Below, piece after piece: positions 1-64,000 of a DNA stretch of 64,000 bases. The stretch is from contig DASZKZ010000083.1 of assembly GCA_035552595.1 (NCBI GenBank), positions 2,538 to 66,537 on the forward strand. Reading direction: 5' to 3'. The notes under the pieces were generated by a model. It made no database searches. It had not been told where the DNA came from and saw only the letters and a program-made list of their open reading frames with translations. The stretch is from Candidatus Dormiibacterota bacterium (GTDB lineage: Bacteria; Chloroflexota; Dormibacteria; Aeolococcales; Aeolococcaceae). The first letter of the stretch is position 1, and every line of letters starts with the position of its first letter. A program made the translations under genes and the position numbers.

Positions 1-94
1 TCACCCCCTTGAGGCGCACCTGCAGCACGGTGGCGCCCCCGGCCACCGCGCTCTCCGCAGCCTGGACGCTGTCGACCAGCGCGTGCACCCTCAC
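1..94 (-). CDS. thiE: Thiamine-phosphate synthase (ThiE/TenI family), 5' end only; continues past window start
   Basis: Reverse strand from GTG at 94 (GTGA overlap with thiM stop) reads VRVHALVDSVQAAESAVAGGATVLQVRLKGV. This resembles the ThiE/TenI N-terminus (LxxITD ... AxxGGxxxxQLRxK). It lies downstream of thiD-thiM. Only about 31 codons are visible. Confidence 0.5.
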   Translation of the reverse strand, partial: MRVHALVDSVQAAESAVAGGATVLQVRLKGV

Positions 95-906
95 CCGAGC
101 GTGACCCGGGCGCGCGAGTCGATCGTCTCCGGCAAGAGCGCGTAGAGGGCGTCGTAGAGGCCCACGTGGAAGCTTCCCGGCCCGCGGCTCTGGGTGGCGG
201 CGTCCTCGCCGGCGACGCCCAGCGCCACCAGCGCCTCCACCGCAGCGCGGAGTGGAGCGCCGTGGTTGACGGCGGCGAAACAGCCGGCCAGGGCGCTGGC
301 GATGCAGCCGGTGCCGGTGACCGTGGCCAGCATGGGGTGGCCGTTGGCGACGCGCAGCGTGGTGGTGCCGTCACTGACGGCGTCGACCGCTCCGGTGACG
401 GCCACCACGCAGCGCAGCTTGCGGGCGGCCATGCTCGCCAGCTCAGCGGCGTCCTGGCCAGTGCCCATCGACTCCACGCCGCGGATCTGGGCGCTCTGCC
501 CGGCGATGCTGGCGACCTCCGCCGCGTTGCCGCGCACAATCGCGATGTCCAGCTCGTCGAGGATGCGCTCCGCGCTGCGGGTGCGCAGCGAGGTCGCTCC
601 CGCGCCCACCGGGTCGAGGACCACGGGCACGCCGGCTCGGTTGGCGGCGTGGCCCGCGAGGATCATGGACGCCACCCAATCCAGGGTCAGGGTGCCGATG
701 TTGAGGACCAGCGCCCCGGCCACCGAAGCCATCTCCGCCACCTCCTCGGGGGCGTGCGCCATCACCGGCAGCGCGCCGATCGCCAGGGTGGCGTTGGCGG
801 TCTCGTTCATGACCACGAAGTTGGTGATCTGGTGCACCAGAGGGCGCTGCTCGCGGATGCGCTGCAGCGACGCCCCGGTGCCGATCGGGCTGTCGACGGG
901 TGTCAT
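91..906 (-). CDS. thiM: Hydroxyethylthiazole kinase
   Basis: Track ORF 91..1107(-) trimmed to ATG 906 (MTPVDSPIG...). The 67 upstream codons are an Arg-rich shadow, and 906 gives an ATGA overlap with the thiD stop. The body (LVHQITNFVVMNETANATLAIGALPVMA ... ATVTGTGC) is typical ThiM. Confidence 0.9.
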   Translation of the reverse strand: MTPVDSPIGTGASLQRIREQRPLVHQITNFVVMNETANATLAIGALPVMAHAPEEVAEMASVAGALVLNIGTLTLDWVASMILAGHAANRAGVPVVLDPVGAGATSLRTRSAERILDELDIAIVRGNAAEVASIAGQSAQIRGVESMGTGQDAAELASMAARKLRCVVAVTGAVDAVSDGTTTLRVANGHPMLATVTGTGCIASALAGCFAAVNHGAPLRAAVEALVALGVAGEDAATQSRGPGSFHVGLYDALYALLPETIDSRARVTLG

Positions 907-1721
907 GCGCTCCTCCGTGCGGTCAGCACCGGCGCGGGCCGCGCCCGTGTGCGGGTGTCGAGAACGTCCACCGGGCCCTCGCCCTCGCCGATGTCGACCA
1001 GCCCGGCGGCGACGGCACGCGAGGCCACCTCCGCAGCGGCGCCGGCGGCGTCGGGAAGCGCCCACCCCTGACCAAGCAGCGCGGTCAGCGTCGCGGAATG
1101 GGTGCACCCGGCGCCGTGGGTGGCGGCGATGTCGTGGCGCGGCACCGGGATCTCGAGATGATCGGTGCCGTCGAAGAGGTGGTCGACGGCCGGCTCGCCG
1201 TGGCCGCCGGTGATGATCACGGCCGCTGCTCCCATCGCGCAGATGCGCTCCGCGAGGTCGTGCCGCGACCCCCGCGCGCCGGTGAGCAGGCGCGCCTCGG
1301 GAAGGTTGGGGGTGACCACGCTGGCGAGCGGGAACAGCCTGCGCACCATCACCTCGACGGCATCCTCGCGCAACAGGCGCGCGCCGGAGCTGGCCACCAT
1401 GACCGGGTCCACCACCAGCGGGACGCGGCGTGCGGCCAGAGCCCCGGCCACCGTCTCGATGATCTCGGCGGAGAGGAGCATGCCCGTCTTGGCGGCATCG
1501 ACACCGATGTCGTCGAAGACAGCGTCCATCTGGGCCACGATGAAGCCCTCGGGGACCGGGTGGATGGCCGTGACCTCGCGGGTGTTCTGCGCGGTCAGCG
1601 CGACGATCACGGTGCTGCCGTGGCAGCCGGCGGCGGCAAAGGCGCGCAGGTCCGCCTGGATGCCCGCGCCTCCGCCCGAATCGGACGATGCGATGCTGAG
1701 AACGCGAGCGAGGCGACCCAT
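903..1721 (-). CDS. thiD: Hydroxymethylpyrimidine/phosphomethylpyrimidine kinase
   Basis: 272-aa ORF with VLSIASSDSGGGAGIQADLRAF, VVDPVMVASSG and THGAGCTHSA, all ThiD hallmarks. Immediately preceded by a TPP riboswitch. Confidence 0.9.
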   Translation of the reverse strand: MGRLARVLSIASSDSGGGAGIQADLRAFAAAGCHGSTVIVALTAQNTREVTAIHPVPEGFIVAQMDAVFDDIGVDAAKTGMLLSAEIIETVAGALAARRVPLVVDPVMVASSGARLLREDAVEVMVRRLFPLASVVTPNLPEARLLTGARGSRHDLAERICAMGAAAVIITGGHGEPAVDHLFDGTDHLEIPVPRHDIAATHGAGCTHSATLTALLGQGWALPDAAGAAAEVASRAVAAGLVDIGEGEGPVDVLDTRTRARPAPVLTARRSA

Positions 1722-1800
1722 CGGAACTCCCTACGCTGGCATGACCCAGATCAGGTTCGCGGGTGTGATCTCAGCCCCACGCGGGGCACCCCGGTGCCGT
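1722..1800 (-). promoter_or_regulatory. TPP (THI-box) riboswitch in thiD leader
   Basis: Reverse strand 1800->1722 reads ACGGCACCGGGGTGCCCCGCGTGGGGCTGAGATCACACCCGCGAACCTGATCTGGGTCATGCCAGCGTAGGGAGTTCCG, followed by the thiD ATG. The invariant blocks GGGGTGC, CTGAGA, ACCTGATCTGG-TCATGCCAGCG and TAGGGA are all present in the canonical order. Confidence 0.9.
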
Positions 1801-1838
1801 CAATCTACCACCGCCACCCCCATCGCGGTGGCGTGGGG

Positions 1839-2291
1839 TCAGCCAGCCCTGCTGCCGCTCTTCTCCGGCTGCGCGCCGTGGGCGACCGAGCGGAAACGGC
1901 GGACGATCTCGGGCAGCAGGTTGACGGCGATGATCGGATGGTCGATGAGGAACTGCCGGAAGCTGCCGTCGCCGAGCGTCAGGCAGCGCAGCCGGGTCGT
2001 CGCCTTGATGCTGGCGGTGCGCTCCTTGCCGTCGAGAGCCGCCACCTCGCCGAAGAAATCGCCGGGACCGAGGTGATGGACGACCTCGCCGTCGACGATC
2101 ACGTCCGCCTTGCCGTCCAGGATGATGAAGAAGTCCGGCCCGGAGAGCCCTTCGGTGAGGACGCCGTGGCCCTCGAGGTAGGTCGACTCGTCGAAGCGCT
2201 CGGCGGCCTCGCGGATCTGATCCTTGGACAGGCCGGCGAAGAGCGAGCTCTTCTCCAGCGCGGGGATGACGTTGTCACGCAGTGTGGTCAT
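1839..2291 (-). CDS. Stand-alone cyclic-nucleotide-binding domain protein (~150 aa)
   Basis: Trimmed to ATG 2291 (MTTLRDNVIPALEKSSLFAGLSKDQI...). Contains the phosphate-binding cassette FGEVAALDGKERTASIKA (FGE...R[ST]A). No HTH or other output domain follows. Confidence 0.8.
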   Translation of the reverse strand: MTTLRDNVIPALEKSSLFAGLSKDQIREAAERFDESTYLEGHGVLTEGLSGPDFFIILDGKADVIVDGEVVHHLGPGDFFGEVAALDGKERTASIKATTRLRCLTLGDGSFRQFLIDHPIIAVNLLPEIVRRFRSVAHGAQPEKSGSRAG

Positions 2292-2367
2292 GCCAGATCT
2301 CCCTCCAGCGGGGCACGTCCCCGGTGCGCCCAGTGTAGACGTCGGTACGGCGCGGGAGGCCGGTCGC

Positions 2368-3474
<1,107 letters not shown>

Positions 3475-3571
3475 GCTCTCTCCGTTACCGGTCCCAATCC
3501 CGCCACCTGGCGTTTCCCTCTCCACGTAGATCCTACGCGCAACCGGCCATTCCGGCGTCGGCTGTCAGCGT

Positions 3572-4063
3572 TCAGTGACAGCGCTCGTGCTCGAGAAGGC
3601 TCTGCTTGGTGGCCAATCCGTAGTAGTACCCGCCCAGGCCGCCGTCGCTGCGGACCACACGATGGCAGGGAACGAAGAGGCAGACGGCGTTGCGCGCGCA
3701 GGCGGAACCGGCGGCTCGCACCGCCCGGGGCGCACCGGCGCGCGCGGCCAGCTCGCTGTAGCTGACCGTCGTGCCCGGCGCGATGGTGCGCATCTCCCGC
3801 CACACGGCGGTGTGGAAGGGGCCGCCCTGCTGGCGCACGTCGACGCGGTCGAGGGCATGCACGTCGCCGCCGAAATAGTCGCGCAGCGCTGAGGCCGCGG
3901 TGGTTTCCCGGCGCTCCACGCGCTCGCCGCGCAGCGACGCGGGCAGGCGATCGCGCAGCTCGTCGATGTCGTCTCCGAACGCGGCGACATGGAGGCAGTC
4001 GGCGGTGCCGAGCAGCGACATCTGCCCGAGCGGGGTGGCGACGGTGGTGGCGAAGAGGGTCAT
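3572..4063 (-). CDS. ogt: Methylated-DNA--protein-cysteine methyltransferase
   Basis: Active-site PCHRVV motif plus NAVCLFVPCHRVVRSDGGLGGY. Start ATG 4063 overlaps the stop of the upstream ada-alkA gene (ATGA). Confidence 0.9.
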   Translation of the reverse strand: MTLFATTVATPLGQMSLLGTADCLHVAAFGDDIDELRDRLPASLRGERVERRETTAASALRDYFGGDVHALDRVDVRQQGGPFHTAVWREMRTIAPGTTVSYSELAARAGAPRAVRAAGSACARNAVCLFVPCHRVVRSDGGLGGYYYGLATKQSLLEHERCH

Positions 4064-5517
4064 GTGTGTGTCTCCATGGTGGTGGGCTGCTGCCAGAGAT
4101 GGACTGTCGCGTAGGCGCGCCACGGTCGCCAGCGCTCGGCACGGGCGCTCAGCTCGCGGGCGCCTCCGCCCCCGGCGCGCGCGAAGGCATGGCCGAGACC
4201 GAGGTCACCGGCGGGGAACGCGTCGGGATCACGCAGCCCGCGCAGGGCGACGTACGTCGCCGTCCACTCGCCGATGCCGCGGATGGACAGCAGCGCCGCC
4301 CGGGCCGCGCCACCGTCAGCGCCGGGGCCGAGGTCGACCTCCCCCGCCGCCAGCGCGGTGGTGAGCCGGCGCAGCGTGGCGGCGCGCTCCCCGGTGAGCC
4401 CGAGCCCATCGAGGTCGGCCTCGGCGATCAGCGTCGCCGACGGGAAGAGCCGGTCGACGTTGTGGCGGGGATGGCGCAGCGGTGTGCCCAGCTGCTCGGT
4501 GAGCCGGGCGGCCAGCGCGGTGGCCCGAGCCACCGACACCTGCTGGCCGAGAACGGCGCGGACAGCGATCTCCTCGGCGTCCGCGCAGCCGGGCACGCGC
4601 AGGCCCGGCCGGGCCGAGACCAGCGGCGTCAGCAGCGGATCGGCGCAGAGCACGGCGGCGATCGACCCCGGATCGGCGTCGACATCGAAGAGGCGACGGC
4701 AGCGATCCACGGCCGCGCCCAGGTCGCGGACGTCGTCGAGCCACAGCCGCACCAGCAGCTGCGTGGACTGGGGCTCGAGCTCGACCACCGCCGCTCCGTG
4801 GGGCAGCGAGAGGGCGCGAGTCAGCGTGGTGGCGGTGCAGACCTCGACGCCGCGGACGGCCCGCGCCGCGAAGAACGCCAGCAGGGCGGCCCCGTCGAAG
4901 GGCGGCCGGACCCCGAGGCGGAGAACGATGGCGCCCTCCCCGTCGTGCCCGGAGGCGCCGCGACGGCGCAGCTCGGTCGGGGGGCGGCCGGTGCCCGACC
5001 TCACCTCGCTGTTGAACTGGCGCAGTGATGCGTACCCGGCGCTGAAGGCGACGTCGGTGATGGGCATCCCCGTCTGCTCGATGAGGGTGCGCGCGGTCTG
5101 CAGACGGCGCATCCGCGCCAGCGTCAGCGGTCCCGCCCCGACCGTCCCCGAGAGGACGCGGTGGAGATGTCGCTCGCTGACCTGGAGACGGCGGGCCACG
5201 GCCGCCACCCCGGCCCCGCCATCCGCCGCTCCCGAGGCGATCAGGCGCAGGGCACGGTCGGCGAGGCGATCGCCGGCGGCGGGCTGCAGCGAGCCCGGGG
5301 CGAGGTGGGGACGGCAGCGCAGGCAGGCTCGGAAGCCCGCGGCCTCGGCGGCGGCGGCCGTGGCGTAGAAGCGCACGTTGGCGCTCTTCGGCGTCTGCGC
5401 CGGGCAGACCGGGCGGCAGTAGATTCCCGTGCTGGTGACCGCCGTGAAGAACCTGCCGTCGAAGCGGGCGTCGCGGCTGGTGATCGCCCGGTAACAGGCC
5501 TGGAAGTCGTCGTGCAT
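4060..5517 (-). CDS. alkA: Ada N-terminal (Zn methylphosphotriester/AraC HTH) fused to AlkA-type DNA-3-methyladenine glycosylase II
   Basis: The N-terminus CYRAITSRDARFDGRFFTAVTSTGIYCRPVCPA ... ACLRCRP is the Ada Cys4 Zn domain. The middle region is AraC-type HTH. The C-terminal half has an HhH-GPD-like region (SIRGIGEWTATYVALRGL..PDAFPAGD). Same fusion and neighbour as M. tuberculosis Rv1317c/Rv1316c. Confidence 0.85.
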   Translation of the reverse strand: MHDDFQACYRAITSRDARFDGRFFTAVTSTGIYCRPVCPAQTPKSANVRFYATAAAAEAAGFRACLRCRPHLAPGSLQPAAGDRLADRALRLIASGAADGGAGVAAVARRLQVSERHLHRVLSGTVGAGPLTLARMRRLQTARTLIEQTGMPITDVAFSAGYASLRQFNSEVRSGTGRPPTELRRRGASGHDGEGAIVLRLGVRPPFDGAALLAFFAARAVRGVEVCTATTLTRALSLPHGAAVVELEPQSTQLLVRLWLDDVRDLGAAVDRCRRLFDVDADPGSIAAVLCADPLLTPLVSARPGLRVPGCADAEEIAVRAVLGQQVSVARATALAARLTEQLGTPLRHPRHNVDRLFPSATLIAEADLDGLGLTGERAATLRRLTTALAAGEVDLGPGADGGAARAALLSIRGIGEWTATYVALRGLRDPDAFPAGDLGLGHAFARAGGGGARELSARAERWRPWRAYATVHLWQQPTTMETHT

Positions 5518-5575
5518 GAGCGCAGCATGGCGGCCCGCTGGTGGCGTCCGCTGGCGGTTTTCGGACCAACCGTGG

Positions 5576-6541
5576 TCAGATGGTGAGGACGACCTTGCCG
5601 GTGGCGCGGCGCTCGTCGATGAGGCGCAGGGCTGCGACCGCGTCGTCGAGGGCGAAGCTGGCTCCCACCACCGGCGCGACCAGGCCGCTCTCGATCATCG
5701 GTGCGAGCCCGTCGGCGGTGGTGGCGAAGAGACCGGGGTCGTCGCGCAACCATGCCCCCCAGGCGGCACCGACAACGGAGATGTTGCGCAGCAGCAGGCG
5801 ATTGGCCGCCACCGTGGGGATCCGCCCCTCCGTGAACCCGACCACCACCAGGCGCCCGCCGGGAGCCAGGCAGCGCAGGCTCTCGTCGAAGCGGTCGCCG
5901 CCGACGGGGTCGACGATGGCGTCGGCGCCCCGTCCCTCGTTGAGCGCGCGGAGCGCGGCAGGCCAGTCACCGTCGGTGACGACCACCGCCTGAGCCCCGG
6001 CGCGGTGGGCGATCTCCGCCTTCTCGGGGCTGCTGGTCACGGCCACGACCTCGGCGCCGAGGGCTCGCGCCACCTGGAGGAAGGCTGTGCCCAGACCACC
6101 CGCGGCGCCGTGCACCACCACCGTCTCACCGGGCCGCAGGCCGGCGCGTCGGGTCAGGGCGAAGTGCGCCGTGTGGTAGTTGAGGATGAAGCCGCCACCC
6201 TGCTCGAAGCTGAACTGCGCCGGCAGCGGCCGGGTCAGGGCGGCGGGGGCCACGGCGATCTCCGCGAAGCCTCCGAGCATGGTGACCGCCATGACCCGGT
6301 CACCGGCCGCGAACCCGCTCTGCTCCGGCGCGTCACGCACCGTCCCGGCCACCTCCACGCCGGGGACGAAGGGCAGATCCGGCTTCATCTGGTAGAGCCC
6401 GCGGCTCATCAGGACCTCGGGAAAGCTGACCCCGGCCGCCGCCACATCGATGAGCACCTGGCCGTCACCCCGGGGCGCGGGCACCTCGGCGGGGCGCAGC
6501 CCCTCGGGGCCGTCGAGCGATTCGAACCGTTGCGCGCGCAT
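5576..6541 (-). CDS. NADPH:quinone oxidoreductase / zeta-crystallin-type MDR
   Basis: Carries PFVPGVEVAGTV, VVVHGAAGGLGTAFLQVA (Rossmann) and GKVVL at the C-terminus. Start uncertain: ATG 6541 preferred, GTG 6559 possible. Confidence 0.85.
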   Translation of the reverse strand: MRAQRFESLDGPEGLRPAEVPAPRGDGQVLIDVAAAGVSFPEVLMSRGLYQMKPDLPFVPGVEVAGTVRDAPEQSGFAAGDRVMAVTMLGGFAEIAVAPAALTRPLPAQFSFEQGGGFILNYHTAHFALTRRAGLRPGETVVVHGAAGGLGTAFLQVARALGAEVVAVTSSPEKAEIAHRAGAQAVVVTDGDWPAALRALNEGRGADAIVDPVGGDRFDESLRCLAPGGRLVVVGFTEGRIPTVAANRLLLRNISVVGAAWGAWLRDDPGLFATTADGLAPMIESGLVAPVVGASFALDDAVAALRLIDERRATGKVVLTI

Positions 6542-6575
6542 CGGCGGGGATGATCGCACGCGGCGCCGGGCTGCC

Positions 6576-7133
6576 TCAGCCCGGCGAATAGCTGATCACC
6601 GTGCCCGCGGCGCTGGTCAGGACCAGCGCGGTCCGCGGGGTGCAGAGGTAGGCGTCATTGGCGGACCCCGGGTGCTGGCTCTGCACCGGGCTGCCGTTCC
6701 GGTACAGGGTGACGGTGACGCTGTTGGGCCGGTCGAGCGCGATGGTGACCTTGCCCGCTGCGCTGGTGATGGTGCCGGTGCCGCTGCCCGTCTGGGCGAG
6801 CTCGTAGGTGGTGCCGTCGAGCGCGGCTCCGGTGACCGGAGCGGTGGCGCTGTCGTCGCTGTGGACGGCTCCCGTGGCGGCGACGGTGAGCACCTCGCCG
6901 GCTCCGCCGCGCAGGGCCACGCCGGCCCCCCCGACGGTGAGCCTGCCGCTGATGGCGACGCTCTTCCACGTGCCCACCAGGCACGGGTCCAACCCCGATG
7001 GCCCGTTGACCACCGCCGTCGCGGTGGGGCTGGGAGTGGCGAGGGCCACCGCTGTGGGCGCCGTCGAGCCACAGGCGCAGACGGCGAATGCCAGCGCCGC
7101 GCCGGCGATCCGCGTGGCCCTGGGTCGCGCCAT
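6576..7133 (-). CDS. Predicted lipoprotein, unknown function
   Basis: Trimmed to ATG 7133. Signal peptide plus lipobox (AFAVCACGS), then a Thr/Gly/Ala-rich beta-type body with two further Cys. No recognised catalytic motif. Confidence 0.6.
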   Translation of the reverse strand: MARPRATRIAGAALAFAVCACGSTAPTAVALATPSPTATAVVNGPSGLDPCLVGTWKSVAISGRLTVGGAGVALRGGAGEVLTVAATGAVHSDDSATAPVTGAALDGTTYELAQTGSGTGTITSAAGKVTIALDRPNSVTVTLYRNGSPVQSQHPGSANDAYLCTPRTALVLTSAAGTVISYSPG

Positions 7134-7215
7134 CCCGGCCTGCCTCCGATGATCGTGGTCTCCGCCGTCCATCGTCGCAGGCCGCCACCCGTGGCCACCT
7201 CGCCGCCGCGCCGGG

Positions 7216-7656
7216 TCAGCGACGCTGGTTGAGGAGCAGCTGCAGCAGGGCCCAGGCCGAGAGCGACACCACCATCCAGGCGACCACCCCGAGGAGGAGA
7301 CCGAGCGCGGGATGCCCCGCCAGGAGCAGCGCGGCGGCGACGGCGAAGCCCACCATGCCCAGTGCCCCCGCCACCGCCCCCCAGGCGTCGGCGTCGGCGG
7401 GATCGCGCCCGTCGCGTTTCTGGAGAAGGGTGAGGGCGGCGGGAAGGATCGCCGGGAAGGCCAGGAAGAGGCCGCCGACGTGGGGGCCGGCCAGCTTGCC
7501 GATGACCGCGGCGACGACGCTGACCCCGAAGCCGAACGCGAAGCGCATCGCCGTCTCGCCGGGCTTGACCGACACCGCCGACGTGTCCAGGCCGGGGCGG
7601 TCGCGGGTCGTCGACGGCGCGCTGGGCGGCAGGACGTGGAACGGCCCTCGCGTCAT
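7216..7656 (-). CDS. DUF3147-like small membrane protein (second of a pair)
   Basis: Hydrophobic core FGFGVSVVAAVIGKLAGPHVGGLFLAFPAILPAALTLL. ATG 7656 gives an ATGA overlap with the upstream paralogue, and the N-terminal 36 codons have almost pure G/C third positions, supporting coding. Alternative start ATG 7548. Confidence 0.6.
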   Translation of the reverse strand: MTRGPFHVLPPSAPSTTRDRPGLDTSAVSVKPGETAMRFAFGFGVSVVAAVIGKLAGPHVGGLFLAFPAILPAALTLLQKRDGRDPADADAWGAVAGALGMVGFAVAAALLLAGHPALGLLLGVVAWMVVSLSAWALLQLLLNQRR

Positions 7657-8000
7657 CGCAGCGCCACCACATACCCTGCCGCCGCCAGCGCGAACCACAC
7701 CCCCAGCGTGATCGCCGACGCCTCCAGTGATCCCAGCCTCTTGAGCAGGCTGGCGTCGGTGATGCAGTACCCCAGCATGGCGGTCGACCCCGCCACCATC
7801 CCGGCGGCGAACGCGGCCGCCCGGGTGGCACCGTCGCTGAGCAGGGTCACCGCCAGGCTGGCGGCGGCGATGGTCGGAGCGGCGCCGAAGACGCCGGCGA
7901 GGGTCTTGGGCTTGACCGCCTGGGCGACCACGCTGAAGACCACCACAAGGGTGCCGGCCACCAGGCCCTTGAGGATGATGATGAGGACGTCGGCCACCAC
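7653..8000 (-). CDS. DUF3147-like small membrane protein (first of a pair)
   Basis: 115-aa ORF with 3-4 predicted TM helices (ILKGLVAGTLVVVFSVVAQAV ... AGVFGAAPTIAAASLAVTLL). Paralogous to the next gene. Confidence 0.6.
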   Translation of the reverse strand: MVADVLIIILKGLVAGTLVVVFSVVAQAVKPKTLAGVFGAAPTIAAASLAVTLLSDGATRAAAFAAGMVAGSTAMLGYCITDASLLKRLGSLEASAITLGVWFALAAAGYVVALR

Positions 8001-8143
8001 CGATTAATAGCGTATTCCTACCACTAGAATGTCACTTGATCGCACATCGGTGCTGTCGGCATGGGGGGCCGCGCGGGTGCCGGTTGCGCGACAATCAGAG
8101 GTCAGCCCCGACCATCTCGGCCGCCGAGGAGGAGCGCAGCAAA

Positions 8144-8575
8144 ATGACGATGGACATGACCCCGACCGCCGTCGGAACCGAGGTTCCCCCGCGCAGTGCG
8201 TCCTTCGAGGAGAAGATGGCGTACTACCGCTCTCAGCACACCACCACGGGGGTGCGGGCCACCCACCTGGTGGGCATCCCCGCTGTCGCCGCCGCCCTCC
8301 CGCTGGTGGCCGCCCGGCCCCGCGTGGGCGTGCCCCTGTTCCTGGCCGGCTGGACGCTCCAGGTCATCGGCCACCGCGTCTTCGAGAAGAACAGTCCGGC
8401 ACTGACCAAGGGTCTGTTCACCTACCAGTTCTGCGGGCTCGCCTTCTGGTGCGAGGAGATGGCCGACCTCATCGCCGGGCGCTCACCCTTCGCCGGGGCA
8501 CCGGACTCGCTCGATCGGCGCGAGAACGGCGAGGTCGCGGGGATCCCCATCGGGGACTACGCCCAGGTCCGCTGA
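8144..8575 (+). CDS. DUF962 / Mpo1-like membrane protein
   Basis: ATG 8144 is preceded by GAGGAGGAG. Body reads YYRSQHTTTGVRATHLVGIPAV ... GWTLQVIGHRVFEKNSPALTKG, the His-rich DUF962 pattern. Confidence 0.7.
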   Translation: MTMDMTPTAVGTEVPPRSASFEEKMAYYRSQHTTTGVRATHLVGIPAVAAALPLVAARPRVGVPLFLAGWTLQVIGHRVFEKNSPALTKGLFTYQFCGLAFWCEEMADLIAGRSPFAGAPDSLDRRENGEVAGIPIGDYAQVR

Positions 8576-8593
8576 GCCTGTCCGGCGGCGCGC

Positions 8594-9475
8594 TCAGTGC
8601 AGGGCGATCAGGGCCACGGCCACCGCCGCGACCACCAGACCGCCTGCCTGCTGGCGAGCCAGACGCTCTCCGAGCACGCCGCGCGCGAGCAGCAGGGTGG
8701 ACGCCGGGTACAGGGAGCTGATCACCGCCACCAGGGCGAGCAGCCCGTGGTGGGTGGCCAGCACGTACGCCAGGTTGGCGGCGAAGTCGGTGACCCCTGC
8801 GATGGCCGCCAGGGCCAGGGTGCGGCCCCGCGGCAGGATGGGTGATGCCCGCACCGCCGTCGCCGCCGACACGGCAAGCAGGATGAGCACCGATGCGGCG
8901 CGCTGCGGCACCAGCGGCCAGGCTCCCCCGCCGGCGCTGGTCTGGGCCAGCAGCACGAAGAAGCCGCCGAAGCCGATCCCGGCGGACAGCGCGGACACCA
9001 CGGCGCCGCGGCTGAGCGGGGCGGAGCCGCGGTGGGCGCGACCTCCGCTCTCCGGCTCGGGGCGGCGGCGGGGTTCGCGACCGAGCAGCACCATCGCCGG
9101 GATGGCCAGGGCGACCCCGACCACGGCGAGGGTTCCAGGGCGCTCGCCTCGGATCGTGCCCACGGCCACGGGCACGAGCGCGCTCAAGACGGCGGTCAGC
9201 GGTGCCACCACCGACATCGGACCGATCGCCAGGCCGCGGTAGAGCAGGACCACCCCGAGCAGGCCGACGATGCCGGCCGCGGCACCCCAGGCCATGTCCC
9301 CCGCCGTGAACGTCGACCCGGGAAGAAGCCCCACCGCGAGCAGAGCCAGCAGGAGGCTCAGGCCGTTGCTGACCAGCACCACCGCGGTCGCCGCCACCCG
9401 CCGCGCCGCCAGCCCGCCGCTGAAGTCGCTGACGCCATAGCAGACCGCCGAGACCAGGGCGAGCAGAGCAGCCAT
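8594..9475 (-). CDS. EamA/DMT-family transporter
   Basis: Trimmed to ATG 9475 (MAALLALVSAVCYGVSDFSGG...). About ten hydrophobic segments with a duplicated EamA-like organisation. Confidence 0.8.
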   Translation of the reverse strand: MAALLALVSAVCYGVSDFSGGLAARRVAATAVVLVSNGLSLLLALLAVGLLPGSTFTAGDMAWGAAAGIVGLLGVVLLYRGLAIGPMSVVAPLTAVLSALVPVAVGTIRGERPGTLAVVGVALAIPAMVLLGREPRRRPEPESGGRAHRGSAPLSRGAVVSALSAGIGFGGFFVLLAQTSAGGGAWPLVPQRAASVLILLAVSAATAVRASPILPRGRTLALAAIAGVTDFAANLAYVLATHHGLLALVAVISSLYPASTLLLARGVLGERLARQQAGGLVVAAVAVALIALH

Positions 9476-9518
9476 GGCGGCCGACTCTGCACGGTGCGGC
9501 GGCCACGACGCCGCCCCA

Positions 9519-10739
9519 TCAGCTCCGGATCGCACCCACCATCATGCCGCCGATCCCGGCCGCCAGCGCGGCGGTGGTCAGGTACATGGCCACCCGTCCG
9601 ACCCGGGCCAGGAAGCGGGCACCCTCTCGGCGCGCCCAGAGGATCGCCGTGGGCAGAACGCTCAGCGCCACCGCGGCCAGGCCCGATCCGAGCGCCGGCC
9701 GCACCCACCAGTCGGGTGATTTGGTGACCCAGGTCAGCCCCAGGCCCCAGCCGCTGACCCCCGCGGCCACCAGGGCGGCGCAGGAGAGCGCGATCAGCAG
9801 GGGGGCATGCCGCAGCACGCTCAGCCTGGTGGGCGCCGGCGCCGGGAGCGGCCAGATGGGGTCGAGCACGTGCCACTGGTCGGCGTGCGCGCCGATGATC
9901 GGTTCGAACGCACCCAGCAGGGTGCGCGCCACCCGGCGGACCTCAACCGCACGCGGCGCGGTGACGTCATACGAGACCTCCGGCAGCGCATGCAGGCACA
10001 GCCTGCCCCGATGACGCACCGACCACACTGGGATGAGCGCGGCGCCGCAGCGCATGGCCAGGTCGACCACCCCGATCGGGATGGGCGTCTGCCGGCCGAA
10101 GAATTCCACAGGGACGCCGGTGCCGGTGAGATCCCGGTCGATGGCGATGGCGACGGTCCCGTTGGCACGCAGCTCGCCGAGCACCTGGCGCAGCGCGCCG
10201 GCGCCGATGCGCCGGGCCACGTCGATCTCGGCCTCGCGCATGGCGGCGACATCGATGGGGATGACGGTGACGCCGAGGGCGGCGCGACCTCTGCGCAGAT
10301 GGTCGAAGAGTCGCCGCGGACGCAGTGTCTCCGCAAGAACCGCGACGCGACCGGCGTCGGCGTTGAAGGCAACCAGCCCCGAGTCCCAGGGACCGAGGTG
10401 GCTGGACACCATGACCACGCCGCGACCGCGCTCCAGCGCGCCGGTGAGAATGTCGATGCCCTCGATGCTGAGCCGCTGCGCGCAGCGGCTGGGACGCGAC
10501 ATGCGCAGCACGTCGATCCACGAGCGCCCCAGGTTGCGGGCGTTGGCACGGACCACGGCGCGCAATCGCCGCGGCGGCACCTCACCGACGACGGTGGAGA
10601 GGTTGGCGCGCAGGCCGGCGAATCGACCCGGGGTGAGCACCAGCAGGACATGAACCGCGGCGACGGCGATGGCGTAGGCCACGGCCTGGGGAACGGAGTT
10701 GGCGAGCACCTCAGCGACGCGGTACGCCCAGTACTTCAT
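9519..10739 (-). CDS. Lysophospholipid/lipid A-type (HtrB/PatA family) acyltransferase with extra C-terminal multi-TM region
   Basis: The track ORF runs to 11411 but the real start is ATG 10739 (MKYWAYRVAE...). Has the HX4D motif (SSHLGPWD) and a PatA/LpxL-like core. The last ~110 aa form 3-4 hydrophobic helices. Confidence 0.8.
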   Translation of the reverse strand: MKYWAYRVAEVLANSVPQAVAYAIAVAAVHVLLVLTPGRFAGLRANLSTVVGEVPPRRLRAVVRANARNLGRSWIDVLRMSRPSRCAQRLSIEGIDILTGALERGRGVVMVSSHLGPWDSGLVAFNADAGRVAVLAETLRPRRLFDHLRRGRAALGVTVIPIDVAAMREAEIDVARRIGAGALRQVLGELRANGTVAIAIDRDLTGTGVPVEFFGRQTPIPIGVVDLAMRCGAALIPVWSVRHRGRLCLHALPEVSYDVTAPRAVEVRRVARTLLGAFEPIIGAHADQWHVLDPIWPLPAPAPTRLSVLRHAPLLIALSCAALVAAGVSGWGLGLTWVTKSPDWWVRPALGSGLAAVALSVLPTAILWARREGARFLARVGRVAMYLTTAALAAGIGGMMVGAIRS

Positions 10740-11103
10740 GCGCCCACACCGCTCCTTGATGGTGGGATCCCGGTCACGCCGTCGGAATGACGCCAGCGTG
10801 GTGGTGCACCCGTCGGACGGCCCGGAGGATATCTCATCGTCCATCAGTGTCGGAAAAACCATCTGTCCGTTGCATGACCCAGGGCTGCGCGCGCTCGCGA
10901 GGTGACGGCGCGACGCGTGTCGTGACATCGCCGTACCGCCGCGAACGGCCCTGACCTGATACGCTCCTCTCTGACGCGGCGCTGTCGTTCTTGCGCCGCT
11001 GCCCTTCTTGCGGTTTCCTCTCCCCGTGTCGCGCGGGTCCCTCAAGCCAGGCACTGACCAGAGCTTCGAGGGGAAGCGCAGAGCCATTCGGCTTCGGAGA
11101 TCC

Positions 11104-12354
11104 ATGACATCGTTCGCTGACCTCGGTGTGCGTCCGCGCACCCTCCTCGCCTTGGAGCAGGGCTCCATCATCACCCCACTCCCGATCCAGGCAGAGGCGA
11201 TCCCCGCCCTGCTGCGGGGCCGCGATGTCGCCGCCGAGGCCCCCACCGGCTCCGGCAAGACGCTGGCATTCCTCATCCCCATGGTGGAGCGCCTGGCCGG
11301 GCATCGCCGCGACGGCGGGCCGCGCGCGCTGCTCGTGGCCCCATCGCGCGAGCTCGCCAACCAGATCGGAGCGGTGCTGCGCACCGTCGATCGCGGGCTG
11401 CGCATCGCCATGCTCTACGGGGGCGTGGGCTACGGAGGCCAGCTCAGCGCTCTGCGCAGCAGCCCCGACGTGGTCATCGGTTGCCCGGGACGGATTCTCG
11501 ACCTCGCCGCACAGGGGCGGGTCAACCTCGCATCGATCGAGTACCTGGTCCTCGACGAGGCCGACGAGATGCTCGACCAGGGATTCGCGCCCGACGTCGA
11601 GCGCATCATCGCCCTCACCCCCGGTGACGGCCCCAAGCGCCGCCAGACGGTGCTCACCTCGGCGACCATGCCGTCGTGGGTGCAGCGCATGGTCGCCCGC
11701 CACCTCATCGACCCGGCGGTGATCCGAGTCATCTCCGAGGGCGAGCCCACCCTGGAGCACGCCATCCTCCACGTGGAGCGGGCGACCAAGGTCGACACGC
11801 TCTCGCGCTTGCTGCGCCGCCACCAGGGCTCGGCCCTCGTCTTCCATCGCACCAAGCACGGCGCCAAGGGACTGGCCCGTGACCTCACCGCTCGCGGCCA
11901 TCGCAGCGTGGAGTTGCAGGGAAACCTCTCGCAGAACGCGCGCGACCGCGCGGTGGCGATGTTTCGCAGCGGACAGGCTGACGTGCTCGTGGCCACCAAC
12001 GTCGCGGCCCGCGGGCTGGACATCTCCGGGGTGGCCGTGGTCGTCAACTACGAGCTCCCGGAGACCCCGCAGTGGCTGACCCACCGGGTCGGCCGCACCG
12101 CCCGCAACGGCGCCGCCGGCCGGGCCTTCACCTTCCTCACCCGTGAGGACGCCGAGAAGTGGCGCAAGCTGCGCCGGCTCGGCGCCCCGGAGCTGCGCGG
12201 CGCCGACACCGACCACCTTCTCAGCACCGGCAACATCCGCTTCATCGCCGCCCCACCCCTGGGTGTGCCCGACCCACGCTCGGCGCCGCGTTCGCAGCGC
12301 GGCGGCGCCAACAGCTTCCATCGCCGCCGCCCCCGTCCCGCCCCGGTGCGGTAG
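11104..12354 (+). CDS. DEAD-box ATP-dependent RNA helicase
   Basis: ATG 11104. Has the Q-motif region, AEAPTGSGKT (motif I), VLDEADEM (DEAD), SAT, HRVGRTARNG (VI) and a basic Arg-rich C-terminal tail. Confidence 0.9.
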   Translation: MTSFADLGVRPRTLLALEQGSIITPLPIQAEAIPALLRGRDVAAEAPTGSGKTLAFLIPMVERLAGHRRDGGPRALLVAPSRELANQIGAVLRTVDRGLRIAMLYGGVGYGGQLSALRSSPDVVIGCPGRILDLAAQGRVNLASIEYLVLDEADEMLDQGFAPDVERIIALTPGDGPKRRQTVLTSATMPSWVQRMVARHLIDPAVIRVISEGEPTLEHAILHVERATKVDTLSRLLRRHQGSALVFHRTKHGAKGLARDLTARGHRSVELQGNLSQNARDRAVAMFRSGQADVLVATNVAARGLDISGVAVVVNYELPETPQWLTHRVGRTARNGAAGRAFTFLTREDAEKWRKLRRLGAPELRGADTDHLLSTGNIRFIAAPPLGVPDPRSAPRSQRGGANSFHRRRPRPAPVR

Positions 12355-12430
12355 CGGAGTCCGCCTCGGCGGCGGCGCCGGCGCGCTACTGTGAGAGCAG
12401 GCGCCGTCCGGCGCCACCACGGGGACCGCC

Positions 12431-12724
12431 ATGGCAGAGATCTGCAGTCACCTCGACGCCGACACCGGAGCAGCCCCGAGCGGTGACGGCTGCGTGGAAT
12501 GCCTGGCCATCGGACAGCGATGGGTGCACCTGCGCCGCTGCGTCACCTGCGGGCACATCGGCTGTTGCGACTCCTCGCCGGGCACGCACGCCACCTTCCA
12601 CTTCCACCAGAGCGAGCATCCGCTGATCCAGTCGTTCGAACCGGGAGAGGAGTGGTTCTGGTGCTACGCCGACGAGGTCATGTTCGAGCTCGAGGACCGG
12701 CCGCCGAGCCCCGCCCACCCCTGA
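12431..12724 (+). CDS. UBP-type zinc-finger (Znf-UBP/BUZ) domain protein
   Basis: 97 aa with a Cys/His ladder: CSHL..CVEC..W.HLR.C..CGH.GCCDSS...H...H...SEHP, matching the Znf-UBP fold pattern. Confidence 0.8.
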   Translation: MAEICSHLDADTGAAPSGDGCVECLAIGQRWVHLRRCVTCGHIGCCDSSPGTHATFHFHQSEHPLIQSFEPGEEWFWCYADEVMFELEDRPPSPAHP

Positions 12725-12733
12725 GCGGCGCCG

Positions 12734-14590
12734 TCACAGAGCCGCCGCCTGGTCGCGCTTGCGCAGCTTGTTGCGCTGGTCGGCGTTGAGGATGCGCTTG
12801 CGCAGCCTGATCCCGCGGGGCGTCACCTCGACGAGCTCGTCGTCCTCGATGAAGTCGAGGCTCTCCTCGAGCGACATGGCGCGCGCCGGCACCAGCCGCA
12901 CGGTGGCGTCCTCGGTCGACGAGCGGATGTTGGTCTTCTGCTTCTGCTTGGTGACGTTGAGATGCATGTCGCCGGGGCGGCGGTTGAGCCCGACGATCAT
13001 GCCCTCATAGACGGCGGTGCCCGGACCCACGAAGGGCTGGCCGCGCTCCTGGAGGCCGAGCAGCCCGTAGGCCACCGCCGTCCCTGGCTGGCTGGCGGTG
13101 AGCACGCCGTTGCGGCTGGTCGGGGGCAGCGTGCGCCAGCGCTCCCAGCCGAGCAGGCGCGTCGACATCACGCCCGTGCCGCGCGTCAGGGTGAGGATCT
13201 GGCTGCGCAGACCGATGAGCGCGCGCGTGGGAGCGTGGTGGGTGAGCCGGGCCCGTCCCGCGGCGTCGGTGCGCATCGACTGCATCTGAGCGCCTCGCGA
13301 TCCCAGCGTCTCGGTGATGGCGCCCACCGCGTCGGCGTCGCAGTCGATGATGCACTCCTCCACCGGCTCGCAGCGGTGCCCGTCGATCTCGCGCGTGATC
13401 ACCGCCGGACGCGAGACCTCGAACTCGTACCCCTCACGACGCATGGTCTCGATGAGGATGGCGAGGTGGAGCTCGCCACGGCCGCTGACCTCGAAGATGT
13501 CGGCGGTGGGCCCGTCGGCGACGCGCAGCGCCACGTTGGTGAGCAGCTCACGGTGGAGGCGGGCGCGGAGCTGTCGCGAGGTGCTGCTCAGGGTGGCCTC
13601 GCGCCCGGCCATGGGGGACTGGTTGACGGAGAACTGCATGCGCAGGGTGGGCTCGCCCACCTCGGGGCGGGGCAGTGGCACGGGATTGTCGGCGTCGGCC
13701 ACGGTGTCGCCGATGGCGACGTCGGCGAGGCCGGTGATGTAGACGATCTCACCGGCGGCGACCTCTTCGACCGGGACCCGCTGGAGCGCCTCCACGGTCA
13801 TCACGGTGCCGATGCGCTGGCGCGGTCCGATGCCGTCGGCGGTGCAGCACACCACCGCCTGGCCCACCCGCAGCACGCCCTTGTTGATCCGCCCCAGCGC
13901 CAGGCGCCCGCTGTAGTTGTCGTGGTCGAGGTTGCTGACCAGCATCTGGAAGGGAGCGTCGGGGTCGGCGGGCGGTGGCGGGACGTGGCTGAGGATGGTG
14001 TCGAGCAATGGCTCGAGGGTGACGCCCTCACGCCGCAGATCGGTGGTGGCGGTGCCGGCGCGCCCGTTGGTGTAGACCACCGGCGCGTCCAGCTGCGAGG
14101 AGTCGGTGGCCAGCTCGAGGAGGAGATCGTGGGTCGCCTCCACCGTTTCCGCGGGGCGGGCGTTGACCCTGTCGATCTTGTTGACGACGATGATCGGGCG
14201 CAGGCCCAGAGCCAGCGCCTGGCGCAGCACCACGCGTGTCTGCGGCATGGGGCCCTCTGCGGAGTCGACGAGCAGGAGGCATCCATCCGCCATGCCCAGC
14301 ACCCGCTCCACCTCACCGCCGAAGTCGGCGTGCCCGGGCGTGTCGATGATGTTGAGCTTGACCCCGCGATAGCGGATCGAGGTGGTCTTGGCGAGGATGG
14401 TGATGCCCTTCTCGCGTTCGAGATCGTTGGAGTCCATGATCAGCTCACCCACCTGCTCGTGCGCGGCGAAGACCCGCGACTGCTTGAGCAGTGCGTCGAC
14501 GAGCGTGGTCTTGCCGTGGTCGACATGGGCCACGATGGCGACGTTGCGAAGGTCGGCGCGGCGTGGAGTGGCATCGGACGAGGCGGACAT
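12734..14590 (-). CDS. typA: Translational GTPase TypA/BipA
   Basis: G1 AHVDHGKTTLVD, G3 DTPGHADFGGEVER, G4 NKIDR. Full-length (618 aa) BipA-type domain order with the characteristic C-terminal domain. Confidence 0.95.
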   Translation of the reverse strand: MSASSDATPRRADLRNVAIVAHVDHGKTTLVDALLKQSRVFAAHEQVGELIMDSNDLEREKGITILAKTTSIRYRGVKLNIIDTPGHADFGGEVERVLGMADGCLLLVDSAEGPMPQTRVVLRQALALGLRPIIVVNKIDRVNARPAETVEATHDLLLELATDSSQLDAPVVYTNGRAGTATTDLRREGVTLEPLLDTILSHVPPPPADPDAPFQMLVSNLDHDNYSGRLALGRINKGVLRVGQAVVCCTADGIGPRQRIGTVMTVEALQRVPVEEVAAGEIVYITGLADVAIGDTVADADNPVPLPRPEVGEPTLRMQFSVNQSPMAGREATLSSTSRQLRARLHRELLTNVALRVADGPTADIFEVSGRGELHLAILIETMRREGYEFEVSRPAVITREIDGHRCEPVEECIIDCDADAVGAITETLGSRGAQMQSMRTDAAGRARLTHHAPTRALIGLRSQILTLTRGTGVMSTRLLGWERWRTLPPTSRNGVLTASQPGTAVAYGLLGLQERGQPFVGPGTAVYEGMIVGLNRRPGDMHLNVTKQKQKTNIRSSTEDATVRLVPARAMSLEESLDFIEDDELVEVTPRGIRLRKRILNADQRNKLRKRDQAAAL

Positions 14591-14691
14591 GTACGCGTAT
14601 CGTCGCCGACCCGGCGATTGTGGCGGCTTCCAGGGTGTCGGCGGTGGGGCCGAACCCGGCGATCCGGCGACTCAGCTAGCATCGGGCGCCG

Positions 14692-16023
14692 ATGAGTGAG
14701 AGCGCCGCCGAGGTCACCGACCTGTTGCAGCGGCTGATCCGCAACGGCTGCATCAACGACGGCACACCCGACTCCGGCCAGGAGATCCGCAACGCCGAGC
14801 TCCTGGCAGCGCACCTGCACGGATGCGGGGTGGAGATGGAGACGTTCGAGTCGCTACCCGGACGCACCTCTCTGTTGGCGCGGCTGGAGGGCACCGACCC
14901 CAGCGCTCCCACGCTGATGCTGATGGGGCACACCGACGTGGTGCCCGTCGATCCGGCGGGATGGCAGCGCGATCCGCTCGGCGGCGAGCTCGTCGACGGG
15001 GTGGTGTGGGGGCGCGGCGCCATCGACATGCTCAACCTGACGGCGTCGATGGCGGTGACCACGCGACGTCTGGGCATCTCCGGGCGCAGGCCTCGCGGCA
15101 CCCTGGCCTTCCTCGCCGTCGCCGACGAGGAGGCGGGCGGCACGCTGGGGGCGGGCTGGCTCGCCGAGCACGCGCCCGAATCGATCCGCTGCGACTACGT
15201 GATCACGGAGAACGGCGGCGTGCTGCAGCACACGCCGGCGGGCGAGCGCATCGGCGTCACCGTGGGCGAGAAGGGGATCTTCTGGTGCCGGATGACGGTG
15301 CACGGCACCCCCGGCCATGGTTCGCGTCCGCTGCACTCCGACAACGCGCTGGTCAAGGCGGCCGAGGTGGTCACCCGGCTGTCGGGGTATCGCACCTCCG
15401 CTCACATCACCGACGCATGGCGCCGCTGGGTCGCGGGGATGGGATTCGAGCCCGCGGTGGCGGCGGCGCTCGTCGATCCAGCGCGGATCTGGGAGGGCCT
15501 CGACGCCCTCCCCCGGGGCCTGGCCGGCATGGCCCACGCGCTCACCCACCTCACGGTCAGCCCCAACGTCGTCCACGGCGGCGAGAAGACCAACGTCATC
15601 CCCGGGCGTGTCGACCTGGAGATCGATCTCCGCAAGGTTCCCGGGCAGACCGACGAGGACGTGATGGAATTCTTCGACACCGCCCTGGGCCCTCTCCGCG
15701 ACGCCGTCACCGTCGAGATCCTGCAGCGCGACGATCCGTCCGAGTCCCCGGTGGACACGCCTCTGTGGGAGGCCGTGACCCGGGCCGCCACCGCGGTGTA
15801 CCCGGAGGCGAGATGCATCCCCACGCTGACCCCGGGAGGAACCGACGCCCGCTTCTTTCGCAACCTGGGGATCCCCGCGTACGGCATGGCGCTGTACAGC
15901 CGGGCCATGTCCCTCGACCAGTTCAGCGCCATGTTCCACGCCAACGACGAGCGCGTCGACCAGGAATCGCTGCGGCTGACGGTCGAGCTCTACGACGCGG
16001 TGGCTCGCGACCTGCTCGGCTAG
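14692..16023 (+). CDS. M20/M25/M40-family metallopeptidase (ArgE/DapE/CPG2-like)
   Basis: Metal-ligand motifs LMGHTDVVP and VADEEAGG, plus a dimerisation insert and C-terminal GGTDARFF. Confidence 0.85.
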   Translation: MSESAAEVTDLLQRLIRNGCINDGTPDSGQEIRNAELLAAHLHGCGVEMETFESLPGRTSLLARLEGTDPSAPTLMLMGHTDVVPVDPAGWQRDPLGGELVDGVVWGRGAIDMLNLTASMAVTTRRLGISGRRPRGTLAFLAVADEEAGGTLGAGWLAEHAPESIRCDYVITENGGVLQHTPAGERIGVTVGEKGIFWCRMTVHGTPGHGSRPLHSDNALVKAAEVVTRLSGYRTSAHITDAWRRWVAGMGFEPAVAAALVDPARIWEGLDALPRGLAGMAHALTHLTVSPNVVHGGEKTNVIPGRVDLEIDLRKVPGQTDEDVMEFFDTALGPLRDAVTVEILQRDDPSESPVDTPLWEAVTRAATAVYPEARCIPTLTPGGTDARFFRNLGIPAYGMALYSRAMSLDQFSAMFHANDERVDQESLRLTVELYDAVARDLLG

Positions 16024-16029
16024 AGGGCG

Positions 16030-16965
16030 CTAGCCGGCCAGCCTCTCGTCCTCGTCCAGGGCCTCGATGCGCATCACCGAGACGCGCTTGCGCATGGTGA
16101 GGACGCCGGGGTGCGACGCCACACAGCTTCCTGAGACCGGCGCGATGTCGGCGTAATCGCGTCCCACGGCGATGGTGACGTAGGTCATCCCCGCGCTCCG
16201 TCCGTGGGTGGGATCGAGGGCGAGCACGCGCGCGTGCCCCTCTCCGTCGGGCACCAGGACCTCCACCCAGGCGTGCGAGCCACCGCTGCCGAGCAGCTGG
16301 CCGGACACGTAGCGCGAAGGCAGGCCGAGCCCGCGCAGCACCGCCAGGAGCACATGGGCGAAGTCCTGGCACACGCCGGTTCGCTTGGCGTAGGCCTCGG
16401 CGGCGGTGGTGTGCACCGAGGTGACGTCGTGCGCGTAGGCCATCACCCGGAAGACGCGCCGGCACGCCGCCGCGGCCAGCTCGTCGCCGTGTAGCCCGGT
16501 GTCGCGGAGCTCGCCGACCAGCTCACCCAGGTCACCGTCGGGGGCGGTGAGCGCGGTGGGGTCGAGCAGGCGGCGGTCATGCAGCAGCGCGCCCGCCACC
16601 AGATGGGGGTGGTCGGTGCTGCGCTCGACCACGCTCCAGGAGATGAAGGTGACCTGTTCGGCGACGTAGGGGACCTCGATGTCGACGACGTGGTTGCCGA
16701 ACTGGTCGCCGGCCGCGCGGATGCTCTTGGGAGTGGCATCGAGGATGCGCACGCTGCGCGCGACGCGGCGCTGGTCTCCGTGGTGCTCACGGGGCTGCAC
16801 CACCAGCCGCTGGCGCAGCCGTCGCACCGGACCCGCATACCTGTAGGTGATGCGCTGATGGATCACGTACGCGCTGCGCCGCACCCGTGTCCAATCGACG
16901 GCCGCGGTGTCGACGCCGGCACCGCCCTCGATGACGTCACCCTCGTCGCCGAACGGAAGCCTCAT
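16030..16965 (-). CDS. Transglutaminase-like cysteine peptidase family protein (TGase-A; N-terminal Bact_transglu_N-type domain + core)
   Basis: Trimmed to ATG 16965 (ATGA overlap with the upstream gene). Core triad pattern GVCQDFAHVLLAVLRGLGLPSRYVSG ... SHAWVEV ... LDPTH. Confidence 0.85.
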   Translation of the reverse strand: MRLPFGDEGDVIEGGAGVDTAAVDWTRVRRSAYVIHQRITYRYAGPVRRLRQRLVVQPREHHGDQRRVARSVRILDATPKSIRAAGDQFGNHVVDIEVPYVAEQVTFISWSVVERSTDHPHLVAGALLHDRRLLDPTALTAPDGDLGELVGELRDTGLHGDELAAAACRRVFRVMAYAHDVTSVHTTAAEAYAKRTGVCQDFAHVLLAVLRGLGLPSRYVSGQLLGSGGSHAWVEVLVPDGEGHARVLALDPTHGRSAGMTYVTIAVGRDYADIAPVSGSCVASHPGVLTMRKRVSVMRIEALDEDERLAG

Positions 16966-17840
16966 ACGGTGGGTCCGAAGTCGCCGCACACCGGCGGCGT
17001 CGAGGTCGACCAGGGGCGCGCGGACAACGGCTCCGCGGCCACGCGCATGGCCGTCAGAGGGGCACTTCCGTAGGTGGTCATCATGGCCACGTCGAGCGCG
17101 TCGCGGCCGCGCCCGATGACCACGCGCCCCGTCCGGCGCGCGTTGTTGCGCGGGTCGAAGGTGTACCAGTGGCCCCCGACATACGCCTCCAGCCAGGCTG
17201 CGAAGTCCATCGGTTCCGAGGGCGGTGGAACGTCGATGTCGGGGAGGTATCCGAAGCAGTACCGGGCGGGGACGTTGAGCCCGCGCAGAAAGGCGACGGC
17301 GAGGTGAGCGAAATCCCTGCACACCCCGCGGCGCTCGACGTAGACGTCGCTGGCACCCGTCGCCGGGGTGCTGCTGCCCATGGTGAAGGTCAGGTTCTCA
17401 TGCACCCAGTCGACGACCGCCTGGACGCGCATCCACCCCTCCGGCACGCCGCCGAACAGCGCCCATGCCGTGTTGGAGAGCCGGTCCGAGTCGCAGTACC
17501 GGCTGGCCAGGGTGAAGTGAAGAACGTCGTCGGGAAGCTCGGCCACGGGCACCTGGGCGGCGTCACCGTCGGCGTCGTCCACCGCGGCGGTGACCTCGAC
17601 CTCCGCCTGGTAGCGGATGCGAGTGCGGCCGGGCCCAAGAGTGAGGCGGCGACAGACATTGCCATAGAGGTCGAGGTGGCGATGCACAGACACCTCGGGC
17701 TCCGTCTCCAGCTGGTTCTCGCGGAGGCCGAGCACGGCGTCGAGGCGCGGCTCCACCTGCAGGGTGAACGCCACCGGCCACTCCAGCTCGTGGACGAACT
17801 CGCAGCCGACTCGCAGCCAGCTGCTGGATCCCTCCGACAC
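16962..17840 (-). CDS. Transglutaminase-like family protein (TGase-B; His position substituted)
   Basis: GTG start at 17840. Has GVCRDFAHLAVAFLRGLNVPARYCFGYL, then MDFAAWLEAYVGGHWYTFDPRN. Cys and Asp are retained, but the residue aligned to His of the paralogues' HAW is Ala. Confidence 0.8.
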   Translation of the reverse strand: MSEGSSSWLRVGCEFVHELEWPVAFTLQVEPRLDAVLGLRENQLETEPEVSVHRHLDLYGNVCRRLTLGPGRTRIRYQAEVEVTAAVDDADGDAAQVPVAELPDDVLHFTLASRYCDSDRLSNTAWALFGGVPEGWMRVQAVVDWVHENLTFTMGSSTPATGASDVYVERRGVCRDFAHLAVAFLRGLNVPARYCFGYLPDIDVPPPSEPMDFAAWLEAYVGGHWYTFDPRNNARRTGRVVIGRGRDALDVAMMTTYGSAPLTAMRVAAEPLSARPWSTSTPPVCGDFGPTV

Positions 17841-17844
17841 GCTC

Positions 17845-17871
17845 GCAGTCTACCGCCGGAGAGTAGTCTGC
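17845..17871. promoter_or_regulatory. Imperfect inverted repeat GCAGTCTAC-N9-GTAGTCTGC in the 39-bp divergent spacer
   Basis: Read directly. Arms are 9 nt with one central mismatch. It occupies most of the 17841..17879 gap between the two divergent start codons. Confidence 0.3.
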
Positions 17872-17879
17872 ATGCACAA

Positions 17880-19310
17880 ATGGCGAAAACCAAGCCGCCG
17901 TCATACCTGCCCGTGGACGCTGACGAATGCGTCGGGCTCGACGGCTTCGCGCGCACGCCGTACGTCGACCTGCTCGGGGCTGTCACGCGCATGCAAAAAG
18001 AGCTGCCCACACTTAGGCGCGGCGCACAAGATTGGTTCGCCAGTCGCGGCGTGACGTTCGGCGTTCCCGACGATGGGGTGGCCCCCATCTTTCCCTTCGA
18101 CCCCATCCCCCGGGTGATCGGCGCCTCGGAATGGCGCGGCATCCACCGGGCCCTCTCGCAGCGGGCGGTGGCGCTCGACCACTTCGTGTCCGATTGCTAC
18201 GGGGCGCAGCGTGCTCTCCGCCACGGAGTGGTTCCCGGGAGGCTGGTGTACAGCAGCACCGGCTATCTGCGCGACATCGTCGGAGTGCGCCCGCCACGGT
18301 CCACCTGGTGTCACGTCGCCGGGATCGACGTGGTCCGGGTCCAGGGCTCGTTCTGCGTGCTCGAGGACAACGTGCGCGTGCCCAGCGGGGTCGCCTACGC
18401 GCTGGAGGCGCGCCGCGCCATGGAGAAGCTGGCTCCGGAATGGTTCGCCACCAGCGCGGTGCGGCGCATCGACGAGTACACCACCCGGTTGCGCCGCATC
18501 CTGCAGAGGATCGCGCCCCGGCCCTGGGAGGCCGCGATCGCTCTTCTCACACCCGGCTCGTACAACGCCGCGTACTACGAGCACAAGCTGCTCGCCGAAG
18601 AGATCGGCGCCATCCTGGTCGAGGGCAACGACCTCATCGTCTCCGAGGACGAGGTGTACCGGCGTGACTCCGACGGCGGCGTCCACCACGTCGACGTCAT
18701 CTACTCGCGGGTCAACAGCGACTGGCTCGACCCGCTGGTCTTCCGCAGCGAGTCGATGCTCGGTGCGCCGGGGATCATCGAGGCGTGGCGTCGCGGCAAC
18801 GTGGCCATCGCCAACGCCCCGGGAACGGGTGTCGCCGACGACAAGGCGATCTATCCCTATGTCCCGGCGCTGATCCGCTACTACCTCGGTGAGGAGCCGC
18901 TGATGGACAACGTGCCCTCCTTCGATCTCGCTGACCCGGCGCAGCGCGCTCACGTCGTCGCCCACTTCGACAAGATGGTCCTCAAGCCGGTGGACGCCAG
19001 CGGTGGCTACGACATCCATTTCGGGCGCCTGGTCAGTGCGGCCGAGCGGGGCGAGCTGATCGCCAGGATCGACTCGGCGCCGCGGCAGTGGCTGGCGCAG
19101 GAGGAGGTGGAGCTGAGCCGGGCCATCTGCATGGACGCCAACGGTGGTCTCGAAGGCCGGGCGGTCGACCTGCGCCCCTTCGTGCTGCTCGATGAGCGAC
19201 CATGGATCTCCCCGGGCGGCCTCACCCGCGTGGCCGCGGATCCCAATCAGCTGGTGGTCAACTCGTCACAGGGTGGAGGCAGCAAGGACACGTGGGTGCT
19301 GAGTCGCTGA
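17880..19310 (+). CDS. Circularly permuted ATP-grasp (type 2; COG2308/DUF404-DUF407) protein
   Basis: Real start is ATG 17880 (MAKTKPPSYLP...) inside track ORF 17169..19310. Diagnostic stretch GNVAIANAPGTGVADDKAIYPYVPALIRYYLGEEPLMDNVPSF and C-terminal NSSQGGGSKDTWVL. Confidence 0.85.
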   Translation: MAKTKPPSYLPVDADECVGLDGFARTPYVDLLGAVTRMQKELPTLRRGAQDWFASRGVTFGVPDDGVAPIFPFDPIPRVIGASEWRGIHRALSQRAVALDHFVSDCYGAQRALRHGVVPGRLVYSSTGYLRDIVGVRPPRSTWCHVAGIDVVRVQGSFCVLEDNVRVPSGVAYALEARRAMEKLAPEWFATSAVRRIDEYTTRLRRILQRIAPRPWEAAIALLTPGSYNAAYYEHKLLAEEIGAILVEGNDLIVSEDEVYRRDSDGGVHHVDVIYSRVNSDWLDPLVFRSESMLGAPGIIEAWRRGNVAIANAPGTGVADDKAIYPYVPALIRYYLGEEPLMDNVPSFDLADPAQRAHVVAHFDKMVLKPVDASGGYDIHFGRLVSAAERGELIARIDSAPRQWLAQEEVELSRAICMDANGGLEGRAVDLRPFVLLDERPWISPGGLTRVAADPNQLVVNSSQGGGSKDTWVLSR

Positions 19311-20197
19311 CCTTCGGGGTGTGGCATCACACCACTCTGCGCTACCTGGATTCGGTCGCGCTCTCCTACAACGAGGTGCGCATGCGCCCGCGCGACCGGG
19401 GCTCGCAGCGCACCATCGCGTTCTCGCTGCTGACCAATCCCGCGGCGGTGCCGCGCAGCCGCATCGACTACTTCGGCAACTACGTCCACCGCGTCGACGT
19501 CACCGCCCCGCACGAGGCGCTGGAGTTCGTCGTCGACACCGTGGTGGAGAACAGCGAGCCACGGCGGCGGCGTCTGCCCATGTGGTCAGCCGACATCCTT
19601 GCCGGCGACCCCCGTCTGGAATATGCGCTTCCCAGCCGTCGGGTGCCGCTGAGCGCGACCACGCGCGCCCTCTGGAGAGAGTGGAACGGCGGCGACGTGA
19701 GCTACGACGCCGTGCTCGCCACCGCGGAGCGCATTCCCAAGGAGCTTCGCTACGTGACCGGGGCGACCACCGTGGAGTCCAGCATCGACGACCTGCTCGC
19801 CGGCGGCGCCGGCGTGTGCCAGGACTTCACCCATCTCTTCCTGGCCATGGTGCGCGGCGCCGGCTGGCCCGCCAGGTACGTCAGCGGCTACCTCGGTCCC
19901 GGCGGTGACCAGACCTTCATCGAAGGCCAGACCCATGCCTGGGCTGAGGTGTGCGGCGCGGACGGCCGCTGGCTGGGTCTCGACCCCACCCACGGCGGCT
20001 TCACCGGTGTGGAGCACCTCCGCCTCGCGGCCGGGCGCGACTACAGCGACGTCGCCCCGCATCGCGGACTCTTCTACGGGACCTCCGAGGGCGTCCGCCC
20101 GGAGGTGCTGGTGCGCGTCACCCGCATGTCCCACCAGCAGGTGGAGACGGTGCACCGCGGGGTGGCGGTGCACTGGCAGCAACAGCAGCAGCAGTGA
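19292..20197 (+). CDS. Transglutaminase-like cysteine peptidase family protein (TGase-C) with C-terminal Q6 tail
   Basis: GTG 19292 with GGTGGAGG 12 nt upstream, overlapping the ATP-grasp gene end by 19 nt. N-terminal Bact_transglu_N-like region and core GVCQDFTHLFLAMVRGAGWPARYVSGYL ... THAWAEV ... LDPTH. Ends HWQQQQQQ. Confidence 0.85.
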   Translation: MGAESLTFGVWHHTTLRYLDSVALSYNEVRMRPRDRGSQRTIAFSLLTNPAAVPRSRIDYFGNYVHRVDVTAPHEALEFVVDTVVENSEPRRRRLPMWSADILAGDPRLEYALPSRRVPLSATTRALWREWNGGDVSYDAVLATAERIPKELRYVTGATTVESSIDDLLAGGAGVCQDFTHLFLAMVRGAGWPARYVSGYLGPGGDQTFIEGQTHAWAEVCGADGRWLGLDPTHGGFTGVEHLRLAAGRDYSDVAPHRGLFYGTSEGVRPEVLVRVTRMSHQQVETVHRGVAVHWQQQQQQ

Positions 20198-20201
20198 CAC
20201 G

Positions 20202-21233
20202 ATGCGTGCGCTGACCTTCGTGGGCCGGCGGCACGTCGAATGGAGGGATGTCCCCGACCCCCGCCTGCAGTCGGCGACGGACGCGATCGTCCGGCCGGTG
20301 GCGGCGACCACGTGTGACGTCGACCTGGTCATCCTGTTGGGCCGCTCACCCCTGCAGCCCCCGTTCGCCCTCGGCCACGAGTGCGTCGCGGAGGTGGTGG
20401 AGGCGGGCGAGGCGATCACCCACGTGGCCGCCGGTGACCTGGTGGTGGTGCCCTGGCACATCTCCTGCGGGCAGTGCGACCGCTGCGCCGCCGGCCTGCA
20501 GGCCCACTGCCGGGCGGTTGCCGAGCTGGCCATGTTCGGTGCGCCGCTCGGGGGTGACTGGGGAGGGCTGTTCTCCGACCTGGTCCACGTCCCCTTCGCG
20601 GACGCGATGCTGGTGCCGCTGCCCACCGGGCTCGACCCCGTCGCTCTCGCCTCGGCGGGCGACAACTGGTCGCTGGCGTGGGGCATGGTGGCGCGCCAGC
20701 TGCAGGCACGGCCCGGAGGCTCGGTGCTGATCATGAGCCGGGGCAGCATCGGGCTGTACGCGTGCGACATCGCCGGGGCGCTGGGTGCGTCGCGGCGGCT
20801 CTACGTCGACCCCGACGCGGGACGGCGCGCCATCGCGGAGAGCTACGGCGCCGAGGTCACCGCCTCGACGGAGCCGCTGCGGCACGGTTTCGACCTGGCC
20901 GTGGAGGCGACCGGGCGGGTCGCCGACCTGGCCACGGCGTGCCGGTCACTGGTGCCCGAGGGGGTGTGCGAGAGCGCGGGGAATCACTTCCGCCGGGGCG
21001 AGCTGCCGCTGTTGGAGATGTACATGTCCGGCCTCACCCTCCACCTCGGGCGCGACAGCACCCGCGCCCACATCCCGGAGGCCCTGCGCCTGGCGGCGGG
21101 CGGAGCCGTCCATCCGCGCCGGGTCGTCTCCGATGTGCTGGACTGGGAGATGCTCCCCACCGTGCTGCCCGAGCTGCGACGCAAGCCGGTCTTCGTGCGC
21201 GGCCCCGTCGACCCGGGCGACCCTACGCGCTGA
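20202..21233 (+). CDS. Zinc-dependent medium-chain alcohol dehydrogenase family protein
   Basis: ATG 20202, 4 nt after the TGase-C stop. Catalytic-Zn motif GHECVAEVVEAG and structural-Zn Cys cluster CGQCDRCAAGLQAHC. Confidence 0.85.
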   Translation: MRALTFVGRRHVEWRDVPDPRLQSATDAIVRPVAATTCDVDLVILLGRSPLQPPFALGHECVAEVVEAGEAITHVAAGDLVVVPWHISCGQCDRCAAGLQAHCRAVAELAMFGAPLGGDWGGLFSDLVHVPFADAMLVPLPTGLDPVALASAGDNWSLAWGMVARQLQARPGGSVLIMSRGSIGLYACDIAGALGASRRLYVDPDAGRRAIAESYGAEVTASTEPLRHGFDLAVEATGRVADLATACRSLVPEGVCESAGNHFRRGELPLLEMYMSGLTLHLGRDSTRAHIPEALRLAAGGAVHPRRVVSDVLDWEMLPTVLPELRRKPVFVRGPVDPGDPTR

Positions 21234-22245
21234 CCGTGGTCGAGCGCGGGCCCAGCCCGCGCAGCTCCGAGATCCGATCGAGGTGGGAGTCGACGCCACC
21301 GAGCAGCCGGCCCGACGCCGCTGCCCGGCGGAGGAGCAGATGGCAATCGTGCTCCCAGGTGAAGCCGATGCCTCCATGCACCTGCAGCGACGACCCGGTC
21401 ACCCGCCACGCCCCCTGCGCCGCGGCGATCTTGGCCACCGACGATGCGAAGGGGAGGACCGCGGCGTCGTGATCGGCCGTCCAGGCGGCGCAGAGGACGG
21501 CCGACCGGGCGCTCTCGACGTCGAGCAGCATGTCGGCGCAGCGGTGCGACACCGCCTGGTAGGCCCCGATGGGCCGGCCGAACTGCTGCCGGGTGCGCGC
21601 GTGCTCGACGGCCAGGTCGAGGGCGCGCTGCGCGACTCCGACGAGCTCGGCGCCGATAGCCACCTCGAGGCGGTCGAGGGCGGGGCCGCAGTCGCCCGGC
21701 AGCGGCTCCGCCTGCGCCGCGTGCACGCGGGTGAGCCGGCGCGTCACGTCGATACCGTCGAGAGATTCGAAGCTGCACGAGTCCGCGGCGGCGATGGTGG
21801 CGTGCCCCGGTCCCACCAGCACCACCGCCGCCGCGCCATCGGCGTCCAGGGCCAGCGCGCTGCCGTCGGGCTGCACCATGGCGATGGCGCCGCGCATCGC
21901 TCCAGCGGCGAAGCCGGGCAGCCAGCGCTGCCGCTGCTGCTCGTCCCCGGCGCTCTGCACCAGCACGGCGGCGGCGGCGTTGCCGAAGAATGTTCCCGGG
22001 GCCAGGGCTTTGCCGAGTCCCTCGCACACCAGGGCGAGCTCGACAGTCCCCAGGCCCTGGCCACCATGGCTCTGGTCCACCGCGGCGCCGGTCCAGCCCG
22101 CGCCGGCGAGCTCCCTCCAGAGCTGGGACCCGTCGTCCTCGCCCGCGACCCGGCGCCGCATCGCGGCGGGGTCCCAGCGAGCGCGGCAGAGCTCGTCGAT
22201 GGCGTCGCGCACCGCGCGCTGGTCGTCACTGAGGTCGAATCGCAT
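21223..22245 (-). CDS. Acyl-CoA dehydrogenase family protein, beta-type subunit (catalytic Glu motif absent)
   Basis: ACAD N-terminal and middle domains are present (GWTGAAVDQSHGGQGLG ...). At the C-terminus, where xEG(T/S)xEIQ is expected, it reads LLGGVDSHLDRI. Lies 9 nt downstream of a canonical ACAD. Confidence 0.75.
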   Translation of the reverse strand: MRFDLSDDQRAVRDAIDELCRARWDPAAMRRRVAGEDDGSQLWRELAGAGWTGAAVDQSHGGQGLGTVELALVCEGLGKALAPGTFFGNAAAAVLVQSAGDEQQRQRWLPGFAAGAMRGAIAMVQPDGSALALDADGAAAVVLVGPGHATIAAADSCSFESLDGIDVTRRLTRVHAAQAEPLPGDCGPALDRLEVAIGAELVGVAQRALDLAVEHARTRQQFGRPIGAYQAVSHRCADMLLDVESARSAVLCAAWTADHDAAVLPFASSVAKIAAAQGAWRVTGSSLQVHGGIGFTWEHDCHLLLRRAAASGRLLGGVDSHLDRISELRGLGPRSTTVSA

Positions 22246-22254
22246 GGCCTGCTC

Positions 22255-23388
22255 TCAGCGCATCCTGGGAAGGTCGAGCACGCGCTCCGCGATGATGTTG
22301 CGCTGGATCTCCGACGTGCCCCCCTCGATGGAGTTGGCCCGGGCGCGCAGCATCCGTCGCGTCCAGACCGAATCGGCGGCGAGGCCATCGGCGCCGAGGA
22401 CGTCGAGAGCGAGCTCGCCGAGGCGCTGATTGATGTCGGCCCACTGGATCTTGGCCAGCGACCCCTCCGGACCGGGCACGCCACGCTCGATGACGCGCGA
22501 GAGCCCGCGATAGCCGTTGAGGCGCATCGTCTCGGTGTCGACGATCAGCGCGCTGAGCCGGCGGCGCAGAACCGGGTCCTCCTGGCGCCCGCGTTCGCGG
22601 ATCAGCGCGGCCAGCTCGTCGAGCTCCATCTGGATGGCCAGCGCCGAGGCCGCGCTCAAGCCGGCGCGTTCGAACATCAGGGTGGTGATGGCCACGTTCC
22701 AGCCATCGCCGACAGCACCCACCCTGTCTTCGTCGGCAACCGTGGCGTCGTTGAAGAAGATCTCGTTGAACTCGGAGTCGCCGGTCGCCTGGCGCAGGGG
22801 ACGAACCTCGACCCCGGGTTGCTTCATGTTGCAGATGAAGTAGGTGAGGTTGCGATGGCGCTCCTGGTCACCCGTCCTGGCCAGCAGCATGCACCACGTG
22901 GCCCGGTGCGCGAACGAGGTCCACACCTTCTGTCCGTTGACCTTCCAGCCCCCGTCGACCGGCTCCGCCCGGGTGGTCACGGCCGCCAGGTCGCTGCCCG
23001 CGTTGGGCTCGCTGAAGCCCTGGCACCAGACCTCGTCGCCGTTGAGGATGGGGGCGAGAAACCGAGCCCGCTGCTCGTCGCTGCCGTGGGCGATGATCAC
23101 CGGGCCACCCATCACCAGCCCGATGATGTTGGCCGGAGGCGGCGCCTTGGCGCGCACCATCTCCTCGTTGAAGATGGCCTGCTCCATGAGGGTGGCGCCG
23201 CGGCCGCCGTGCTGGCGCGGCCACGCGATGCCGACGTAGCCGCCGTCGAAGAGGGTGCGCTGCCAGCGCAGCCGGAAGTCCACGATCTCCTCGGTGCGCT
23301 GCGGCTCCGGCCCGGGGTGGTGCTCCGAGAGCCAGGCGCGCACCTCGTCGCGGAATTGCAGCTCCGCTGGGGAGAGGCTCAGATCCAC
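22255..23388 (-). CDS. Acyl-CoA dehydrogenase, alpha-type subunit
   Basis: WCQGFSEPNAGSDLA, a full ACAD fold, and the catalytic-base motif SIEGGTSEIQRNIIAERVL at the C-terminus. Confidence 0.85.
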   Translation of the reverse strand: MDLSLSPAELQFRDEVRAWLSEHHPGPEPQRTEEIVDFRLRWQRTLFDGGYVGIAWPRQHGGRGATLMEQAIFNEEMVRAKAPPPANIIGLVMGGPVIIAHGSDEQRARFLAPILNGDEVWCQGFSEPNAGSDLAAVTTRAEPVDGGWKVNGQKVWTSFAHRATWCMLLARTGDQERHRNLTYFICNMKQPGVEVRPLRQATGDSEFNEIFFNDATVADEDRVGAVGDGWNVAITTLMFERAGLSAASALAIQMELDELAALIRERGRQEDPVLRRRLSALIVDTETMRLNGYRGLSRVIERGVPGPEGSLAKIQWADINQRLGELALDVLGADGLAADSVWTRRMLRARANSIEGGTSEIQRNIIAERVLDLPRMR

Positions 23389-23404
23389 GGGAACGCAGCC
23401 TACC

Positions 23405-25015
23405 TCACCCGTCCGCGGTCGCTGGCGCCGCCACCACCAGCGCGCGCAGCGCTTTGCGGTCGAGCTTGCCGACGCTGGTGAGCGGGATGCTGCCGACGAT
23501 GCGGATCTCGCGCGGAGCCTTGGTCGCCGACAGGCGCGAGCGCGCGTAGCGGATGAGCTCGTCGGCGCCCACCCCCGTCCCCTGCTTCAGGCTCACGAAG
23601 GCGACCACCTCCTCACCCAGGCGCGGGTCGGGACGGCCGACCACCCCGGCCATGGCCACCTCTGGATGGGAGACGAGCACATCCTCGACATCGCGAGGAA
23701 AGACGTTGAAGCCACCACGCAGGATGAGGTCCTTCTTGCGGTCGACCACGTAGAGGTACCCGTCGGAGTCGACGTGGCCGATGTCACCCGTGTGCAGCCA
23801 GCCGTCACGCAGCACCGCCGCCGACTCTTCGGGAGCGTTCCAGTAGCCGCCCATGACGCCCGGGCCGCGCGCGCAGATCTCGCCGTCGTCACCGTCGCGC
23901 AGCACCTCGCCGCCGTCGCCGGTGATGCGCACCGTGCAGCCCGCGATCGGCAAGCCCACGCTGCCCTGGCGACGGCGGCCGGGCGGGTTGGTGGAGATCA
24001 CCGCGGAGGTCTCGGTGCAGCCGTAGCCCTCGAGGACCTGGCACGACGGCACCCTGCGCTCGAACTCCCGCAGGACGTCGAGAGGCAGGGGCGCGGCGCC
24101 GCTGCCGACGTAGAGCATCGACTCGAGGTCGGCGTCCTCGAGGGGCTCGGCGAGGAGCATCTGCATCATGGCGGGGACCAGGGAGGTGCGCTGGGAGCGG
24201 TGCTGTTCGCAGAGTGCGACCCACTCGGACGCGTTGAACCAGCGCTGCACCACCGCCACACCCGGTTCATCGCTGTGCATGGCGACGACGGTGACGATCA
24301 TCCCGTAGGCGTGGGACAGCGGCAGCGGGGTGATCACGCGTGTGGCGCCGGGCACACGAGTGGCCTCCCACGAGCTGCGTGCGCACGACCACAGGTTGGC
24401 GTGGCTGAGGGCCACCCCCTTGGCCCGGCCGGTGGTGCCGCCCGTGTACATGAGGGTGGCGAGCTCGTCGTCCCGCCGGGGCACGCGTGGACGCGGCTCT
24501 GCGGCCTCGAGGTCCTGGAAGCCCGCCAGCCGCGCCCCGCTGCCCATCGTCGCCTCGGGATCAGGCCCGGCGACGATGACGTGGGCCAGCGCGGGCGCAC
24601 CCGCTGCCGCATCGAGAACCGTGCCCAGCAGCTCGGCGGTGGTGACCGCGGCGACGGCCCCCGAGTCGACCAGGATGTGGCCCAGCTCGGCGGCGCTGGT
24701 GAGAAACACCACCGGCGTGACCACCGCGCCGGCACGCCAGATGGCGTTGTATGCGATCAGGACCTCCGGACAGTTGGCCATCAGCACGACGACCCGTTCT
24801 CCGGGTTGCATGCCGAGGTCGGCAAGCCCTCCGGCGACACGGCGGGCGCGCTCGTGCAGGTCGCCGGAGCGAAACGTCTGGCCCTCGAAGATGAGCGCGT
24901 CGTGGTCGCCGAGCCGCTCCAGGGATTCCTCGGCGAGCCGCGCCAGGTTGCGGCCGTCAGCCACGAGCGTCCTCGGGGGGAGCGCCGCCGCGATCGGCGC
25001 CGTGGTGGCGTCCAT
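23405..25015 (-). CDS. AMP-dependent acyl-CoA synthetase/ligase (FadD-like)
   Basis: AMP-binding signature MYTGGTTGRAKGV, then GYGCTET, GDIGHVDSDGYLYVVDRKKD and a final VGKLDRKAL. The start is either ATG 25015 or GTG 24964; both overlap the upstream thioesterase gene end. Confidence 0.85.
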   Translation of the reverse strand: MDATTAPIAAALPPRTLVADGRNLARLAEESLERLGDHDALIFEGQTFRSGDLHERARRVAGGLADLGMQPGERVVVLMANCPEVLIAYNAIWRAGAVVTPVVFLTSAAELGHILVDSGAVAAVTTAELLGTVLDAAAGAPALAHVIVAGPDPEATMGSGARLAGFQDLEAAEPRPRVPRRDDELATLMYTGGTTGRAKGVALSHANLWSCARSSWEATRVPGATRVITPLPLSHAYGMIVTVVAMHSDEPGVAVVQRWFNASEWVALCEQHRSQRTSLVPAMMQMLLAEPLEDADLESMLYVGSGAAPLPLDVLREFERRVPSCQVLEGYGCTETSAVISTNPPGRRRQGSVGLPIAGCTVRITGDGGEVLRDGDDGEICARGPGVMGGYWNAPEESAAVLRDGWLHTGDIGHVDSDGYLYVVDRKKDLILRGGFNVFPRDVEDVLVSHPEVAMAGVVGRPDPRLGEEVVAFVSLKQGTGVGADELIRYARSRLSATKAPREIRIVGSIPLTSVGKLDRKALRALVVAAPATADG

Positions 25016-25469
25016 AGGAACCGGCGTCGGGGAGGACCACCTGCGTGCACCGGCTGGTGGCGAGCAGGCCATCCGCGGAGTCGAACATCTCCGCGGCACA
25101 GAAGACGATCCTCCGGGTGCGGCGCACCACCGTCCCGGTGGCGCGGAGAAGCCCCGGCCGCGAGGCGCGCAGGAATTCCACGCGCAGGTCGGCGGTCAGA
25201 AACACCTGGTCGTTGTCGAGCACCGTCCAGCATGCTCCGCCCATCGCCGAGTCGAGCAGCGCGGTCACCATCCCGCCCTGGACGACGGGACCGTCGGCTG
25301 TGGGAAAGCAGTACTCGGGCACGGCCGTCCACTCGATCGTGGTCGACCCCGGCTGCCAGTCCGTCCGCCGGTAGCCCAGGGTTCGCCAGATGTGCGGGCC
25401 GTCGACGGCAGCTGCCTCCCAGGTGCGGGAATCGCCGAATCGCTCTCCCGGCGTGATCCTCTCCGTCAT
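24957..25469 (-). CDS. PaaI/4HBT-type hotdog-fold thioesterase
   Basis: Real start ATG 25469 (MTERITPGERF...) within track ORF 24957..25988. The VVQGGMVTALLDSAMGGA core is typical of PaaI-family thioesterases. Confidence 0.75.
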   Translation of the reverse strand: MTERITPGERFGDSRTWEAAAVDGPHIWRTLGYRRTDWQPGSTTIEWTAVPEYCFPTADGPVVQGGMVTALLDSAMGGACWTVLDNDQVFLTADLRVEFLRASRPGLLRATGTVVRRTRRIVFCAAEMFDSADGLLATSRCTQVVLPDAGSYGRHHGADRGGAPPEDARG

Positions 25470-25482
25470 GGGCAGCGCGGCG

Positions 25483-26067
25483 CTACTTCTTGGCGGCCTG
25501 GTAGTAGGGATTGGCGCCCTGGGCGTGGTCGGTGGTGTCGCGCACCTCGCGGATCTCCGGGAAGGCGTCGAGGATGGCGGCGCGCACCCCCTGGCCCAGG
25601 GTGACCTCGGCCATGCCGCAGCCCTGGCAGCCACCGCCCATGTGGATGAACGCGACGCCGTCGGCGACATCGAGCAGGTCGATGTGGCCGCCGTGCGACG
25701 CCACCGACGGGTTGATCTCCAGGTCGAGCAGGCGCTGCACGCGCTCGGCGACGGGATCGAGCCAGAGCGGGTTGGGATTGATGACGCGCACCGCTCCCAT
25801 GGGCAGATCGGCGTCGAGGGTGATCCCGTCGAGGTACGGCGCTGAGGCGAGGGGGATGTGGATGGGGATTCCCTCGAGCTCCTCGACGACGAGGTCGCCC
25901 TGCCGCTCCTCGCCCGCCGCCACCAGCTGCATGTCGTAGACGAAGGCGCCCTCCTGGCGGCCGGTGATGGCGATGCGCAGCCCGGCACCCGGCTGCTTGG
26001 TGTTGGCGCGCACCTGCTCGATGCGGGTGCGCGCGTTGGCGGTGGCGCTGACCTGAGGCTGCTTCAC
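25483..26067 (-). CDS. nfuA: NfuA-like Fe-S cluster carrier (degenerate A-type N-domain + Nfu C-domain)
   Basis: C-terminal Nfu domain with the CQGCGMA (CxxC) motif. N-terminal HesB/IscA-like fold lacks the Cys ligands. Confidence 0.8.
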   Translation of the reverse strand: MKQPQVSATANARTRIEQVRANTKQPGAGLRIAITGRQEGAFVYDMQLVAAGEERQGDLVVEELEGIPIHIPLASAPYLDGITLDADLPMGAVRVINPNPLWLDPVAERVQRLLDLEINPSVASHGGHIDLLDVADGVAFIHMGGGCQGCGMAEVTLGQGVRAAILDAFPEIREVRDTTDHAQGANPYYQAAKK

Positions 26068-26138
26068 GCAGCGAGTCTGACACCTCGGCTGAGCCGGCGC
26101 GCAGCGGGCGGCGCAGGCGCGGACCTAGGCTGGTCGCC

Positions 26139-27395
26139 ATGTCGCAGCGGGTCATGCTCGTCCTTCCCACCGCCACCTACCGGGCGACGGCCTTCCTTCG
26201 CGCCGCCGAGCGGCTCGGGCTGGACTGCGTGGTGGCCTCGGACGAGGCGCCCACGCTGGCGGCGCTGATGGAGGGACGCGTGCTCACCCTCGACCTCGGC
26301 GATCCCCAGCGCGCGGCCGTCCGCGCCGCGACGTTTGCAGCGCAATGGCCGGTCGACGCGATCATCGGCGTCGACGAGGCATCCGTCCTCACCGCAGCCC
26401 ATCTGGCCACCGCGCTGGGCATCGCGCGCAACCCGATCGAAGCTGTCGGGGCCACCCGCGACAAGCGGCGATTGCGCGCGCGGCTCGACGAGGCATCGGT
26501 GCGGCAGCCACGGTGGGTCGAGGCACGGGGCGACGCCACCGGGTCCGCGGCTGCCCACGCGGCTGCGGCGGTGGGGCTGCCGTGCGTCGTCAAGCCTGTC
26601 AACCTTGCCGCCAGCCGGGGGGTGATCCGCGCGGACACCGGCGCGGAGCTGGCTGCCGCGGTCATCCGGGTCGACAGGCTGCTGCGCCGCCCCGGGCTGT
26701 GCGGTCCCGACGGCGATCCACCCCTGCTGATCGAGGAGTTCATCGCCGGTGCCGAGATCGCCATCGAGGGGCTGCTCAGCGGCGGGGAGTTGACGGTGCT
26801 GGCCGTCTTCGACAAGCCCGACCCGCTCGACGGGCCATTCTTCGCCGAGACGCTGTATGTGACCCCATCGAGACATGACCCCGCCATGCTCGATGATGCC
26901 GTGGCGGTGACCCGCGAGGCGCTGCACGCCCTGGGCCTCGTGGACGGTCCGATCCACGCCGAGCTGCGCCTGGCAGCCAGCGGGGCCGTCTTCCTCGAGG
27001 TGGCGGCACGATCCATCGGCGGCCGATGCTCGTCGGCGCTGCGCATTCTCGATGGAGAGCACGAGATGTCCCTCGAGGAGCTGATCCTCCGCCATGCGTT
27101 GGGGATGCCCCTGGGGCGGCCTGGGCTGGCTCCCGGAGGAGCCGGGGTTCTCATGCTGCCCGTGCCCAGCGCCGGCGTCCTGCACCGGGTGTCCGGCGCG
27201 CGCGAGGCGGCAGCGGTGCCGGGTGTCACCGCCGTGGACCTCACCATCCCGGTCGGCCAGGCGGTGGAATCACTCCCCGAAGGTGATCGATATCTCGGCT
27301 TCGTCGTCGCCCGGGGACCCGACGCCGCGAGCGTCGAGGAATCGCTACGGTGCGCGCAACGCCTGATCGGTGTCGAGGTTGCCGTCCACCGTTGA
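26139..27395 (+). CDS. ATP-grasp domain protein (carboxylate-amine ligase type)
   Basis: Pre-ATP-grasp N-domain, then DKRRLRARL, PCVVKPVNLAASRGVIR, LIEEFIAGAEIAIEG and PIHAELRL, the typical ATP-grasp blocks. Substrate unknown. Confidence 0.75.
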   Translation: MSQRVMLVLPTATYRATAFLRAAERLGLDCVVASDEAPTLAALMEGRVLTLDLGDPQRAAVRAATFAAQWPVDAIIGVDEASVLTAAHLATALGIARNPIEAVGATRDKRRLRARLDEASVRQPRWVEARGDATGSAAAHAAAAVGLPCVVKPVNLAASRGVIRADTGAELAAAVIRVDRLLRRPGLCGPDGDPPLLIEEFIAGAEIAIEGLLSGGELTVLAVFDKPDPLDGPFFAETLYVTPSRHDPAMLDDAVAVTREALHALGLVDGPIHAELRLAASGAVFLEVAARSIGGRCSSALRILDGEHEMSLEELILRHALGMPLGRPGLAPGGAGVLMLPVPSAGVLHRVSGAREAAAVPGVTAVDLTIPVGQAVESLPEGDRYLGFVVARGPDAASVEESLRCAQRLIGVEVAVHR

Positions 27396-27524
27396 GCGCA
27401 GGGCAGCCGCGTACCCCAGCAATGAGGCAGCGTCACCGCGCGCCCCAGGCGTCCTCCGATGGGTTGGTGGTCCGCGCGCCCGCCATGGCGCCATCCTCCT
27501 CGAAGGGCCGGTAGGATCCGGGCG

Positions 27525-28130
27525 GTGAGCAAGCAGCGCCTCGAAGCTCTCAGCGACGGCGTCTTCGCCATCGCCATCACGCTGCTGGTGCTGACCATCG
27601 CGCAGCCGGGTGACTACAACCACCTGGCCCAGCAGCTCGCCGATCGTTGGCCGGGATTCGCCGCCTACGTGGTCAGCTTCGCCGTCATCGGCATCATGTG
27701 GTTCAACCACCACTCCATCTTCGCCCACTTCGAACGGGTCGACCGCGGCCTCGTCTACCTCAACCTCGCATTGCTCATGACGGTGGTCTTCATCCCCTAC
27801 CCGACCGGCATCTTCGGCCAGGCTCTGCAGAAGGGGCAGGGCGCCCAGACGGCGGCGGTGTTCTACAGCGCGGTGATGGCGATCAACGCGTACGCCTGGT
27901 CGGCACTGTGGGTCTACGCGTCGCGGGGCCGCAGGCTCCTCTCACCGCACTTCCCGGAGGCGCAGCGCGGCATCGCCACCGTTCTCTTCACGGTGGGCGG
28001 CGCGCTCTACACCATCACCGTCGCCATCGCCTTCATCTCAGCGTCTGCCTGCCTGGCGTTTCACGCGCTGCTGGCCGTGTACTACGCGCTCGACCCCATC
28101 TCACGACGCGCCGCGCGCAGCAGCGGTTGA
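27525..28130 (+). CDS. TMEM175/DUF1211-family potassium channel homologue
   Basis: GTG 27525 (VSKQ...). Signature RLEALSDGVFAIAITLLVL in TM1, six predicted TM helices, about 200 aa. Confidence 0.8.
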   Translation: MSKQRLEALSDGVFAIAITLLVLTIAQPGDYNHLAQQLADRWPGFAAYVVSFAVIGIMWFNHHSIFAHFERVDRGLVYLNLALLMTVVFIPYPTGIFGQALQKGQGAQTAAVFYSAVMAINAYAWSALWVYASRGRRLLSPHFPEAQRGIATVLFTVGGALYTITVAIAFISASACLAFHALLAVYYALDPISRRAARSSG

Positions 28131-28139
28131 GGGCGGCGC

Positions 28140-28925
28140 TCAGCCGGCGCCGAGGTCGACGTCGACGACCACCGGGGCATGGTCGGATGGTGCCTTGCCC
28201 TTGCGGGCGTCGCGGTCGACGTACGCGTCGCTGATGTGCGCGGCCAGGCCGGCGCTGAGCAGGACCAGGTCGATGCGCATGCCCAGGCCGCGATGGAAGT
28301 TGCCACCCCGGTAGTCCCAGTAGGTGAAGGGCTGCGGGCCCTTGAGGGCCCGCGCCGTGACATCGGTGAGACCGAGCTCGAGGAGGGCGGTGACGGCGGC
28401 GCGTTCCGGAGCGGTGACATGTGTGGAGCCGATGAACGCGGCCGGATCCCAGACGTCACTGTCGGTCGGGGCGACGTTGAAGTCACCGCAGACCGCCAGC
28501 GGAGCCGCGTCCGCCGCCTCGGCGGCGAGGGCCTCACGCAGCGCGCTCAGCCAGGACAGCTTGTACGCGAAGTGCGGGCTGTCGACGGTGCGCCCGTTGG
28601 GAACGTACAGGGACCACACCCGCACCGGCCCGCAGGTGGCCGCCAGGGCCCGAGCCTCGGGATCGGGAAACCCGGGCTCGCCGGGGAATCCCCGGCGCAC
28701 GGCCGCGAGCCCGACGGTGGAGATGATGGCCACGCCGTTCCACTGACCGGCCCCGTGGGTGGCGGCGTCATAGCCGAGCGCCGCCAGCTCGGCGCGGGGG
28801 AAGAGCTGGTCGGCGACCTTGGTCTCCTGCAGACAGAGCACGTCGGGGCGGGTGCTCTCCAGCCAGTCGAGGACGCGGGGCAGGCGCATGGTCAGCGAGT
28901 TGACGTTCCAGGTGGCGATCCTCAT
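28140..28925 (-). CDS. xthA: Exodeoxyribonuclease III (AP endonuclease)
   Basis: ATG 28925 (MRIATWNVNSL...). Motifs CLQETK, GDFNVAP and SDHAPVVVD. Lies 4 nt downstream of the cyclase gene stop. Confidence 0.9.
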   Translation of the reverse strand: MRIATWNVNSLTMRLPRVLDWLESTRPDVLCLQETKVADQLFPRAELAALGYDAATHGAGQWNGVAIISTVGLAAVRRGFPGEPGFPDPEARALAATCGPVRVWSLYVPNGRTVDSPHFAYKLSWLSALREALAAEAADAAPLAVCGDFNVAPTDSDVWDPAAFIGSTHVTAPERAAVTALLELGLTDVTARALKGPQPFTYWDYRGGNFHRGLGMRIDLVLLSAGLAAHISDAYVDRDARKGKAPSDHAPVVVDVDLGAG

Positions 28926-28929
28926 GGCG

Positions 28930-31900
28930 TCAGGAGGCCGTCGAGAGCACGGCCACGCGGTCGCATCTGTCCATCCAGGGAGCTGCCTCGAGCTCCTCGA
29001 AGACGGAGCGGGCCTGGTCGAGGAGCGGCTGGGCCTCGCGGCGGCGACCCTCTCCGGAGAGCGCCTCGGCGAGCTCGAGCCGGGTGACCGCCAGCCAGAG
29101 GGGAGAGGTGATCTCTTCGAAGATCTGCGCCGCCCGGAGGTACGCGGCCTCGGCCGCCCCGGCGTCGCCACGCAGCACCGCCAGCCGGCCGCGGAAGCGC
29201 GCGGCGTGCGCGGTCACGAACGGCGGCCGCTGCGGAGCGTGGCGCTCGTCGACCCCGTCGAGGGTGCGCTCCACCTCCTCGATGCGACCGCTGCGCACGC
29301 CCGCCTCCATGCCGTCGACGAAGGCCTTCTTCACCGCCTCGTCGGTGAGCACGATGGAGGCGTCCTCGAGCAGCCGGCGCACCGCCTCCAGCGCCGTGGT
29401 GTAGCGACCGGTGGCGGTGTCGACGGCGATGACCAGCGCGGCATGGGTGGAGAGCGTCTGCATGTCGGAGGACGTGCCCCACGCGTCGCAGTCGGCGAGG
29501 AGCTGCACCGCCGCGTCGATCTGGCCACGATGGATGTGCAGATGCGTCGCCGCCTCCGCGACGGAGAGGAACTCACCGCTGGTGAGCTCGGCGTGTGACA
29601 TCGATCCCAGGTGATCGGTGACCTCGTGCCACTGGCCGGTGCGGTAGAGGGCTCCCAGCAGCTCGGAGAGCACGTATCCCTCGTTGACGCGGTCGCCGAT
29701 CTTGCGGGCCAGGAGCAGGGCGCTGCGCAGCTCCGCGATGGCGTCGAGGTCGCGGTCGACGCGTGACAGGCTGTCGGCGACGTTGCAGTAGGAGCGCAGC
29801 GCCGCCGAGGGGACGTCGTGGTCGAGCGCGACCTGGAGCGCGTGGGTGAGCATGGCCACGCCCTCCTCGCGATTGCCGCGCGCGGCGGCGACCACGCCGA
29901 GGGTGTTGAGCGCGTTGGAGATCACCCCCGGCAGCGCGATGTGCTCGGCGATGTCGAGCGCGACGCGGGTGCGCGCGCTGGCCAGGTCCATGTTGCCGAC
30001 GAAGAAGTGGAACCGGCCCAGCTGCGCGGCCAGCGCGGCGAGGTCGGCGTCCCCGGGGTCGGCGGACAGGATGGCGAAGGCGTCCTCCATGCGGGCGATC
30101 GCGGTGTCGACGTCGCCGCGCATGCGGGTGATCTCCGCGGAGCGTGCCGAGGCACGAGCCGCGGGGTGGGCCAGCCCAGCGGCCCCGAACAGGGTGATGG
30201 CCTGCTCGAAGTGCTCCGCCGCCTCATCGATACGACCGCCGAGCAGCGCCATCTCGGCGGCGCGCTCGTGGATCTCCGCCTGGCGCTGCGCTCCCTCGAC
30301 GAGGTGGAGCGCCTCCTCGAAGTAGTGCTGCGCCTCCGGGTTGGCGGCCAGCGAGGCCGCGTGCTCCGCCGCCTGGGTCATCATCTCCGCCGCCTTGGTG
30401 CGGATCCGGGCCGCGTCGGGATCGGCGGGGGCGAGCCGGTAGGCCTCGAGGAAGTGGGAGGCGACCACCTCGACGACGTCACCGTCGGTCTTGCCCCAGG
30501 CGTCCTCGAGCCATTCTCCGGCGGCCAGATGACGGCGCTTGCGGTCCTGCCGCGAGAGGGTCTCGTAGGCCACCCAGCGGATCAGGTCCTGCCCGAAGGC
30601 ATAGAGGCCGCGCTCGGGCGAGCGCGGATCGGACTGCAGCGTGAGCACCTCGCGGCGCACCAGGTCGGTGAGCAGCGAGCGGGCGCCGGCCGGGTCGATG
30701 TCGCCCACCGCCGCCGCCGCCTCGGAGCTGAACGTCTTGCCCAGCACCGAGGCGTCCTGGAGCAGCCGCCGCTCCGGTTCGGGAAGCCCGTCGAGCCGGG
30801 CCGCGATGAGCGCGTGCAGAGTCTCCGGGACCTCGAGTGTGTCGACCGAACCGGTCACCCGGAAGCCCGCGCCCTCGGGCACGAGCAGCCCCCGGTCGAC
30901 CAGGCTGCGCACCGTCTCGACGGCATACAGAGGCACGCCGGCGGCGCGGTCGACGATGCGGCCGCGCAGCTCCTCCGGCATGCCGGGCACCAGCCCGGAG
31001 AGCAGCACGCGCATCACCTCGTCGCTGAGCGGGTCGAGGAGCAGCGAGGTGAAGCTGCGTGTGCCACCCCAGGTGGGATGTCGCTCGGACAGCTCGGGAC
31101 GCGCCAGCGTGATCACGTAGAGCGCGTGGTTGCGCGACCAGTCGAGCAGGTGCTCGATGAACTCGAGCAGCGAGGCGTCGGCCCATTGCAGGTCCTCGAT
31201 GACCAGGACCGTCGGCGACTGCTCGGCGAGGCGCTCGAAGAAGAGCCGCCAGGCGCCGAAGAGGTCGTCACGGTCGGTCGCGGCACGGTCCTCGAGACCG
31301 AGCAGATGGGCCAGACGGGGTTCGACCCAGCGCTGCTCCTCCGGGTCGGGCACGTTCTCGGCGAGGGTGGCGCGCAGCTTGGCCATGGCGGAGGCCAGCG
31401 GCTCGCCCTCGGTGATGCCGGTGCGCATGCGCACGATGTCCGCGAGCGCCGAGTAGGTGACCCCCTCGCCGTAGGCGAGGCAGCGCCCCTGATGCCAGAA
31501 CACCTCAGAGGCGAGGCCGTCGATGTACTTGCAGAACTCCCACGCCAAGCGCGACTTGCCGATGCCGGCGACGCCGACGACGGAGACGAGGTGGGCGGCG
31601 CGCTCGTCGGCGGCGGCATGGAAGAGGTCCTTGACGAGGCGGAGCTGGCGATCGCGTCCCGAGAACGGCGCCTCGAAGCCCGCGGACCTCAGCGCTCCGC
31701 GCCGGGTGCCGACGACGCGCACCGCGCGCCACACCTTGACCGCGTCGGCCTTGCCCTTGAGCGCACGGTCACCGGCATCCTCGTACTCCACCGCCGCCTC
31801 GGTGGCGCGGCGGGTGGAATCGCCGACCAGCACCGTCCCCGGCTCCGCCGCCGTCTGGATCCGCGAGGCGGTGTTGACCATGTCCCCCGCGACCATCCCC

Positions 31901-32508
31901 TGCGCCGAATCACCGAGGGTGACGGCAGCCTCTCCGGTGAGCACGCCGGCGCGGACCCGCAGCGTGTCGATGTCCACGTCCGCGCCCAGCGTCGCCACCA
32001 TCTCGACGAGGTCGAGGGCGGCGCGCACCGCCCGCTCGGCGTCGTCCTCCTGGGTCACCGGCGTGCCCCAGACCGCCATCACCGCGTCACCGATGAACTT
32101 CTCGACGGTGCCACCGTAGCGTCCGATCACCGCCCGGCAGCCGTCGAAATAGCGGGTGAGCAGCTCGCGCACGTCCTCGGCGTCGCGCTTCTCGCTGGCC
32201 TGGGTGAACCCGGCCAGGTCGGCGAAGAGGATCGACACCAGCCGGCGCTGCGCGGTGGGCGGCTGCCGGCCACCCCCATCCGGCCGGCGCACGTCCGACG
32301 ACGCGATGGCTGAGTCAGCGGGGGCGCCGCACTGGTCGCAGAACCGTGCGCCCGCGTCGAGCGGGGTCCCGCAGGTGGCGCAGGCCCGGACCAGCGCCAC
32401 CCCGCAGCGCTTGCAGAACCTGCTGCCGGCGCGATTGTCGGCGCCACACTGGGGACACCCCAAGAAAAGCCGCCTCCGCTGTGCTGGTCCACCGTCGTGC
32501 GCCGCCAT
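28930..32508 (-). CDS. Double Zn-ribbon / class III adenylate-guanylate cyclase / STAND (AAA_16) ATPase / TPR multi-domain signalling protein (1192 aa)
   Basis: aa 17-62: CPQCG..CKRCG..CATCG..CDQCG. aa ~88-265: cyclase domain (ILFADLAGFT, KFIGDAVMAVWG, NTASRIQ). aa ~312: Walker A GVAGIGKS, then Walker B VLVIEDLQWAD. The C-terminal ~550 aa are TPR/helical repeats. Confidence 0.85.
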   Translation of the reverse strand: MAAHDGGPAQRRRLFLGCPQCGADNRAGSRFCKRCGVALVRACATCGTPLDAGARFCDQCGAPADSAIASSDVRRPDGGGRQPPTAQRRLVSILFADLAGFTQASEKRDAEDVRELLTRYFDGCRAVIGRYGGTVEKFIGDAVMAVWGTPVTQEDDAERAVRAALDLVEMVATLGADVDIDTLRVRAGVLTGEAAVTLGDSAQGMVAGDMVNTASRIQTAAEPGTVLVGDSTRRATEAAVEYEDAGDRALKGKADAVKVWRAVRVVGTRRGALRSAGFEAPFSGRDRQLRLVKDLFHAAADERAAHLVSVVGVAGIGKSRLAWEFCKYIDGLASEVFWHQGRCLAYGEGVTYSALADIVRMRTGITEGEPLASAMAKLRATLAENVPDPEEQRWVEPRLAHLLGLEDRAATDRDDLFGAWRLFFERLAEQSPTVLVIEDLQWADASLLEFIEHLLDWSRNHALYVITLARPELSERHPTWGGTRSFTSLLLDPLSDEVMRVLLSGLVPGMPEELRGRIVDRAAGVPLYAVETVRSLVDRGLLVPEGAGFRVTGSVDTLEVPETLHALIAARLDGLPEPERRLLQDASVLGKTFSSEAAAAVGDIDPAGARSLLTDLVRREVLTLQSDPRSPERGLYAFGQDLIRWVAYETLSRQDRKRRHLAAGEWLEDAWGKTDGDVVEVVASHFLEAYRLAPADPDAARIRTKAAEMMTQAAEHAASLAANPEAQHYFEEALHLVEGAQRQAEIHERAAEMALLGGRIDEAAEHFEQAITLFGAAGLAHPAARASARSAEITRMRGDVDTAIARMEDAFAILSADPGDADLAALAAQLGRFHFFVGNMDLASARTRVALDIAEHIALPGVISNALNTLGVVAAARGNREEGVAMLTHALQVALDHDVPSAALRSYCNVADSLSRVDRDLDAIAELRSALLLARKIGDRVNEGYVLSELLGALYRTGQWHEVTDHLGSMSHAELTSGEFLSVAEAATHLHIHRGQIDAAVQLLADCDAWGTSSDMQTLSTHAALVIAVDTATGRYTTALEAVRRLLEDASIVLTDEAVKKAFVDGMEAGVRSGRIEEVERTLDGVDERHAPQRPPFVTAHAARFRGRLAVLRGDAGAAEAAYLRAAQIFEEITSPLWLAVTRLELAEALSGEGRRREAQPLLDQARSVFEELEAAPWMDRCDRVAVLSTAS

Positions 32509-32551
32509 GATGATCGATCAGCGCGCCGGCGAACGGCAAGGACGCGGTCGG

Positions 32552-33568
32552 TCAGGCCTCGGTGACCTTGCGTGCGCGGCTCGGCGCCACGCGGGAGGGC
32601 TCGCCCGGCATCTTGGGGTACTGCGGCGGCCAGGGGGCGTCGGGCAGGCCGGCGGCGACGTCGCGCTCGTGCATGGCGAGCAGCGGCTCCAGCGACTGCG
32701 GGGCGCCGGACATCGGCGCCCACGGGTCGCCATCGCGGGCCACGCGCTGGGGGACGGTGGCGATGGTCAGGGCGTCGGGGTGGATGTCGCCGAGCTCGTC
32801 CCACGCGAAGGGCGTCGACACCTGCGCGCCCGGCCGCGCCCGCACCGACCAGGCGCCGAAGATGGTCTTGTGGGGCGCGTTCTGGTTGAAGTCGACGAAG
32901 ACGCGGCGGCCGCGCTCCTCCTTCCACCATGCCGCGGTGATCAGCTCGGGCCGGCGCCGCTCCAGCTCGCGGGCGACGGCGACCGCGGCGGACCGCACCT
33001 GGTACGAGGTCCAGCGCGGTTGCAGGCGCGCGTACACGTGGATGCCGCGATTGCCGGTCGTCTTGGGAAGGCAGGCGACGTCGAGCTCGTCGAACAGCCT
33101 GCGCACCTCACGCGCCCCCTCCTGCACCATCGCGAAGGTGACCCCGGGGGTGGGATCGAGGTCGATGCGGAGCTCGTCGGCGCGCTCGGGGTCGGACGCC
33201 TTGGCCGGCCACACGTGGAACCCGAGGCAGCCGAGGTTGACCGCCCAGAGCACGTGGGCGAGGTCGGCGGCGACCAGCGCCTGCGAGGTGGTGCCGTTGG
33301 GGGTGCTGACGACGGTGGTCTGCAGCCAGTCGGGGCGGGAGTCGGGCACGCGCTTCTGGAAGAAGGACGGGCCGCCGGCACCATTGGGAAAGCGCTGCAG
33401 CAGCACCGGCCGGTCGCCCATGGCGCGTAGCAACGGCTCCTCCATGGCCTGGTAGTAGCGCACCAGGTCGAGCTTGGTGTCGCCCCGCTCGGGGAAAAAG
33501 ACCTTGCCCGGGCTGGTGATCGGGACGTCCCGTCCGGACGCCCGGACAATCACCGCCTCGTCGTCCAT
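32552..33568 (-). CDS. LigD polymerase domain (NHEJ primase-polymerase, stand-alone)
   Basis: ATG 33568 (MDDEAVIVRASGRDV...). KVFFPERGDTKLDLVRYY, LLQRFPNGAGGPSFFQK, RIDLDP, TTGNRGIHVY and VFVDFNQN are the AEP/PolDom motifs. No ligase or nuclease domain is attached. Confidence 0.85.
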   Translation of the reverse strand: MDDEAVIVRASGRDVPITSPGKVFFPERGDTKLDLVRYYQAMEEPLLRAMGDRPVLLQRFPNGAGGPSFFQKRVPDSRPDWLQTTVVSTPNGTTSQALVAADLAHVLWAVNLGCLGFHVWPAKASDPERADELRIDLDPTPGVTFAMVQEGAREVRRLFDELDVACLPKTTGNRGIHVYARLQPRWTSYQVRSAAVAVARELERRRPELITAAWWKEERGRRVFVDFNQNAPHKTIFGAWSVRARPGAQVSTPFAWDELGDIHPDALTIATVPQRVARDGDPWAPMSGAPQSLEPLLAMHERDVAAGLPDAPWPPQYPKMPGEPSRVAPSRARKVTEA

Positions 33569-33620
33569 CGCGGTCCACCTTACCGCCTCACCGACATGAG
33601 GGGCGGAGGCCCGACGTGCT

Positions 33621-34742
33621 ATGACAGCCGTTGTGACCACCACCGTCCCCGCTCGCCGCACGTCGGCCGCGCAGCGTGGCTCATCCGATCGCGGCGGAGT
33701 CGTCCGGCTTGCGGGGCTGGGCACGGCGACGCCGCCGCGCCGGGTGAGCCGCGAGGACGTGGTCGAGGTTCTGCCCCGCATCTGGCCGCAGCTGGCGCGA
33801 CGGACCTCACTGCTCGTCGACCCTCTCGACGAGGGCTTTCGCCATCTGCTGCGAGAACCGGCGGAGATGGTGGAGGCGCTGTCGCTCGGCGACCAGACCG
33901 CGCGCTACGCGCAGGCCGCTCCGGACCTCGCGCTCGCCGCCGCCGAGCGAGCCATCGCCAGCGCGGGCGGCCGGCGCGACCGCATCGGTCTGCTGGTGGT
34001 GGCGTCCTGCACCGGGTTCATCCTTCCCGGGCTCGACGCCCATCTCGTCCCCCGCCTCGGACTTCGCCCGGACGTCTGGAGGATGCCCCTCCTGCAGCTG
34101 GGCTGCGCGGGGGGCGCGGGCGGGCTGGCCCGTGCCGCCGACTGGGTGCGCACCCATCCCGGCGAGCAGGCTCTGGTCGTTGCCGTCGAGCTGCCATCCC
34201 TCACATTCCGCCCCGGCGACCACTCCCTCGACAACCTGCTCAGCGCGCTGGTGTTCGGTGACGGCGCCGGGGCCATCGTGCTGGACGGCGGCGGCGGCAC
34301 TCCGACGCCAGGGTTGCGGATCGGTCGTGTGCGCAGCGTGCTCGTGCCGGGCAGCGTCGACGCGCTCGGGTACGACCTCGCGGACGATGGCTTTCGGGTC
34401 ATCCTCTCGCGACGGCTGCCGGCGATCCTGGCGTCGGAGCTGCCCGCGCTGGTCAAGGATTTCCGCGGTGGCGGCGGTGCCGCCGGGCTGGACGCGATCG
34501 CCCTGCACCCCGGTGGGCGCGCCATCGTCGACGCCGTCAAGACGTGCTTGATGCTGAGCGAGACCCAGCTGACCGCCACCAGAGCGGTGCTGCGCACCAC
34601 CGGCAACACCTCGTCGGCAGGGATCGTCTTCGTGCTCGAGGAGCTGGCGACCTCGCCGCCGTCGCCGTCCGGCCGCGGCCTGATCATCGGATTCGGTCCC
34701 GGCCTCACCGTCGAGCTCCTGGAGCTGGAGTGGGGCTGCTGA
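33621..34742 (+). CDS. Type III polyketide synthase
   Basis: Cys-His-Asn triad contexts: VVASCTGFILPGLD, ALHPGGRAIVD, TGNTSSAGIVFVL. C-terminus GFGPGLTVE. Confidence 0.9.
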   Translation: MTAVVTTTVPARRTSAAQRGSSDRGGVVRLAGLGTATPPRRVSREDVVEVLPRIWPQLARRTSLLVDPLDEGFRHLLREPAEMVEALSLGDQTARYAQAAPDLALAAAERAIASAGGRRDRIGLLVVASCTGFILPGLDAHLVPRLGLRPDVWRMPLLQLGCAGGAGGLARAADWVRTHPGEQALVVAVELPSLTFRPGDHSLDNLLSALVFGDGAGAIVLDGGGGTPTPGLRIGRVRSVLVPGSVDALGYDLADDGFRVILSRRLPAILASELPALVKDFRGGGGAAGLDAIALHPGGRAIVDAVKTCLMLSETQLTATRAVLRTTGNTSSAGIVFVLEELATSPPSPSGRGLIIGFGPGLTVELLELEWGC

Positions 34743-35356
34743 ACCGGCGCACCCGAACCGCGCTGGTGGCTCTCCTCGCCGCCCAGCGTCTCGCCGAGCT
34801 GCGCCGCTCCGCACGCAACCGCGCCCGTAGCGGGCAGGGGGTGGCGGCGTCGCCGGGAACCTATCCGCTCATGGTGGCCACCCATGCCGCGCTCTTCGTG
34901 ACCGCGGGATGGCCGCGACGCCATCGCCGAGTCCCGGCCGCGGTGGAGGCCGTGGCGCTGGCGGGGCTGGCCGCCGCGGTGGGGCTGCGCCTGAGCGTGA
35001 TCCACGAGCTCGGGCAGAGCTGGAACGTCACCGCCCACGTGTCGCCGTCGACGGAGGTGATCACCTCGGGACCGTACCGATGGATGCGCCACCCCAACTA
35101 CACGGCGGTGGCGCTCGAGTTCGCCTGCCTGCCGGTCGCGGTGGGAGCGTTTGGCGAGGCGGCGTGGCTCTCACTGGCCGATGCGCTGGTGCTGTGGCCG
35201 CGCATCCGCGCCGAGGAGGCTCTGCTCGACCGCCTGCCCGGCTACCGCGAGGCGTTCGCCGGTGTGCCCCGGTTCGTGCCCCGGCCCGGCCGGCGCAGTC
35301 AGAATCCCGCGAGGCTGGCCCAGTCGCGCGGGGTGAGCCTGCCGAAGCCCCAGTAG
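34730..35356 (+). CDS. Isoprenylcysteine carboxyl methyltransferase (ICMT)-family membrane methyltransferase
   Basis: GTG 34730 (GGAG SD upstream) overlaps the PKS stop by 13 nt. Motif GPYRWMRHPNYTAVALEF. Hydrophobic throughout. Position after a type III PKS as in srsA-srsB. Confidence 0.75.
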   Translation: MGLLNRRTRTALVALLAAQRLAELRRSARNRARSGQGVAASPGTYPLMVATHAALFVTAGWPRRHRRVPAAVEAVALAGLAAAVGLRLSVIHELGQSWNVTAHVSPSTEVITSGPYRWMRHPNYTAVALEFACLPVAVGAFGEAAWLSLADALVLWPRIRAEEALLDRLPGYREAFAGVPRFVPRPGRRSQNPARLAQSRGVSLPKPQ

Positions 35357-36480
35357 CCGCAGTTGATTCCGAGCAGGGCTCGGAGGGCCTGGGGCCTGGC
35401 GCCGGCTCGGGCCACCGCACGCCGGCTCAGCCAGGGGCGCCGCGCCATCACCAACGCCAGCGCGGTGACGCGGCTCCGATCGCGCCAGAGCTGCGCGTGA
35501 TCGCGGCGGTAGCGTGCCTCGGCGGTGCTGCGGTCGAGCTCGCCGGAGAGCTGGGCGGCGAGGTGGAGGCCGAGGCGTTCGGCGAGGAGCAGGCCGATGC
35601 CGATGCCCTCGCCGGTGGTGGGGTCGTCGTAGCCGGCCGCGTCCCCGACCAGGAACAGGCCCGCGTGCGCGACCGAGCCCGGACGCTGCCGGAACTGACC
35701 GGCGGCCAGCGGGGGGACGGCGAGCTCCGCGGTGCGCAGCTCCGGAAGGGCGGCGCGAGCCGCGGCCTCGTAGTCACGGGCGGTCACCCCGATGCGCGAC
35801 CTCGGGCCGAGGGTGGAGACGAGGAGCAGCTCCGTGCCCACCGGAGCCTGGTACCACTCCTGCTCCTCGGCAAAGGTCACCGTGATCCGATCCAGGCCGC
35901 CGAGGTCGACCCGCCAGTGCCCGGCGAGGCCATAGCGCCCGCCGCCGCGGGCGGGCCTGGTCAGGCCCGCGGCCGCCCGCACCGTGGAGTGAAGGCCGTC
36001 GGCGGCCACCACGGCACGGCCCAGCACGGGACCGCGGTCGGTGGTCACCCCCGTGACCAGCCCCGAGCCGTCACGGACGATGCCGCTGGCGCGAACGCCC
36101 TCGAGAAGCGTCACCCGCGGGGCCTGTCGGAGCGCGTCGACCAGCACCGAGTCGAAGACCGTCCGGCGCACCCCCAGGCCCCACCGCTCACCGCCGTGGC
36201 GCGGCGGCGGGAACGGGGCGTACGCGCGCGGTGAATCGCCGCCGTGGGTGTAGAGGACGCCGCGGATCGATGGCGCCGAGGTGGCGAGAACGTCGTCGAG
36301 CAGACCGAGGCGGCGAAGCACCCCGACCCCCGGCGGCATCAGCCCCTCGCCGCACGCCTTGTCGCGAGGGAATCGAGCGCGGTCGAGAACGGTCACCGGA
36401 TGTCCGGCCCGGCTGAGCACGAGGGCCGTGGCGGCGCCACTGGGGCCCGCCCCGACCACCACGGCGCCCGCCTCGCTCAT
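35299..36480 (-). CDS. FAD-dependent oxidoreductase (geranylgeranyl-reductase/aromatic hydroxylase-like)
   Basis: ATG 36480 (MSEAGAVVVGAGPSGAATALVL...). Has the GxGxxG dinucleotide fold, DKACGEGL and GDAAGYDDPTTGEGI. Its 3' end overlaps the ICMT gene by 58 nt (convergent). Confidence 0.8.
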   Translation of the reverse strand: MSEAGAVVVGAGPSGAATALVLSRAGHPVTVLDRARFPRDKACGEGLMPPGVGVLRRLGLLDDVLATSAPSIRGVLYTHGGDSPRAYAPFPPPRHGGERWGLGVRRTVFDSVLVDALRQAPRVTLLEGVRASGIVRDGSGLVTGVTTDRGPVLGRAVVAADGLHSTVRAAAGLTRPARGGGRYGLAGHWRVDLGGLDRITVTFAEEQEWYQAPVGTELLLVSTLGPRSRIGVTARDYEAAARAALPELRTAELAVPPLAAGQFRQRPGSVAHAGLFLVGDAAGYDDPTTGEGIGIGLLLAERLGLHLAAQLSGELDRSTAEARYRRDHAQLWRDRSRVTALALVMARRPWLSRRAVARAGARPQALRALLGINCGYWGFGRLTPRDWASLAGF

Positions 36481-36582
36481 CTCCGCATCATCTCCGCATC
36501 CACGATCGGCCGGCGATGCGTGCGTCCGGCCTCCGCCCGTGGCAGAGTCGGGGAGGATTCGCCGACCGGCAGGGAGAGGATC

Positions 36583-37383
36583 ATGGCCAGGACACTCTTT
36601 CGCGAGCTCGCCGAGATCGTCCGCCTGGAGAGGGGCCGCCACCGCAGCCCGCAGGATGGCGTGTGCACCATGGAGCTGGTCGCCTGGATGGCCGGAGAGA
36701 AGCACAGCGACCACCCCCGGTCGGCATCCCCGGTGATCGCAACCTTCATCCGCTCCTTCAACGATGCCCTGGACGGCGCCGATCGCCAGCACCTGGCGGC
36801 GCTCGCCGCACGCATGATCGGCACTCGGGGCGGTGACCAGGACGAGGTGCTGCGCCGCCAGATCCTCTGGGACTGGATGGTCTCCGTGGCACTGCCCACC
36901 TGGCTGGCCGCCGCCGGCCGGCCGGACCTGGCCGCGTCCGTCGCCGCGGGCCGCGCCGGCGCTCTCGATGCCGCCGTCGCCGCCATGGATGCGTACGGCC
37001 AGGTGCTGGTGCGTCCCGTCGACGACCATCGCACCGCGGAAACCGTCACCGGGGCGCTCGGCATCGCGGGCATCACGGGAGCGTGCCTGGCGGGCAGAGA
37101 CGCTGCTGACCGCGTCGTCGGACCTCGCGCCCGCCGCCACTGGGAGGCCGCTCGAGTGCTGGCGCGCACCGCCGTGTGGTCGCTCGCCGAGATGGAGCTC
37201 GAGCCGGCCGGCAGGGATGCAACCTCCGCGGTGTGGCGGACCGCCCGCTTGCTCCGCGACAGCGCCTTCGTCGTCCTCGACCGCCTCGTCGGCGTGTCGG
37301 AGCCGCCGCCGCCGCCGCCTCCTCCTCCTCCCGTGGTCGACCGAGCGCGCACGCCGGGGCGCATCGAATCCGCCACCGTGTGA
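36583..37383 (+). CDS. Hypothetical protein with C-terminal Pro10 tract
   Basis: ATG 36583 with AGGGAGAGGA just upstream. 266 aa, Ala/Arg-rich and helical-looking. P10 is encoded at 37303..37332. No motif recognised. Confidence 0.5.
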   Translation: MARTLFRELAEIVRLERGRHRSPQDGVCTMELVAWMAGEKHSDHPRSASPVIATFIRSFNDALDGADRQHLAALAARMIGTRGGDQDEVLRRQILWDWMVSVALPTWLAAAGRPDLAASVAAGRAGALDAAVAAMDAYGQVLVRPVDDHRTAETVTGALGIAGITGACLAGRDAADRVVGPRARRHWEAARVLARTAVWSLAEMELEPAGRDATSAVWRTARLLRDSAFVVLDRLVGVSEPPPPPPPPPPVVDRARTPGRIESATV

Positions 37384-37505
37384 GGCGCGCCGGCTCGCGG
37401 TGCGGCGCCGGGAGGCGCTGAGCGGCGTATCCCTCGGTCGTCCATCCCCGTTGCAGGGTCAGACGCGCCACTCGCGCCGACTCGACCCGCACCAGGGAGC
37501 ACCTC

Positions 37506-38783
37506 GTGAACGCCAAGCGCCTCACCCTGATCGTCGCCACCGGCCTGGCGGCGACCGGTTGCGGGGTCACCGCCACCGTCCTCGGCCCGGCACAGCGCAA
37601 CACCTCCACCGCGGCCGCCCTGCTGGCCTCGAGGCAGAGCGCCACCGCCGCCACCGCCACGCCCGCACCGACGCCGCCCGCCGCCGCGTCGTCGCCGCCT
37701 CCGTCTCCCTCGCGGGCCACCCCGGCGGCGACCCCCGCCCCGGCGCCACCGCCTCCGCCTCCGCAGGTGGTGGTCACCGCCGCCGAGAGCAACGTCTCAG
37801 GTCCGACGTTCCAGGTCACGCTGGTCAGCACCAGGGGCACCGTCCTGGCCTCTGCGGCGGTCCCCGCCGACGCACGCTGGACCGTCGGGGCGGGAGGCGG
37901 TGCCGCGTACTGGGTCACCGGCGGCAGCCTGCAGCGTCTCGGCACCAGCGGAGCGGTGAGCACGCTCGCCACCGTCCCGGCCACGCAGAACGGCAGGGTG
38001 GTGGTGTCGCCAGACGGCTCCCAGTGGGCCTTCTCCACCACCACGCAGGATGGGCACGGGGTGGCCAGCAACCGCCTCTACCGCGGCGGCGGCGCTGAGG
38101 CGACCCAGCTGGTCGCTCAGCGCGACTCCGATCCCGCCCATCCCAGCGCGGACGCGCCCCCGTCCTGGCAGTACTACCCGATCGCGTGGACGGCCCAGGG
38201 CATCCTCGTCGAGCGGCAGCCACTCGGCGGTTGCGGTTGCGGCACGCCCTTCGACATGGAGATGACCGCCGGATACTCCGCCGTCATCGACCCCGTCACC
38301 GGCACCGCCACACCGGTGACGGCGTCCGACACCTGCCCGCTGTCCGGCATCGGGGCGGACGGCACAGCGGCGTGCTTCAAGGTGTCCTCGACCGGAGGAT
38401 CCGCGAGCATCGACTTCCTCACCAGCCTGCATCTCACCGCGCGGTACGCGCTGTCGGGGACGACCAGCGGCGGCGACGCCACCTTCCACGGCTCCACGGT
38501 TGCCTACGCCACGGTGCCGAAGGACGCGGGAGGATGCGGCGGTCCGGACTGGAGGCCGGTGACGACACTGCATGTCATGGACGTGAGCACCGGGGACGCG
38601 CGCGCCATCGGCCCCCTCGGACTGGCCCCGGTCGCCTGGTTGAACACGGGGCTCATCCTGGGCACGCGTACGGTTGCCGGCGCCAACGGCGCCTCGACCA
38701 GCTCCGTGGTGGTGGTGGACCCGGCCAGCGGTCACGTGGCCACCATCCTCAGCAGCTCGACGACGGTGGTCGGGATCGCCTGA
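37506..38783 (+). CDS. Predicted lipoprotein with Pro/Ala/Thr-rich linker and beta-rich (propeller-like) body
   Basis: GTG 37506. Signal peptide and lipobox LAATGCG. Low-complexity linker (PAPTPPAAASSPPPSPS...PPPPPPQ). The body has repeated Gly/Thr/Ser beta-strand-like segments and paired Cys (GGCGCG, GGCGG). Confidence 0.6.
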   Translation: MNAKRLTLIVATGLAATGCGVTATVLGPAQRNTSTAAALLASRQSATAATATPAPTPPAAASSPPPSPSRATPAATPAPAPPPPPPQVVVTAAESNVSGPTFQVTLVSTRGTVLASAAVPADARWTVGAGGGAAYWVTGGSLQRLGTSGAVSTLATVPATQNGRVVVSPDGSQWAFSTTTQDGHGVASNRLYRGGGAEATQLVAQRDSDPAHPSADAPPSWQYYPIAWTAQGILVERQPLGGCGCGTPFDMEMTAGYSAVIDPVTGTATPVTASDTCPLSGIGADGTAACFKVSSTGGSASIDFLTSLHLTARYALSGTTSGGDATFHGSTVAYATVPKDAGGCGGPDWRPVTTLHVMDVSTGDARAIGPLGLAPVAWLNTGLILGTRTVAGANGASTSSVVVVDPASGHVATILSSSTTVVGIA

Positions 38784-38808
38784 CCGAGCTCGTGTCAGCA
38801 GGGCTCCG

Positions 38809-38814
38809 TAGAAT
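38809..38814 (+). promoter_or_regulatory. Candidate -10 hexamer TAGAAT, 9 nt upstream of the ATG at 38824
   Basis: Read directly. The spacing leaves no room for a leader with an SD, suggesting a leaderless or near-leaderless mRNA. No convincing -35. Confidence 0.3.
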
Positions 38815-38823
38815 GCCGCTGAC

Positions 38824-40182
38824 ATGGGCGACGCTCCTCCGACGACCGTTGCCGTCGTCGGGTTCGGCCGTTTCGGACGGCTGTGGGCGTCGATGCTCCG
38901 TGACGATTGGGATGTCGCCGTCTACGACTCCGCGCCCGAGATTCGCGAGCACGCGGCGGGGCAGGGATTCGCGGTGGGGTCACTGCGCTCCGCGCTGTCG
39001 TGCGACGTGATCTTCTACTGCGTGCCCATCTCAGCGTTCGAGGCAACGCTGCGAGAGCACCTGCCGTACTTCGCCGAGTCCGCGAGAGCTCCGACGCTGG
39101 TCGACGTGCTCTCCGTCAAGGTGCATCCGCGCGACGTGTTCGATCGCCTTCTGCCGGCCCCGCACCAGGCGATGCTCACCCATCCCATGTTCGGTCCCGA
39201 CAGCGTGGCGGTCGGCGGCCTGGCCGGACAGACCATCGTTCTCGACCGCTACCGGATGGCGGAGGCCGGGTTCGCGCGGTGGCACGAGTACTTCGCGAGC
39301 AAGGGCCTGGCGGTGGTGCTGATGAGCGCGGACGAGCACGACCGCCTTGCCGCGGAGAGCCAGGGCGTGACCCACTCCGTCGGCCGGACGCTGGAGCGCT
39401 TCGGCTTCACCCCGACCGCGATCGACACATTGGGGACCAAGATGCTTCACGACATCACCGCCCAGGTGGCCCACGACACCGAGCAGCTCTTCGTCGATCT
39501 CCAGACGCGCAACCCGTTCACCGGCGCCATGCGCGTGCGCCTCTCGGAGGCACAGGACTCGGTCTTCGATCAGCTCCTCCCCAACCGCGTGGTGACGGAC
39601 CGGATGGTGATCGGGATCCAGGGCGGCCGGGGCAGCTTCAACGAGGAGGCGGCGCGTCACTTCATGAGCCGGACGCCCGATGTCCCCCACGAGCTCGTCT
39701 ACCTGCACACCACGGAGAGGGTGCTGCGAGCGCTCCACGAGGGGCGGGTCGATCGCGGCCAGTTCGCCATCCACAACTCCGCCGGGGGGATGGTCCGCGA
39801 GTCCGTCGACGCCATGGCGCGCTATCGCTTCGCCATCGTCGAGGAGTTCGCCATCAAGATCTCCCACGCGCTGATGGTGTCGCCCCGCGCAGACGTTGCC
39901 GCCGTCGACACCGTCATGACGCATCCGCAGGTCCTCGCCCAGTGCCGCACCAGCCTGGGGAGCAGGTACCCGCAGCTCCGCCAGACCAGCGGGGAGGGCG
40001 ACATGATCGACCACGCCAAGGTGGCGGAGCTTCTCGGAGCCGGCTCGCTGCCGGACAGCGTCGCCACCATGGGGAGCAGGGTTCTCGCGGACCTGTACAG
40101 CCTGCGCGTCATCGAGGATGACCTCCAGGACCTCGACGAGAACTTCACCAGCTTCCTGTGGGTCGAGCGCCCGGGAGGCTGA
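38824..40182 (+). CDS. Fusion: prephenate/arogenate dehydrogenase (TyrA) + ACT-less prephenate dehydratase-like (PDT-like) domain
   Basis: aa 1-250: VAVVGFGRFGRLW (GxGxxG) and THPMFGP (TyrA catalytic His motif). aa 261-452: PDT fold (IGIQGGRGSFNEEAA, THPQVLAQC). Canonical IENS reads IHNS and TRF reads TSF. No ACT domain follows. Confidence 0.8.
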   Translation: MGDAPPTTVAVVGFGRFGRLWASMLRDDWDVAVYDSAPEIREHAAGQGFAVGSLRSALSCDVIFYCVPISAFEATLREHLPYFAESARAPTLVDVLSVKVHPRDVFDRLLPAPHQAMLTHPMFGPDSVAVGGLAGQTIVLDRYRMAEAGFARWHEYFASKGLAVVLMSADEHDRLAAESQGVTHSVGRTLERFGFTPTAIDTLGTKMLHDITAQVAHDTEQLFVDLQTRNPFTGAMRVRLSEAQDSVFDQLLPNRVVTDRMVIGIQGGRGSFNEEAARHFMSRTPDVPHELVYLHTTERVLRALHEGRVDRGQFAIHNSAGGMVRESVDAMARYRFAIVEEFAIKISHALMVSPRADVAAVDTVMTHPQVLAQCRTSLGSRYPQLRQTSGEGDMIDHAKVAELLGAGSLPDSVATMGSRVLADLYSLRVIEDDLQDLDENFTSFLWVERPGG

Positions 40183-40186
40183 GGTG

Positions 40187-42229
40187 TCAGGCGGCGGGAC
40201 CGACCGCCTCCAGGCTGCGCATGAGACCGAGAAAGTCTCCGAACGACAGGCTCTGGGCCGCATCCGACAGCGCCTTGTCCGGGTCGGGGTGGACCTCGAT
40301 GAGAAGCCCGTGCGCGCCCGCCGCCCGCGCCGCCCTGGCCATGGGGGCAACGTAGGGACGGTAGCCGGTGCCGTGACTGGGGTCGACGATGACGGGGAGG
40401 TGGGTGCGCTCCCGGAGCACAGGGATCGCCGACAGGTCCAGCGTATTTCTCGTGCTGGTCTCGAAGGTTCGGATGCCGCGCTCACAGAGCATCACCTGCT
40501 GGTTGCCGATCGCCAGGATGTATTCGGCCGCGCCCAGCCACTCCTCGATGGTGCTGGAGAGGCCGCGCTTCAGGAGGATGGGGCGGTCCACCTTGCCGAG
40601 CTCGCGGAGGAGGTCGAAGTTCTGCATGTTCCTGGCGCCGACCTGGAGAACGTCGACCAGCTCGGCCATGCGATGGACCTGGTCGACCGCCATGACCTCG
40701 CTGATGATGGGCATGCCGCAGGCCCTCCCTGCCGCGGCGAGGAGCTCGAGCCCCTCCCATCCCATGCCCTGGAAGGCGTAGGGCGAGGTGCGCGGCTTGA
40801 ACACCCCGCCGCGAAGAATCTGCGCACCCGCCTCGCGCACCGCCTTGGCGGTGGTGGTGATCTGTTCCGCGGACTCCACCGAGCAGGGGCCGGCCATGAC
40901 CACGAAACCCGCTCCTCCAACCAGGATCCCCCCCACCGGGATCACGGTGTCGGCGGCGCGCGCGGCGCGTCCGGCGAGCCGGTAGTTGCTCGACGCCTTG
41001 ACGTGCGGCCCTCCCGTCACGACGGCCTCGAGCACATCGACGCCGGCGGGCTCGGAGACCAGAGGCGTGGCGTTGCCGGGCTGGACATCGACCCTGGTCG
41101 TCTTCGCCGGGTAGCTCCCCAGCACCTTGAGGTGCAGGGATGTCGAGCGCAGGTCGTCGAGCGCGCTGGTGGTGCGGGGGTCGGCGACGTTGCCCTCGAA
41201 GTCGAGGAAGAACATGTACTCCCAGGGACGTCCGGGGCGGGGTCGTGACTCGAGCTTGGTCATGGAGTGGCCGCTGCTGCCGATCACATCGAGGGACCGC
41301 ATCAGCGCGCCCTGCTCGTGGCGGGTCACGAAGATCAGGCTGGTCTTGCACGGCGCATTGAGAGGAACGGCGACCGGGTGGCGGGCGAGGACGACGAAGC
41401 GCGTGTAGTTCTCGGGCTGGTTGGTGATGCCCCGGCGCAGCACCTGCAACCCGTGCGCCGCGGCCGCTTCCGGCGCGCCGATGGCCACCTGGGTGGGATC
41501 GCCGTCATGCGCCACCGTGCGCATCGCCTCGCCGGCATCGAAATGGAGGACAGGGCTGGCTCTCGACATCGCCTGGACGAACGCGGAGCACTGCTCCAAC
41601 CCGTCGAGATCGGAGAGCACATGCCTGATGGCGCCGAGCGGGATCTCGCCGACGCCCGCGAGGCAATGGTCGACGCTCCACGTCTCCTCGCCGACGATCG
41701 ACACGTCGTTCTCGCGGAGGAGGTCGTAGACCTCGTTGATGCTCCCGGCGATGGTGTTCTCGATGGGCAGGATGGCGAGGTCCACGTCGCCGGCTCGGAG
41801 GGCGGCGACGGCTGCCTGATGGGTGCGTGAGGCGACGAGCTCGCCGTCGCGCTCGCTGCCCGCGAGGTACTTCTGAGCGGCCAGCGCGCCGAACGTGAGC
41901 TCCGCTCCCTGAACGGCCACGCGGATGCGCTCGTGGCGCGCGTGCCCGGTCTGGCTGGCGACCTGGCGGCTCACCGACTCGCCGAGCAGATCACGGTACA
42001 TGCGGCGAACCAGGTTGACGGGCGCGCCCTCAGCGCGAGCGATCTGCTCCACCGCTTCGATGACCTGGCGCTCTCGCTCGGGATCACGGATGGCGGCATC
42101 GGAGCTCGCCTTCTCCCTGCTCACCCCGGCAACCACCCGAAAGCGCTCGGCGATCAGCTCGACGATCCTCTTGTCGAGGTCGCTGAGGCGTTCCCGCAGG
42201 GCGGGCAGCGGGGCATCGGCGTCAGACAC
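40187..42229 (-). CDS. Four-domain fusion: chorismate mutase (AroQ) + prephenate dehydratase + ACT + type I-beta DAHP synthase
   Basis: GTG 42229. aa 1-90: CM_2 ([20 protein letters not shown]...IRDPERE). aa 101-283: PDT ([28 protein letters not shown]). aa 295-372: ACT ([22 protein letters not shown]). aa ~416-680: DAHPS I-beta ([58 protein letters not shown]). Confidence 0.85.
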
Positions 42230-42293
42230 AGGGCTGCAGTCTACGGTCCCGCTGAGTTGCGAGGCATTGGCTCACCGGCGCCGCCATGCCCAG

Positions 42294-43184
42294 CTACAGG
42301 TCGATGCACCTGCGCAGGCCCTCTGTCGAGGGCACGAAGTAGTAGGCGCCGGTCAACGGCCGCGCGTAGCGGGTGAGCGCGTCGCGAGCGCCGTCGTTCA
42401 CTCCCGCCATGCTCTCCAGCATCGCCGCCAGCCGCCGCTGCTCGGCGCTGAAGCCCACGAACATGGTGCCGTGGTCGCCGGCGTTCCCGTACGGCATGTT
42501 GCGCCGGAAGACCTTGCCGAAACGGTCCTGGTCGGTGCGCGCCACATGGGACTCGGGTGCCTGGTCATCGAGCTCGGCGCTGTCGTCCTTGGCGCGCCCC
42601 ATCACCCGCTCCTGCTCGGCGCCCGGCAGTGACTCCCACGCGGTGCTGTCGTGGCTCCACGTCTGCAGCAGGAGCACGGTGCCGCCCGCACCGGGGCCCC
42701 CGTCGGGAATCAACGCGACCTGGGGCGCGTCCATCAGGCTGGGGTTCTCGGTGCCGTCGATGAAACCGGTGAGATCGCGGTCATGCCGGTAGGGCCAGCT
42801 CACCGCCTCGTCGGCAACCGACGCGGCGCTGTGCAGCGCGGCGATGGCATCGCGCGCCGCGTCGAAGATGACGTCATAGGCGCTGCCGGAGAGCCACAGC
42901 ACGGCGTCGTGCTGGGTCGCGGGCATGGCATAGCCGTCTGGCCCGAGCAGGTCGCTGTTGAACCCCTCCACGCCTGGAGGGGCGTCATCGGGCAGCAGCT
43001 CACGCCACAGCTCGGGGCGGAAGCCCGCGACCAGGTTGACGCCGCCGATGGTGGTGCGCGGCTCACGCAGGGAGGCGGCGGCGATGAGCAGGTCGCGCGC
43101 GGCACCGCGGTCGCGGAGGTCGAACTGCAGGTACGTGTGCGACGCCGTCCCCAGGGCGAAGAGGCCGCTCTGCGGAGTGGTCAT
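42294..43184 (-). CDS. Dye-decolorizing (DyP-type) peroxidase, cytoplasmic YfeX/EfeB-like class
   Basis: GFIDGTENP (GxxDG) motif, distal D/R context, 296 aa, no signal or Tat motif. Confidence 0.85.
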   Translation of the reverse strand: MTTPQSGLFALGTASHTYLQFDLRDRGAARDLLIAAASLREPRTTIGGVNLVAGFRPELWRELLPDDAPPGVEGFNSDLLGPDGYAMPATQHDAVLWLSGSAYDVIFDAARDAIAALHSAASVADEAVSWPYRHDRDLTGFIDGTENPSLMDAPQVALIPDGGPGAGGTVLLLQTWSHDSTAWESLPGAEQERVMGRAKDDSAELDDQAPESHVARTDQDRFGKVFRRNMPYGNAGDHGTMFVGFSAEQRRLAAMLESMAGVNDGARDALTRYARPLTGAYYFVPSTEGLRRCIDL

Positions 43185-43282
43185 GGGGCGATCATGATCG
43201 AGCCGGTGCCGGGATGTCCCGGGTCGCGCCCGTCCCGTTGCCGGAGCGCGATGGCCACTGGGGTGCCCCGCCCGTACGAAAC

Positions 43283-43317
43283 GTCACCCAATGTGACTGA
43301 ACCGTCAATTGCGTGAC
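43283..43317. promoter_or_regulatory. Two adjacent short inverted repeats (GTCAC-N5-GTGAC and GTCA-N6-TGAC) in the DyP/bcsA-like divergent region
   Basis: Read directly: GTCACCCAATGTGAC at 43283..43297 and GTCAATTGCGTGAC at 43304..43317, inside a relatively AT-rich patch. Confidence 0.3.
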
Positions 43318-43459
43318 ATGCGCTGATCGCTCCAAACAATTCTGCGACCGGCTCGTCCCTCCTCCGCGGCCTCCACGCGGAGATGCTCGGGGAGTTGCCC
43401 AGGCGCGTCGCGACCACGCGTCCACAGGAGATCGCGAGCCTGGGCAGAGAGGAGAACGC

Positions 43460-45631
43460 ATGACCCCGCCCGAGTCCCGAGCGATGAGCTGGGCACGTGC
43501 CCTGGCCTGCCTCCTGGCCACGGGCGTGGGCGGCTACTACATCGTCTGGCGCCTCACCTCCACCCTCAACCCCGGGGCGCTGTGGTTCGCGATCCCCCTC
43601 TGGGCGGCCGAGGTGTACGGGTTCGTCTCCAGCATCCTGTTCTTCTACACCGCCTGGAACACCCAGCCGCGGCGGCCCTGGGTGCCGGCTCCGGCAGGGC
43701 TGACCGTCGACGTCATGGTGCCCACCTACAACGAGCCGCTGTGGGTGGTGCGGCGCACGCTCATGGGAGCGCTGGCGATGAGCTATCCGCACACCACCTA
43801 CCTGCTCGACGACGGGCGCCGCCCCGAGATGGCGGAGCTGGCGCGACAGCTCGGCGCTGCCTACATCGCCAGGCCGGACAACGCCGGCGCCAAGGCCGGA
43901 AACCTCAACTGGGCCCTGGAGCGGACCAGCGGCGAGCTGGTGGCCATCTTCGACGCCGACCACGTCGCCCTCCCCCAGTTCCTCGAGCGCACCCTCGGCT
44001 ACTTCACGGATCCCACGGTGGCCTTCGTGCAGACGCCGCAGGAGTTCTACAACGTCGAGTCCTTCCAGCACGCGACCAAGCTGAGCCAGAAGCGGCTCTG
44101 GCACCAGCAGCAGCTCTTCTACCGGGTCCTGCAGCCGGGCAAGGATCACTGGAACGCCGCGTTCTTCTGCGGCTCGTGCGGGGTGATGCGGCGGAGCGCG
44201 CTCGACGAGGTGGGTGGGTTCGCCACCGAGACGATCACCGAGGACATGCACACCTCGTTCCGCATCCACGCCAGGGGATGGTCGTCGGCGTACCACAACG
44301 AGGTGCTGGCCCTCGGTCTTGCCGCGCAGACCGCCACGCCGTACCACCTGCAGCGCCTGCGCTGGGGGCAGGGCACCATGCAGCTCATCCGCGCCGAGCG
44401 GCTGCTGACCAACCCCGGGCTCAGCATCCACCAGCGGATCAACTACTTCGCCTCGGCCCTGCACTACTTCGACGGCTATCAGCGCATCCTGCTGTACGTC
44501 GCGCCCTCGTTCGCCGTCGCCACCGGCGTGCTTCCGATCCGCGCGGTGACCCTTCCCTTCGTGCTCACGGTGGCCGCCTACTACGCCCTCTCCATGGCCG
44601 CCTTCAAGCTCACCGGGCGCGGCTACTCGATGTTCATCGCCACCGAGCGCTACCACATGGTCGGCTTCTACACGTACATCCGCAGCTCGCTGGCACTGAT
44701 CACGCGCCGCCGGCTCCGCTTCAAGGTCAGCCCCAAGGCGGAGGCCGGCCGGCCCGGGCTTGGCCTGGTGATGCCGGCCGCTTCGGTGGCCGCGTACACC
44801 GGGCTCTGTTTCATCGCCGGACTGGTGCGGATGGCTCTCGGCCACGACACCAACACCGTGGCCTTCTGGATCAACACCGCCTGGAGCGGGTGGATCGTCG
44901 GCCTCGCCCTCGCGGCGGTGGCCATGACCATGCGCAGCGTCGACTTCCGTCGTGCGCCGCGGGCGCACGCCGCGCTCCCGGTGCGCTGGAATGTCGACGG
45001 CATCAAGGGCATCGGTGTCCTCGAAGACCTCTCCGAGCGAGGCGCGTCACTGCTGCTGCCCCGCGCGGTGCGCTCCGGAGACACCGTGTCCTTCGCCGTC
45101 CTCTGGTCAGGGGTGGACTTCGCCGCCAACGGCACCGTGCGCCGGGTGCGCCGCACCGAGGCGGGCACGCACGTCGGCCTGGAATGGGACGAGCTCGGCG
45201 GCGCCGAGGCGTTGCGGTTGTCGAGGCTGGCGATCGACCTCACGGCGCGCCGTTTCCTGCTCGACTTCAACCGCCCGCCTGATCGCGTCGGGCAGCTGCA
45301 GCTGAGCCGGGGTCACCGCCGGGTCGCGCGCCGCACTCCGGTTGCCGTCCCCGTCCAGCTGGGCAGGGAGTGGGATTCCCCCTGGGCGGTGACCGAGGAC
45401 CTCAGCGCCACCGGCGCGCTGGTCCTCTCACCGATCGCCATCGCGGTGGGAACCCGCCTCGAGCTGAGCCGCTGGGACAGCCGGCCTGTCAACGTCGAGG
45501 TCGCGCGGTGTCAGGCGATCGACCTGCCGCCGGGCCGCGCCTGGCGTCTCGGCCTGCGCGTCGAGGGCGCGCTGGTGGCGGTGCCCACCACGGTGCTGGA
45601 GACGCCCGCCGCCACCGCGGTTGCCGCCTGA
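43460..45631 (+). CDS. BcsA-like processive family-2 glycosyltransferase (cellulose-synthase-type) with two C-terminal PilZ domains
   Basis: ATG 43460 with AGAGGAGAA upstream. Motifs DDG, FDADH, FFCGSCG, ITEDMHTS (TED) and QRLRWGQG (QxxRW), plus multiple TM helices. PilZ-1: RRAPR (44948) and DLSERG (45026). PilZ-2: RRVAR (45317) and DLSATG (45398). Confidence 0.85.
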   Translation: MTPPESRAMSWARALACLLATGVGGYYIVWRLTSTLNPGALWFAIPLWAAEVYGFVSSILFFYTAWNTQPRRPWVPAPAGLTVDVMVPTYNEPLWVVRRTLMGALAMSYPHTTYLLDDGRRPEMAELARQLGAAYIARPDNAGAKAGNLNWALERTSGELVAIFDADHVALPQFLERTLGYFTDPTVAFVQTPQEFYNVESFQHATKLSQKRLWHQQQLFYRVLQPGKDHWNAAFFCGSCGVMRRSALDEVGGFATETITEDMHTSFRIHARGWSSAYHNEVLALGLAAQTATPYHLQRLRWGQGTMQLIRAERLLTNPGLSIHQRINYFASALHYFDGYQRILLYVAPSFAVATGVLPIRAVTLPFVLTVAAYYALSMAAFKLTGRGYSMFIATERYHMVGFYTYIRSSLALITRRRLRFKVSPKAEAGRPGLGLVMPAASVAAYTGLCFIAGLVRMALGHDTNTVAFWINTAWSGWIVGLALAAVAMTMRSVDFRRAPRAHAALPVRWNVDGIKGIGVLEDLSERGASLLLPRAVRSGDTVSFAVLWSGVDFAANGTVRRVRRTEAGTHVGLEWDELGGAEALRLSRLAIDLTARRFLLDFNRPPDRVGQLQLSRGHRRVARRTPVAVPVQLGREWDSPWAVTEDLSATGALVLSPIAIAVGTRLELSRWDSRPVNVEVARCQAIDLPPGRAWRLGLRVEGALVAVPTTVLETPAATAVAA

Positions 45632-45643
45632 CCGACCGGAGCG

Positions 45644-46612
45644 TCAGACGTTGACCCGCTCCATGTAGCCGGCGGCACCGCGCTCCCCGGCCACCGCCGA
45701 GGGAGAGGCGATCTCGCCGATCTGGCGGAGGTCCTGGTCACTCAGGACCACGTCGGCGGCCGCGGCGTTGGCCTCGAGGTTCTGACGCCTGCGTGTCCCA
45801 GGGATGGGCACGATCTCGTCCCCCTGGTGCAGCACCCAGGCGAGAGCCAGCTGCGCCACCGTGGCCCCATGCGCGGAGGCGATCTCCTCGAGGCGCGCGA
45901 CGATGCGGCCGTTGCGCTCCAGATTGTCGCCCTGGAAGCGAGGAACCGAACGCCGCCAATCCTCCTCGGGCAGGTCACCACCGCTGCGGTAGCGGCCGGT
46001 GAGGAGCCCGCGACCGAGCGGGCTGTAGGCGACGAAGCCGATGCCGAGCTCGCGGGTGGTGGGCAGGATCTCGATCTCCGGGTCGCGGCTGAAGAGCGAG
46101 TACTCGGTCTGCAGCGCGGTGATCGGATGGGTGGCGTGGCCGCGCCGGATCGTGTCTGGAGCCGCCTCCGAGAGACCCAGATAGCGAACCTTGCCGGCGC
46201 CGACCAGCTCCGCCATGGCTCCGACGGTCTCCTCGATCGGTGTGGCGGGGTCGACGCGGTGCAGGTAATAGAGGTCGACGTAGTCCGTGCCCAGGCGGGC
46301 CAGGCTCTCCTCCAGCGCTGGAGCCACCTTCTCGGGGCTGCCCAGCCCCGAGCCGCCGCCGCCGCCGAACTTGGTGGCCAGCACGACCTCGGCGCGCCGG
46401 CCGGCGATGGCCCGGCCGACCACCTCCTCGCTGTGCCCGGACCCGTAGACGTTGGCGGTGTCGATGAAGGTGACGCCCAGCTCCAGGGCGCGGATCACGG
46501 TGTCCACCGAGTCGGCGTCCTCGGAGCTGCCGTAGACGCCGGCGAAGCTCATCGCGCCGAGACCGATGGCGGAGACCATCGGACCGTCTCTGCCGAGGCG
46601 TCGCTGCTGCAT
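45644..46612 (-). CDS. Aldo/keto reductase
   Basis: [25 protein letters not shown] and IPGTRR motifs; 322 aa. Confidence 0.9.
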
Positions 46613-46660
46613 CGTTCGTCCTCCGTTGCTCCAGCCGAGAACCAGGGTAGGCCCACGGCC

Positions 46661-46678
46661 GTCCCGAGCGCTCGGGAC
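46661..46678. repeat. Perfect 18-bp palindrome GTCCCGAGCGCTCGGGAC
   Basis: Read directly and checked by reverse-complementing. Located in the 222-bp divergent region between the AKR gene and the sugar ABC operon. Confidence 0.9.
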
Positions 46679-46834
46679 CGCGAGACGTGCCCGCGGGCCG
46701 GGTCAGGTTGGGTCCGCACCCCGAACTTCGATGATCGAGGAACCCCCTTAACCGTCCCGCCGCATCGTATTGTGTGCCCACTTGAAGAGGTCGGGCGCAT
46801 TTTGTGCGCCTGAAATGTGCTGGGAGTGGCAAAC

Positions 46835-48094
46835 ATGGGTTTGAGCAGTGTCAACCGCACGGCACGGTACGGGGCCGTGCTGGGGGTGGTGGGAGTGATG
46901 GCGGCCTGCGGGTCGAGCAACACGCCGTCGTCGTCGTCCGGAGGAGGAGGCGGTGCGACCGTTCCGTCCGGGCTCAGCGTCACCTCGTTCGACAGCAGCT
47001 TCTCCTTCATGAGTCAGCTGAAGAGCCTGACCGGGGCGGGCAGGGGGCTCGTGGGAGTGATCCTCCCCGACACCACGTCCTCGACGCGCTATGTGAACTT
47101 CGACGCTCCCTACCTGACCAAGGCCTTCACGCAGGCCGGGTACAGCTCGAGCAACTTCAAGATCGACAACGCGCAGGGCAGCGACGCCACCGAGCTGGCC
47201 GACGCCCAGGCGGACATCACCCGGGGCGCCAGCGTCCTGGTGTTCGACCCGCTCGACAGCACCGTGGGCGCGCAGATCCAGTCCTACGCGCAATCCCACG
47301 GTGTCAAGGCGATCAGCTACGACCGCGCCACGTTCACCGGGACCAACACCTACTACGTGAGCTTCGACAACGTCCAGGTCGGCAAGCTCATCGGCCAGGG
47401 CTTCGAGACCTGCGTCGCGGCGTGGAACGTCGCCAGTCCTCAGGTATTCACCCTCAACGGCGGAGAGGACACCGACCCCAACGCCGTCTCCTTCGCGCAG
47501 GGATACAACTCGGTGGTCTGGGGCAACACCACCACGCCGGAGAAGCCACCGCTCACCAACAGCAAGGGCTACACCCTGGTCGGTGACCAGATCGCGCCGG
47601 GCTGGGTGAACGCCACCGGCGGCACCATCTTCCAGCAGCAGTTCACCGCACATCCCACCATCAACGCCACCATCGAGGCCAATGACGGCCTCGGCAACGC
47701 GGTCATCACCGACCTGAAGAACTCCGGGGTCAAGCCCAAGACGATCCCGACCACCGGTCAGGACGCCACCCTCCAGGGGATGGAGAACGTCCTCAACGGC
47801 TACCAGTGCGGGTCGGTGTACAAGGCGGTGTATCTCGAGGCTCAGGACGCAGTGGCTCTGGCCACCGTGCTGCGTGCCGGCGCCACCCCGCCGTCCGCGC
47901 TTCTCAACGGCACCACCACCCCACCGTCGGGCGTCACCGGCAGTCCCCAGCCCGCGTCCCTGCTGACGCCGGTCTGGGTGGACGGCTCCAACATGGCATC
48001 GACGGTGATCAAGGACCACTTCATCGACGCGACGGCGCTGTGCGCCGCCGTCGGGGCCAGCGTCTGCACCGCCAACAACATCCCGACGTCGTAG
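46835..48094 (+). CDS. Sugar ABC transporter substrate-binding lipoprotein (PBP type 1, xylose/ribose-like)
   Basis: ATG 46835. Lipobox VMAACGSS with a Ser/Gly linker. Periplasmic-binding-protein-1 pattern (GVILPDTTSSTRY ..., ISYDR, TGQDAT). Confidence 0.8.
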   Translation: MGLSSVNRTARYGAVLGVVGVMAACGSSNTPSSSSGGGGGATVPSGLSVTSFDSSFSFMSQLKSLTGAGRGLVGVILPDTTSSTRYVNFDAPYLTKAFTQAGYSSSNFKIDNAQGSDATELADAQADITRGASVLVFDPLDSTVGAQIQSYAQSHGVKAISYDRATFTGTNTYYVSFDNVQVGKLIGQGFETCVAAWNVASPQVFTLNGGEDTDPNAVSFAQGYNSVVWGNTTTPEKPPLTNSKGYTLVGDQIAPGWVNATGGTIFQQQFTAHPTINATIEANDGLGNAVITDLKNSGVKPKTIPTTGQDATLQGMENVLNGYQCGSVYKAVYLEAQDAVALATVLRAGATPPSALLNGTTTPPSGVTGSPQPASLLTPVWVDGSNMASTVIKDHFIDATALCAAVGASVCTANNIPTS

Positions 48095-48164
48095 TCCAGC
48101 TGTGACAATTGACGCCGCCGCGCCGGGCGCGGCGGCGTCAGCGTCGCATGTTCGTGGGGGCGTG

Positions 48165-48977
48165 ATGGCAGACGGGCAGGTGGCTGAGGAGCCGATCCTC
48201 AAGGTGCGCAGTCTCTCCAAGCATTTCGGCGCGGTCCAGTCGCTGACCGGCGTCGACCTCGACCTGTACTCCGGCCAGGTAACCGCTCTCTGCGGCGACA
48301 ACGGCGCGGGCAAGTCGGTGCTGACCAAGACCATCGCCGGCATCCACCAGCCCGACCACGGCCAGATCTTTTGGGAAGGGCAGCCCGTCCGCATCCACAG
48401 CCCCCGAGATTCGGCCCGGCTGGGCATCGAGACCGTGTATCAGGATCTGGCTCTCGCGGACAACCTGGACATCGTCCAGAACATGTTTCTGGGCAGGGAG
48501 CGGCTCCGCAACCGTCTCCTCGACGAGGACAACATGGAGCGAGCTGCCGCCGACACGCTCGCCACACTCCGGGTCACCACGGTGCGGTCGATCCGGCAGC
48601 CGGTCGGTTCGCTCTCGGGAGGCCAGCGCCAATCCGTGGCCGTGGCCAAGGCCGTGATGTGGAACTCCAAGCTGGTGATGCTCGACGAGCCCACCGCCGC
48701 CCTCGGAGTGGTGCAGACCAAGATGGTCCTCGACCTGGTCGGCCGCCTCCGCGACCGAGGCCTCGCGGTCATGATGATCTCTCACAATCTCAACGACATC
48801 TTCGCGGTCGCCGACCGGATCGCGGTGCTGTACCTGGGCAGGATGGTGGTGCAGGAACGCACCGCCGCGCTCGATCGCCAGACTGTCGTCGAGTACATGA
48901 CCACGGGGGAGGTGTCGCGCACGCCAGTCGTGGCGTCATCCTCCGCTGGAGAGGGGAGCGAGCATGGCGGACGTTGA
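48165..48977 (+). CDS. Sugar ABC transporter ATP-binding protein (single NBD, ~270 aa)
   Basis: ATG 48165 (MADGQVAEEPILKVRSLSKHFG). Walker A GDNGAGKS, signature LSGGQRQ, Walker B LVMLDEPTAAL, H-loop ISHN. Confidence 0.9.
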   Translation: MADGQVAEEPILKVRSLSKHFGAVQSLTGVDLDLYSGQVTALCGDNGAGKSVLTKTIAGIHQPDHGQIFWEGQPVRIHSPRDSARLGIETVYQDLALADNLDIVQNMFLGRERLRNRLLDEDNMERAAADTLATLRVTTVRSIRQPVGSLSGGQRQSVAVAKAVMWNSKLVMLDEPTAALGVVQTKMVLDLVGRLRDRGLAVMMISHNLNDIFAVADRIAVLYLGRMVVQERTAALDRQTVVEYMTTGEVSRTPVVASSSAGEGSEHGGR

Positions 48978-50343
48978 GTCCGGGTCCGTCAAGACGGAGC
49001 CATCGCAGCCCGCCGACGCGGATCAACCGTCCGAACCGCTGCTCGACCCGACCGCTGCCTCGGAGGTCACAGCTCTCGAGGTCCCGCCGGAGCTCGTCGC
49101 CCAGTCCCTGAGGGAGTACCTGCGCGCCTGGATCGTGCGGATCCGGGGCGGCGAGAGCGGGGTGCTGCCCGTCCTGCTCGGTCTGGTGCTGATCTCGATC
49201 GTCTTCGAGGTGATCAGCCCAGACCACGTCTTCTTCCAGCCCGGCAACCTCGTGAACCTGTTCCAGCAGAGCGCTGTGTTCATGGTCCTGGCCATGGCCG
49301 AGGGATTCGCCCTGTTGCTCGGTGAGATCGACCTCTCGATCGGCTACGGAGCCGCCTGCGGCGCGGCAATCGGGGTCCAGCTGGTGCAGCCGGCCACCAC
49401 GAGGTGGCCGTGGTGGGGCGCGATCATTGCTGCGGTGCTCCTCATGGGGCTCTTCGGGGCGGTGCAGGGAATGCTCATCACCCGCCTGCGCCTGCCCTCG
49501 TTCGTGGTCACCCTGGGGGGCTACCTGATCCTCGAGGGGGCGTTCCTCATCCTCCTGCAGCTCGGTCCCTTCTCCGGGTCGCTGAGCCTGAGCGGGACCG
49601 ACAACAACCTGCAGACGCTGTACAACCTGATGTGGGGCACCATCGATCCCACCATCAGCTGGATCGGGATGGCGGTGGTGGTGGGCCTGCTGGCGTTCAC
49701 GCTGTGGCTCCGCGACTCGCGGCGACGGCGGAGCGGCCTGGTGGCCCCGCCGGTGGGGCTCACGGTGCTCAAGATCGTCCTCATCGCGCTCGTCTCGATC
49801 GTGGTGGTGGCCATCTGCAACGTCAACCGGGCCCACTTCGGGACCCTCGCAGGGGTGCCCTGGGCCATCCCCATCGTCCTCGCCGTTCTCGGCGCCTGGA
49901 CGCTGCTGCTGCAGCGCACCCGGTACGGCCGCTACGTCTACGCCATCGGCGGCAACCCCGAGGCAGCTCGTCGGGCCGGCATCAATCTCAACCGCGTCCG
50001 CACCTGGGCGTTCGCGTTGTGCCTGGGCACCGCCGCGCTGGCAGGGCTTCTCTACGCCTCATATCTCGGCGGCATCACGGGCAACGTCAACGGCGGCCAG
50101 CTGGTGCTCTACGCCGTGGCCGCGGCGGTCATCGGCGGGACCAGCCTCTTCGGTGGCCGCGGCAAGGTCCTGCATGGCGTGCTCGGCGGACTTGTCATCG
50201 GCGGCATCTACAACGGCATGTTCCTGCTCGGCCTCGATGTGCAGTGGGAGTTCGTGGTCACGGGTCTGGTCCTGCTCGCCGCGGTGGCCATCGACGCCCT
50301 CTCCCGCAGGGGTGCCACGGGCGGGAGCGTCGCGCGCGTCTGA
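48964..50343 (+). CDS. Sugar ABC transporter permease (XylH/RbsC-like) with ~60-aa hydrophilic N-terminal extension
   Basis: ATG 48964 overlaps the ATPase gene end by 14 nt. About 10-12 hydrophobic helices. The GGNPEAARRAGINL loop is typical of CUT2 permeases. Confidence 0.8.
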   Translation: MADVESGSVKTEPSQPADADQPSEPLLDPTAASEVTALEVPPELVAQSLREYLRAWIVRIRGGESGVLPVLLGLVLISIVFEVISPDHVFFQPGNLVNLFQQSAVFMVLAMAEGFALLLGEIDLSIGYGAACGAAIGVQLVQPATTRWPWWGAIIAAVLLMGLFGAVQGMLITRLRLPSFVVTLGGYLILEGAFLILLQLGPFSGSLSLSGTDNNLQTLYNLMWGTIDPTISWIGMAVVVGLLAFTLWLRDSRRRRSGLVAPPVGLTVLKIVLIALVSIVVVAICNVNRAHFGTLAGVPWAIPIVLAVLGAWTLLLQRTRYGRYVYAIGGNPEAARRAGINLNRVRTWAFALCLGTAALAGLLYASYLGGITGNVNGGQLVLYAVAAAVIGGTSLFGGRGKVLHGVLGGLVIGGIYNGMFLLGLDVQWEFVVTGLVLLAAVAIDALSRRGATGGSVARV

Positions 50344-50366
50344 TCGCCGCCCGATCACCCCAGGGG

Positions 50367-51437
50367 GTGCAGACCATCGACGCAGTTGGCGTGGCGATCG
50401 TGGGGTACGGCCTGGCCGGGCGAGAGATCCACGGCCGGCTGCTCGCGGCCACACCTGGATTGCGGGTGACGGCCATCGTCACTGCCAATCCGCAGCGCCA
50501 GGCGGCCGCACGCGCTGATTTCCCCGACGCGCTGATCCTCTCCCGAATTGAAGAGCTGTGGTCGCATCGCGACGAGTGCGACCTGGTGGTGGTGGCCACC
50601 GCCACCGGCGCCCACGTCGCGGTGGCCACAGCGGCCCTCGACGCCGGGCTCGCCGTCGTCGTGGAGAAGCCGCTGGCCGCCACCGCCGCCGCCGCGCGCG
50701 CCCTGGTCGCGCACGCCGCCCGGCGCGAGGTCCTGCTGGTGCCGTTTCTCAACCGGCGCTGGGATTCCGACCACCTGACGGTGACCCGGCTGCTCGCCGA
50801 GGGGTCGCTGGGCACCGTCCTCCGCTACGAGTCGCGCTTCGAGCGCTGGCGTCCCTCCCCCGCCCCCGGGGCGTGGCGGGAGGAGGCCGAGCCGGAGCAG
50901 GGCGGCGGCGTGCTGCTCGACCTGGGCGCGCATCTCGTCGACCAGGCGATCACCCTCTTCGGACCGGTGGAGCACGTCTACGCGGAGGTGCTGTCTCGCC
51001 GCGGTGGAGCGGACGATGACGTCTTCATGGCGCTGGAGCACCAGTCCGGGGTGGTCGCTCACCTCTGGGCCAGCGCCCTGGCGGCGGCGCCCGGCCCTCG
51101 ACTGCGGGTCCTGGGCAGCCGGGCCGCCTACGTGGTGGACGGCCTCGACGCGCAGGAGAGCGCGCTGCGTGCCGGCCACCGGCCCGACGAGCCGGGGTTC
51201 GCCGCGGAGCCCGAGGACCGCTGGGGGTGGCTGGTGCGCGGCGACGAGCGCGAGCCGGTGCCGAGCGCCGAGGGCCGCTGGCGCGATTTCTATACCGGTC
51301 TCCAGCGCTGTCTCCGCGAGGGGGCGGCCCCGCCGGTGGCGGCGGACGATGCGGTCAGGGATCTCGAGGTGCTCGATGCCGCACGGGAGAGCGGCCGGCG
51401 TGGCGTGGTGGTGAACCTCGGCACCGGCTCAGGCTGA
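50367..51437 (+). CDS. Gfo/Idh/MocA-family NAD(P)-dependent oxidoreductase
   Basis: GTG 50367 (VQTIDAVGVAIVGYGLAG...). Has the N-terminal Rossmann fold, the EKPLA motif and a C-terminal alpha/beta domain. Confidence 0.85.
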   Translation: MQTIDAVGVAIVGYGLAGREIHGRLLAATPGLRVTAIVTANPQRQAAARADFPDALILSRIEELWSHRDECDLVVVATATGAHVAVATAALDAGLAVVVEKPLAATAAAARALVAHAARREVLLVPFLNRRWDSDHLTVTRLLAEGSLGTVLRYESRFERWRPSPAPGAWREEAEPEQGGGVLLDLGAHLVDQAITLFGPVEHVYAEVLSRRGGADDDVFMALEHQSGVVAHLWASALAAAPGPRLRVLGSRAAYVVDGLDAQESALRAGHRPDEPGFAAEPEDRWGWLVRGDEREPVPSAEGRWRDFYTGLQRCLREGAAPPVAADDAVRDLEVLDAARESGRRGVVVNLGTGSG

Positions 51438-51547
51438 GGGAGGCGGACCAGGGAAGCTCCGCGGCCCCAGCGCTCCGCCATGACACGGGTCACGCCACCG
51501 GTCGCCAGGCCGACGGCGGACCCGATCGCCGCACCCGCCACCGCAGC

Positions 51548-51778
51548 TCATGGGCTGACGGTGTCGCTGCCGTGCGTGCGTGTGAAGCGTCGGAGCGCGA
51601 TCGTGCTCCAGACTGCCTCGATGACCCCGAACGGCCACGCTCCCGAGAGGAACCCGTAGATGCTGGAAAGGACACAGCCCAGGCTGAAGGCGAGGATGAA
51701 CAACGGACCTTTGCGCTCCAGGCTGTACATCACCATCATGAACGTGAGAGCGATCACTCCGTACACCGTTACTGCCAT
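51548..51778 (-). CDS. Small (76 aa) predicted membrane protein, unknown function
   Basis: Two to three hydrophobic helices (VYGVIALTFMMVMY, LFILAFSLGCVLSSIYGFL). Codon usage is noticeably less GC-biased than its neighbours. No motif recognised. Confidence 0.45.
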   Translation of the reverse strand: MAVTVYGVIALTFMMVMYSLERKGPLFILAFSLGCVLSSIYGFLSGAWPFGVIEAVWSTIALRRFTRTHGSDTVSP

Positions 51779-51892
51779 GGCGGCCAGTGTCGCAGGCGGT
51801 TGGCCGCAGCCTCTCTGAGGGACGCTGCCGACGCCCTCAACCCGCGTTCTGCGCGAGCAGCCACCAGCAGCTCGCCACGCGGGGGGTCCTGC

Positions 51893-52576
51893 TCAGCGCG
51901 GCCCGGCCGCCGAAGCCTGGCCCACTCCGGGGAGCAGCGAGCCGATCATGCCGTCGGCGATGAAGTGGCTGTACCGCTCCAACGGCCATCCGCGGCGCAG
52001 GACGAGCAGCTCATAGACCTCCGGTGAGCTGTAGGACCACATCACGTCGCGGGCATGCTCGAGCGTGATGTCGCGGCGGAAAGCCCCGCGATCGTAGAGG
52101 TGTCGAGCGTTGTTCTCCATCCGAGTGAGGCGTGCTTCGTCCACCTCCCGCTGCAGCGCCGCCATCTCGGGGTCGGTGGCTGCCGCGGCGTGGATGAGCA
52201 GAAGGATCGGGGTCGCGCGCGGTGCCACCTCGGCGGCGAGAATGCTCCAGCCCTCGATGACCTTGCGGGGGTCGGCCTCGAGCATCTGCATCTCGTCGGA
52301 GCGGCGCCATGCTGGGCGCGCTCCGCTGCCGTCCAGTCCCTGGTCCCAAATCGCCCGGACCAGTCCACGCTTGCCTCCGAACGCCTTGTAGATCGTCTCC
52401 ACCGACACATCCGCGTCCGCAGCGATGGAGGCGATCGTCGTGGCCGAGAAGCCGTTGCTCAGGAACAACCGCTGGGCGGTGTCGAGCACCGTGCCCCAGG
52501 TACGGCGGGCTTGTTGCCGGCGCCGGCTGGAGTCATACGAGCGCTTGGGCTTGACATCCGCGGAGTTTCGTTCCAT
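51893..52576 (-). CDS. TetR/AcrR-family transcriptional regulator
   Basis: ATG 52576 (MERNSADVKPK...). N-terminal HTH region TVLDTAQRLFLSNGFSATTIASIAADADVSVETIYKAFGGK. Confidence 0.85.
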   Translation of the reverse strand: MERNSADVKPKRSYDSSRRRQQARRTWGTVLDTAQRLFLSNGFSATTIASIAADADVSVETIYKAFGGKRGLVRAIWDQGLDGSGARPAWRRSDEMQMLEADPRKVIEGWSILAAEVAPRATPILLLIHAAAATDPEMAALQREVDEARLTRMENNARHLYDRGAFRRDITLEHARDVMWSYSSPEVYELLVLRRGWPLERYSHFIADGMIGSLLPGVGQASAAGPR

Positions 52577-52632
52577 AGTGCTGTATCCGTTACCTACCAC
52601 TGTAGCAGAATACGTTCGGGGAGGCAGCCGAC

Positions 52633-53106
52633 ATGGACAAGCGTACGGACTCGGAGGCGCCGGGAGCCATGGTCGAGCGCCTCCGCCGGGCCACCAACGA
52701 GCACGATCTCGAGGCGCTCGCCGGGTGTTTCGCCGTCGATTACCGCAACGACACCCCGGTACACCCGGCGCGTGGGTTCGAGGGCCGTGCCCAGGTGCGC
52801 AAGAACTGGGAGCAGATCTTCGCGGCCGTGCCCGACATCGCCGCCGAGGTGCGTTGGATCGCCAAGGACCATGAGGTCTGGTCCGAATGGGAGATGCGTG
52901 GCACCCGGCGGGACGGCGCTGCCCACGTCATGCGCGGCGTCGTCATCTTCGGGGTCGAGCGAGGAGTGGCCTCCTGGGCTCGCTTCTACCTCGAGCCCGT
53001 CGAGGAGGGTGGCGGTGGTGTCGATGAGGCAGTTCGTCGGACAGTAGTCCCTTCTCCAAGCGATGACACCGAATCCATGACGCCCAGCGAAGGCAGCGCG
53101 CGATGA
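52633..53106 (+). CDS. SnoaL/NTF2-like fold protein
   Basis: 157 aa. LRRATNEHDLEALAGCFAVDY ... is a typical SnoaL_2 N-terminal helix followed by a cone-shaped beta-sheet pattern. ATGA overlap with the next gene. Confidence 0.7.
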   Translation: MDKRTDSEAPGAMVERLRRATNEHDLEALAGCFAVDYRNDTPVHPARGFEGRAQVRKNWEQIFAAVPDIAAEVRWIAKDHEVWSEWEMRGTRRDGAAHVMRGVVIFGVERGVASWARFYLEPVEEGGGGVDEAVRRTVVPSPSDDTESMTPSEGSAR

Positions 53107-53999
53107 TTCTCGTCGCGGGCGGTACGGGAGTGCTGGGGAGCCGCCTGGTCGATCGGCTGCTCGATCGCGGGCTGCGGGTGCGCATTCTCACCAGAGATGC
53201 CTCTCGAGTGCCCCAGCGAGACCGCGATGATCTCGACGTCGTCGTCGGTGACGTGCGCGTGCGGGAGAACGTTGCGCAAGCCATGACCGGCGTGGACACC
53301 GTGGTCTCTGCGATCCATGGGTTCGCCGGCCCGGGCGCGGTCTCCCCGGCATCGGTGGACCGCGACGGCAACGCCAACTTGGTCGAAGGAGCGCGCGCCG
53401 TCAGCGCGTCGGTGGTGCTCATGTCGGTGATCGGGGCGTCGGCCAGCAGTCCCATGGAGCTGTTTCGGATGAAGCATGCCGCGGAGCAGCATCTCCGCGC
53501 CAGCGGAGTTGCCTGGACGATCGTCCGTGCCAACCCGTTCCTGGAGACGTGGGTCGGGCTGCTCCAAATGACCGCTGGCAAATCGGGACGGCCGCTGGTG
53601 TTCGGACGCGGCGACAATCCGATCAGCTTCACCGGCGCCGACGATGTCGCTGCGCTGATCGAGCGTGTCGTCACCAACAGCTCGACACGTGGCCAGACAC
53701 TGGAGATCAGCGGCGCGACGAGCCTCACACTCAACCAGCTCGCCGTGGCGGTTCAGAAAGCTTCCGGACGGAACGGCGGCGTGCGGCACGTCCCTCGGCC
53801 TGCGCTGCGTGCCATGGCGATGCTGCTGCGGCCGGTCAAGCCCGAACTGGCTCGCCAGGCGCGTGCGGCACTCCTCATGGACAGCATCGATCTGCGCTTC
53901 GATTCGACAGCTGTGCGCGAGGGCTTCCCGGACCTCCCCTCGACGACACCGGCCGATCTGCTGATGGATGGAGTGAACCGCTCCCCGTCGCGGTGCTAG
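53103..53999 (+). CDS. NmrA-like / NAD(P)H-binding atypical SDR
   Basis: The N-terminus MILVAGGTGVLGSRLVDRLLDRG is a GxxGxxG Rossmann motif; 298 aa. Confidence 0.8.
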   Translation: MILVAGGTGVLGSRLVDRLLDRGLRVRILTRDASRVPQRDRDDLDVVVGDVRVRENVAQAMTGVDTVVSAIHGFAGPGAVSPASVDRDGNANLVEGARAVSASVVLMSVIGASASSPMELFRMKHAAEQHLRASGVAWTIVRANPFLETWVGLLQMTAGKSGRPLVFGRGDNPISFTGADDVAALIERVVTNSSTRGQTLEISGATSLTLNQLAVAVQKASGRNGGVRHVPRPALRAMAMLLRPVKPELARQARAALLMDSIDLRFDSTAVREGFPDLPSTTPADLLMDGVNRSPSRC

Positions 54000-54102
54000 A
54001 GGCGGCAAGGGGGGCGTCGGCGTAAGAGGGTGGCGCCGCCCGGTACCGCTGTGCTACTAGTGACCATTCGGGAAGGGATGCCACGGGGAGGCCGGGCCAG
54101 AG

Positions 54103-56346
54103 ATGAAGGGACTCAAGGCGGCCTTGGTGGTCGCATGCGTTGGGCTGACGTGCCCGGCCACGCTCACGGCCTCGGCTGCTTCAGTGGTGGCGGTCAGGCA
54201 CGGCACCGCCTACGGCACCAGGATCTTCCCGGACAACGCATTCACCACCACCGACGCCCAGCAGCTGACCGGGCTGCGGGTCAACTTCCGCCAGGGCATC
54301 GACTACCCCAGCGTGGGTGGCGTCATCCAACCCGCGTGCACCAGCGCCGACTACTCCATCTGTGACGCCTTCGCGGCGCTCAACAAGCTGGATGGATTCG
54401 ACCTCCAGCCGCGCGTCCTGGTGCCCTTCACCGGGGCCATCGACCTCAGCTCGGTCAACGCGTCCGACCTCTACATCAGCAGCGACAGAGGCGTCCTGGT
54501 CGGCGGCCTGCGCCAGCTCAGCTTCGATCCCACCACCAACACCCTCGCCGGGATCAGTGACGCGTTCCTCCAGGAGAACACTCCCTACCGCATCCACGTC
54601 ACCAACGGGATCCGTGACAGCTCGGGGCGGCCGGTGAACGCGTGCGGTGGCGGATGCAGCGTCCGCTTCACCACGCGGACGGCCACCGGGGAGCTCACCG
54701 GGATCCGGCAGGCCATGGACCTGCCGCTCTCCGATCCGCGCAACGCCTACGTGCTGGCGGGATTCCCGGGCGCATCGACCTCGACGGCGAGCCGGAAGCT
54801 GACCTTCACGCAGAACGGGACCAACGACGTCTTCGCGGCCTCGACCGTGGCGCCGTCGGTGGCCAGCCCGCTCAACGGCATCGTGCGGACCGACCAGGTG
54901 AAGGTCGATCCCAGCGCCGCAGGAGCGTTCCAATCGAGCACCGTCCCCGACCTGATCGCCCCGGGGACAGCCGGGTACTACGCCTTCGGCAGCTTCCTGT
55001 CGCCCCGCTACCAGTACGCGTCGGCCAGCGGTCACCAGGACAACCCGTACGGGGTTGGCAACGGCTACACCGACGGGGAGATCCCGCCGGTCCCCTCGGG
55101 GCAGACGCCGGCACCGTTCGCCGCCGATCGCCTCGGGGCCATCGTGGCCACCCCCAACCCCGCGCTCTTCCCACCGCCCTGGCCGGCAGCCGTCTACGGC
55201 CCGGGCTTCACGCGCAGCAAGTACGACCTCTTCGTCACTGCCGACTACAACGCGTCTCTGGGCATCGTCACCATCGCCACCGATCCATCGGGCCACGGCT
55301 ACGGTCCGTTGAGCACCACGACGGTCACCAGCGCGGGGACACCGACCACCTTTCTCAGCTACGGACGGGGGCGCGACCTCGATGGAGACGGGATGATCGG
55401 CAGCGGCCTCAACGACGGAGTCGGACCGACCGGGCACTTCCAGGCTGACGGGACCGAGCTGCCCTCGCGGAAGCCGCTCGACGGGCTGGAGTCGGGGCTG
55501 GTGCAGACGGCGGTCGACGACATGGCGCTGGGGCGGTCACTGCAGGCGGGCTTGGACATTCCCGGGGTGGGCACCAACCTGGTGAACACCTCCAAGATCA
55601 TGTACTACGGGCTCAGCTTCGGCGGCATCTACGGCACCATGGTGATGGGCACCGACCCGATGTTCCATCAGGGCCTGCTCAACGTGCCCGGCGGACCGAT
55701 CGTCGACATCGCCCGGCTGTCCTCGTTCCGTGGCAACCTGGCCGCGACGCTGGGCATCTCGCGTCCCAACCTGCTCAACGGCGGCCCGGGGCTCAACGGA
55801 TTCACCGAGGACCTGCCCCTCCGCGACGACCCGCCCACGGTCATGACCCACCCCGGCGCGGCGGCGCTCCAGGAACTGTTCGGTGACGCCGACTGGTACG
55901 ACCGCAAGGGCAGCCCGGAGAGCTTCGCGCCGCGCATCCGGCTGCGCCCCGACGCGGCGTGGGCGAGCAACCCCAAGGATGTGGCCTTCCAGAGCGCGTA
56001 CGGTGACGGCACTGTGCCCAATCCCACAGCAGGCACGCTGTACCGCGCCGGCGCGCTCTTCGATCGAGTGGTGTACTACCGCAACGACAAGACGCCGACA
56101 TACAGCTCCGATCCACACGGCTGGCTTGCGGATCCCACGCTCGCCGGGCGAACCTCGGGCGAGCAGCAGCTGGCGGCCTTCCTGTCGACGGGACAGCTGG
56201 TCAACACCAATCCCGCCTGGCTGGAGACACCGGTGGTCAATCCCAACAACTTCGACTGCCTCCACTACCCGGAGCCGCAGACGGGACAGCCGCAGACCCG
56301 CCAGCCCTACCCGTTGAGCGGAGACTGTCCGGGCCCATCCGGCTGA
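54103..56346 (+). CDS. Secreted 747-aa protein: N-terminal Ig-like/lipase-N-type region + putative alpha/beta-hydrolase (GxSxG)
   Basis: Signal peptide MKGLKAALVVACVGLTCPATLTASA. Nucleophile-elbow-like YYGLSFGGIYG. No TM helix or anchor seen. Function inferred weakly. Confidence 0.6.
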   Translation: MKGLKAALVVACVGLTCPATLTASAASVVAVRHGTAYGTRIFPDNAFTTTDAQQLTGLRVNFRQGIDYPSVGGVIQPACTSADYSICDAFAALNKLDGFDLQPRVLVPFTGAIDLSSVNASDLYISSDRGVLVGGLRQLSFDPTTNTLAGISDAFLQENTPYRIHVTNGIRDSSGRPVNACGGGCSVRFTTRTATGELTGIRQAMDLPLSDPRNAYVLAGFPGASTSTASRKLTFTQNGTNDVFAASTVAPSVASPLNGIVRTDQVKVDPSAAGAFQSSTVPDLIAPGTAGYYAFGSFLSPRYQYASASGHQDNPYGVGNGYTDGEIPPVPSGQTPAPFAADRLGAIVATPNPALFPPPWPAAVYGPGFTRSKYDLFVTADYNASLGIVTIATDPSGHGYGPLSTTTVTSAGTPTTFLSYGRGRDLDGDGMIGSGLNDGVGPTGHFQADGTELPSRKPLDGLESGLVQTAVDDMALGRSLQAGLDIPGVGTNLVNTSKIMYYGLSFGGIYGTMVMGTDPMFHQGLLNVPGGPIVDIARLSSFRGNLAATLGISRPNLLNGGPGLNGFTEDLPLRDDPPTVMTHPGAAALQELFGDADWYDRKGSPESFAPRIRLRPDAAWASNPKDVAFQSAYGDGTVPNPTAGTLYRAGALFDRVVYYRNDKTPTYSSDPHGWLADPTLAGRTSGEQQLAAFLSTGQLVNTNPAWLETPVVNPNNFDCLHYPEPQTGQPQTRQPYPLSGDCPGPSG

Positions 56347-56387
56347 CGCGATCTGAACCGGTGCAGAGGATTCGATAGGAGAACGGC

Positions 56388-56750
56388 GTGGCCCAACGCT
56401 CAGCCCTGGAGATCGTGTCCGCCTACCAAGACGCCTGGACGAGCAAGGACTTCGACACCGCCAAGGGCTTCCTGGCCGACGATATCGTCTTCCACAGCCC
56501 GCAGCAGCACATCGAGTCGGTGACGGAGTTCATCTCCATGCTCATCACATTCGCAGAGCGCATCGAGCCGCGTTGGGAGATGGTCGCGGCGTCATCGGAG
56601 GGCGACAACGTCCTGATTCTCTACGAGCTGTTCACGCTGTCAGGGGATGGCGCCGTCTGCGCGGACCACTTCACCATCCGGTCCGGCAAGATCCAGAGCG
56701 AGACCTTGGTGTTCGATCCCAAGCCATTCCTGGCGGCGCGCCCGCAGTGA
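56388..56750 (+). CDS. SnoaL/NTF2-like small protein
   Basis: GTG 56388; 120 aa. IVSAYQDAWTSKDFDTAKGFLADDIVFHSP is the typical SnoaL-like opening. Confidence 0.65.
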   Translation: MAQRSALEIVSAYQDAWTSKDFDTAKGFLADDIVFHSPQQHIESVTEFISMLITFAERIEPRWEMVAASSEGDNVLILYELFTLSGDGAVCADHFTIRSGKIQSETLVFDPKPFLAARPQ

Positions 56751-56887
56751 CGCCAGGCGGGGAGCTGTGGGAGGGGAGGGTGCCCGAATCGATGAGTTTT
56801 GGCCCCGAGCCCCGTCCAACCCCATGACTCAGCTCGATGGAGGCACCTCGACATGAAACGGCCGTTTGGGTTGCGCGGCGGCGTAGC

Positions 56888-57883
56888 ATGACCGCCGTGC
56901 AAGAGGCATCCGTCGCCACCGGCTCCGGCGAGCTCGAGGACCAGCTCGAGGAGCACCGCAGGGCCCTGACCGGCTACTGCTACCGCATGCTCGGGTCGCC
57001 GTTCGAGGCGGAGGATGCGGTTCAGGAGACGCTGCTGCGCGCCTGGCGCGGCTTCGAGCGCTTCGAGGGCCGCGCCGCTCTGCGGTCATGGCTGTACCGG
57101 ATCGCGACCAACGTCTGCCTCGACACGCTCAAGGGCCGGGAGCGGCGGGCACTGCCGATGGACTTCGGTCCTGCCCAGGAGCCCATCGAAGCCAACCTGA
57201 ACACGCGCCCGGAGGTGACCTGGATCCATCCCATCCCGGACGGTGCGCTGGCCGGTGAGGCCGACCCCGCGGACGTGGCTGTGGCCCACGACTCCATCAG
57301 GCTGGCATTCGTGGCGGCGCTCCAGCACCTTCCACCCCGCCAGCGGGCCGTCCTGATCCTGTGCGAGGTGCTGCGCTGGAAGGCCGGCGAGGTGGCAGAG
57401 TTGCTCGACACCACCGTGGCCTCGGTCAACAGCGCGCTGCAGCGGGCGCGCGCCACGCTGGAGGCGAGCGGCCTCAGCTCCGAGGACACCGCAGACCCCA
57501 CCGACGACGCGCAACGCGAGCTCCTCGCGCGCTACGTCGACGCCTTCCAGCGCTACGACCTCGACGCCCTGGTGTCGCTCCTCCGGACGGACGCCACCCA
57601 GTCGATGCCGCCGTACGACATGTGGCTGTCCGGCCGCGACGACGTGCTGGCGTGGTGGTTCGGTCCTGGCATCGGCTGCCGGGACTCACGACTGGTGCCG
57701 GTGGCGGCGAACGGGAGCTTGGCGTTCGGTCAGTACAAGCCGAGCGCCTCGGGCAGCGGCCACGACCCCTGGGCGCTGCAGGTGCTCGAGATCAAGGACG
57801 GGGGGATCGCCGGGCTCACCTTCTTCCTGGACACCGACCGGATCTTCCCGCTCTTCGGCCTGCCGCCGCACCTCGACCCGTAG
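56888..57883 (+). CDS. ECF sigma factor with C-terminal SnoaL-like extension (ECF41/ECF56-type)
   Basis: ATG 56888. Sigma-2 region (LTGYCYRMLGSPFEAEDAVQETLLRAWRGFERFEGRAALRSWLYRIATNVCLD), sigma-4 region (LPPRQRAVLILCEVLRWKAGEVAELLDTTVASVNSALQRAR), then a ~130-aa NTF2-like tail. Confidence 0.85.
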   Translation: MTAVQEASVATGSGELEDQLEEHRRALTGYCYRMLGSPFEAEDAVQETLLRAWRGFERFEGRAALRSWLYRIATNVCLDTLKGRERRALPMDFGPAQEPIEANLNTRPEVTWIHPIPDGALAGEADPADVAVAHDSIRLAFVAALQHLPPRQRAVLILCEVLRWKAGEVAELLDTTVASVNSALQRARATLEASGLSSEDTADPTDDAQRELLARYVDAFQRYDLDALVSLLRTDATQSMPPYDMWLSGRDDVLAWWFGPGIGCRDSRLVPVAANGSLAFGQYKPSASGSGHDPWALQVLEIKDGGIAGLTFFLDTDRIFPLFGLPPHLDP

Positions 57884-57896
57884 CCTCGCCACCGGC

Positions 57897-58205
57897 TCAG
57901 GCGACGTCGGTCAGGACGTCCCGCAGCCCCATGAATCCGATCAGGTCGCGCAGATCGTCTGAGGCACCCCGCATCCTGAGCTGACAGCCGCGCCGGCGGG
58001 CGGCGAGCTCGAGGCGCGCCAAGGCGTCGACCGACACGGCGTCGGCTTCGACGCCGCAGACGTCACAGAGGATGGTCGTCGCGCCGCTCCGCTCCAGCAG
58101 GGCACAGATCCGATCGCAGAGGCCGGGCAGATCAGGACGCGCGATCGGGCCCCAGATCGCGAAGCTGATGGTGCTCTGATCGTCCACTAGAGATGAGACT
58201 GCCAC
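57897..58205 (-). CDS. STAS-domain protein (anti-sigma-factor-antagonist-like)
   Basis: GTG 58205; 102 aa. Pattern ...TILCDVCGVEADAVSVDALARLELAARRRGCQLRMRGASDDLRDLIGFMGL resembles the STAS beta-alpha core. No obvious phosphorylatable Ser motif. Confidence 0.65.
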   Translation of the reverse strand: MAVSSLVDDQSTISFAIWGPIARPDLPGLCDRICALLERSGATTILCDVCGVEADAVSVDALARLELAARRRGCQLRMRGASDDLRDLIGFMGLRDVLTDVA

Positions 58206-58349
58206 GCGTGCTCCAAATCATCGGGGCAGTCCCACCCTCGGGTCCGAGCCCGAGCAGCGGTCAAGAGCTGCCGATTAGTTTCGCGCCGAGCCTCCGTCTA
58301 CTCCTGCGACGCAACCACGCGGCCGGGGCCGTGATCGAGGAGGCTGGTG

Positions 58350-59351
58350 ATGCAGGCGAGCAGTCCGGCGGCGAAGCGATTCGCAGCACGGCTCCTTCCT
58401 GTGCTCGCGGCAATCGGTGGTCTCTGCGGACTGGTGATGCTGGTCAACCCGCACTCCCTGCTCGCCGCCCTGCACGGCGTCGACGGAAGGGCTCTGCTGC
58501 CCGTGCTCCTCCTCACCCTCGCGTTCTACCTGCTCCAGGGATTGCGCTGGCACTTCCTGCTCCGCCACGTCGGCGTGGCAGGGCGCCTCAGCGACCACCA
58601 GCTCATCAACCTCGCGGGACAGACGATGACAGCGGTGCTGCCGCTGGGTGACCTCACGCGCGCGCTGCTCGCCAGCAGGTCCTCGGGCGTCGCCTTCGGT
58701 GCGACGGCCGCCACGGTCACCGTCCAGGAGCTGACCTTCAGCCTGCTGGTGGTGGTGGCGGCGGCACCGGGGCTGGCCCGGCTGCCGGGCGGATTCATCC
58801 TGATGGCCGCTGTCACAGCGGCGATCGTTGCGGTCATCGCCATCCTCACGGTGTCGTGCCTCTTCGCGGCGGTTCATCGCCTGGTCGCCGCGACACCGGG
58901 CCTGCGCCGCTTCGCCGGCGACATCGCCACCTTGCGCGACGAGGTGTGCAGACTGCTGGGCCGGCCGGGCGTCCTGGCCGGCTCTCTGCTCGACCTCGGG
59001 CGGGTGGTCATCGCCACCGCTTCCCTGCTGCTCATCCTGCGGGGGCTGCACATCGACTTCCTCAGCTGGTGGGACGTGGCGCTCGTGCTCGCCGTGTCAT
59101 CGATCGGCGGCGCGCTCAGCCTGCTTCCCGGAGGCGTGGGAGCCAACGAGGCCAGCGTCGTAGCAGTTCTCGTCATCTTCGGCGTCAACCCCGCCGCCGC
59201 GGCCGCGGTCGCGCTGATCCAGCGGCTGTCGCTCACTCTCGTGCCCGCCGCGGGCGGAGCGACTGCGTATCTGATCCTGCGACGGCGCCGGCCGCGCACC
59301 CTGGAGCTTCACCATCGCACGCCGATGGAACCGGTCTGTGCCGCGGCCTAG
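58350..59351 (+). CDS. Lysylphosphatidylglycerol-synthase-TM-region (UPF0104, flippase-like) family membrane protein
   Basis: GAGGAGG SD, then GTG 58347 / ATG 58350. About 8 TM helices. YLLQGLRWHFLL is typical of this family. Confidence 0.7.
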   Translation: MQASSPAAKRFAARLLPVLAAIGGLCGLVMLVNPHSLLAALHGVDGRALLPVLLLTLAFYLLQGLRWHFLLRHVGVAGRLSDHQLINLAGQTMTAVLPLGDLTRALLASRSSGVAFGATAATVTVQELTFSLLVVVAAAPGLARLPGGFILMAAVTAAIVAVIAILTVSCLFAAVHRLVAATPGLRRFAGDIATLRDEVCRLLGRPGVLAGSLLDLGRVVIATASLLLILRGLHIDFLSWWDVALVLAVSSIGGALSLLPGGVGANEASVVAVLVIFGVNPAAAAAVALIQRLSLTLVPAAGGATAYLILRRRRPRTLELHHRTPMEPVCAAA

Positions 59352-60013
59352 TTGGCCACCCCGACCGCCTGCCTGAACGTGTCGGGTTGCTGAAGCGCGC
59401 GAAGCATCGAGTGGGCGACGTCGGCGCGAGAGATGAAGAGGCCGCGACGGAGATTCTGCCCGATGGCCATGCGATAGGTGCCGGTCACCGGCCGGTGGGT
59501 CAGCCGCGGCGGTCGTATCGCGGTCCAGTCGAGCCCGCTGTCGCGGAGGATGTCCTCCATCAGGGCGAGGTCGGCGTAGTGCTTGGGGATGATGGCCTTG
59601 ATCAGCGGGCTGAAGATGTTCCGCATCAGGAGGCCGTCGCCCGGGTCGTGCTTGGGCGGGTGGGGGCGACCCGGTGACGACACCGTGCCGACGGGCGCGG
59701 CACTGACCACGACGATGCGTCGCACCCCGGTCGCCTGCATGGCCTCGACGATGGCCCGCGTTCCTCGTGCGGTGACACCCGCATCGGATGCCGACCGCGG
59801 GCCGAGACCGGAGAGCACCGCGTCGGCTCCGCGAATGGCGGATTCGAGCGCTGTCGGATCCGCCGAGGCCAGGTCGGTCGTGATGATGCGCACGTCCTGG
59901 GAGACGTTTTTGGGGTTGCGCACCACTGCGGTGACCTGGTGACCGGCGGCGAGGGCCTGCTCCACGAGCTGCCGCCCGATGCCCCCCGTGGCGGCGACGA
60001 CGGTGAGCTTCAT
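59348..60013 (-). CDS. NAD(P)H-binding (BVR-B/atypical SDR) oxidoreductase
   Basis: ATG 60013 (MKLTVVAATGGIGRQLVEQALAAGHQVTAVVRNP). ATGA overlap with the upstream AhpC/TSA gene. Confidence 0.8.
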   Translation of the reverse strand: MKLTVVAATGGIGRQLVEQALAAGHQVTAVVRNPKNVSQDVRIITTDLASADPTALESAIRGADAVLSGLGPRSASDAGVTARGTRAIVEAMQATGVRRIVVVSAAPVGTVSSPGRPHPPKHDPGDGLLMRNIFSPLIKAIIPKHYADLALMEDILRDSGLDWTAIRPPRLTHRPVTGTYRMAIGQNLRRGLFISRADVAHSMLRALQQPDTFRQAVGVAN

Positions 60014-60579
60014 GCGTGAGTCAGCTGGAGCAGGTCGTCCACCGCCCAATGGTCGTCCGTGTATTTGCCGTACTTGGCCGCAAGGATGCGGCCGTCGGGG
60101 GCGATGAGGAACTCGGCGGGGAGGCCCATGTGCTCCTCGCCCCTGCCGGTGGCTCCGCGGAGGCTCTCCGCCTGCGTCAAGGCACGGGCCGCAGCTCGCC
60201 ACGAGCGTGGGTTCAGGGCCGCCAGTGGAGACATCGTTCCAACTCCGAACTCGTTGTAGAGCACCTTGGCGGGATCCGCGATGGCCGCGAACGGCAGCCG
60301 GCCCTGGAGATCGAGCATGGTCTCGAGGCTCGAGTGGAAGACGGCAACCTCGCGGATGCCCGCGGCCACGATGTCGTCGTGTCGCGCAGCGATCGACCTC
60401 AGGTGCAGGTTGCAGACCGGACAGCCCGCATAGCGGCGGAACTGGAGGTGCACCAGCCTCTCGGCGTCCGGAATGGGCACGGGATCGCCGTGGATGGTCA
60501 CCAGGTCATGGCGGGTGAGGACGTCGCCGGCATCCATCCGCTTCCTCGCAGGTCTCGTCGTCTCGATGACGGCACTCAT
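60010..60579 (-). CDS. AhpC/TSA-family (peroxiredoxin-like, CxxC) redoxin
   Basis: Motif RYAGCPVCNLHLRS and a thioredoxin-fold pattern. GGAGGA SD upstream of ATG 60579. Confidence 0.75.
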   Translation of the reverse strand: MSAVIETTRPARKRMDAGDVLTRHDLVTIHGDPVPIPDAERLVHLQFRRYAGCPVCNLHLRSIAARHDDIVAAGIREVAVFHSSLETMLDLQGRLPFAAIADPAKVLYNEFGVGTMSPLAALNPRSWRAAARALTQAESLRGATGRGEEHMGLPAEFLIAPDGRILAAKYGKYTDDHWAVDDLLQLTHA

Positions 60580-60606
60580 CAGCGTCCTCCGTCTGTCCCA
60601 TATCGG

Positions 60607-60622
60607 TCAATCACTTGATTGG
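60607..60622. promoter_or_regulatory. Candidate TetR operator half-pair 1: TCAATCA-CT-TGATTGG
   Basis: Read directly. Near-perfect 7-bp inverted repeat, 28 nt upstream of the AhpC/TSA ATG in the divergent region. Confidence 0.5.
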
Positions 60623-60652
60623 GACGAGGCTAGCACGGCATGACCATCTGTG

Positions 60653-60668
60653 TCAATCAACTGATTGA
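60653..60668. promoter_or_regulatory. Candidate TetR operator half-pair 2: TCAATCA-AC-TGATTGA (perfect)
   Basis: Read directly. Same motif as 60607..60622, 46 bp away, abutting the TetR gene start. Confidence 0.5.
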
Positions 60669-60676
60669 GTGGTACG

Positions 60677-61279
60677 ATGACGCGAGCCACGATGTCCCCC
60701 AGGCGCGCCGCCCCCAAACCACCAGCCGACCGCAGTCAGGCACTGGTGGCGGCCGCCTACCACCAGATCGCACAGCGCGGATTCGAGGGCTTGCGCACGC
60801 GCGAGGTGGCGGCCGAGGTGGGGGTCAACGTGGCCACGCTGCACTACTACTTCCCCAGCAAGGAGGCCCTGATCCGCGGCGTCCTCAACCACGCCATGCA
60901 GCGCTTCCGGTCGACGCTGCCGGCATCACCGTCACCGTCGGCGTCCGACCAGCTGCGCGGCCACTTCGCCGGGGTTCGGCGCCTGGTGCGTGACGAGCCC
61001 GAGCTCTTCACCGTCATGGGTGAGCTCGCGCTCCGCTCAACCCGTGACCCCGTCATCGGCGAGATCCACCGGCAGATGACCGACGTCTGGCGAGCGGCCA
61101 TGCGCGGCCTGCTTGCCAAGGCGGTCGCCGACGGGTCGCTGTCCGGTCCTCGGGACGCGGACGCTCAGGCGTCGCTCGTGGTCGCGGCCCTGATGGGTGC
61201 CTGCATGATCCCGCCGTTCCGGCCGGCTCGCCTGAGAGAGACTGTTGCCGAGCTCGAGCGATCGCTCGGGCTGCGATGA
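60677..61279 (+). CDS. TetR/AcrR-family transcriptional regulator
   Basis: HTH region AAAYHQIAQRGFEGLRTREVAAEVGVNVATLHYYFPSKEAL. The start is ambiguous (TTG 60665, ATG 60677, ATG 60692); 60677 chosen because 60665 lies inside the operator-like palindrome. Confidence 0.85.
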   Translation: MTRATMSPRRAAPKPPADRSQALVAAAYHQIAQRGFEGLRTREVAAEVGVNVATLHYYFPSKEALIRGVLNHAMQRFRSTLPASPSPSASDQLRGHFAGVRRLVRDEPELFTVMGELALRSTRDPVIGEIHRQMTDVWRAAMRGLLAKAVADGSLSGPRDADAQASLVVAALMGACMIPPFRPARLRETVAELERSLGLR

Positions 61280-61300
61280 CAGAGCCCCGGGAGGCGACCC

Positions 61301-61798
61301 TCAGCCGCCTGCTTTGACGTACTCGTCGGGATCCCTGTTCTGCAGGGTGATCCCGGCGAAGTGCTGGGCCTCGTAGGCGACGAACTGGAGCGCGATCTGG
61401 TGCCGGGTCTCCAGGTCGGTGCGCCGGCAGAAGTCGGGGAGGTCGTCGCGCTCCTCCTCGGCCATGTGGTCACCGTTGGCCTTGCGAGTCTCGGCCACCG
61501 CCGCCCACCACTGGTCGGTGCCGGGCTTGTGCCGGCGCGCCGTGCGGATGCCGTCGCGAATCTCGTTGTGGTCCTTGATGGCGTCCTTCACCTCCCCGTC
61601 GACGCTCTCCCTGCCGATGGCCAGCAGGCGCGGGTAGAAGAACTTCTCCTCGGCGTCGGCGTGCACCTCGAGCTGCACCTCCAGCCGCGACCAGAGAGGA
61701 CCGAGTTGATCGGCGGCGTCACGGGGGATGTGGTCCAGCAGGGCGAATGCGCGGCGCTGCTCGTGGTGCTGGGACAGGATGAGGTCGGTGATGTCCAT
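61301..61798 (-). CDS. Hemerythrin-domain protein
   Basis: ATG 61798 (MDITDLILSQHHEQRRAF...). His/Glu ligand pattern across four helices: QHHE, HADAEE, DHNE, DHMAEEE. Confidence 0.8.
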   Translation of the reverse strand: MDITDLILSQHHEQRRAFALLDHIPRDAADQLGPLWSRLEVQLEVHADAEEKFFYPRLLAIGRESVDGEVKDAIKDHNEIRDGIRTARRHKPGTDQWWAAVAETRKANGDHMAEEERDDLPDFCRRTDLETRHQIALQFVAYEAQHFAGITLQNRDPDEYVKAGG

Positions 61799-61805
61799 GT
61801 TGATG

Positions 61806-62666
61806 TCACCGGTGAGCGTTGGCCGCGGACAGCGGTCTGGCCACGGCAGAGATGTCGAGGTCCCCCGACTCACCCATGGGCTGCGCGAACACCTCGCGGG
61901 CCTGGCTGGTGAGCGGCGTGCGAACGTCCGCCTCAGCGTAGACGCGCAGCGCCAGGTCGAGGTCTTTGACGAGGTCGCGGACGGCGAACATGGTTGGGGT
62001 GTGCTGGTCGTGGAGGAAGCCCCGCTCGCGGGCCCTGAGGCCAGGTGCGAAGCGGGCCAGGACCGAGAACACCTGGCCGCGGTCGAGACCGGCGGCGGTT
62101 CCCGCCGCGAGCAGCTCGGCGGCGGCAGCGCTGGTGATGCCCAGCATGCTGTTGGCGATCAGCTTGAGCCGCTGCGCGCTGCCCACCTCCCCCACGTTCA
62201 GGACCTCGCCGAGATGGTCGAGCACGGGACGGGCCTGCTCGATGTCAGCTCGGCTTCCCCCGGCGAGAATCAGCAGCTGGCCGTTCTCCACCGCCGGCAC
62301 GCTGCCCACCACAGGAGCCTCGACGAGACGGGCGCCCCGTGCCAGCGCCTCGCTGGCGAGCTCGCCGGCGACCTCCGGCCCCGCGGTGCTGGTGTCGATG
62401 AGCAGCTTGCCGGTGGCGCTCGACAGCACGCCTGTCTCGCCGAGGTACACGGCGCGAACGGCCGCGTCGTTGGTGAGGCTGCTGATGACGACGTCGGCAT
62501 CGCGAGCCGCGTCTGCCGGGGTGGCGGCGACGCGGCCGATGTGCAGCTGCCCCGCCTTGTCCGGAGTGCGATTCCACAGCGTCAGGTCGAACCCGGACGC
62601 CGCCAGCCGGCGGGCCATCGCACCACCCATCTTGCCGGTGCCCAGGATCGCCACGGTGGTCATCAC
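61806..62666 (-). CDS. NAD(P)-dependent oxidoreductase, 3-hydroxyisobutyrate/6-phosphogluconate dehydrogenase-like
   Basis: VAILGTGKMGGAMARRL (GxGxxG), a GSVPAVENGQL-type middle region, KLIANSML. Confidence 0.85.
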   Translation of the reverse strand: MMTTVAILGTGKMGGAMARRLAASGFDLTLWNRTPDKAGQLHIGRVAATPADAARDADVVISSLTNDAAVRAVYLGETGVLSSATGKLLIDTSTAGPEVAGELASEALARGARLVEAPVVGSVPAVENGQLLILAGGSRADIEQARPVLDHLGEVLNVGEVGSAQRLKLIANSMLGITSAAAAELLAAGTAAGLDRGQVFSVLARFAPGLRARERGFLHDQHTPTMFAVRDLVKDLDLALRVYAEADVRTPLTSQAREVFAQPMGESGDLDISAVARPLSAANAHR

Positions 62667-63661
62667 ATACCCTCGGGTCGCGGGCCGGCCACATGCACCG
62701 CATCCGCAGTGATCTCGTCGATACGGCGCAGCACATCGTCACTCAGCTCGAGGTCCGCGGCGGCGATGGCGTCGTCGACATGGTCCGCGTTGCGCGTCCC
62801 GATGATCGCCACCTGCACAGCGGGATTGGCCAGCGTCCAGGCAACCGCGAGGCGGCTGACCGGAACACCGAGGTCGGTGGTGGCGAGCTCCTCGAGAGCC
62901 CCGACCACGCGCAGGTTGCGTGCCAACGCGTCTCCCTGGAAATCCCGGCTGTGGGCACGCCAATCGCCCTCTGAGAATCGCGCGCCCGCCTGGAGGTGAC
63001 CGCTGAGCAGGCCGTGGGCCAGCGGCCCGTACACCAGCACGCCGATGTCGCGGCTCCGGGCGTAGGGCAGGATCTCGGTCTCGATATCGCGGTGGAAGAG
63101 GTGGTACGGCGGTTGCAGCGTCTCCACCGGCAGGACGCTGCTGAACTCGTCCATCTCCTCGGAGCTGAAGTTGGAGACGCCGACGTGGCGGATCTTGCCC
63201 GCCGCCACCAGATCGGCAAGCGCTCCGGCGGTCTCGGCCAACGGCGTCTTGGGATCCGGCCAGTGCACCTGGAGCAGATCGATGTAGTCGGTGGCCAGCG
63301 CCTCCAGGCTCTCGTCGACACCCCTGCGCATCGACGCGGGGCTGGCGTCGCGCTCCACCTGCGCACCGCCGAGCGAGCGCAGGCCGCCCTTGGTCGCGAT
63401 CACCACGTCGTCGCGGCTGTACCCGTCGAGAGCCTTGGCGAGCAGCCGCTCCGACGCCCCGAAGCCGTAGCCCTGCGCGGTGTCGAAGAAGTTGATGCCC
63501 TGCTCGCGCGCGTGACGGATCGCGCCGATGGCCGCGTCCTCGTCGGTCGCGCCCCAGTCGCCACCCAGCTGCCAGGTCCCGAAGGCGATTGGCGAGACCC
63601 TCAGGGCGCTGCGCCCCAGCGCCACCCGCTTCATCTCAGTCCTGGCCTTCTGAGCCGTCAT
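62663..63661 (-). CDS. Aldo/keto reductase
   Basis: FGTWQLGGDWG, FFDTAQGYG, IATKGG, IDLLQVHWPD. ATGA overlap with the downstream dehydrogenase gene. Confidence 0.9.
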   Translation of the reverse strand: MTAQKARTEMKRVALGRSALRVSPIAFGTWQLGGDWGATDEDAAIGAIRHAREQGINFFDTAQGYGFGASERLLAKALDGYSRDDVVIATKGGLRSLGGAQVERDASPASMRRGVDESLEALATDYIDLLQVHWPDPKTPLAETAGALADLVAAGKIRHVGVSNFSSEEMDEFSSVLPVETLQPPYHLFHRDIETEILPYARSRDIGVLVYGPLAHGLLSGHLQAGARFSEGDWRAHSRDFQGDALARNLRVVGALEELATTDLGVPVSRLAVAWTLANPAVQVAIIGTRNADHVDDAIAAADLELSDDVLRRIDEITADAVHVAGPRPEGM

Positions 63662-63745
63662 GGCCCACCTCCTCTGAGTTGCGGCGCTGTCCCCTCAGCT
63701 GCGCGGGGTCTGCCCCCCTATGATCGGCCAAGTGTCCTGCCGGCG

Positions 63746-64000
63746 TCATCGCCACCACGGCACCCTGGCGGCGGCCACCGCGGCATCCACCGTCTGCTCG
63801 AGATCCGCCTCCAGCTGAGCCAGGTTCTGCACCCACTCCCCCGCGATCACCACCGCCATCGCGCCGCGCGCCTTCTCGTCACTCTCGGAGCGGCGCATGC
63901 ACCCGACGGCGGCGTCCCGCAGCGCCTCCACCGACGGTGGTTCGGGGTGCCGGCCATGCAGTGCCCTGCCGGCGAGCTCGTCGGCGAGATACCTGAGGCC
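63746..64000 (-). CDS. 3' end of an unidentified CDS (open to window edge)
   Basis: The reverse frame is open from 64000 to a stop at 63746: GLRYLADELAGRALHGRHPEPPSVEALRDAAVGCMRRSESDEKARGAMAVVIAGEWVQNL...PWWR. Third positions are G/C-rich. No motif recognised. Confidence 0.3.
   Translation of the reverse strand, partial: GLRYLADELAGRALHGRHPEPPSVEALRDAAVGCMRRSESDEKARGAMAVVIAGEWVQNLAQLEADLEQTVDAAVAAARVPWWR

What the first reader, a model, noticed from the sequence alone, without database searches (positions are those of the whole stretch)
16030..21233. Circularly permuted ATP-grasp locus with three transglutaminase-like paralogues and no alpha-E partner
Seen: two TGase-like genes on the minus strand (ATGA-coupled) diverge from a plus-strand operon of CP-ATP-grasp, TGase-like and Zn-ADH genes. 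The plus-strand genes have a 19-nt overlap, then a 4-nt gap. An M20 peptidase gene ends 6 nt from the far TGase gene. Known: comparative genomics links COG2308 ATP-grasp proteins with an alpha-E domain protein and one TGase-like peptidase, and predicts an uncharacterised peptide or amide-ligation system. I know of no biochemically solved member. Inference: the alpha-E component is missing from the neighbourhood, the TGase component is triplicated, and a dehydrogenase is co-translated. This suggests a variant of that system with a different product or target.
Basis: partly seen in the sequence, partly recalled or inferred. Interest (0 to 1): 0.65.

Follow-up and report, generated by a model that had tools for sequence, protein, structure and literature searches.

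The report
ATP-grasp ligase operon lacking alpha-E
This soil bacterium (phylum Dormibacterota) carries a stripped-down version of a very widespread but still unexplained bacterial ligase/transglutaminase-like operon: the usual 'alpha-E' partner is missing, and the ligase is coupled directly to a transglutaminase-like protein that ends in a run of glutamines, a tail that turns out to mark one component of most such operons elsewhere and is a likely substrate.

Summary
The genes are TG3 16030-16965(-), TG2 16962-17840(-), CP-ATP-grasp (AG) 17880-19310(+), TG1 19292-20197(+), a Zn-ADH and an M20 peptidase. The ATGA coupling, the 19-nt overlap and the 4-nt and 6-nt gaps are all as described.

No alpha-E is found by Pfam, by a custom HMM on six-frame translations of the window and 47 related loci, or by profile-profile comparison.

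TG3-TG2 | AG-TG1 is conserved in all 45 Dormibacterota species representatives. It survives a rearrangement in a 46th locus. The ADH (1/45) and the M20 (about 10/45) are not conserved and are not part of the module.

Canonical relatives (AG ≤49% identical) have alpha-E between AG and the TGase in 53 of 56 loci. The alpha-E loss is therefore real and specific to this clade.

The three TGases are not a recent triplication. They are 22-34% identical. TG2-like (no catalytic His) and TG3-like genes also accompany alpha-E-containing systems. The deepest alpha-E-less members have only AG+TG1.

New finding: TG1 ends in a conserved ...HWQQQQQQ tail. Among 46 canonical systems, exactly one component (TGase, alpha-E or AG) carries such a tail in 38, and never two.

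Verdict: new variant of a known, biochemically unsolved system.

The parts
17880..19310 (+). AG: circularly permuted ATP-grasp amide ligase (COG2308 type), 476 aa, with no alpha-E domain
   Evidence: Pfam PF14403 6e-139 and PF04174 6e-118. PDB 3n6x_A 4e-108. 124 positions are identical with those conserved in canonical AGs, including VLEDN.R.PSG, DVIY.R, DDK, SGGY and LVVNSS.GGGSKDTWV. Conserved in 45 Dormibacterota loci at 54-93% identity.
19292..20197 (+). TG1: transglutaminase-like protein (Bact_transglu_N + Transglut_core), 301 aa. It is translationally coupled to AG by a 19-nt overlap. It is the counterpart of the TGase of canonical operons.
   Evidence: Pfam. Cys176/His/Asp triad intact and conserved in 44 orthologues. 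Closest outside relatives are the 3' TGases of AG-alphaE-TG operons. AF2 pLDDT 94. Foldseek best match 3ISR, TM 0.75. The overlap with AG is kept even in the deepest clade members.
20171..20194 (+). C-terminal His-Trp-Gln6 tail of TG1 (cac tgg cag caa cag cag cag cag, then TGA)
   Evidence: Read directly. A W-Qn motif is present in 43 of 44 orthologues and lies within 1 residue of the C-terminus in 35, with Q-runs of 5 to 15. The same kind of tail occurs on one and only one component of 38 of 46 canonical systems.
16962..17840 (-). TG2: transglutaminase-like protein of the 3ISR subfamily, 292 aa. Cys and Asp are kept; the catalytic His is lost.
   Evidence: Pfam Transglut_core 1e-19. PDB 3isr_A 9e-42. 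The His position is A, Y or variable in 43 orthologues, while GVCRDF and FDPRNN are invariant. Proteobacterial relatives at 44-47% identity also have A or S at that position.
16030..16965 (-). TG3: transglutaminase-like protein, 311 aa, with an intact Cys-His-Asp triad. It is ATGA-coupled downstream of TG2.
   Evidence: Pfam. Triad conserved in 42 orthologues. ATGA read directly. Present in 42 of 45 Dormibacterota loci (the other three are cut at the contig end) and in L046 after a rearrangement.
17841..17879 (.). 39-nt divergent spacer between the TG2 and AG start codons
   Evidence: Read directly. No sigma-70-like promoter was found in 15.8-21.5 kb. The spacer is about 190 nt in the 74-77% identity subclade.
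20202..21233 (+). Zn-dependent alcohol dehydrogenase. This is a neighbour that was tested and excluded from the module.
   Evidence: Pfam ADH_N and ADH_zinc_N. Below every NCBIfam cut-off. Follows TG1 only in L001 among 45 loci.
14692..16023 (+). M20 peptidase. This is a neighbour that was tested and excluded from the module.
   Evidence: Pfam. Adjacent only in the roughly 10 closest loci, together with BipA and a DEAD-box helicase, which fits inherited synteny.

Best explanation
The locus is a derivative of the widespread CP-ATP-grasp / alpha-E / transglutaminase-like operon (COG2308-COG2307-COG1305, the 'Anbu-type' amidoligase system), specific to a Dormibacterota lineage. The alpha-E gene has been lost.

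Anatomy:
- The ligase (AG) is translationally coupled directly to TG1. TG1 is the counterpart of the canonical operon's TGase. It carries the single C-terminal poly-Gln tail that most such systems have.
- A divergent, ATGA-coupled pair sits upstream: TG2, which has lost the catalytic His and is probably a non-catalytic partner, and TG3, which has an intact triad. This pair is an accessory module that also occurs beside alpha-E-containing systems.
- The ADH and the M20 peptidase are bystanders.

How it most likely works:
- By homology, AG makes an acyl-phosphate from a carboxylate with ATP and couples it to an amine.
- By homology, TG1 and TG3 are Cys-His-Asp thiol enzymes that act on gamma-glutamyl amides by deamidation, transamidation or isopeptide hydrolysis.
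- By inference from the tail's distribution, the tethered Gln tail is the shared in-cis substrate or handle. A TGase converts Gln to Glu (or to a gamma-glutamyl amine). AG re-amidates or extends the resulting carboxylates. This would be a ligase/amidase cycle on a built-in protein tail, comparable in logic to Dop/PafA acting on the C-terminal Gln of Pup.
- Alpha-E is dispensable for this core chemistry.
For: Identity and conservation:
- Pfam and PDB assignments.
- The four genes are kept in 45 of 45 Dormibacterota species representatives while the flanks change.
- They stay together after a rearrangement in L046.

Alpha-E loss:
- No hit in six frames of the window plus 47 loci; best E-value 0.68, against 1e-100 to 1e-140 for positive controls.
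- hhalign probability ≤0.2% against AG, TG1, TG2 and TG3, against 98.4% for the TG1-TG2 control.
- Canonical order AG, alpha-E, TG in 53 of 56 metagenome loci and in annotated plasmid loci.
- The window AG is 43-49% identical to the full-length separate-type canonical AGs and ≥62% identical within its own clade.

AG is probably still active: 124 family-conserved positions are retained.

TG1 is the canonical TGase: best relatives and position.

Tail:
- Conserved in 43 of 44 orthologues.
- 43 of the 150 nearest 50%-identity representatives end in polyQ.
- In 80 loci, 0 of about 765 unrelated ORFs end in polyQ. All 11 non-TG ORFs that do are the AG or the alpha-E of a system whose TGase lacks the tail.
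- Exactly one tail in 38 of 46 systems, two or more in 0 (expected 6.3; P about 0.001).

TG2: His lost, Cys and Asp invariant.

TG2-like and TG3-like genes occur beside alpha-E systems.

The minimal AG+TG1 pair, with the same 19-nt overlap, is found in L139-L141 (and, with an overlap of the same length, L047).

ATP turnover by a canonical AG is the only published activity (PMC6376114).
Against: - No biochemical data exist for any member. The substrate role of the tail is inference only.
- In 8 of 46 canonical systems and 5 of 5 fusion-type systems no clear polyQ tail was seen.
- In about 8 of 43 Dormibacterota orthologues the Q-run is followed by 4-16 further residues. A free C-terminal carboxylate is therefore not strictly required.
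- The loci are not phylogenetically independent, so the P-values are optimistic.
- Alpha-E could be encoded elsewhere in the genome. I could test only 64 kb plus ±10 kb of relatives.
- AF2 predicts the tail as a low-confidence helix (pLDDT 56-67), which says nothing about docking.
- No transcript data are available.
Confidence: 0.62

Rival explanations
1. One reading: this is a variant system with a different product or target, in which the TGase has been triplicated and a Zn-dehydrogenase (and perhaps the M20 peptidase) takes part. That would imply a small-molecule amide pathway.
For: In this genome the ADH start lies 4 nt after the TG1 stop, with no terminator between them. The M20 gene abuts TG3.
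Against: - The ADH follows TG1 in only 1 of 45 related loci. The M20 is adjacent only in the closest subclade, together with other syntenic genes.
- No further gene is conserved with the core in more than 24 of 47 loci.
- The TGases are 22-34% identical and belong to old subfamilies.
Confidence: 0.07
2. The system is canonical but split. An alpha-E protein encoded elsewhere in Dormibacterota genomes works with this AG in trans.
For: The whole genome could not be searched here. Only the 64-kb window and ±10 kb around 47 related loci were covered.
Against: - Alpha-E is adjacent to or fused with AG in 53 of 56 canonical loci.
- AG and TG1 are fused into one translational unit by a 19-nt overlap exactly where alpha-E normally sits, throughout the clade.
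- AG has 17 clade-specific changes at otherwise conserved positions, including canonical E68-R69 changed to A-P. This fits a lost partner interface.
Confidence: 0.15
3. Non-homologous displacement: TG3 (or His-less TG2) has taken over the adaptor or scaffold role of alpha-E.
For: TG2 and TG3 are linked to AG-TG1 in all 45 species representatives and in L046. TG2 has lost the catalytic His and so looks like a non-enzymatic partner.
Against: - TG2-like and TG3-like genes co-occur with alpha-E in L093, L121, L099, L102, Kozakia and Deinococcus.
- Four deep members of the alpha-E-less clade have no TG2 or TG3 within 6-8 kb.
- There is no sequence similarity to alpha-E.
Confidence: 0.12
4. The poly-Gln tail is not a substrate. 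It could be a docking or assembly element, for example an autoinhibitory pseudo-substrate in a TGase cleft or a tether that holds the complex together.
For: - One tail per system, on any of three components, fits a 'one connector per complex' logic as well as it fits a substrate.
- Some tails are not strictly terminal.
- The tail is absent from AG-alphaE fusion systems, where a covalent link already exists.
Against: Gln is exactly the residue that TGase-fold enzymes act on, and its deamidation product is an ATP-grasp substrate (established enzymology). Tail length varies from 4 to 15 and the flanking sequence varies widely, which is unusual for a specific docking motif.
Confidence: 0.2
5. The gene cluster is a decaying relic left after alpha-E loss, with no function.
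For: None beyond the absence of alpha-E. Some loci show frameshifts (L039-L044), and those that do come from MFD bins.
Against: The ORFs are intact across a phylum at 54-93% identity. Catalytic motifs, the tail and the overlaps are all conserved.
Confidence: 0.02

Closest known systems
CP-ATP-grasp / alpha-E / transglutaminase-like operon, with or without Anbu (COG2308-COG2307-COG1305; Valas & Bourne 2008 PMC3235984; Iyer et al. 2009, not held; Piasecka et al. 2017 PMC6376114; Fuchs et al. 2017 PMC5666114)
   Same: Same ligase family (43-49% identity to the full-length separate-type AGs, 124 shared conserved positions). Same TGase family at the 3' end of the operon. Same C-terminal poly-Gln tail feature.
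   Different: No alpha-E anywhere nearby. AG overlaps TG1 directly. No Anbu. A divergent TG2-TG3 pair is attached.
AG-alphaE fusion protein (about 800 aa) plus TGase, as in Tsukamurella plasmid 21 and S. meliloti pSymB. From my own knowledge, M. tuberculosis Rv2567 is of this type.
   Same: A ligase followed directly by an overlapping TGase-like gene.
   Different: There alpha-E is fused to the ligase, not absent. The AG domain is only about 31-38% identical. None of the 5 fusion-type systems examined has a polyQ tail.
TGase pair plus AG plus alpha-E (Kozakia baliensis pKB14400_3) and divergent TG2-like plus AG-alphaE-TG (Deinococcus deserti plasmid 1; metagenome loci L093, L099, L102)
   Same: A TG2-like gene (42-52% identity) with a second TGase next to the ligase. 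The divergent orientation seen in Deinococcus, L099 and L102 matches the window.
   Different: All of these retain alpha-E.
3ISR, 'putative cysteine protease' of Cytophaga hutchinsonii (structural-genomics entry)
   Same: TG2 matches at 9e-42. The TG1 model superposes with TM 0.75.
   Different: 3ISR keeps the catalytic His (DFHACFE). Window TG2 has Ala there (DFAAWLE). 3ISR has no published function.
Pup / Dop / PafA (pupylation). This is an analogy of logic only, from my own knowledge.
   Same: A genetically encoded C-terminal Gln is deamidated to Glu and then ligated through an ATP-dependent carboxylate-amine ligase. A hydrolase of the same system reverses the bond.
   Different: The folds are unrelated (a glutamine-synthetase-like ligase, not an ATP-grasp). 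The tag there is a small separate protein. No Pup, PafA or proteasome genes are present here.
Glutathionylspermidine synthetase/amidase, RimK, LysX-LysW. These are functional analogies, from my own knowledge.
   Same: An ATP-grasp ligase paired with a Cys amidase that reverses its product (Gsp). An ATP-grasp acting on a protein's C-terminal Glu tail (RimK on S6; LysX on LysW). 3n6x, the closest solved AG, was deposited as 'putative glutathionylspermidine synthase'.
   Different: No membership: different subfamilies, and no LysW-, S6- or CHAP-type partners in the locus.

Membership tests
CP-ATP-grasp/alpha-E/TGase (COG2308-COG2307-COG1305) amidoligase system | COG2308-type circularly permuted ATP-grasp ligase | tested here: met
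   PF14403 6e-139 and PF04174 6e-118. 3n6x_A 4e-108. Family motifs retained.
CP-ATP-grasp/alpha-E/TGase (COG2308-COG2307-COG1305) amidoligase system | Alpha-E (PF04168/COG2307) protein encoded next to the ligase or fused to it | tested here: not met
   No Pfam hit in any gene between 12.7 and 25 kb. A custom alpha-E HMM gave a best E-value of 0.68 in six frames of the window plus 47 clade loci. hhalign probability ≤0.2% against AG and TG1-3. The ligase is 476 aa, leaving no room for a fused domain.
CP-ATP-grasp/alpha-E/TGase (COG2308-COG2307-COG1305) amidoligase system | Alpha-E absent from the whole genome, not just from the neighbourhood | not testable with these tools
   Only 64 kb plus ±10 kb of relatives are held.
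CP-ATP-grasp/alpha-E/TGase (COG2308-COG2307-COG1305) amidoligase system | Bact_transglu_N + Transglut_core protein with a Cys-His-Asp triad in the same operon, 3' of the ligase | tested here: met
   TG1. Nearest relatives are the 3' TGases of canonical operons.
CP-ATP-grasp/alpha-E/TGase (COG2308-COG2307-COG1305) amidoligase system | Anbu (proteasome-type protease) in the operon. This is an optional feature of a subset. | tested here: not met
   phmmer with Klebsiella Anbu gave no hit in the window or in the Dormibacterota loci. Anbu was found in only 3 of 80 metagenome loci.
CP-ATP-grasp/alpha-E/TGase (COG2308-COG2307-COG1305) amidoligase system | One C-terminal poly-Gln tail per system.
   TG1 ends in ...HWQQQQQQ. 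AG, TG2 and TG3 have no such tail. In canonical systems 38 of 46 have exactly one.
3ISR-like TGase subfamily (TG2) | Sequence membership | tested here: met
   3isr_A 9e-42 over residues 74-271. 44-47% identity to proteobacterial members.
3ISR-like TGase subfamily (TG2) | Complete Cys-His-Asp catalytic triad | tested here: not met
   The His position is Ala in the window and variable (A or Y) in 43 orthologues. Cys and Asp are invariant.
Pupylation (Pup/Dop/PafA) | Glutamine-synthetase-like ligase or deamidase and a small Pup protein | tested here: not met
   No such Pfam families among the genes between 8.6 and 36.4 kb that were scanned. The resemblance is one of logic only.
Active ATP-dependent amide ligase | ATP hydrolysis coupled to amide-bond formation with a defined substrate | not testable with these tools
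   Only orthophosphate release by the Yersinia homologue has been published (PMC6376114). Rv2411c and Rv2567 were negative for GABA-trehalose synthesis.

The most novel reading that the evidence does not exclude
The genetically encoded C-terminal poly-Gln tail is the real substrate of the whole CP-ATP-grasp/TGase system. Each system carries one tail, on the TGase, alpha-E or the ligase. A TGase-fold enzyme deamidates or transamidates the tail. The ATP-grasp re-amidates, cross-links or extends it. This would be a self-contained protein-tail Gln/Glu modification cycle, possibly reading nitrogen status. The Dormibacterota AG+TG1 pair would be its natural minimal two-protein form, showing that alpha-E and Anbu are accessories.
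Probability: 0.25. Interest if true: 0.85.

Novelty: new variant of a known kind. Interest (0 to 1): 0.6.

Why it matters
The ATP-grasp/alpha-E/TGase operon, with or without Anbu, occurs in many phyla, including Pseudomonas, Klebsiella, rhizobia and mycobacteria. It has been linked to nitrogen limitation. Protein tagging has been proposed as its role since 2008-2009. No substrate or product has been found (PMC6376114, PMC5666114).

A variant that is conserved across a phylum and lacks alpha-E shows that the ligase-TGase pair is the irreducible core.

The 'one poly-Gln tail per system' pattern points to a concrete, cheap-to-test substrate candidate. The tests are tail peptides, tail deletions and intact-mass analysis. 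They can be run in cultured hosts whose operons also carry Q-rich tails, such as Klebsiella and S. meliloti.

Tried and rejected
- NCBIfam has no model for AG or TG1-3.
- The Iyer et al. 2009 paper could not be read. I could not check whether alpha-E-less or polyQ-tailed forms were noted there.
- The promoter/terminator scan found no sigma-70-like promoter. The only two terminator-like hits lie inside the AG coding region and are at chance level.
- No RNA runs hold the locus, only soil-metagenome DNA contigs, so co-transcription could not be tested.
- Hidden alpha-E homology in TG1, TG2, TG3 or AG was rejected by hhalign.
- A link between the polyQ tail and Anbu was rejected. Anbu is present in 3 of 80 loci, with no correlation.
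- A search for further conserved neighbours found none present in more than 24 of 47 loci.
- Foldseek of the TG1 model returned only the uncharacterised 3ISR and distant TGases, TgpA, PeiP and PNGase. It gave no functional transfer.
- The AF2 single-chain model cannot show tail docking.
- First literature searches on the tail, on COG2308 and on Anbu since 2019 found no functional study.

Full report
**1. What is in the sequence**

The window is about 71% G+C. I called genes by third-position GC and checked them by direct reading. The genes are:
- M20 peptidase, 14692-16023(+)
- TG3, 16030-16965(-), 311 aa
- TG2, 16962-17840(-), 292 aa
- a circularly permuted ATP-grasp protein (AG), 17880-19310(+), 476 aa
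- TG1, 19292-20197(+), 301 aa, GTG start
- a Zn-dependent alcohol dehydrogenase (ADH), 20202-21233(+), 343 aa

- ATGA shared by the TG2 stop and the TG3 start.
- A 19-nt AG/TG1 overlap.
- A 4-nt gap before the ADH.
- 6 nt between the convergent M20 and TG3 stops.

Pfam confirms the domains:
- AG: CP_ATPgrasp_2, 6e-139, residues 77-452.
- All three TG proteins: Transglut_core. The Bact_transglu_N match is clear in TG1 and TG3 and weak in TG2.
- ADH_N and Peptidase_M20 for the two neighbours.

AG matches the structural-genomics entry 3n6x at 4e-108.

**2. Organism and conservation**

The AG protein retrieves 45 loci, one per species, all from Candidatus Dormibacterota MAGs or MAGs of doubtful label. 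Identity is 54-93%. The top 120 database clusters, down to 62% identity, are labelled Dormibacterota or Chloroflexota. The only runs holding the sequence are soil metagenomes.

A tblastn synteny map shows TG3(-) TG2(-) AG(+) TG1(+) in every locus that is long enough. The ADH follows TG1 only in the closest locus, L001. The M20, with BipA and a DEAD-box helicase, is adjacent only in the roughly ten closest loci. Clustering of all neighbours finds no further gene shared by more than 24 of 47 loci.

In L046 (AG 65% identical) the order is AG, TG1, then a convergent TG3-TG2. The four genes stayed together through a rearrangement.

In four deeper members (L047, L139, L140, L141; AG 63-68% identical) only AG and TG1 are present within 6-8 kb. 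L139-L141 show the same 19-nt overlap, and the L047 coordinates give an overlap of the same length.

The conserved units are therefore AG+TG1, which is the core, and TG2+TG3, which is an accessory pair linked in the main subclade. The ADH and the M20 are bystanders.

**3. Is alpha-E really missing, and is that unusual?**

Three tests say it is missing:
- No gene between 12.7 and 25 kb hits Alpha-E, and the genes tile that stretch.
- I built an HMM from five annotated alpha-E proteins and domains of Proteobacteria and Actinomycetota. It scores its own sequences at 1e-100 to 1e-140. It finds nothing better than E = 0.68 in the six-frame translation of the window and 47 clade loci, 1.56 million residues in all.
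- Profile-profile comparison of alpha-E with AG, TG1, TG2 and TG3 gives probability ≤0.2%. The TG1-versus-TG2 control gives 98.4%.

It is also unusual:
- In annotated plasmid records the relatives are AG, alpha-E, TGase (Sphingomonas, S. meliloti pSymA, Klebsiella with Anbu, Deinococcus), or a large TGase plus AG plus alpha-E (A. caldus), or an 800-aa AG-alphaE fusion plus TGase (Tsukamurella, pSymB).
- In 80 metagenome loci retrieved with a TG1-family alignment, alpha-E lies immediately upstream of the TGase in 53 of the 56 loci that have enough upstream DNA.
- The three exceptions are a Dormibacterota-type locus (L056) and two loci (L062, L068) where no AG or alpha-E is seen beside the TGase; L062 has a convergent TG2-like neighbour.

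The window AG is 43-49% identical to the full-length separate-type canonical AGs, with no intermediates. The loss therefore dates to the base of this clade.

AG keeps 124 positions that are conserved and identical in canonical ligases. It has 17 clade-specific replacements at otherwise conserved positions, for example canonical Glu68-Arg69 changed to Ala-Pro. It looks like an active enzyme that may have lost a partner interface.

Whether alpha-E exists elsewhere in these genomes could not be tested.

**4. The three TGase-like proteins are not a recent triplication**

They share 22-34% identity.

*TG1.* TG1 has the full Cys-His-Asp triad (GVCQDF, SHAWAE, LDPTHG), conserved in 44 orthologues. 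Its nearest relatives outside the clade are the 3' TGases of canonical operons. An AF2 model is confident (pLDDT 94). Its best structural match is 3ISR, TM 0.75.

*TG2.* TG2 belongs to the 3ISR subfamily (9e-42). It keeps Cys (GVCRDF) and Asp (FDPRNN). At the His position it has Ala, and the position varies (A or Y) across 43 orthologues. Proteobacterial members at 44-47% identity also have Ala or Ser there, while 3ISR itself and the Deinococcus member keep His. TG2 is therefore probably a non-catalytic or atypical partner.

*TG3.* TG3 has an intact triad.

*Context elsewhere.* TG2-like genes sit beside alpha-E-containing systems in Kozakia (TGa-TGb-AG-alphaE), Deinococcus deserti (divergent), and loci L092, L093, L099 and L102. 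TG3-like genes do so in L093 and L121. TGa plus TG2-like pairs also occur alone, for example in Paraburkholderia. The window's architecture is best described as the fuller set seen in L093 (TG2-like, TG3-like, AG, alpha-E, TG) minus alpha-E.

**5.

TG1 ends in ...AVHWQQQQQQ followed by the stop codon.
- The W-Qn motif is present in 43 of 44 orthologues.
- It lies within one residue of the C-terminus in 35.
- Q-runs range from 5 to 15.

An exhaustive search of 1.84 billion representatives shows the TG1 family proper collapses into about one 50%-identity cluster. Yet 43 of the 150 nearest representatives (≤44% identical) also end in polyQ.

In the 80 metagenome loci, 43 of 79 TGases with a complete C-terminus end in polyQ. 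Among 776 other stop-to-stop ORFs of at least 200 aa in the same DNA, only 11 do. All 11 are the AG (L061, L064, L082, L083, L094) or the alpha-E (L084, L109, L117, L121, L130, L132) of a system whose TGase lacks the tail.

Tally for the 46 separate-type systems with all three C-termini visible:

| Tail location | Systems |
|---|---|
| TGase only | 27 |
| alpha-E only | 5 |
| AG only | 6 |
| none | 8 |
| two or more components | 0 |

Several of the 8 systems with no tail by my criterion still end in 2-3 Q. Under independence, 6.3 systems with two or more tails would be expected, giving P of about 0.001. The loci are not phylogenetically independent, so this is optimistic.

The five AG-alphaE fusion systems have no tail.

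Q-rich tails are also seen in cultured organisms:
- Klebsiella Anbu-operon TGase: ...HSQQAQQQ
- S. meliloti pSymA TGase: ...EQQGQSQAQN
- Sphingomonas AG: ...QGQQSQIQTQGVR

The tail does not correlate with Anbu, which is present in only 3 of 80 loci.

I found no mention of this tail in the Anbu papers or in full-text searches.

**6. How it most likely works**

*Shown by homology.* AG is an ATP-grasp carboxylate-amine ligase. TG1 and TG3 are papain/TGase-fold thiol enzymes.

*Established enzymology (general knowledge).* TGase-fold enzymes act on the gamma-carboxamide of Gln by transamidation, by deamidation as in protein-glutaminase, or on gamma-glutamyl isopeptides. ATP-grasp ligases activate carboxylates, including protein C-terminal Glu tails (RimK, LysX/LysW, TTLLs).

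*Inference.* A flexible Gln tail is present exactly once per system on whichever component. It is the obvious shared substrate or handle. A TGase would deamidate or transamidate it. AG would act on the resulting carboxylates. This ligase/amidase cycle is analogous in logic to Dop/PafA on the C-terminal Gln of Pup, or to glutathionylspermidine synthetase/amidase.

Published data do not contradict this, but they are minimal:
- The Yersinia AG releases phosphate from ATP. No interactions or substrates were found (PMC6376114).
- The operon is induced under nitrogen limitation (PMC6376114, PMC5666114).
- Mtb Rv2411c and Rv2567 did not make GABA-trehalose.
- Mtb Rv2569c, which the authors say has a predicted cysteine-protease domain, was reported to degrade proteins in vitro with a serine-protease inhibitor profile (PMC11081392). 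That it is the TGase-like gene of the Rv2566-2569c cluster is from my own knowledge.

In the window's clade the same chemistry would be carried out by AG+TG1 alone, so alpha-E would be an accessory.

My confidence is about 0.85 that this is an alpha-E-less derivative of the canonical system with a four-gene (minimally two-gene) module. It is about 0.25-0.3 that the tail is a covalent substrate.

**7. Rivals**

- *The ADH or M20 takes part in a small-molecule pathway.* Refuted by synteny.
- *Alpha-E acts in trans from elsewhere.* Not excluded. It is disfavoured by near-universal adjacency in canonical systems and by the fixed AG/TG1 overlap.
- *TG2 or TG3 replaced alpha-E.* Disfavoured, because they co-occur with alpha-E elsewhere and are absent near the deepest alpha-E-less members.
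- *The tail is a docking or autoinhibitory element, not a substrate.* This is a live alternative.
- *Decaying relic.* Contradicted by conservation.

**8. Novelty and verdict**

The kind of system is known from comparative genomics and is biochemically unsolved. This is a new, phylum-wide variant of it: no alpha-E, direct AG-TG1 coupling, and an accessory TG2-TG3 pair.

The added value lies in three things:
- the minimal AG+TG1 core;
- the degenerate TG2;
- the poly-Gln tail rule.

The tail rule turns an old open question into a simple experiment.

Noticed in passing
window 20171-20194; loci L056-L135, L136, L049, L052: A C-terminal poly-Gln tail is a system-level feature of CP-ATP-grasp/alpha-E/TGase operons. 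Exactly one of TGase, alpha-E or AG carries it in 38 of 46 systems, never two. It is absent from unrelated ORFs (0 of about 765) and from AG-alphaE fusion systems (0 of 5). Q-rich tails also occur in the Klebsiella, S. meliloti and Sphingomonas operons.
   Followed up: yes
window 17880-19310 (AG residues 68-69 and 15 others): 17 positions are ≥90% conserved both in canonical AGs and in the alpha-E-less clade but carry a different residue, for example canonical Glu68-Arg69 changed to Ala-Pro, R276S, D279N and F282W. This is a candidate footprint of the lost alpha-E interface.
   Followed up: partly
L055 (Paraburkholderia plasmid) 4110-5819; L053 (Microvirga) 5013-5831; L062: A His-less TG2-like gene, alone or paired with a canonical-triad TGase, also occurs with no ATP-grasp or alpha-E nearby. 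The TG pair may therefore be an independent module.
   Followed up: partly
L141 442-5308: In one deep alpha-E-less locus the AG-TG1 pair lies just downstream of a LysW/LysX(RimK)/LysY/LysZ-type amino-group-carrier cluster and an ammonium transporter. This is a single case and could be coincidence, but LysW is itself a protein with a ligatable C-terminal Glu tail.
   Followed up: no
window 33744-36396: A type III polyketide synthase (chalcone-synthase-like), an ICMT-family methyltransferase and an FAD-dependent oxidoreductase lie side by side. The layout resembles alkylresorcinol or phenolic-lipid (srs-like) clusters.
   Followed up: no
window 26139-27395: A second, ordinary (not permuted) ATP-grasp gene of the L-amino-acid-ligase type (ATP-grasp_4 + LAL_C2) lies 6 kb downstream. 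There is no sign that it is linked to the locus.
   Followed up: no
window 32552-33568: A stand-alone LigD primase-polymerase domain gene (9e-91), that is, a non-homologous end-joining component.
   Followed up: no
window 17841-17879: Only 39 nt separate the divergent TG2 and AG start codons, and no sigma-70-like promoter is detectable. The spacer is about 190 nt in the 74-77% identity subclade. Promoters must lie inside coding sequence, or the transcripts are leaderless.
   Followed up: partly
L039-L044 (MFD bins): Several relatives show split or truncated AG, TG1 or TG2 matches that look like frameshifts. I judged these to be assembly errors and not pseudogenes, but did not verify this.
   Followed up: no
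L099 2614-3420, L102 2640-3446, L048 109-879: In some canonical loci the Anbu gene lies upstream of AG, with a divergent TG2-like gene beyond it. This differs from the Klebsiella order, where Anbu is last.
   Followed up: no

What the first reader, a model, noticed from the sequence alone, without database searches (positions are those of the whole stretch)
40187..42229. Single polypeptide joining chorismate mutase, prephenate dehydratase, ACT and DAHP synthase
Seen: the 680-aa ORF has four contiguous recognisable modules. These are AroQ CM (aa 1-90), PDT with IENT and TRF (101-283), ACT with [10 protein letters not shown] (295-372), a ~40-aa linker, then a complete type I-beta DAHPS (416-680). 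Known: the P-protein is CM-PDT-ACT. B. subtilis AroA is CM-DAHPS. T. maritima DAHPS carries an N-terminal ACT-like regulatory domain. I know of no characterised protein combining all four. Inference: the first committed shikimate step and the Phe branch are physically coupled. The PheA ACT domain sits exactly where regulatory domains sit in I-beta DAHPS, so one Phe-binding domain may feedback-inhibit both ends of the pathway.
Basis: partly seen in the sequence, partly recalled or inferred. Interest (0 to 1): 0.7.

Follow-up and report, generated by a model that had tools for sequence, protein, structure and literature searches.

The report
Phenylalanine-branch enzyme fused to shikimate entry enzyme
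One 680-residue protein really does join chorismate mutase, prephenate dehydratase, a phenylalanine-sensing ACT domain and an intact DAHP synthase; the fusion is common in uncultured soil bacteria, has not been studied biochemically, and a decayed version was already noted in Shewanella in 2005.

Summary
Window 40187..42229 (minus strand) is one 680-aa ORF with the order CM (11-89), PDT (104-284), ACT (294-375), a disordered linker (376-410) and type I-beta DAHP synthase (411-680). Every catalytic and ligand-binding motif I checked is intact.

It is not an assembly artefact. More than 120 protein clusters at 62-94% identity, and at least 80 species genomes, carry the same full-length ORF. These genomes come from Dormibacterota (the window's own group), Actinomycetota, Chloroflexota, Acidobacteriota, Ignavibacteriota, Marinimicrobia and Gammaproteobacteria. 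Pipelines name the protein only "CM/PDT" or "DAHPS/CM".

I found no biochemical study of the intact form. However, Song et al. [quoted passage not shown] I show that Shewanella, Ferrimonas and Agarivorans PheA proteins are decayed members of this same family.

The shared-ACT feedback idea remains plausible and untested. The domain order matches T. maritima ACT-DAHPS, but the tether is long, variable and predicted disordered. A permuted FL-DAHPS-PDT-ACT fusion also exists, and dead DAHPS domains are retained in some lineages. These point to inter-domain assembly or regulation in general, not specifically to ACT gating.

Verdict: a real, uncharacterised variant of known modular DAHPS regulation, of moderate interest.

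The parts
40187..42229 (-). Whole ORF, 680 aa plus stop: AroQ(CM)-PheA(PDT)-ACT-linker-AroA_I-beta(DAHPS)
   Evidence: ORF list and translation. Coding GC3 of 0.89. More than 120 full-length homologous clusters.
41963..42199 (-). AroQ-type chorismate mutase domain (aa 11-89)
   Evidence: Pfam CM_2, E 2.1e-16. Ungapped alignment to E. coli EcCM 1ecm. R12, R29, K40, D49, R52, E53, S85 and Q89 match EcCM R11, R28, K39, D48, R51, E52, S84 and Q88. These residues are invariant in the 120 nearest clusters.
41378..41920 (-). Prephenate dehydratase catalytic domain (aa 104-284)
   Evidence: Pfam PDT, E 2.7e-42. PIENT at 155-159 and YTRF at 275-278. Aligns to PDT structures 2qmx, 7alz and 6vh5. T276 and R277 are invariant in 121/121 sequences.
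41105..41350 (-). PheA-type ACT (Phe-binding) domain (aa 294-375)
   Evidence: NCBIfam PRK10622 spans 5-377. GALMRSL at 307 and ESRP at 327 align with GSLFRAL and ESRP of Phe-bound C. tepidum PDT. Beta-alpha-beta-beta-alpha-beta pattern in the AF2 model. 73% identity among the 62-69%-identical relatives, second only to DAHPS.
41000..41104 (-). Flexible inter-domain tether (aa 376-410)
   Evidence: AF2 pLDDT below 35 for 380-409. Length varies from 38 to 60 aa, Pro/Ala/Lys-rich, 28% identity. Only a short D-x-L-E-A-V patch is shared by the Dormibacterota and Actinomycetota members. No similarity to the T. maritima-type FL domain.
40190..40999 (-). Type I-beta DAHP synthase barrel, including the structured N-terminal hairpin segment (aa 411-680)
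   Evidence: Ungapped alignment to T. maritima DAH7PS residues 64-329 and to P. furiosus and A. pernix enzymes, E ~1e-90. AGPCSVES (C449), KPRTSPY (478), QVGARN (529), LKRG (553), CERGIRTFE (582), DPSH (H619) and [12 protein letters not shown] (E645, D656) are all present and invariant in the near family. L599 aligns with the tetramer-interface residue I181 of P. furiosus DAH7PS. The closest stand-alone relatives (62% identity, P0194) carry an N-terminal FL domain.
38824..40182 (+). Conserved convergent neighbour: TyrA (arogenate/prephenate dehydrogenase) fused to an ACT-less PDT-like domain. It is probably the Tyr-branch partner of the fusion in Dormibacterota.
   Evidence: Pfam PDH_N plus PDT. 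TYRAAT1_C on the orthologue. Best PDB match is legume prephenate dehydrogenase 5t9f. Found next to the fusion in 22-24 Dormibacterota loci at 71-86% identity, and not in other phyla.

Best explanation
SHOWN. The gene encodes one conserved polypeptide, AroQ(CM)-PheA(PDT)-ACT-tether-AroA_I-beta(DAHPS). The active-site residues of all three enzymes and the Phe-binding motifs of the ACT domain are intact and under purifying selection. It is the intact form of a large family whose decayed form is the long PheA of Shewanella and its relatives.

INFERRED. The protein is trifunctional. It catalyses the first committed shikimate step (PEP + E4P to DAHP) and the two Phe-branch steps (chorismate to prephenate to phenylpyruvate). 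By analogy with type I-beta DAH7PS enzymes, the barrels probably form a tetrameric core. The N-terminal P-protein halves would pair on either face, through the obligate CM dimer and the PDT/ACT dimer. Ligand binding to the P-protein half (Phe at the ACT dimer interface, and possibly prephenate or chorismate at CM) would compact these caps onto the barrels and restrict access to the DAHPS active sites. This is the gating mechanism shown for the T. maritima ACT-DAH7PS and the Geobacillus CM-DAH7PS. The same Phe-bound ACT state would also close the PDT cleft. The entry step and the Phe branch would then be throttled together.

Substrate channelling is not the reason for the fusion, because six reactions separate DAHP from chorismate. 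In Dormibacterota the neighbouring TyrA-PDT-like gene would supply the Tyr branch.
For: Architecture and motifs.

Purifying selection: every catalytic residue is invariant in 121 sequences. DAHPS (77%) and ACT (73%) are the most conserved modules.

Not an artefact: full-length in more than 120 clusters and at least 80 species genomes, including a closed chromosome and isolates.

Housekeeping context rather than a gene cluster: neighbours are unrelated in Actinomycetota, and only the TyrA gene is conserved in Dormibacterota.

Domain order as in ACT-DAH7PS: Foldseek's top hit 1rzm spans ACT plus barrel. The DAHPS half begins at T. maritima residue 64, just after that enzyme's FL domain. The nearest stand-alone DAHPSs are FL-bearing.

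Tetramer-interface residue conserved: L599, equivalent to Pfu I181.

Precedent for gating by N-terminal ACT or CM modules: PMC8408635.

The partner domains matter to each other beyond catalysis. Dead DAHPS domains are retained, with about 29 positions still at least 80% conserved, across 30 diverse representatives and the whole genus Shewanella. A dead PDT domain is retained in Virgisporangium.
Against: No activity, oligomer or ligand data exist.

The ACT-barrel tether is 38-60 aa, poorly conserved and predicted disordered. The AF2 inter-domain geometry is unreliable (pTM 0.56, rmsd 13 A to 1rzm).

No positions in CM, PDT or ACT are conserved specifically in DAHPS-intact members, so no interface signature was found.

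An independent, permuted FL-DAHPS-PDT-ACT fusion keeps its own FL regulator. This shows that DAHPS-PDT fusion is favoured even when the PheA ACT is not at the N-terminus of the barrel.

Inhibiting the only entry enzyme with Phe alone would starve Tyr and Trp synthesis, unless inhibition is partial or other DAHPS isozymes exist. I could not check for other isozymes.
Confidence: 0.55

Rival explanations
1. Beads on a string. The fusion only fixes 1:1 stoichiometry and co-expression, and uses the DAHPS tetramer as an assembly scaffold for the P-protein. There is no allosteric cross-talk, and DAHPS is unregulated or regulated by other means.
For: The tether is long, variable and disordered. No interface signature was found. 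Fusion occurs in either order. The dead DAHPS domain is retained in Shewanella and relatives, as expected for a purely structural role.
Against: Every characterised decorated type I-beta DAH7PS uses its extra module allosterically (PMC8408635). The ACT domain is unusually well conserved in the fusion family. A mere expression coupling would not explain why dead domains are kept for so long.
Confidence: 0.25
2. The regulatory arrow runs the other way, or both ways. The DAHPS barrel activates or tunes CM/PDT, as in the M. tuberculosis CM-DAHPS complex and the reciprocal allostery of Prevotella DAH7PS-CM. The benefit of the fusion falls mainly on the P-protein.
For: In Gammaproteobacteria the barrel lost catalysis (1-6 of 12 catalytic residues remain), yet it stays attached to a fully conserved P-protein with its fold-core residues kept. 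Precedents are in PMC8408635 and PMC10520331.
Against: In the window's subfamily DAHPS is the most conserved module. CM is the least conserved (40%) and lies furthest from the barrel in sequence. In Virgisporangium it is the PDT that decays. That fits the P-protein half serving the DAHPS there.
Confidence: 0.15
3. One of the P-protein modules is catalytically minor in vivo and acts mainly as a ligand sensor, like the CM domain of Bacillus and Geobacillus AroA. Bulk CM or PDT activity would come from other genes, for example the PDT-like domain of the neighbouring TyrA fusion.
For: A second PDT-like domain is encoded 4 nt away and is conserved across the phylum. There is precedent for a catalytically active but mainly regulatory CM. 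Virgisporangium keeps a dead PDT.
Against: CM and PDT catalytic residues are invariant in the near family. The neighbour's PDT-like domain has altered motifs (IHNS, TSF) and no ACT, so it is the less canonical copy. No other CM or PDT gene lies in the 64-kb window.
Confidence: 0.1
4. Assembly or annotation artefact: two adjacent genes (pheA and aroA) joined by a sequencing frameshift or a lost stop codon in this contig.
Against: The same uninterrupted ORF of 670-730 aa appears in more than 120 independent clusters from JGI, ENA, NCBI and Logan, in a closed long-read chromosome (OY970355.1) and in cultured isolates. Composition is uniform.
Confidence: 0.01

Closest known systems
Shewanella-type long PheA (AroQ-PheA fused to an aroA_I-beta 'pseudogene'; Song et al. 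2005, BMC Biol 3:13)
   Same: Same four-module order and the same family. The window's DAHPS half aligns with the C-terminal domain of Shewanella sediminis PheA (31% identity, E 4e-28). The CM, PDT and ACT motifs are identical in type.
   Different: In Shewanella, Paraferrimonas, Ferrimonas, Agarivorans and Marinobacter the barrel has lost 6-11 of 12 catalytic residues and evolves faster (49% against 83-89% identity). The window protein keeps all 12. It represents the functional state whose origin the 2005 paper called 'unknown'.
Thermotoga maritima DAH7PS (N-terminal ACT-like FL domain plus I-beta barrel; PDB 1rzm, 3pg9)
   Same: An ACT-fold domain N-terminal to an I-beta barrel. The barrel and its N-terminal hairpin align without gaps from Tma residue 64. 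It is the best structural match, spanning both domains.
   Different: The ACT here is the PheA type (GAL and ESRP motifs) and is not homologous at sequence level to the FL domain. It is attached by a 38-60-aa disordered tether and carries CM and PDT in front of it.
Bacillus / Listeria / Geobacillus AroA(Q): N-terminal CM-DAH7PS (PDB 3nvt, 5j6f)
   Same: AroQ CM and an I-beta DAHPS in one chain. The NCBIfam model for this family (PRK12595) scores 380 bits against a cut-off of 279, which is why NCBI names these proteins 'bifunctional DAHPS/CM'.
   Different: Here about 320 residues (PDT plus ACT plus tether) lie between CM and the barrel. A PDT activity and a Phe site are added.
E. coli P-protein PheA (CM-PDT-ACT)
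   Same: Residues 1-377 match the whole P-protein model, with near-identical motif numbering (GAL at 307-309 and ESRP at 327-330, against GALV 309-312 and ESRP 329-332 as I recall them for E. coli).
   Different: The score of 254.6 bits is below the equivalog cut-off of 577. The C-terminus continues into a DAHPS.
Prevotella / Porphyromonas DAH7PS-CM and the M. tuberculosis CM-DAHPS complex
   Same: Physical coupling of the entry enzyme with the branch-point enzyme, with inter-enzyme allostery.
   Different: Different order (C-terminal CM) or non-covalent association, a type II DAHPS in M. tuberculosis, and no PDT or ACT.
Archaeoglobus fulgidus TyrA-AroQ-PheA-ACT four-domain fusion
   Same: Another four-domain aromatic-pathway fusion with three catalytic domains and an ACT domain.
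   Different: It contains TyrA instead of DAHPS. All its reactions lie after chorismate, so it does not link the pathway entry to a branch.

Membership tests
Type I-beta DAHP synthase (AroA_I-beta; Pfam PF00793, TIGR01361) | Sequence match above the curated cut-offs | tested here: met
   PF00793 262.7 bits against 25.5. TIGR01361 378.4 against 267.75. NF006421 424 against 335.
Type I-beta DAHP synthase (AroA_I-beta; Pfam PF00793, TIGR01361) | Metal ligands Cys/His/Glu/Asp and the PEP/E4P-binding motifs KPRT(S), LKRG and ERGIR | tested here: met
   C449, H619, E645 and D656, plus KPRTSPY 478, LKRG 553 and CERGIRTFE 582. They align with the T. maritima and P. furiosus enzymes. The assignment of the ligand residues rests on my recollection of the published T. 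maritima and P. furiosus structures.
Type I-beta DAHP synthase (AroA_I-beta; Pfam PF00793, TIGR01361) | DAHP synthase activity | not testable with these tools
   Needs an enzyme assay.
P-protein (bifunctional CM/PDT with ACT; NCBIfam PRK10622) | CM active-site residues, the PDT TRF motif, and the ACT GAL / ESRP Phe-site motifs | tested here: met
   R12, R29, K40, D49, R52, E53, S85, Q89; YTRF 275; GALMRSL 307; ESRP 327.
P-protein (bifunctional CM/PDT with ACT; NCBIfam PRK10622) | Whole-protein score above the equivalog cut-off | tested here: not met
   254.6 bits against a cut-off of 577. The Pfam domain cut-offs for CM_2 and PDT are met. Pfam ACT is not hit at E<=0.01.
N-terminal CM-linked DAH7PS (Bacillus AroA(Q); NCBIfam PRK12595) | Score above the cut-off | tested here: met
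   380.4 bits against 279, in two stretches.
N-terminal CM-linked DAH7PS (Bacillus AroA(Q); NCBIfam PRK12595) | CM joined directly to the barrel by a short linker, in a two-domain protein of about 360 aa | tested here: not met
   PDT, ACT and the tether (aa 104-410) intervene, and the protein is 680 aa.
N-terminal CM-linked DAH7PS (Bacillus AroA(Q); NCBIfam PRK12595) | Prephenate or chorismate inhibition of DAHPS through the CM site | not testable with these tools
   Needs kinetics.
ACT-regulated DAH7PS (T. maritima type; NF006421 / PRK08673) | An ACT-fold domain immediately N-terminal to the barrel | tested here: inconclusive
   The order is the same, and Foldseek aligns ACT plus barrel to 1rzm (388 columns). 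However, there are 35 extra disordered residues, the rmsd is 13 A, and the profile matches only positions 62-329 of 338.
ACT-regulated DAH7PS (T. maritima type; NF006421 / PRK08673) | The regulatory domain is homologous to the FL domain | tested here: not met
   An HMM built from 27 FL domains finds nothing significant in 52 fusion proteins. The same HMM finds the FL domain in the permuted fusions at E 1e-10 to 1e-16.
AroQ-PheA-(pseudo)AroA_I-beta of Shewanella and relatives | CM-PDT-ACT-DAHPS-like order in one chain | tested here: met
AroQ-PheA-(pseudo)AroA_I-beta of Shewanella and relatives | The DAHPS moiety is degenerate (a 'pseudogene' domain) | tested here: not met
   The window protein keeps 12 of 12 catalytic residues, against 1-6 of 12 in Shewanella, Ferrimonas and Agarivorans.

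The most novel reading that the evidence does not exclude
The PheA ACT dimer is a single shared allosteric switch. One Phe site would simultaneously close the PDT cleft and gate the DAHPS barrels. That would be a 'both ends with one ligand' feedback device not yet described for any pathway enzyme. The family would also record its evolutionary life cycle: an intact trifunctional enzyme in soil phyla, then lineage-specific decay of either the DAHPS (Shewanella and relatives) or the PDT (Virgisporangium) into retained pseudo-enzyme regulatory domains.
Probability: 0.3. Interest if true: 0.65.

Novelty: new variant of a known kind. Interest (0 to 1): 0.45.

Why it matters
Type I-beta DAHP synthases are a textbook case of allostery gained by bolting on modules: an ACT-like domain, or a CM at either end. 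This family carries both known module types, plus a third enzyme, in one natural chain.

It therefore allows a direct test of whether an ACT domain evolved for one enzyme (PDT) can be co-opted to regulate another (DAHPS).

It also explains a 20-year-old oddity. The 'bizarre' DAHPS pseudogene attached to Shewanella pheA is a relic of this intact enzyme.

The family supplies natural pseudo-enzyme series, with a dead DAHPS in some lineages and a dead PDT in another. These can be used to study why catalytically dead domains are kept.

On the practical side, current annotation ('CM/PDT' or 'bifunctional DAHPS/CM') hides one activity. This would mislead metabolic reconstructions of Dormibacterota, soil Actinomycetota and others. 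In Shewanella-type proteins the name 'DAHP synthase' asserts an activity that is almost certainly absent.

Tried and rejected
1. Frameshift or chimera: rejected.

2. The tether as a decayed T. maritima-type FL domain: an FL-domain HMM finds nothing in the linker or ACT of 52 fusions.

3. A search for CM, PDT or ACT positions conserved only in DAHPS-intact members, as a possible ACT-barrel interface: none found.

4. AlphaFold2 monomer, to see whether ACT docks on the barrel: the domains are confident, but the linker is disordered and pTM is 0.56, so the relative orientation is uninformative. Multimer modelling is not available here.

5. Secondary-metabolite cluster hypothesis (type III PKS and FAD monooxygenase lie nearby; weak BagF/FevY hit at 303 bits against 700): these neighbours are conserved only in the closest relative L001. 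The gene sits in unrelated contexts elsewhere.

6. RNA leader, attenuator or T-box upstream: no Rfam hit near the gene and no promoter-like or terminator-like site close to it.

7. Paralogues of any module elsewhere in the window: none apart from the divergent PDT-like neighbour.

8. Whether the genome has other DAHPS, CM or PDT genes: this could not be tested.

9. Literature searches for a described trifunctional DAHPS/CM/PDT returned nothing. The exception is the 2005 remark on Shewanella. The Light & Anderson 2013 review was not held in the library.
Full report
**Observation**

The ORF at window 40187..42229 is real, but it lies on the minus strand. It has a GTG start at 42229, a stop at 40187-40189 and encodes 680 aa.

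- Pfam finds CM_2 (aa 11-89, E 2e-16), PDT (104-284, 3e-42) and DAHP_synth_1 (437-666, 4e-78).
- NCBIfam adds the full P-protein model over residues 5-377, which includes the ACT region. It also adds three type I-beta DAHPS models above their curated cut-offs over 409-676.
- Composition and codon-position GC are uniform along the gene.

**Integrity of each module**

- The CM part aligns without gaps to E. coli EcCM (1ecm). It keeps R12, R29, K40, D49, R52, E53, S85 and Q89, the counterparts of EcCM R11, R28, K39, D48, R51, E52, S84 and Q88.
- The PDT-ACT part aligns with the Phe-bound C. tepidum PDT 2qmx through the ACT domain. The TRF, GAL and ESRP motifs are in place.
- The DAHPS part aligns without a single gap to T. 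maritima DAH7PS residues 64-329, and to the P. furiosus and A. pernix enzymes (E ~1e-90). It keeps [38 protein letters not shown] and [12 protein letters not shown]. These include the Cys/His/Glu/Asp metal ligands. The ligand identities are from my knowledge of the published structures.
- No PDB chain covers more than one of the three enzyme parts.

**Not an artefact, and not rare**

The 120 best 90%-identity clusters are all 670-730 aa, cover 98-100% of the query at 62-94% identity, and carry the same Pfam set. They come from JGI, ENA, NCBI and Logan assemblies.

In one-genome-per-species contigs, the 80 best loci are nearly all full-length (two are cut at contig ends). They come from the following groups:
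- Dormibacterota, including the window's nearest relative at 94% and a closed 3.3-Mb chromosome
- Actinomycetota, including the cultured Virgisporangium aliadipatigenens
- Chloroflexota
- Permianibacter
- Acidimicrobiia
- a Neomarinimicrobiota single-cell genome

Further members are labelled Acidobacteriota and Melioribacteraceae.

In a library of 1.84 billion 50%-identity representatives, 50 of the best 150 hits have the order CM-PDT-ACT-DAHPS. Sources name these proteins only 'chorismate mutase/prephenate dehydratase' or 'bifunctional DAHP synthase/chorismate mutase'.

**Selection**

In the 120 nearest clusters every catalytic or ligand residue I tracked is invariant or nearly so. Among the 62-69%-identical members, identity by module is DAHPS 77%, ACT 73%, PDT 57%, CM 40% and linker 28%.

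The gene is therefore very probably a working trifunctional enzyme with a working Phe sensor. That is an inference from conservation, not a measurement.

**The surprise: decay of single modules in parts of the family**

I aligned 38 diverse full-length representatives (alignment A1). The CM, PDT and ACT motifs are almost invariant. The DAHPS catalytic motifs, however, are lost in 30 of the 39 aligned sequences.

Named examples of the decayed form are Agarivorans, Paraferrimonas, Ferrimonas, Marinobacter and essentially the whole genus Shewanella.
- In these the barrel keeps only 1-6 of 12 catalytic residues.
- It evolves faster than the rest of the protein (49% against 83-89% identity).
- It is still retained at full length, with about 29 fold-core positions at least 80% conserved across diverse representatives.
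- The window's DAHPS half aligns with the Shewanella sediminis PheA C-terminal domain at E 4e-28.

This is what Song et al. [quoted passage not shown] The window protein is the intact state of that fusion.

Among the relatives of the Paraferrimonas protein there is a graded series of catalytic-residue retention: 11/12, 8/12, 5-6/12, then 1-3/12.

The reverse case also exists. The cultured actinomycete Virgisporangium keeps intact CM, ACT and DAHPS, but its PDT motifs read PIEDT and YARF, so the catalytic Thr is lost.

Finally, there is an independent, permuted architecture, labelled Treponemataceae among others: FL domain, then DAHPS, then PDT, then ACT, with all motifs intact.

A rough neighbour-joining tree of the barrels gives this picture:
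- The intact fusions fall in one region, next to FL-bearing stand-alone DAHPSs.
- The permuted fusions form a separate clade.
- Degenerate members lie on long branches.
- At least one degenerate pair is nested among intact members.

**Anatomy relevant to mechanism**

AlphaFold2 was run on a 52-sequence alignment and gave a mean pLDDT of 84. All four domains are confident, and the ACT shows a beta-alpha-beta-beta-alpha-beta pattern at 294-374. Residues 380-409 have pLDDT below 35, and pTM is only 0.56.

The tether is 38-60 aa across the family, Pro/Ala/Lys-rich and poorly conserved. Exceptions are a short D-x-L-E-A-V patch in the Dormibacterota and Actinomycetota branch, and a basic S-K/R-x-Y just before the barrel.

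Foldseek's best PDB hit is T. maritima DAH7PS 1rzm, with 388 aligned columns. The ACT and the barrel thus align in the same order as that enzyme's FL domain and barrel, but with an rmsd of 13 A.

The tetramer-interface residue I181 of P. furiosus DAH7PS corresponds to the nearly invariant L599.

An HMM of FL domains sees nothing in the fusion's linker or ACT. No CM, PDT or ACT position is conserved specifically in DAHPS-intact members.

**Context**

The only conserved neighbour, and only in Dormibacterota, is a convergent 452-aa gene at 38824..40182. It encodes a plant-like TyrA dehydrogenase fused to an ACT-less PDT-like domain with invariant variant motifs: AIHNS in place of PIENT, and FTSF in place of TRF.

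The type III PKS, FAD monooxygenase, DyP peroxidase and GT2-PilZ genes nearby are not conserved beyond the closest relative. In an Actinomycetota genome the fusion sits among unrelated housekeeping genes.

No riboswitch, leader or terminator lies near the gene.

Gene orders such as pheA > aroA_I-beta > tyrA in Thermoanaerobacter (Table 7 of PMC1173090) offer a plausible precursor for a fusion by stop-codon loss. This is an inference.

**Mechanism**

Shown: one chain, three intact catalytic modules, an intact Phe-type ACT and a flexible tether.

Inferred: a DAHPS-cored tetramer with P-protein dimers on either face. Ligand-induced compaction would gate the barrels while the ACT also closes the PDT cleft. 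This follows the gating shown for ACT- and CM-decorated I-beta enzymes (PMC8408635).

Channelling is not the rationale, because the fused steps are not consecutive.

The retention of dead DAHPS or dead PDT domains argues that the halves interact functionally, and are not merely co-expressed. It does not say in which direction. The permuted fusion shows that the ACT need not be at the barrel's N-terminus. I therefore give the specific shared-ACT switch about 0.3, and the broader 'trifunctional enzyme with P-protein-mediated allosteric control of DAHPS' about 0.55.

**Novelty and verdict**

The statement that no characterised protein combines all four modules still stands after my searches.

The architecture is nevertheless abundant in public data, only generically annotated, and its decayed form has been in the literature since 2005. 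It is a new, uncharacterised variant of the known theme of modular DAHPS regulation, not a new kind of system.

It is a good experimental target for modular allostery and pseudo-enzyme evolution, and it exposes a systematic annotation gap. Interest: 0.45.

Noticed in passing
window 38824..40182 (+): A 452-aa fusion of a plant-like TyrA (PDH_N plus TYRAAT1_C; best PDB match is legume prephenate dehydrogenase 5t9f) with an ACT-less PDT-like domain. Its motifs are invariantly AIHNS (in place of PIENT) and FTSF (in place of TRF). It is convergent with the four-module gene, with 4 nt between the stop codons. It is conserved beside that gene in 22-24 Dormibacterota loci and absent in other phyla. 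The reaction of the variant PDT-like domain is unknown; it could be an arogenate dehydratase, a decarboxylase or a sensor.
   Followed up: partly
L042 (Virgisporangium aliadipatigenens NBRC 105644), match 8001-9956: This cultured actinomycete carries the four-module fusion with intact CM, ACT and DAHPS motifs. Its PDT motifs read PIEDT and YARF, so the catalytic Thr of TRF is lost. It is an apparent PDT pseudo-domain, the mirror image of the Shewanella case.
   Followed up: partly
P0402-P0516 (Shewanella, Ferrimonas, Paraferrimonas, Agarivorans, Marinobacter PheA): The PheA proteins of a whole gammaproteobacterial group are 640-675 aa, with a C-terminal DAHPS-like domain that has lost 6-11 of 12 catalytic residues. 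Some RefSeq entries name them '3-deoxy-7-phosphoheptulonate synthase', which is probably a wrong functional name.
   Followed up: partly
P0140, P0144, P0148, P0161 (one cluster labelled Treponemataceae): A permuted fusion: T. maritima-type FL domain, then DAHPS, then PDT, then ACT, 620-650 aa. The KPRTS, DPSH, TRF and ESRP motifs are intact. This is an independent DAHPS-PDT fusion carrying two ACT-type domains.
   Followed up: partly
window 1711..1803 (-): A TPP riboswitch (Rfam RF00059, 67 bits, E 5e-11), abutting the predicted start (1721) of the minus-strand ORF 903..1721.
   Followed up: no
window 33621..34742 (+) and 35299..37140 (-): A type III polyketide synthase (chalcone/stilbene synthase domains) and a FAD-dependent monooxygenase lie a few kb from the aromatic-pathway genes. 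The linkage is conserved only in the closest relative, L001, so it is probably coincidental.
   Followed up: partly
window 28930..32508 (-): A 1192-aa protein with an N-terminal double zinc ribbon, an adenylate/guanylate cyclase domain, an AAA ATPase and MalT-like TPR repeats. It is a large signal-transduction protein.
   Followed up: no
window 42294..43184 (-) and 43313..45631 (+): A DyP-type peroxidase lies 64 nt upstream of the fusion gene on the same strand and may be co-transcribed with it. It is not conserved in other genomes. On the opposite strand there is a GT2 glycosyltransferase with a PilZ domain, resembling a cellulose synthase.
   Followed up: no
L012 (DATLRB010000013.1, labelled Candidatus Saccharimonadales): This locus carries a Dormibacterota-type fusion gene (78% identity) with the Dormibacterota-specific TyrA neighbour, on a 199-kb contig. 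The taxonomic label of this MAG is probably wrong.
   Followed up: no
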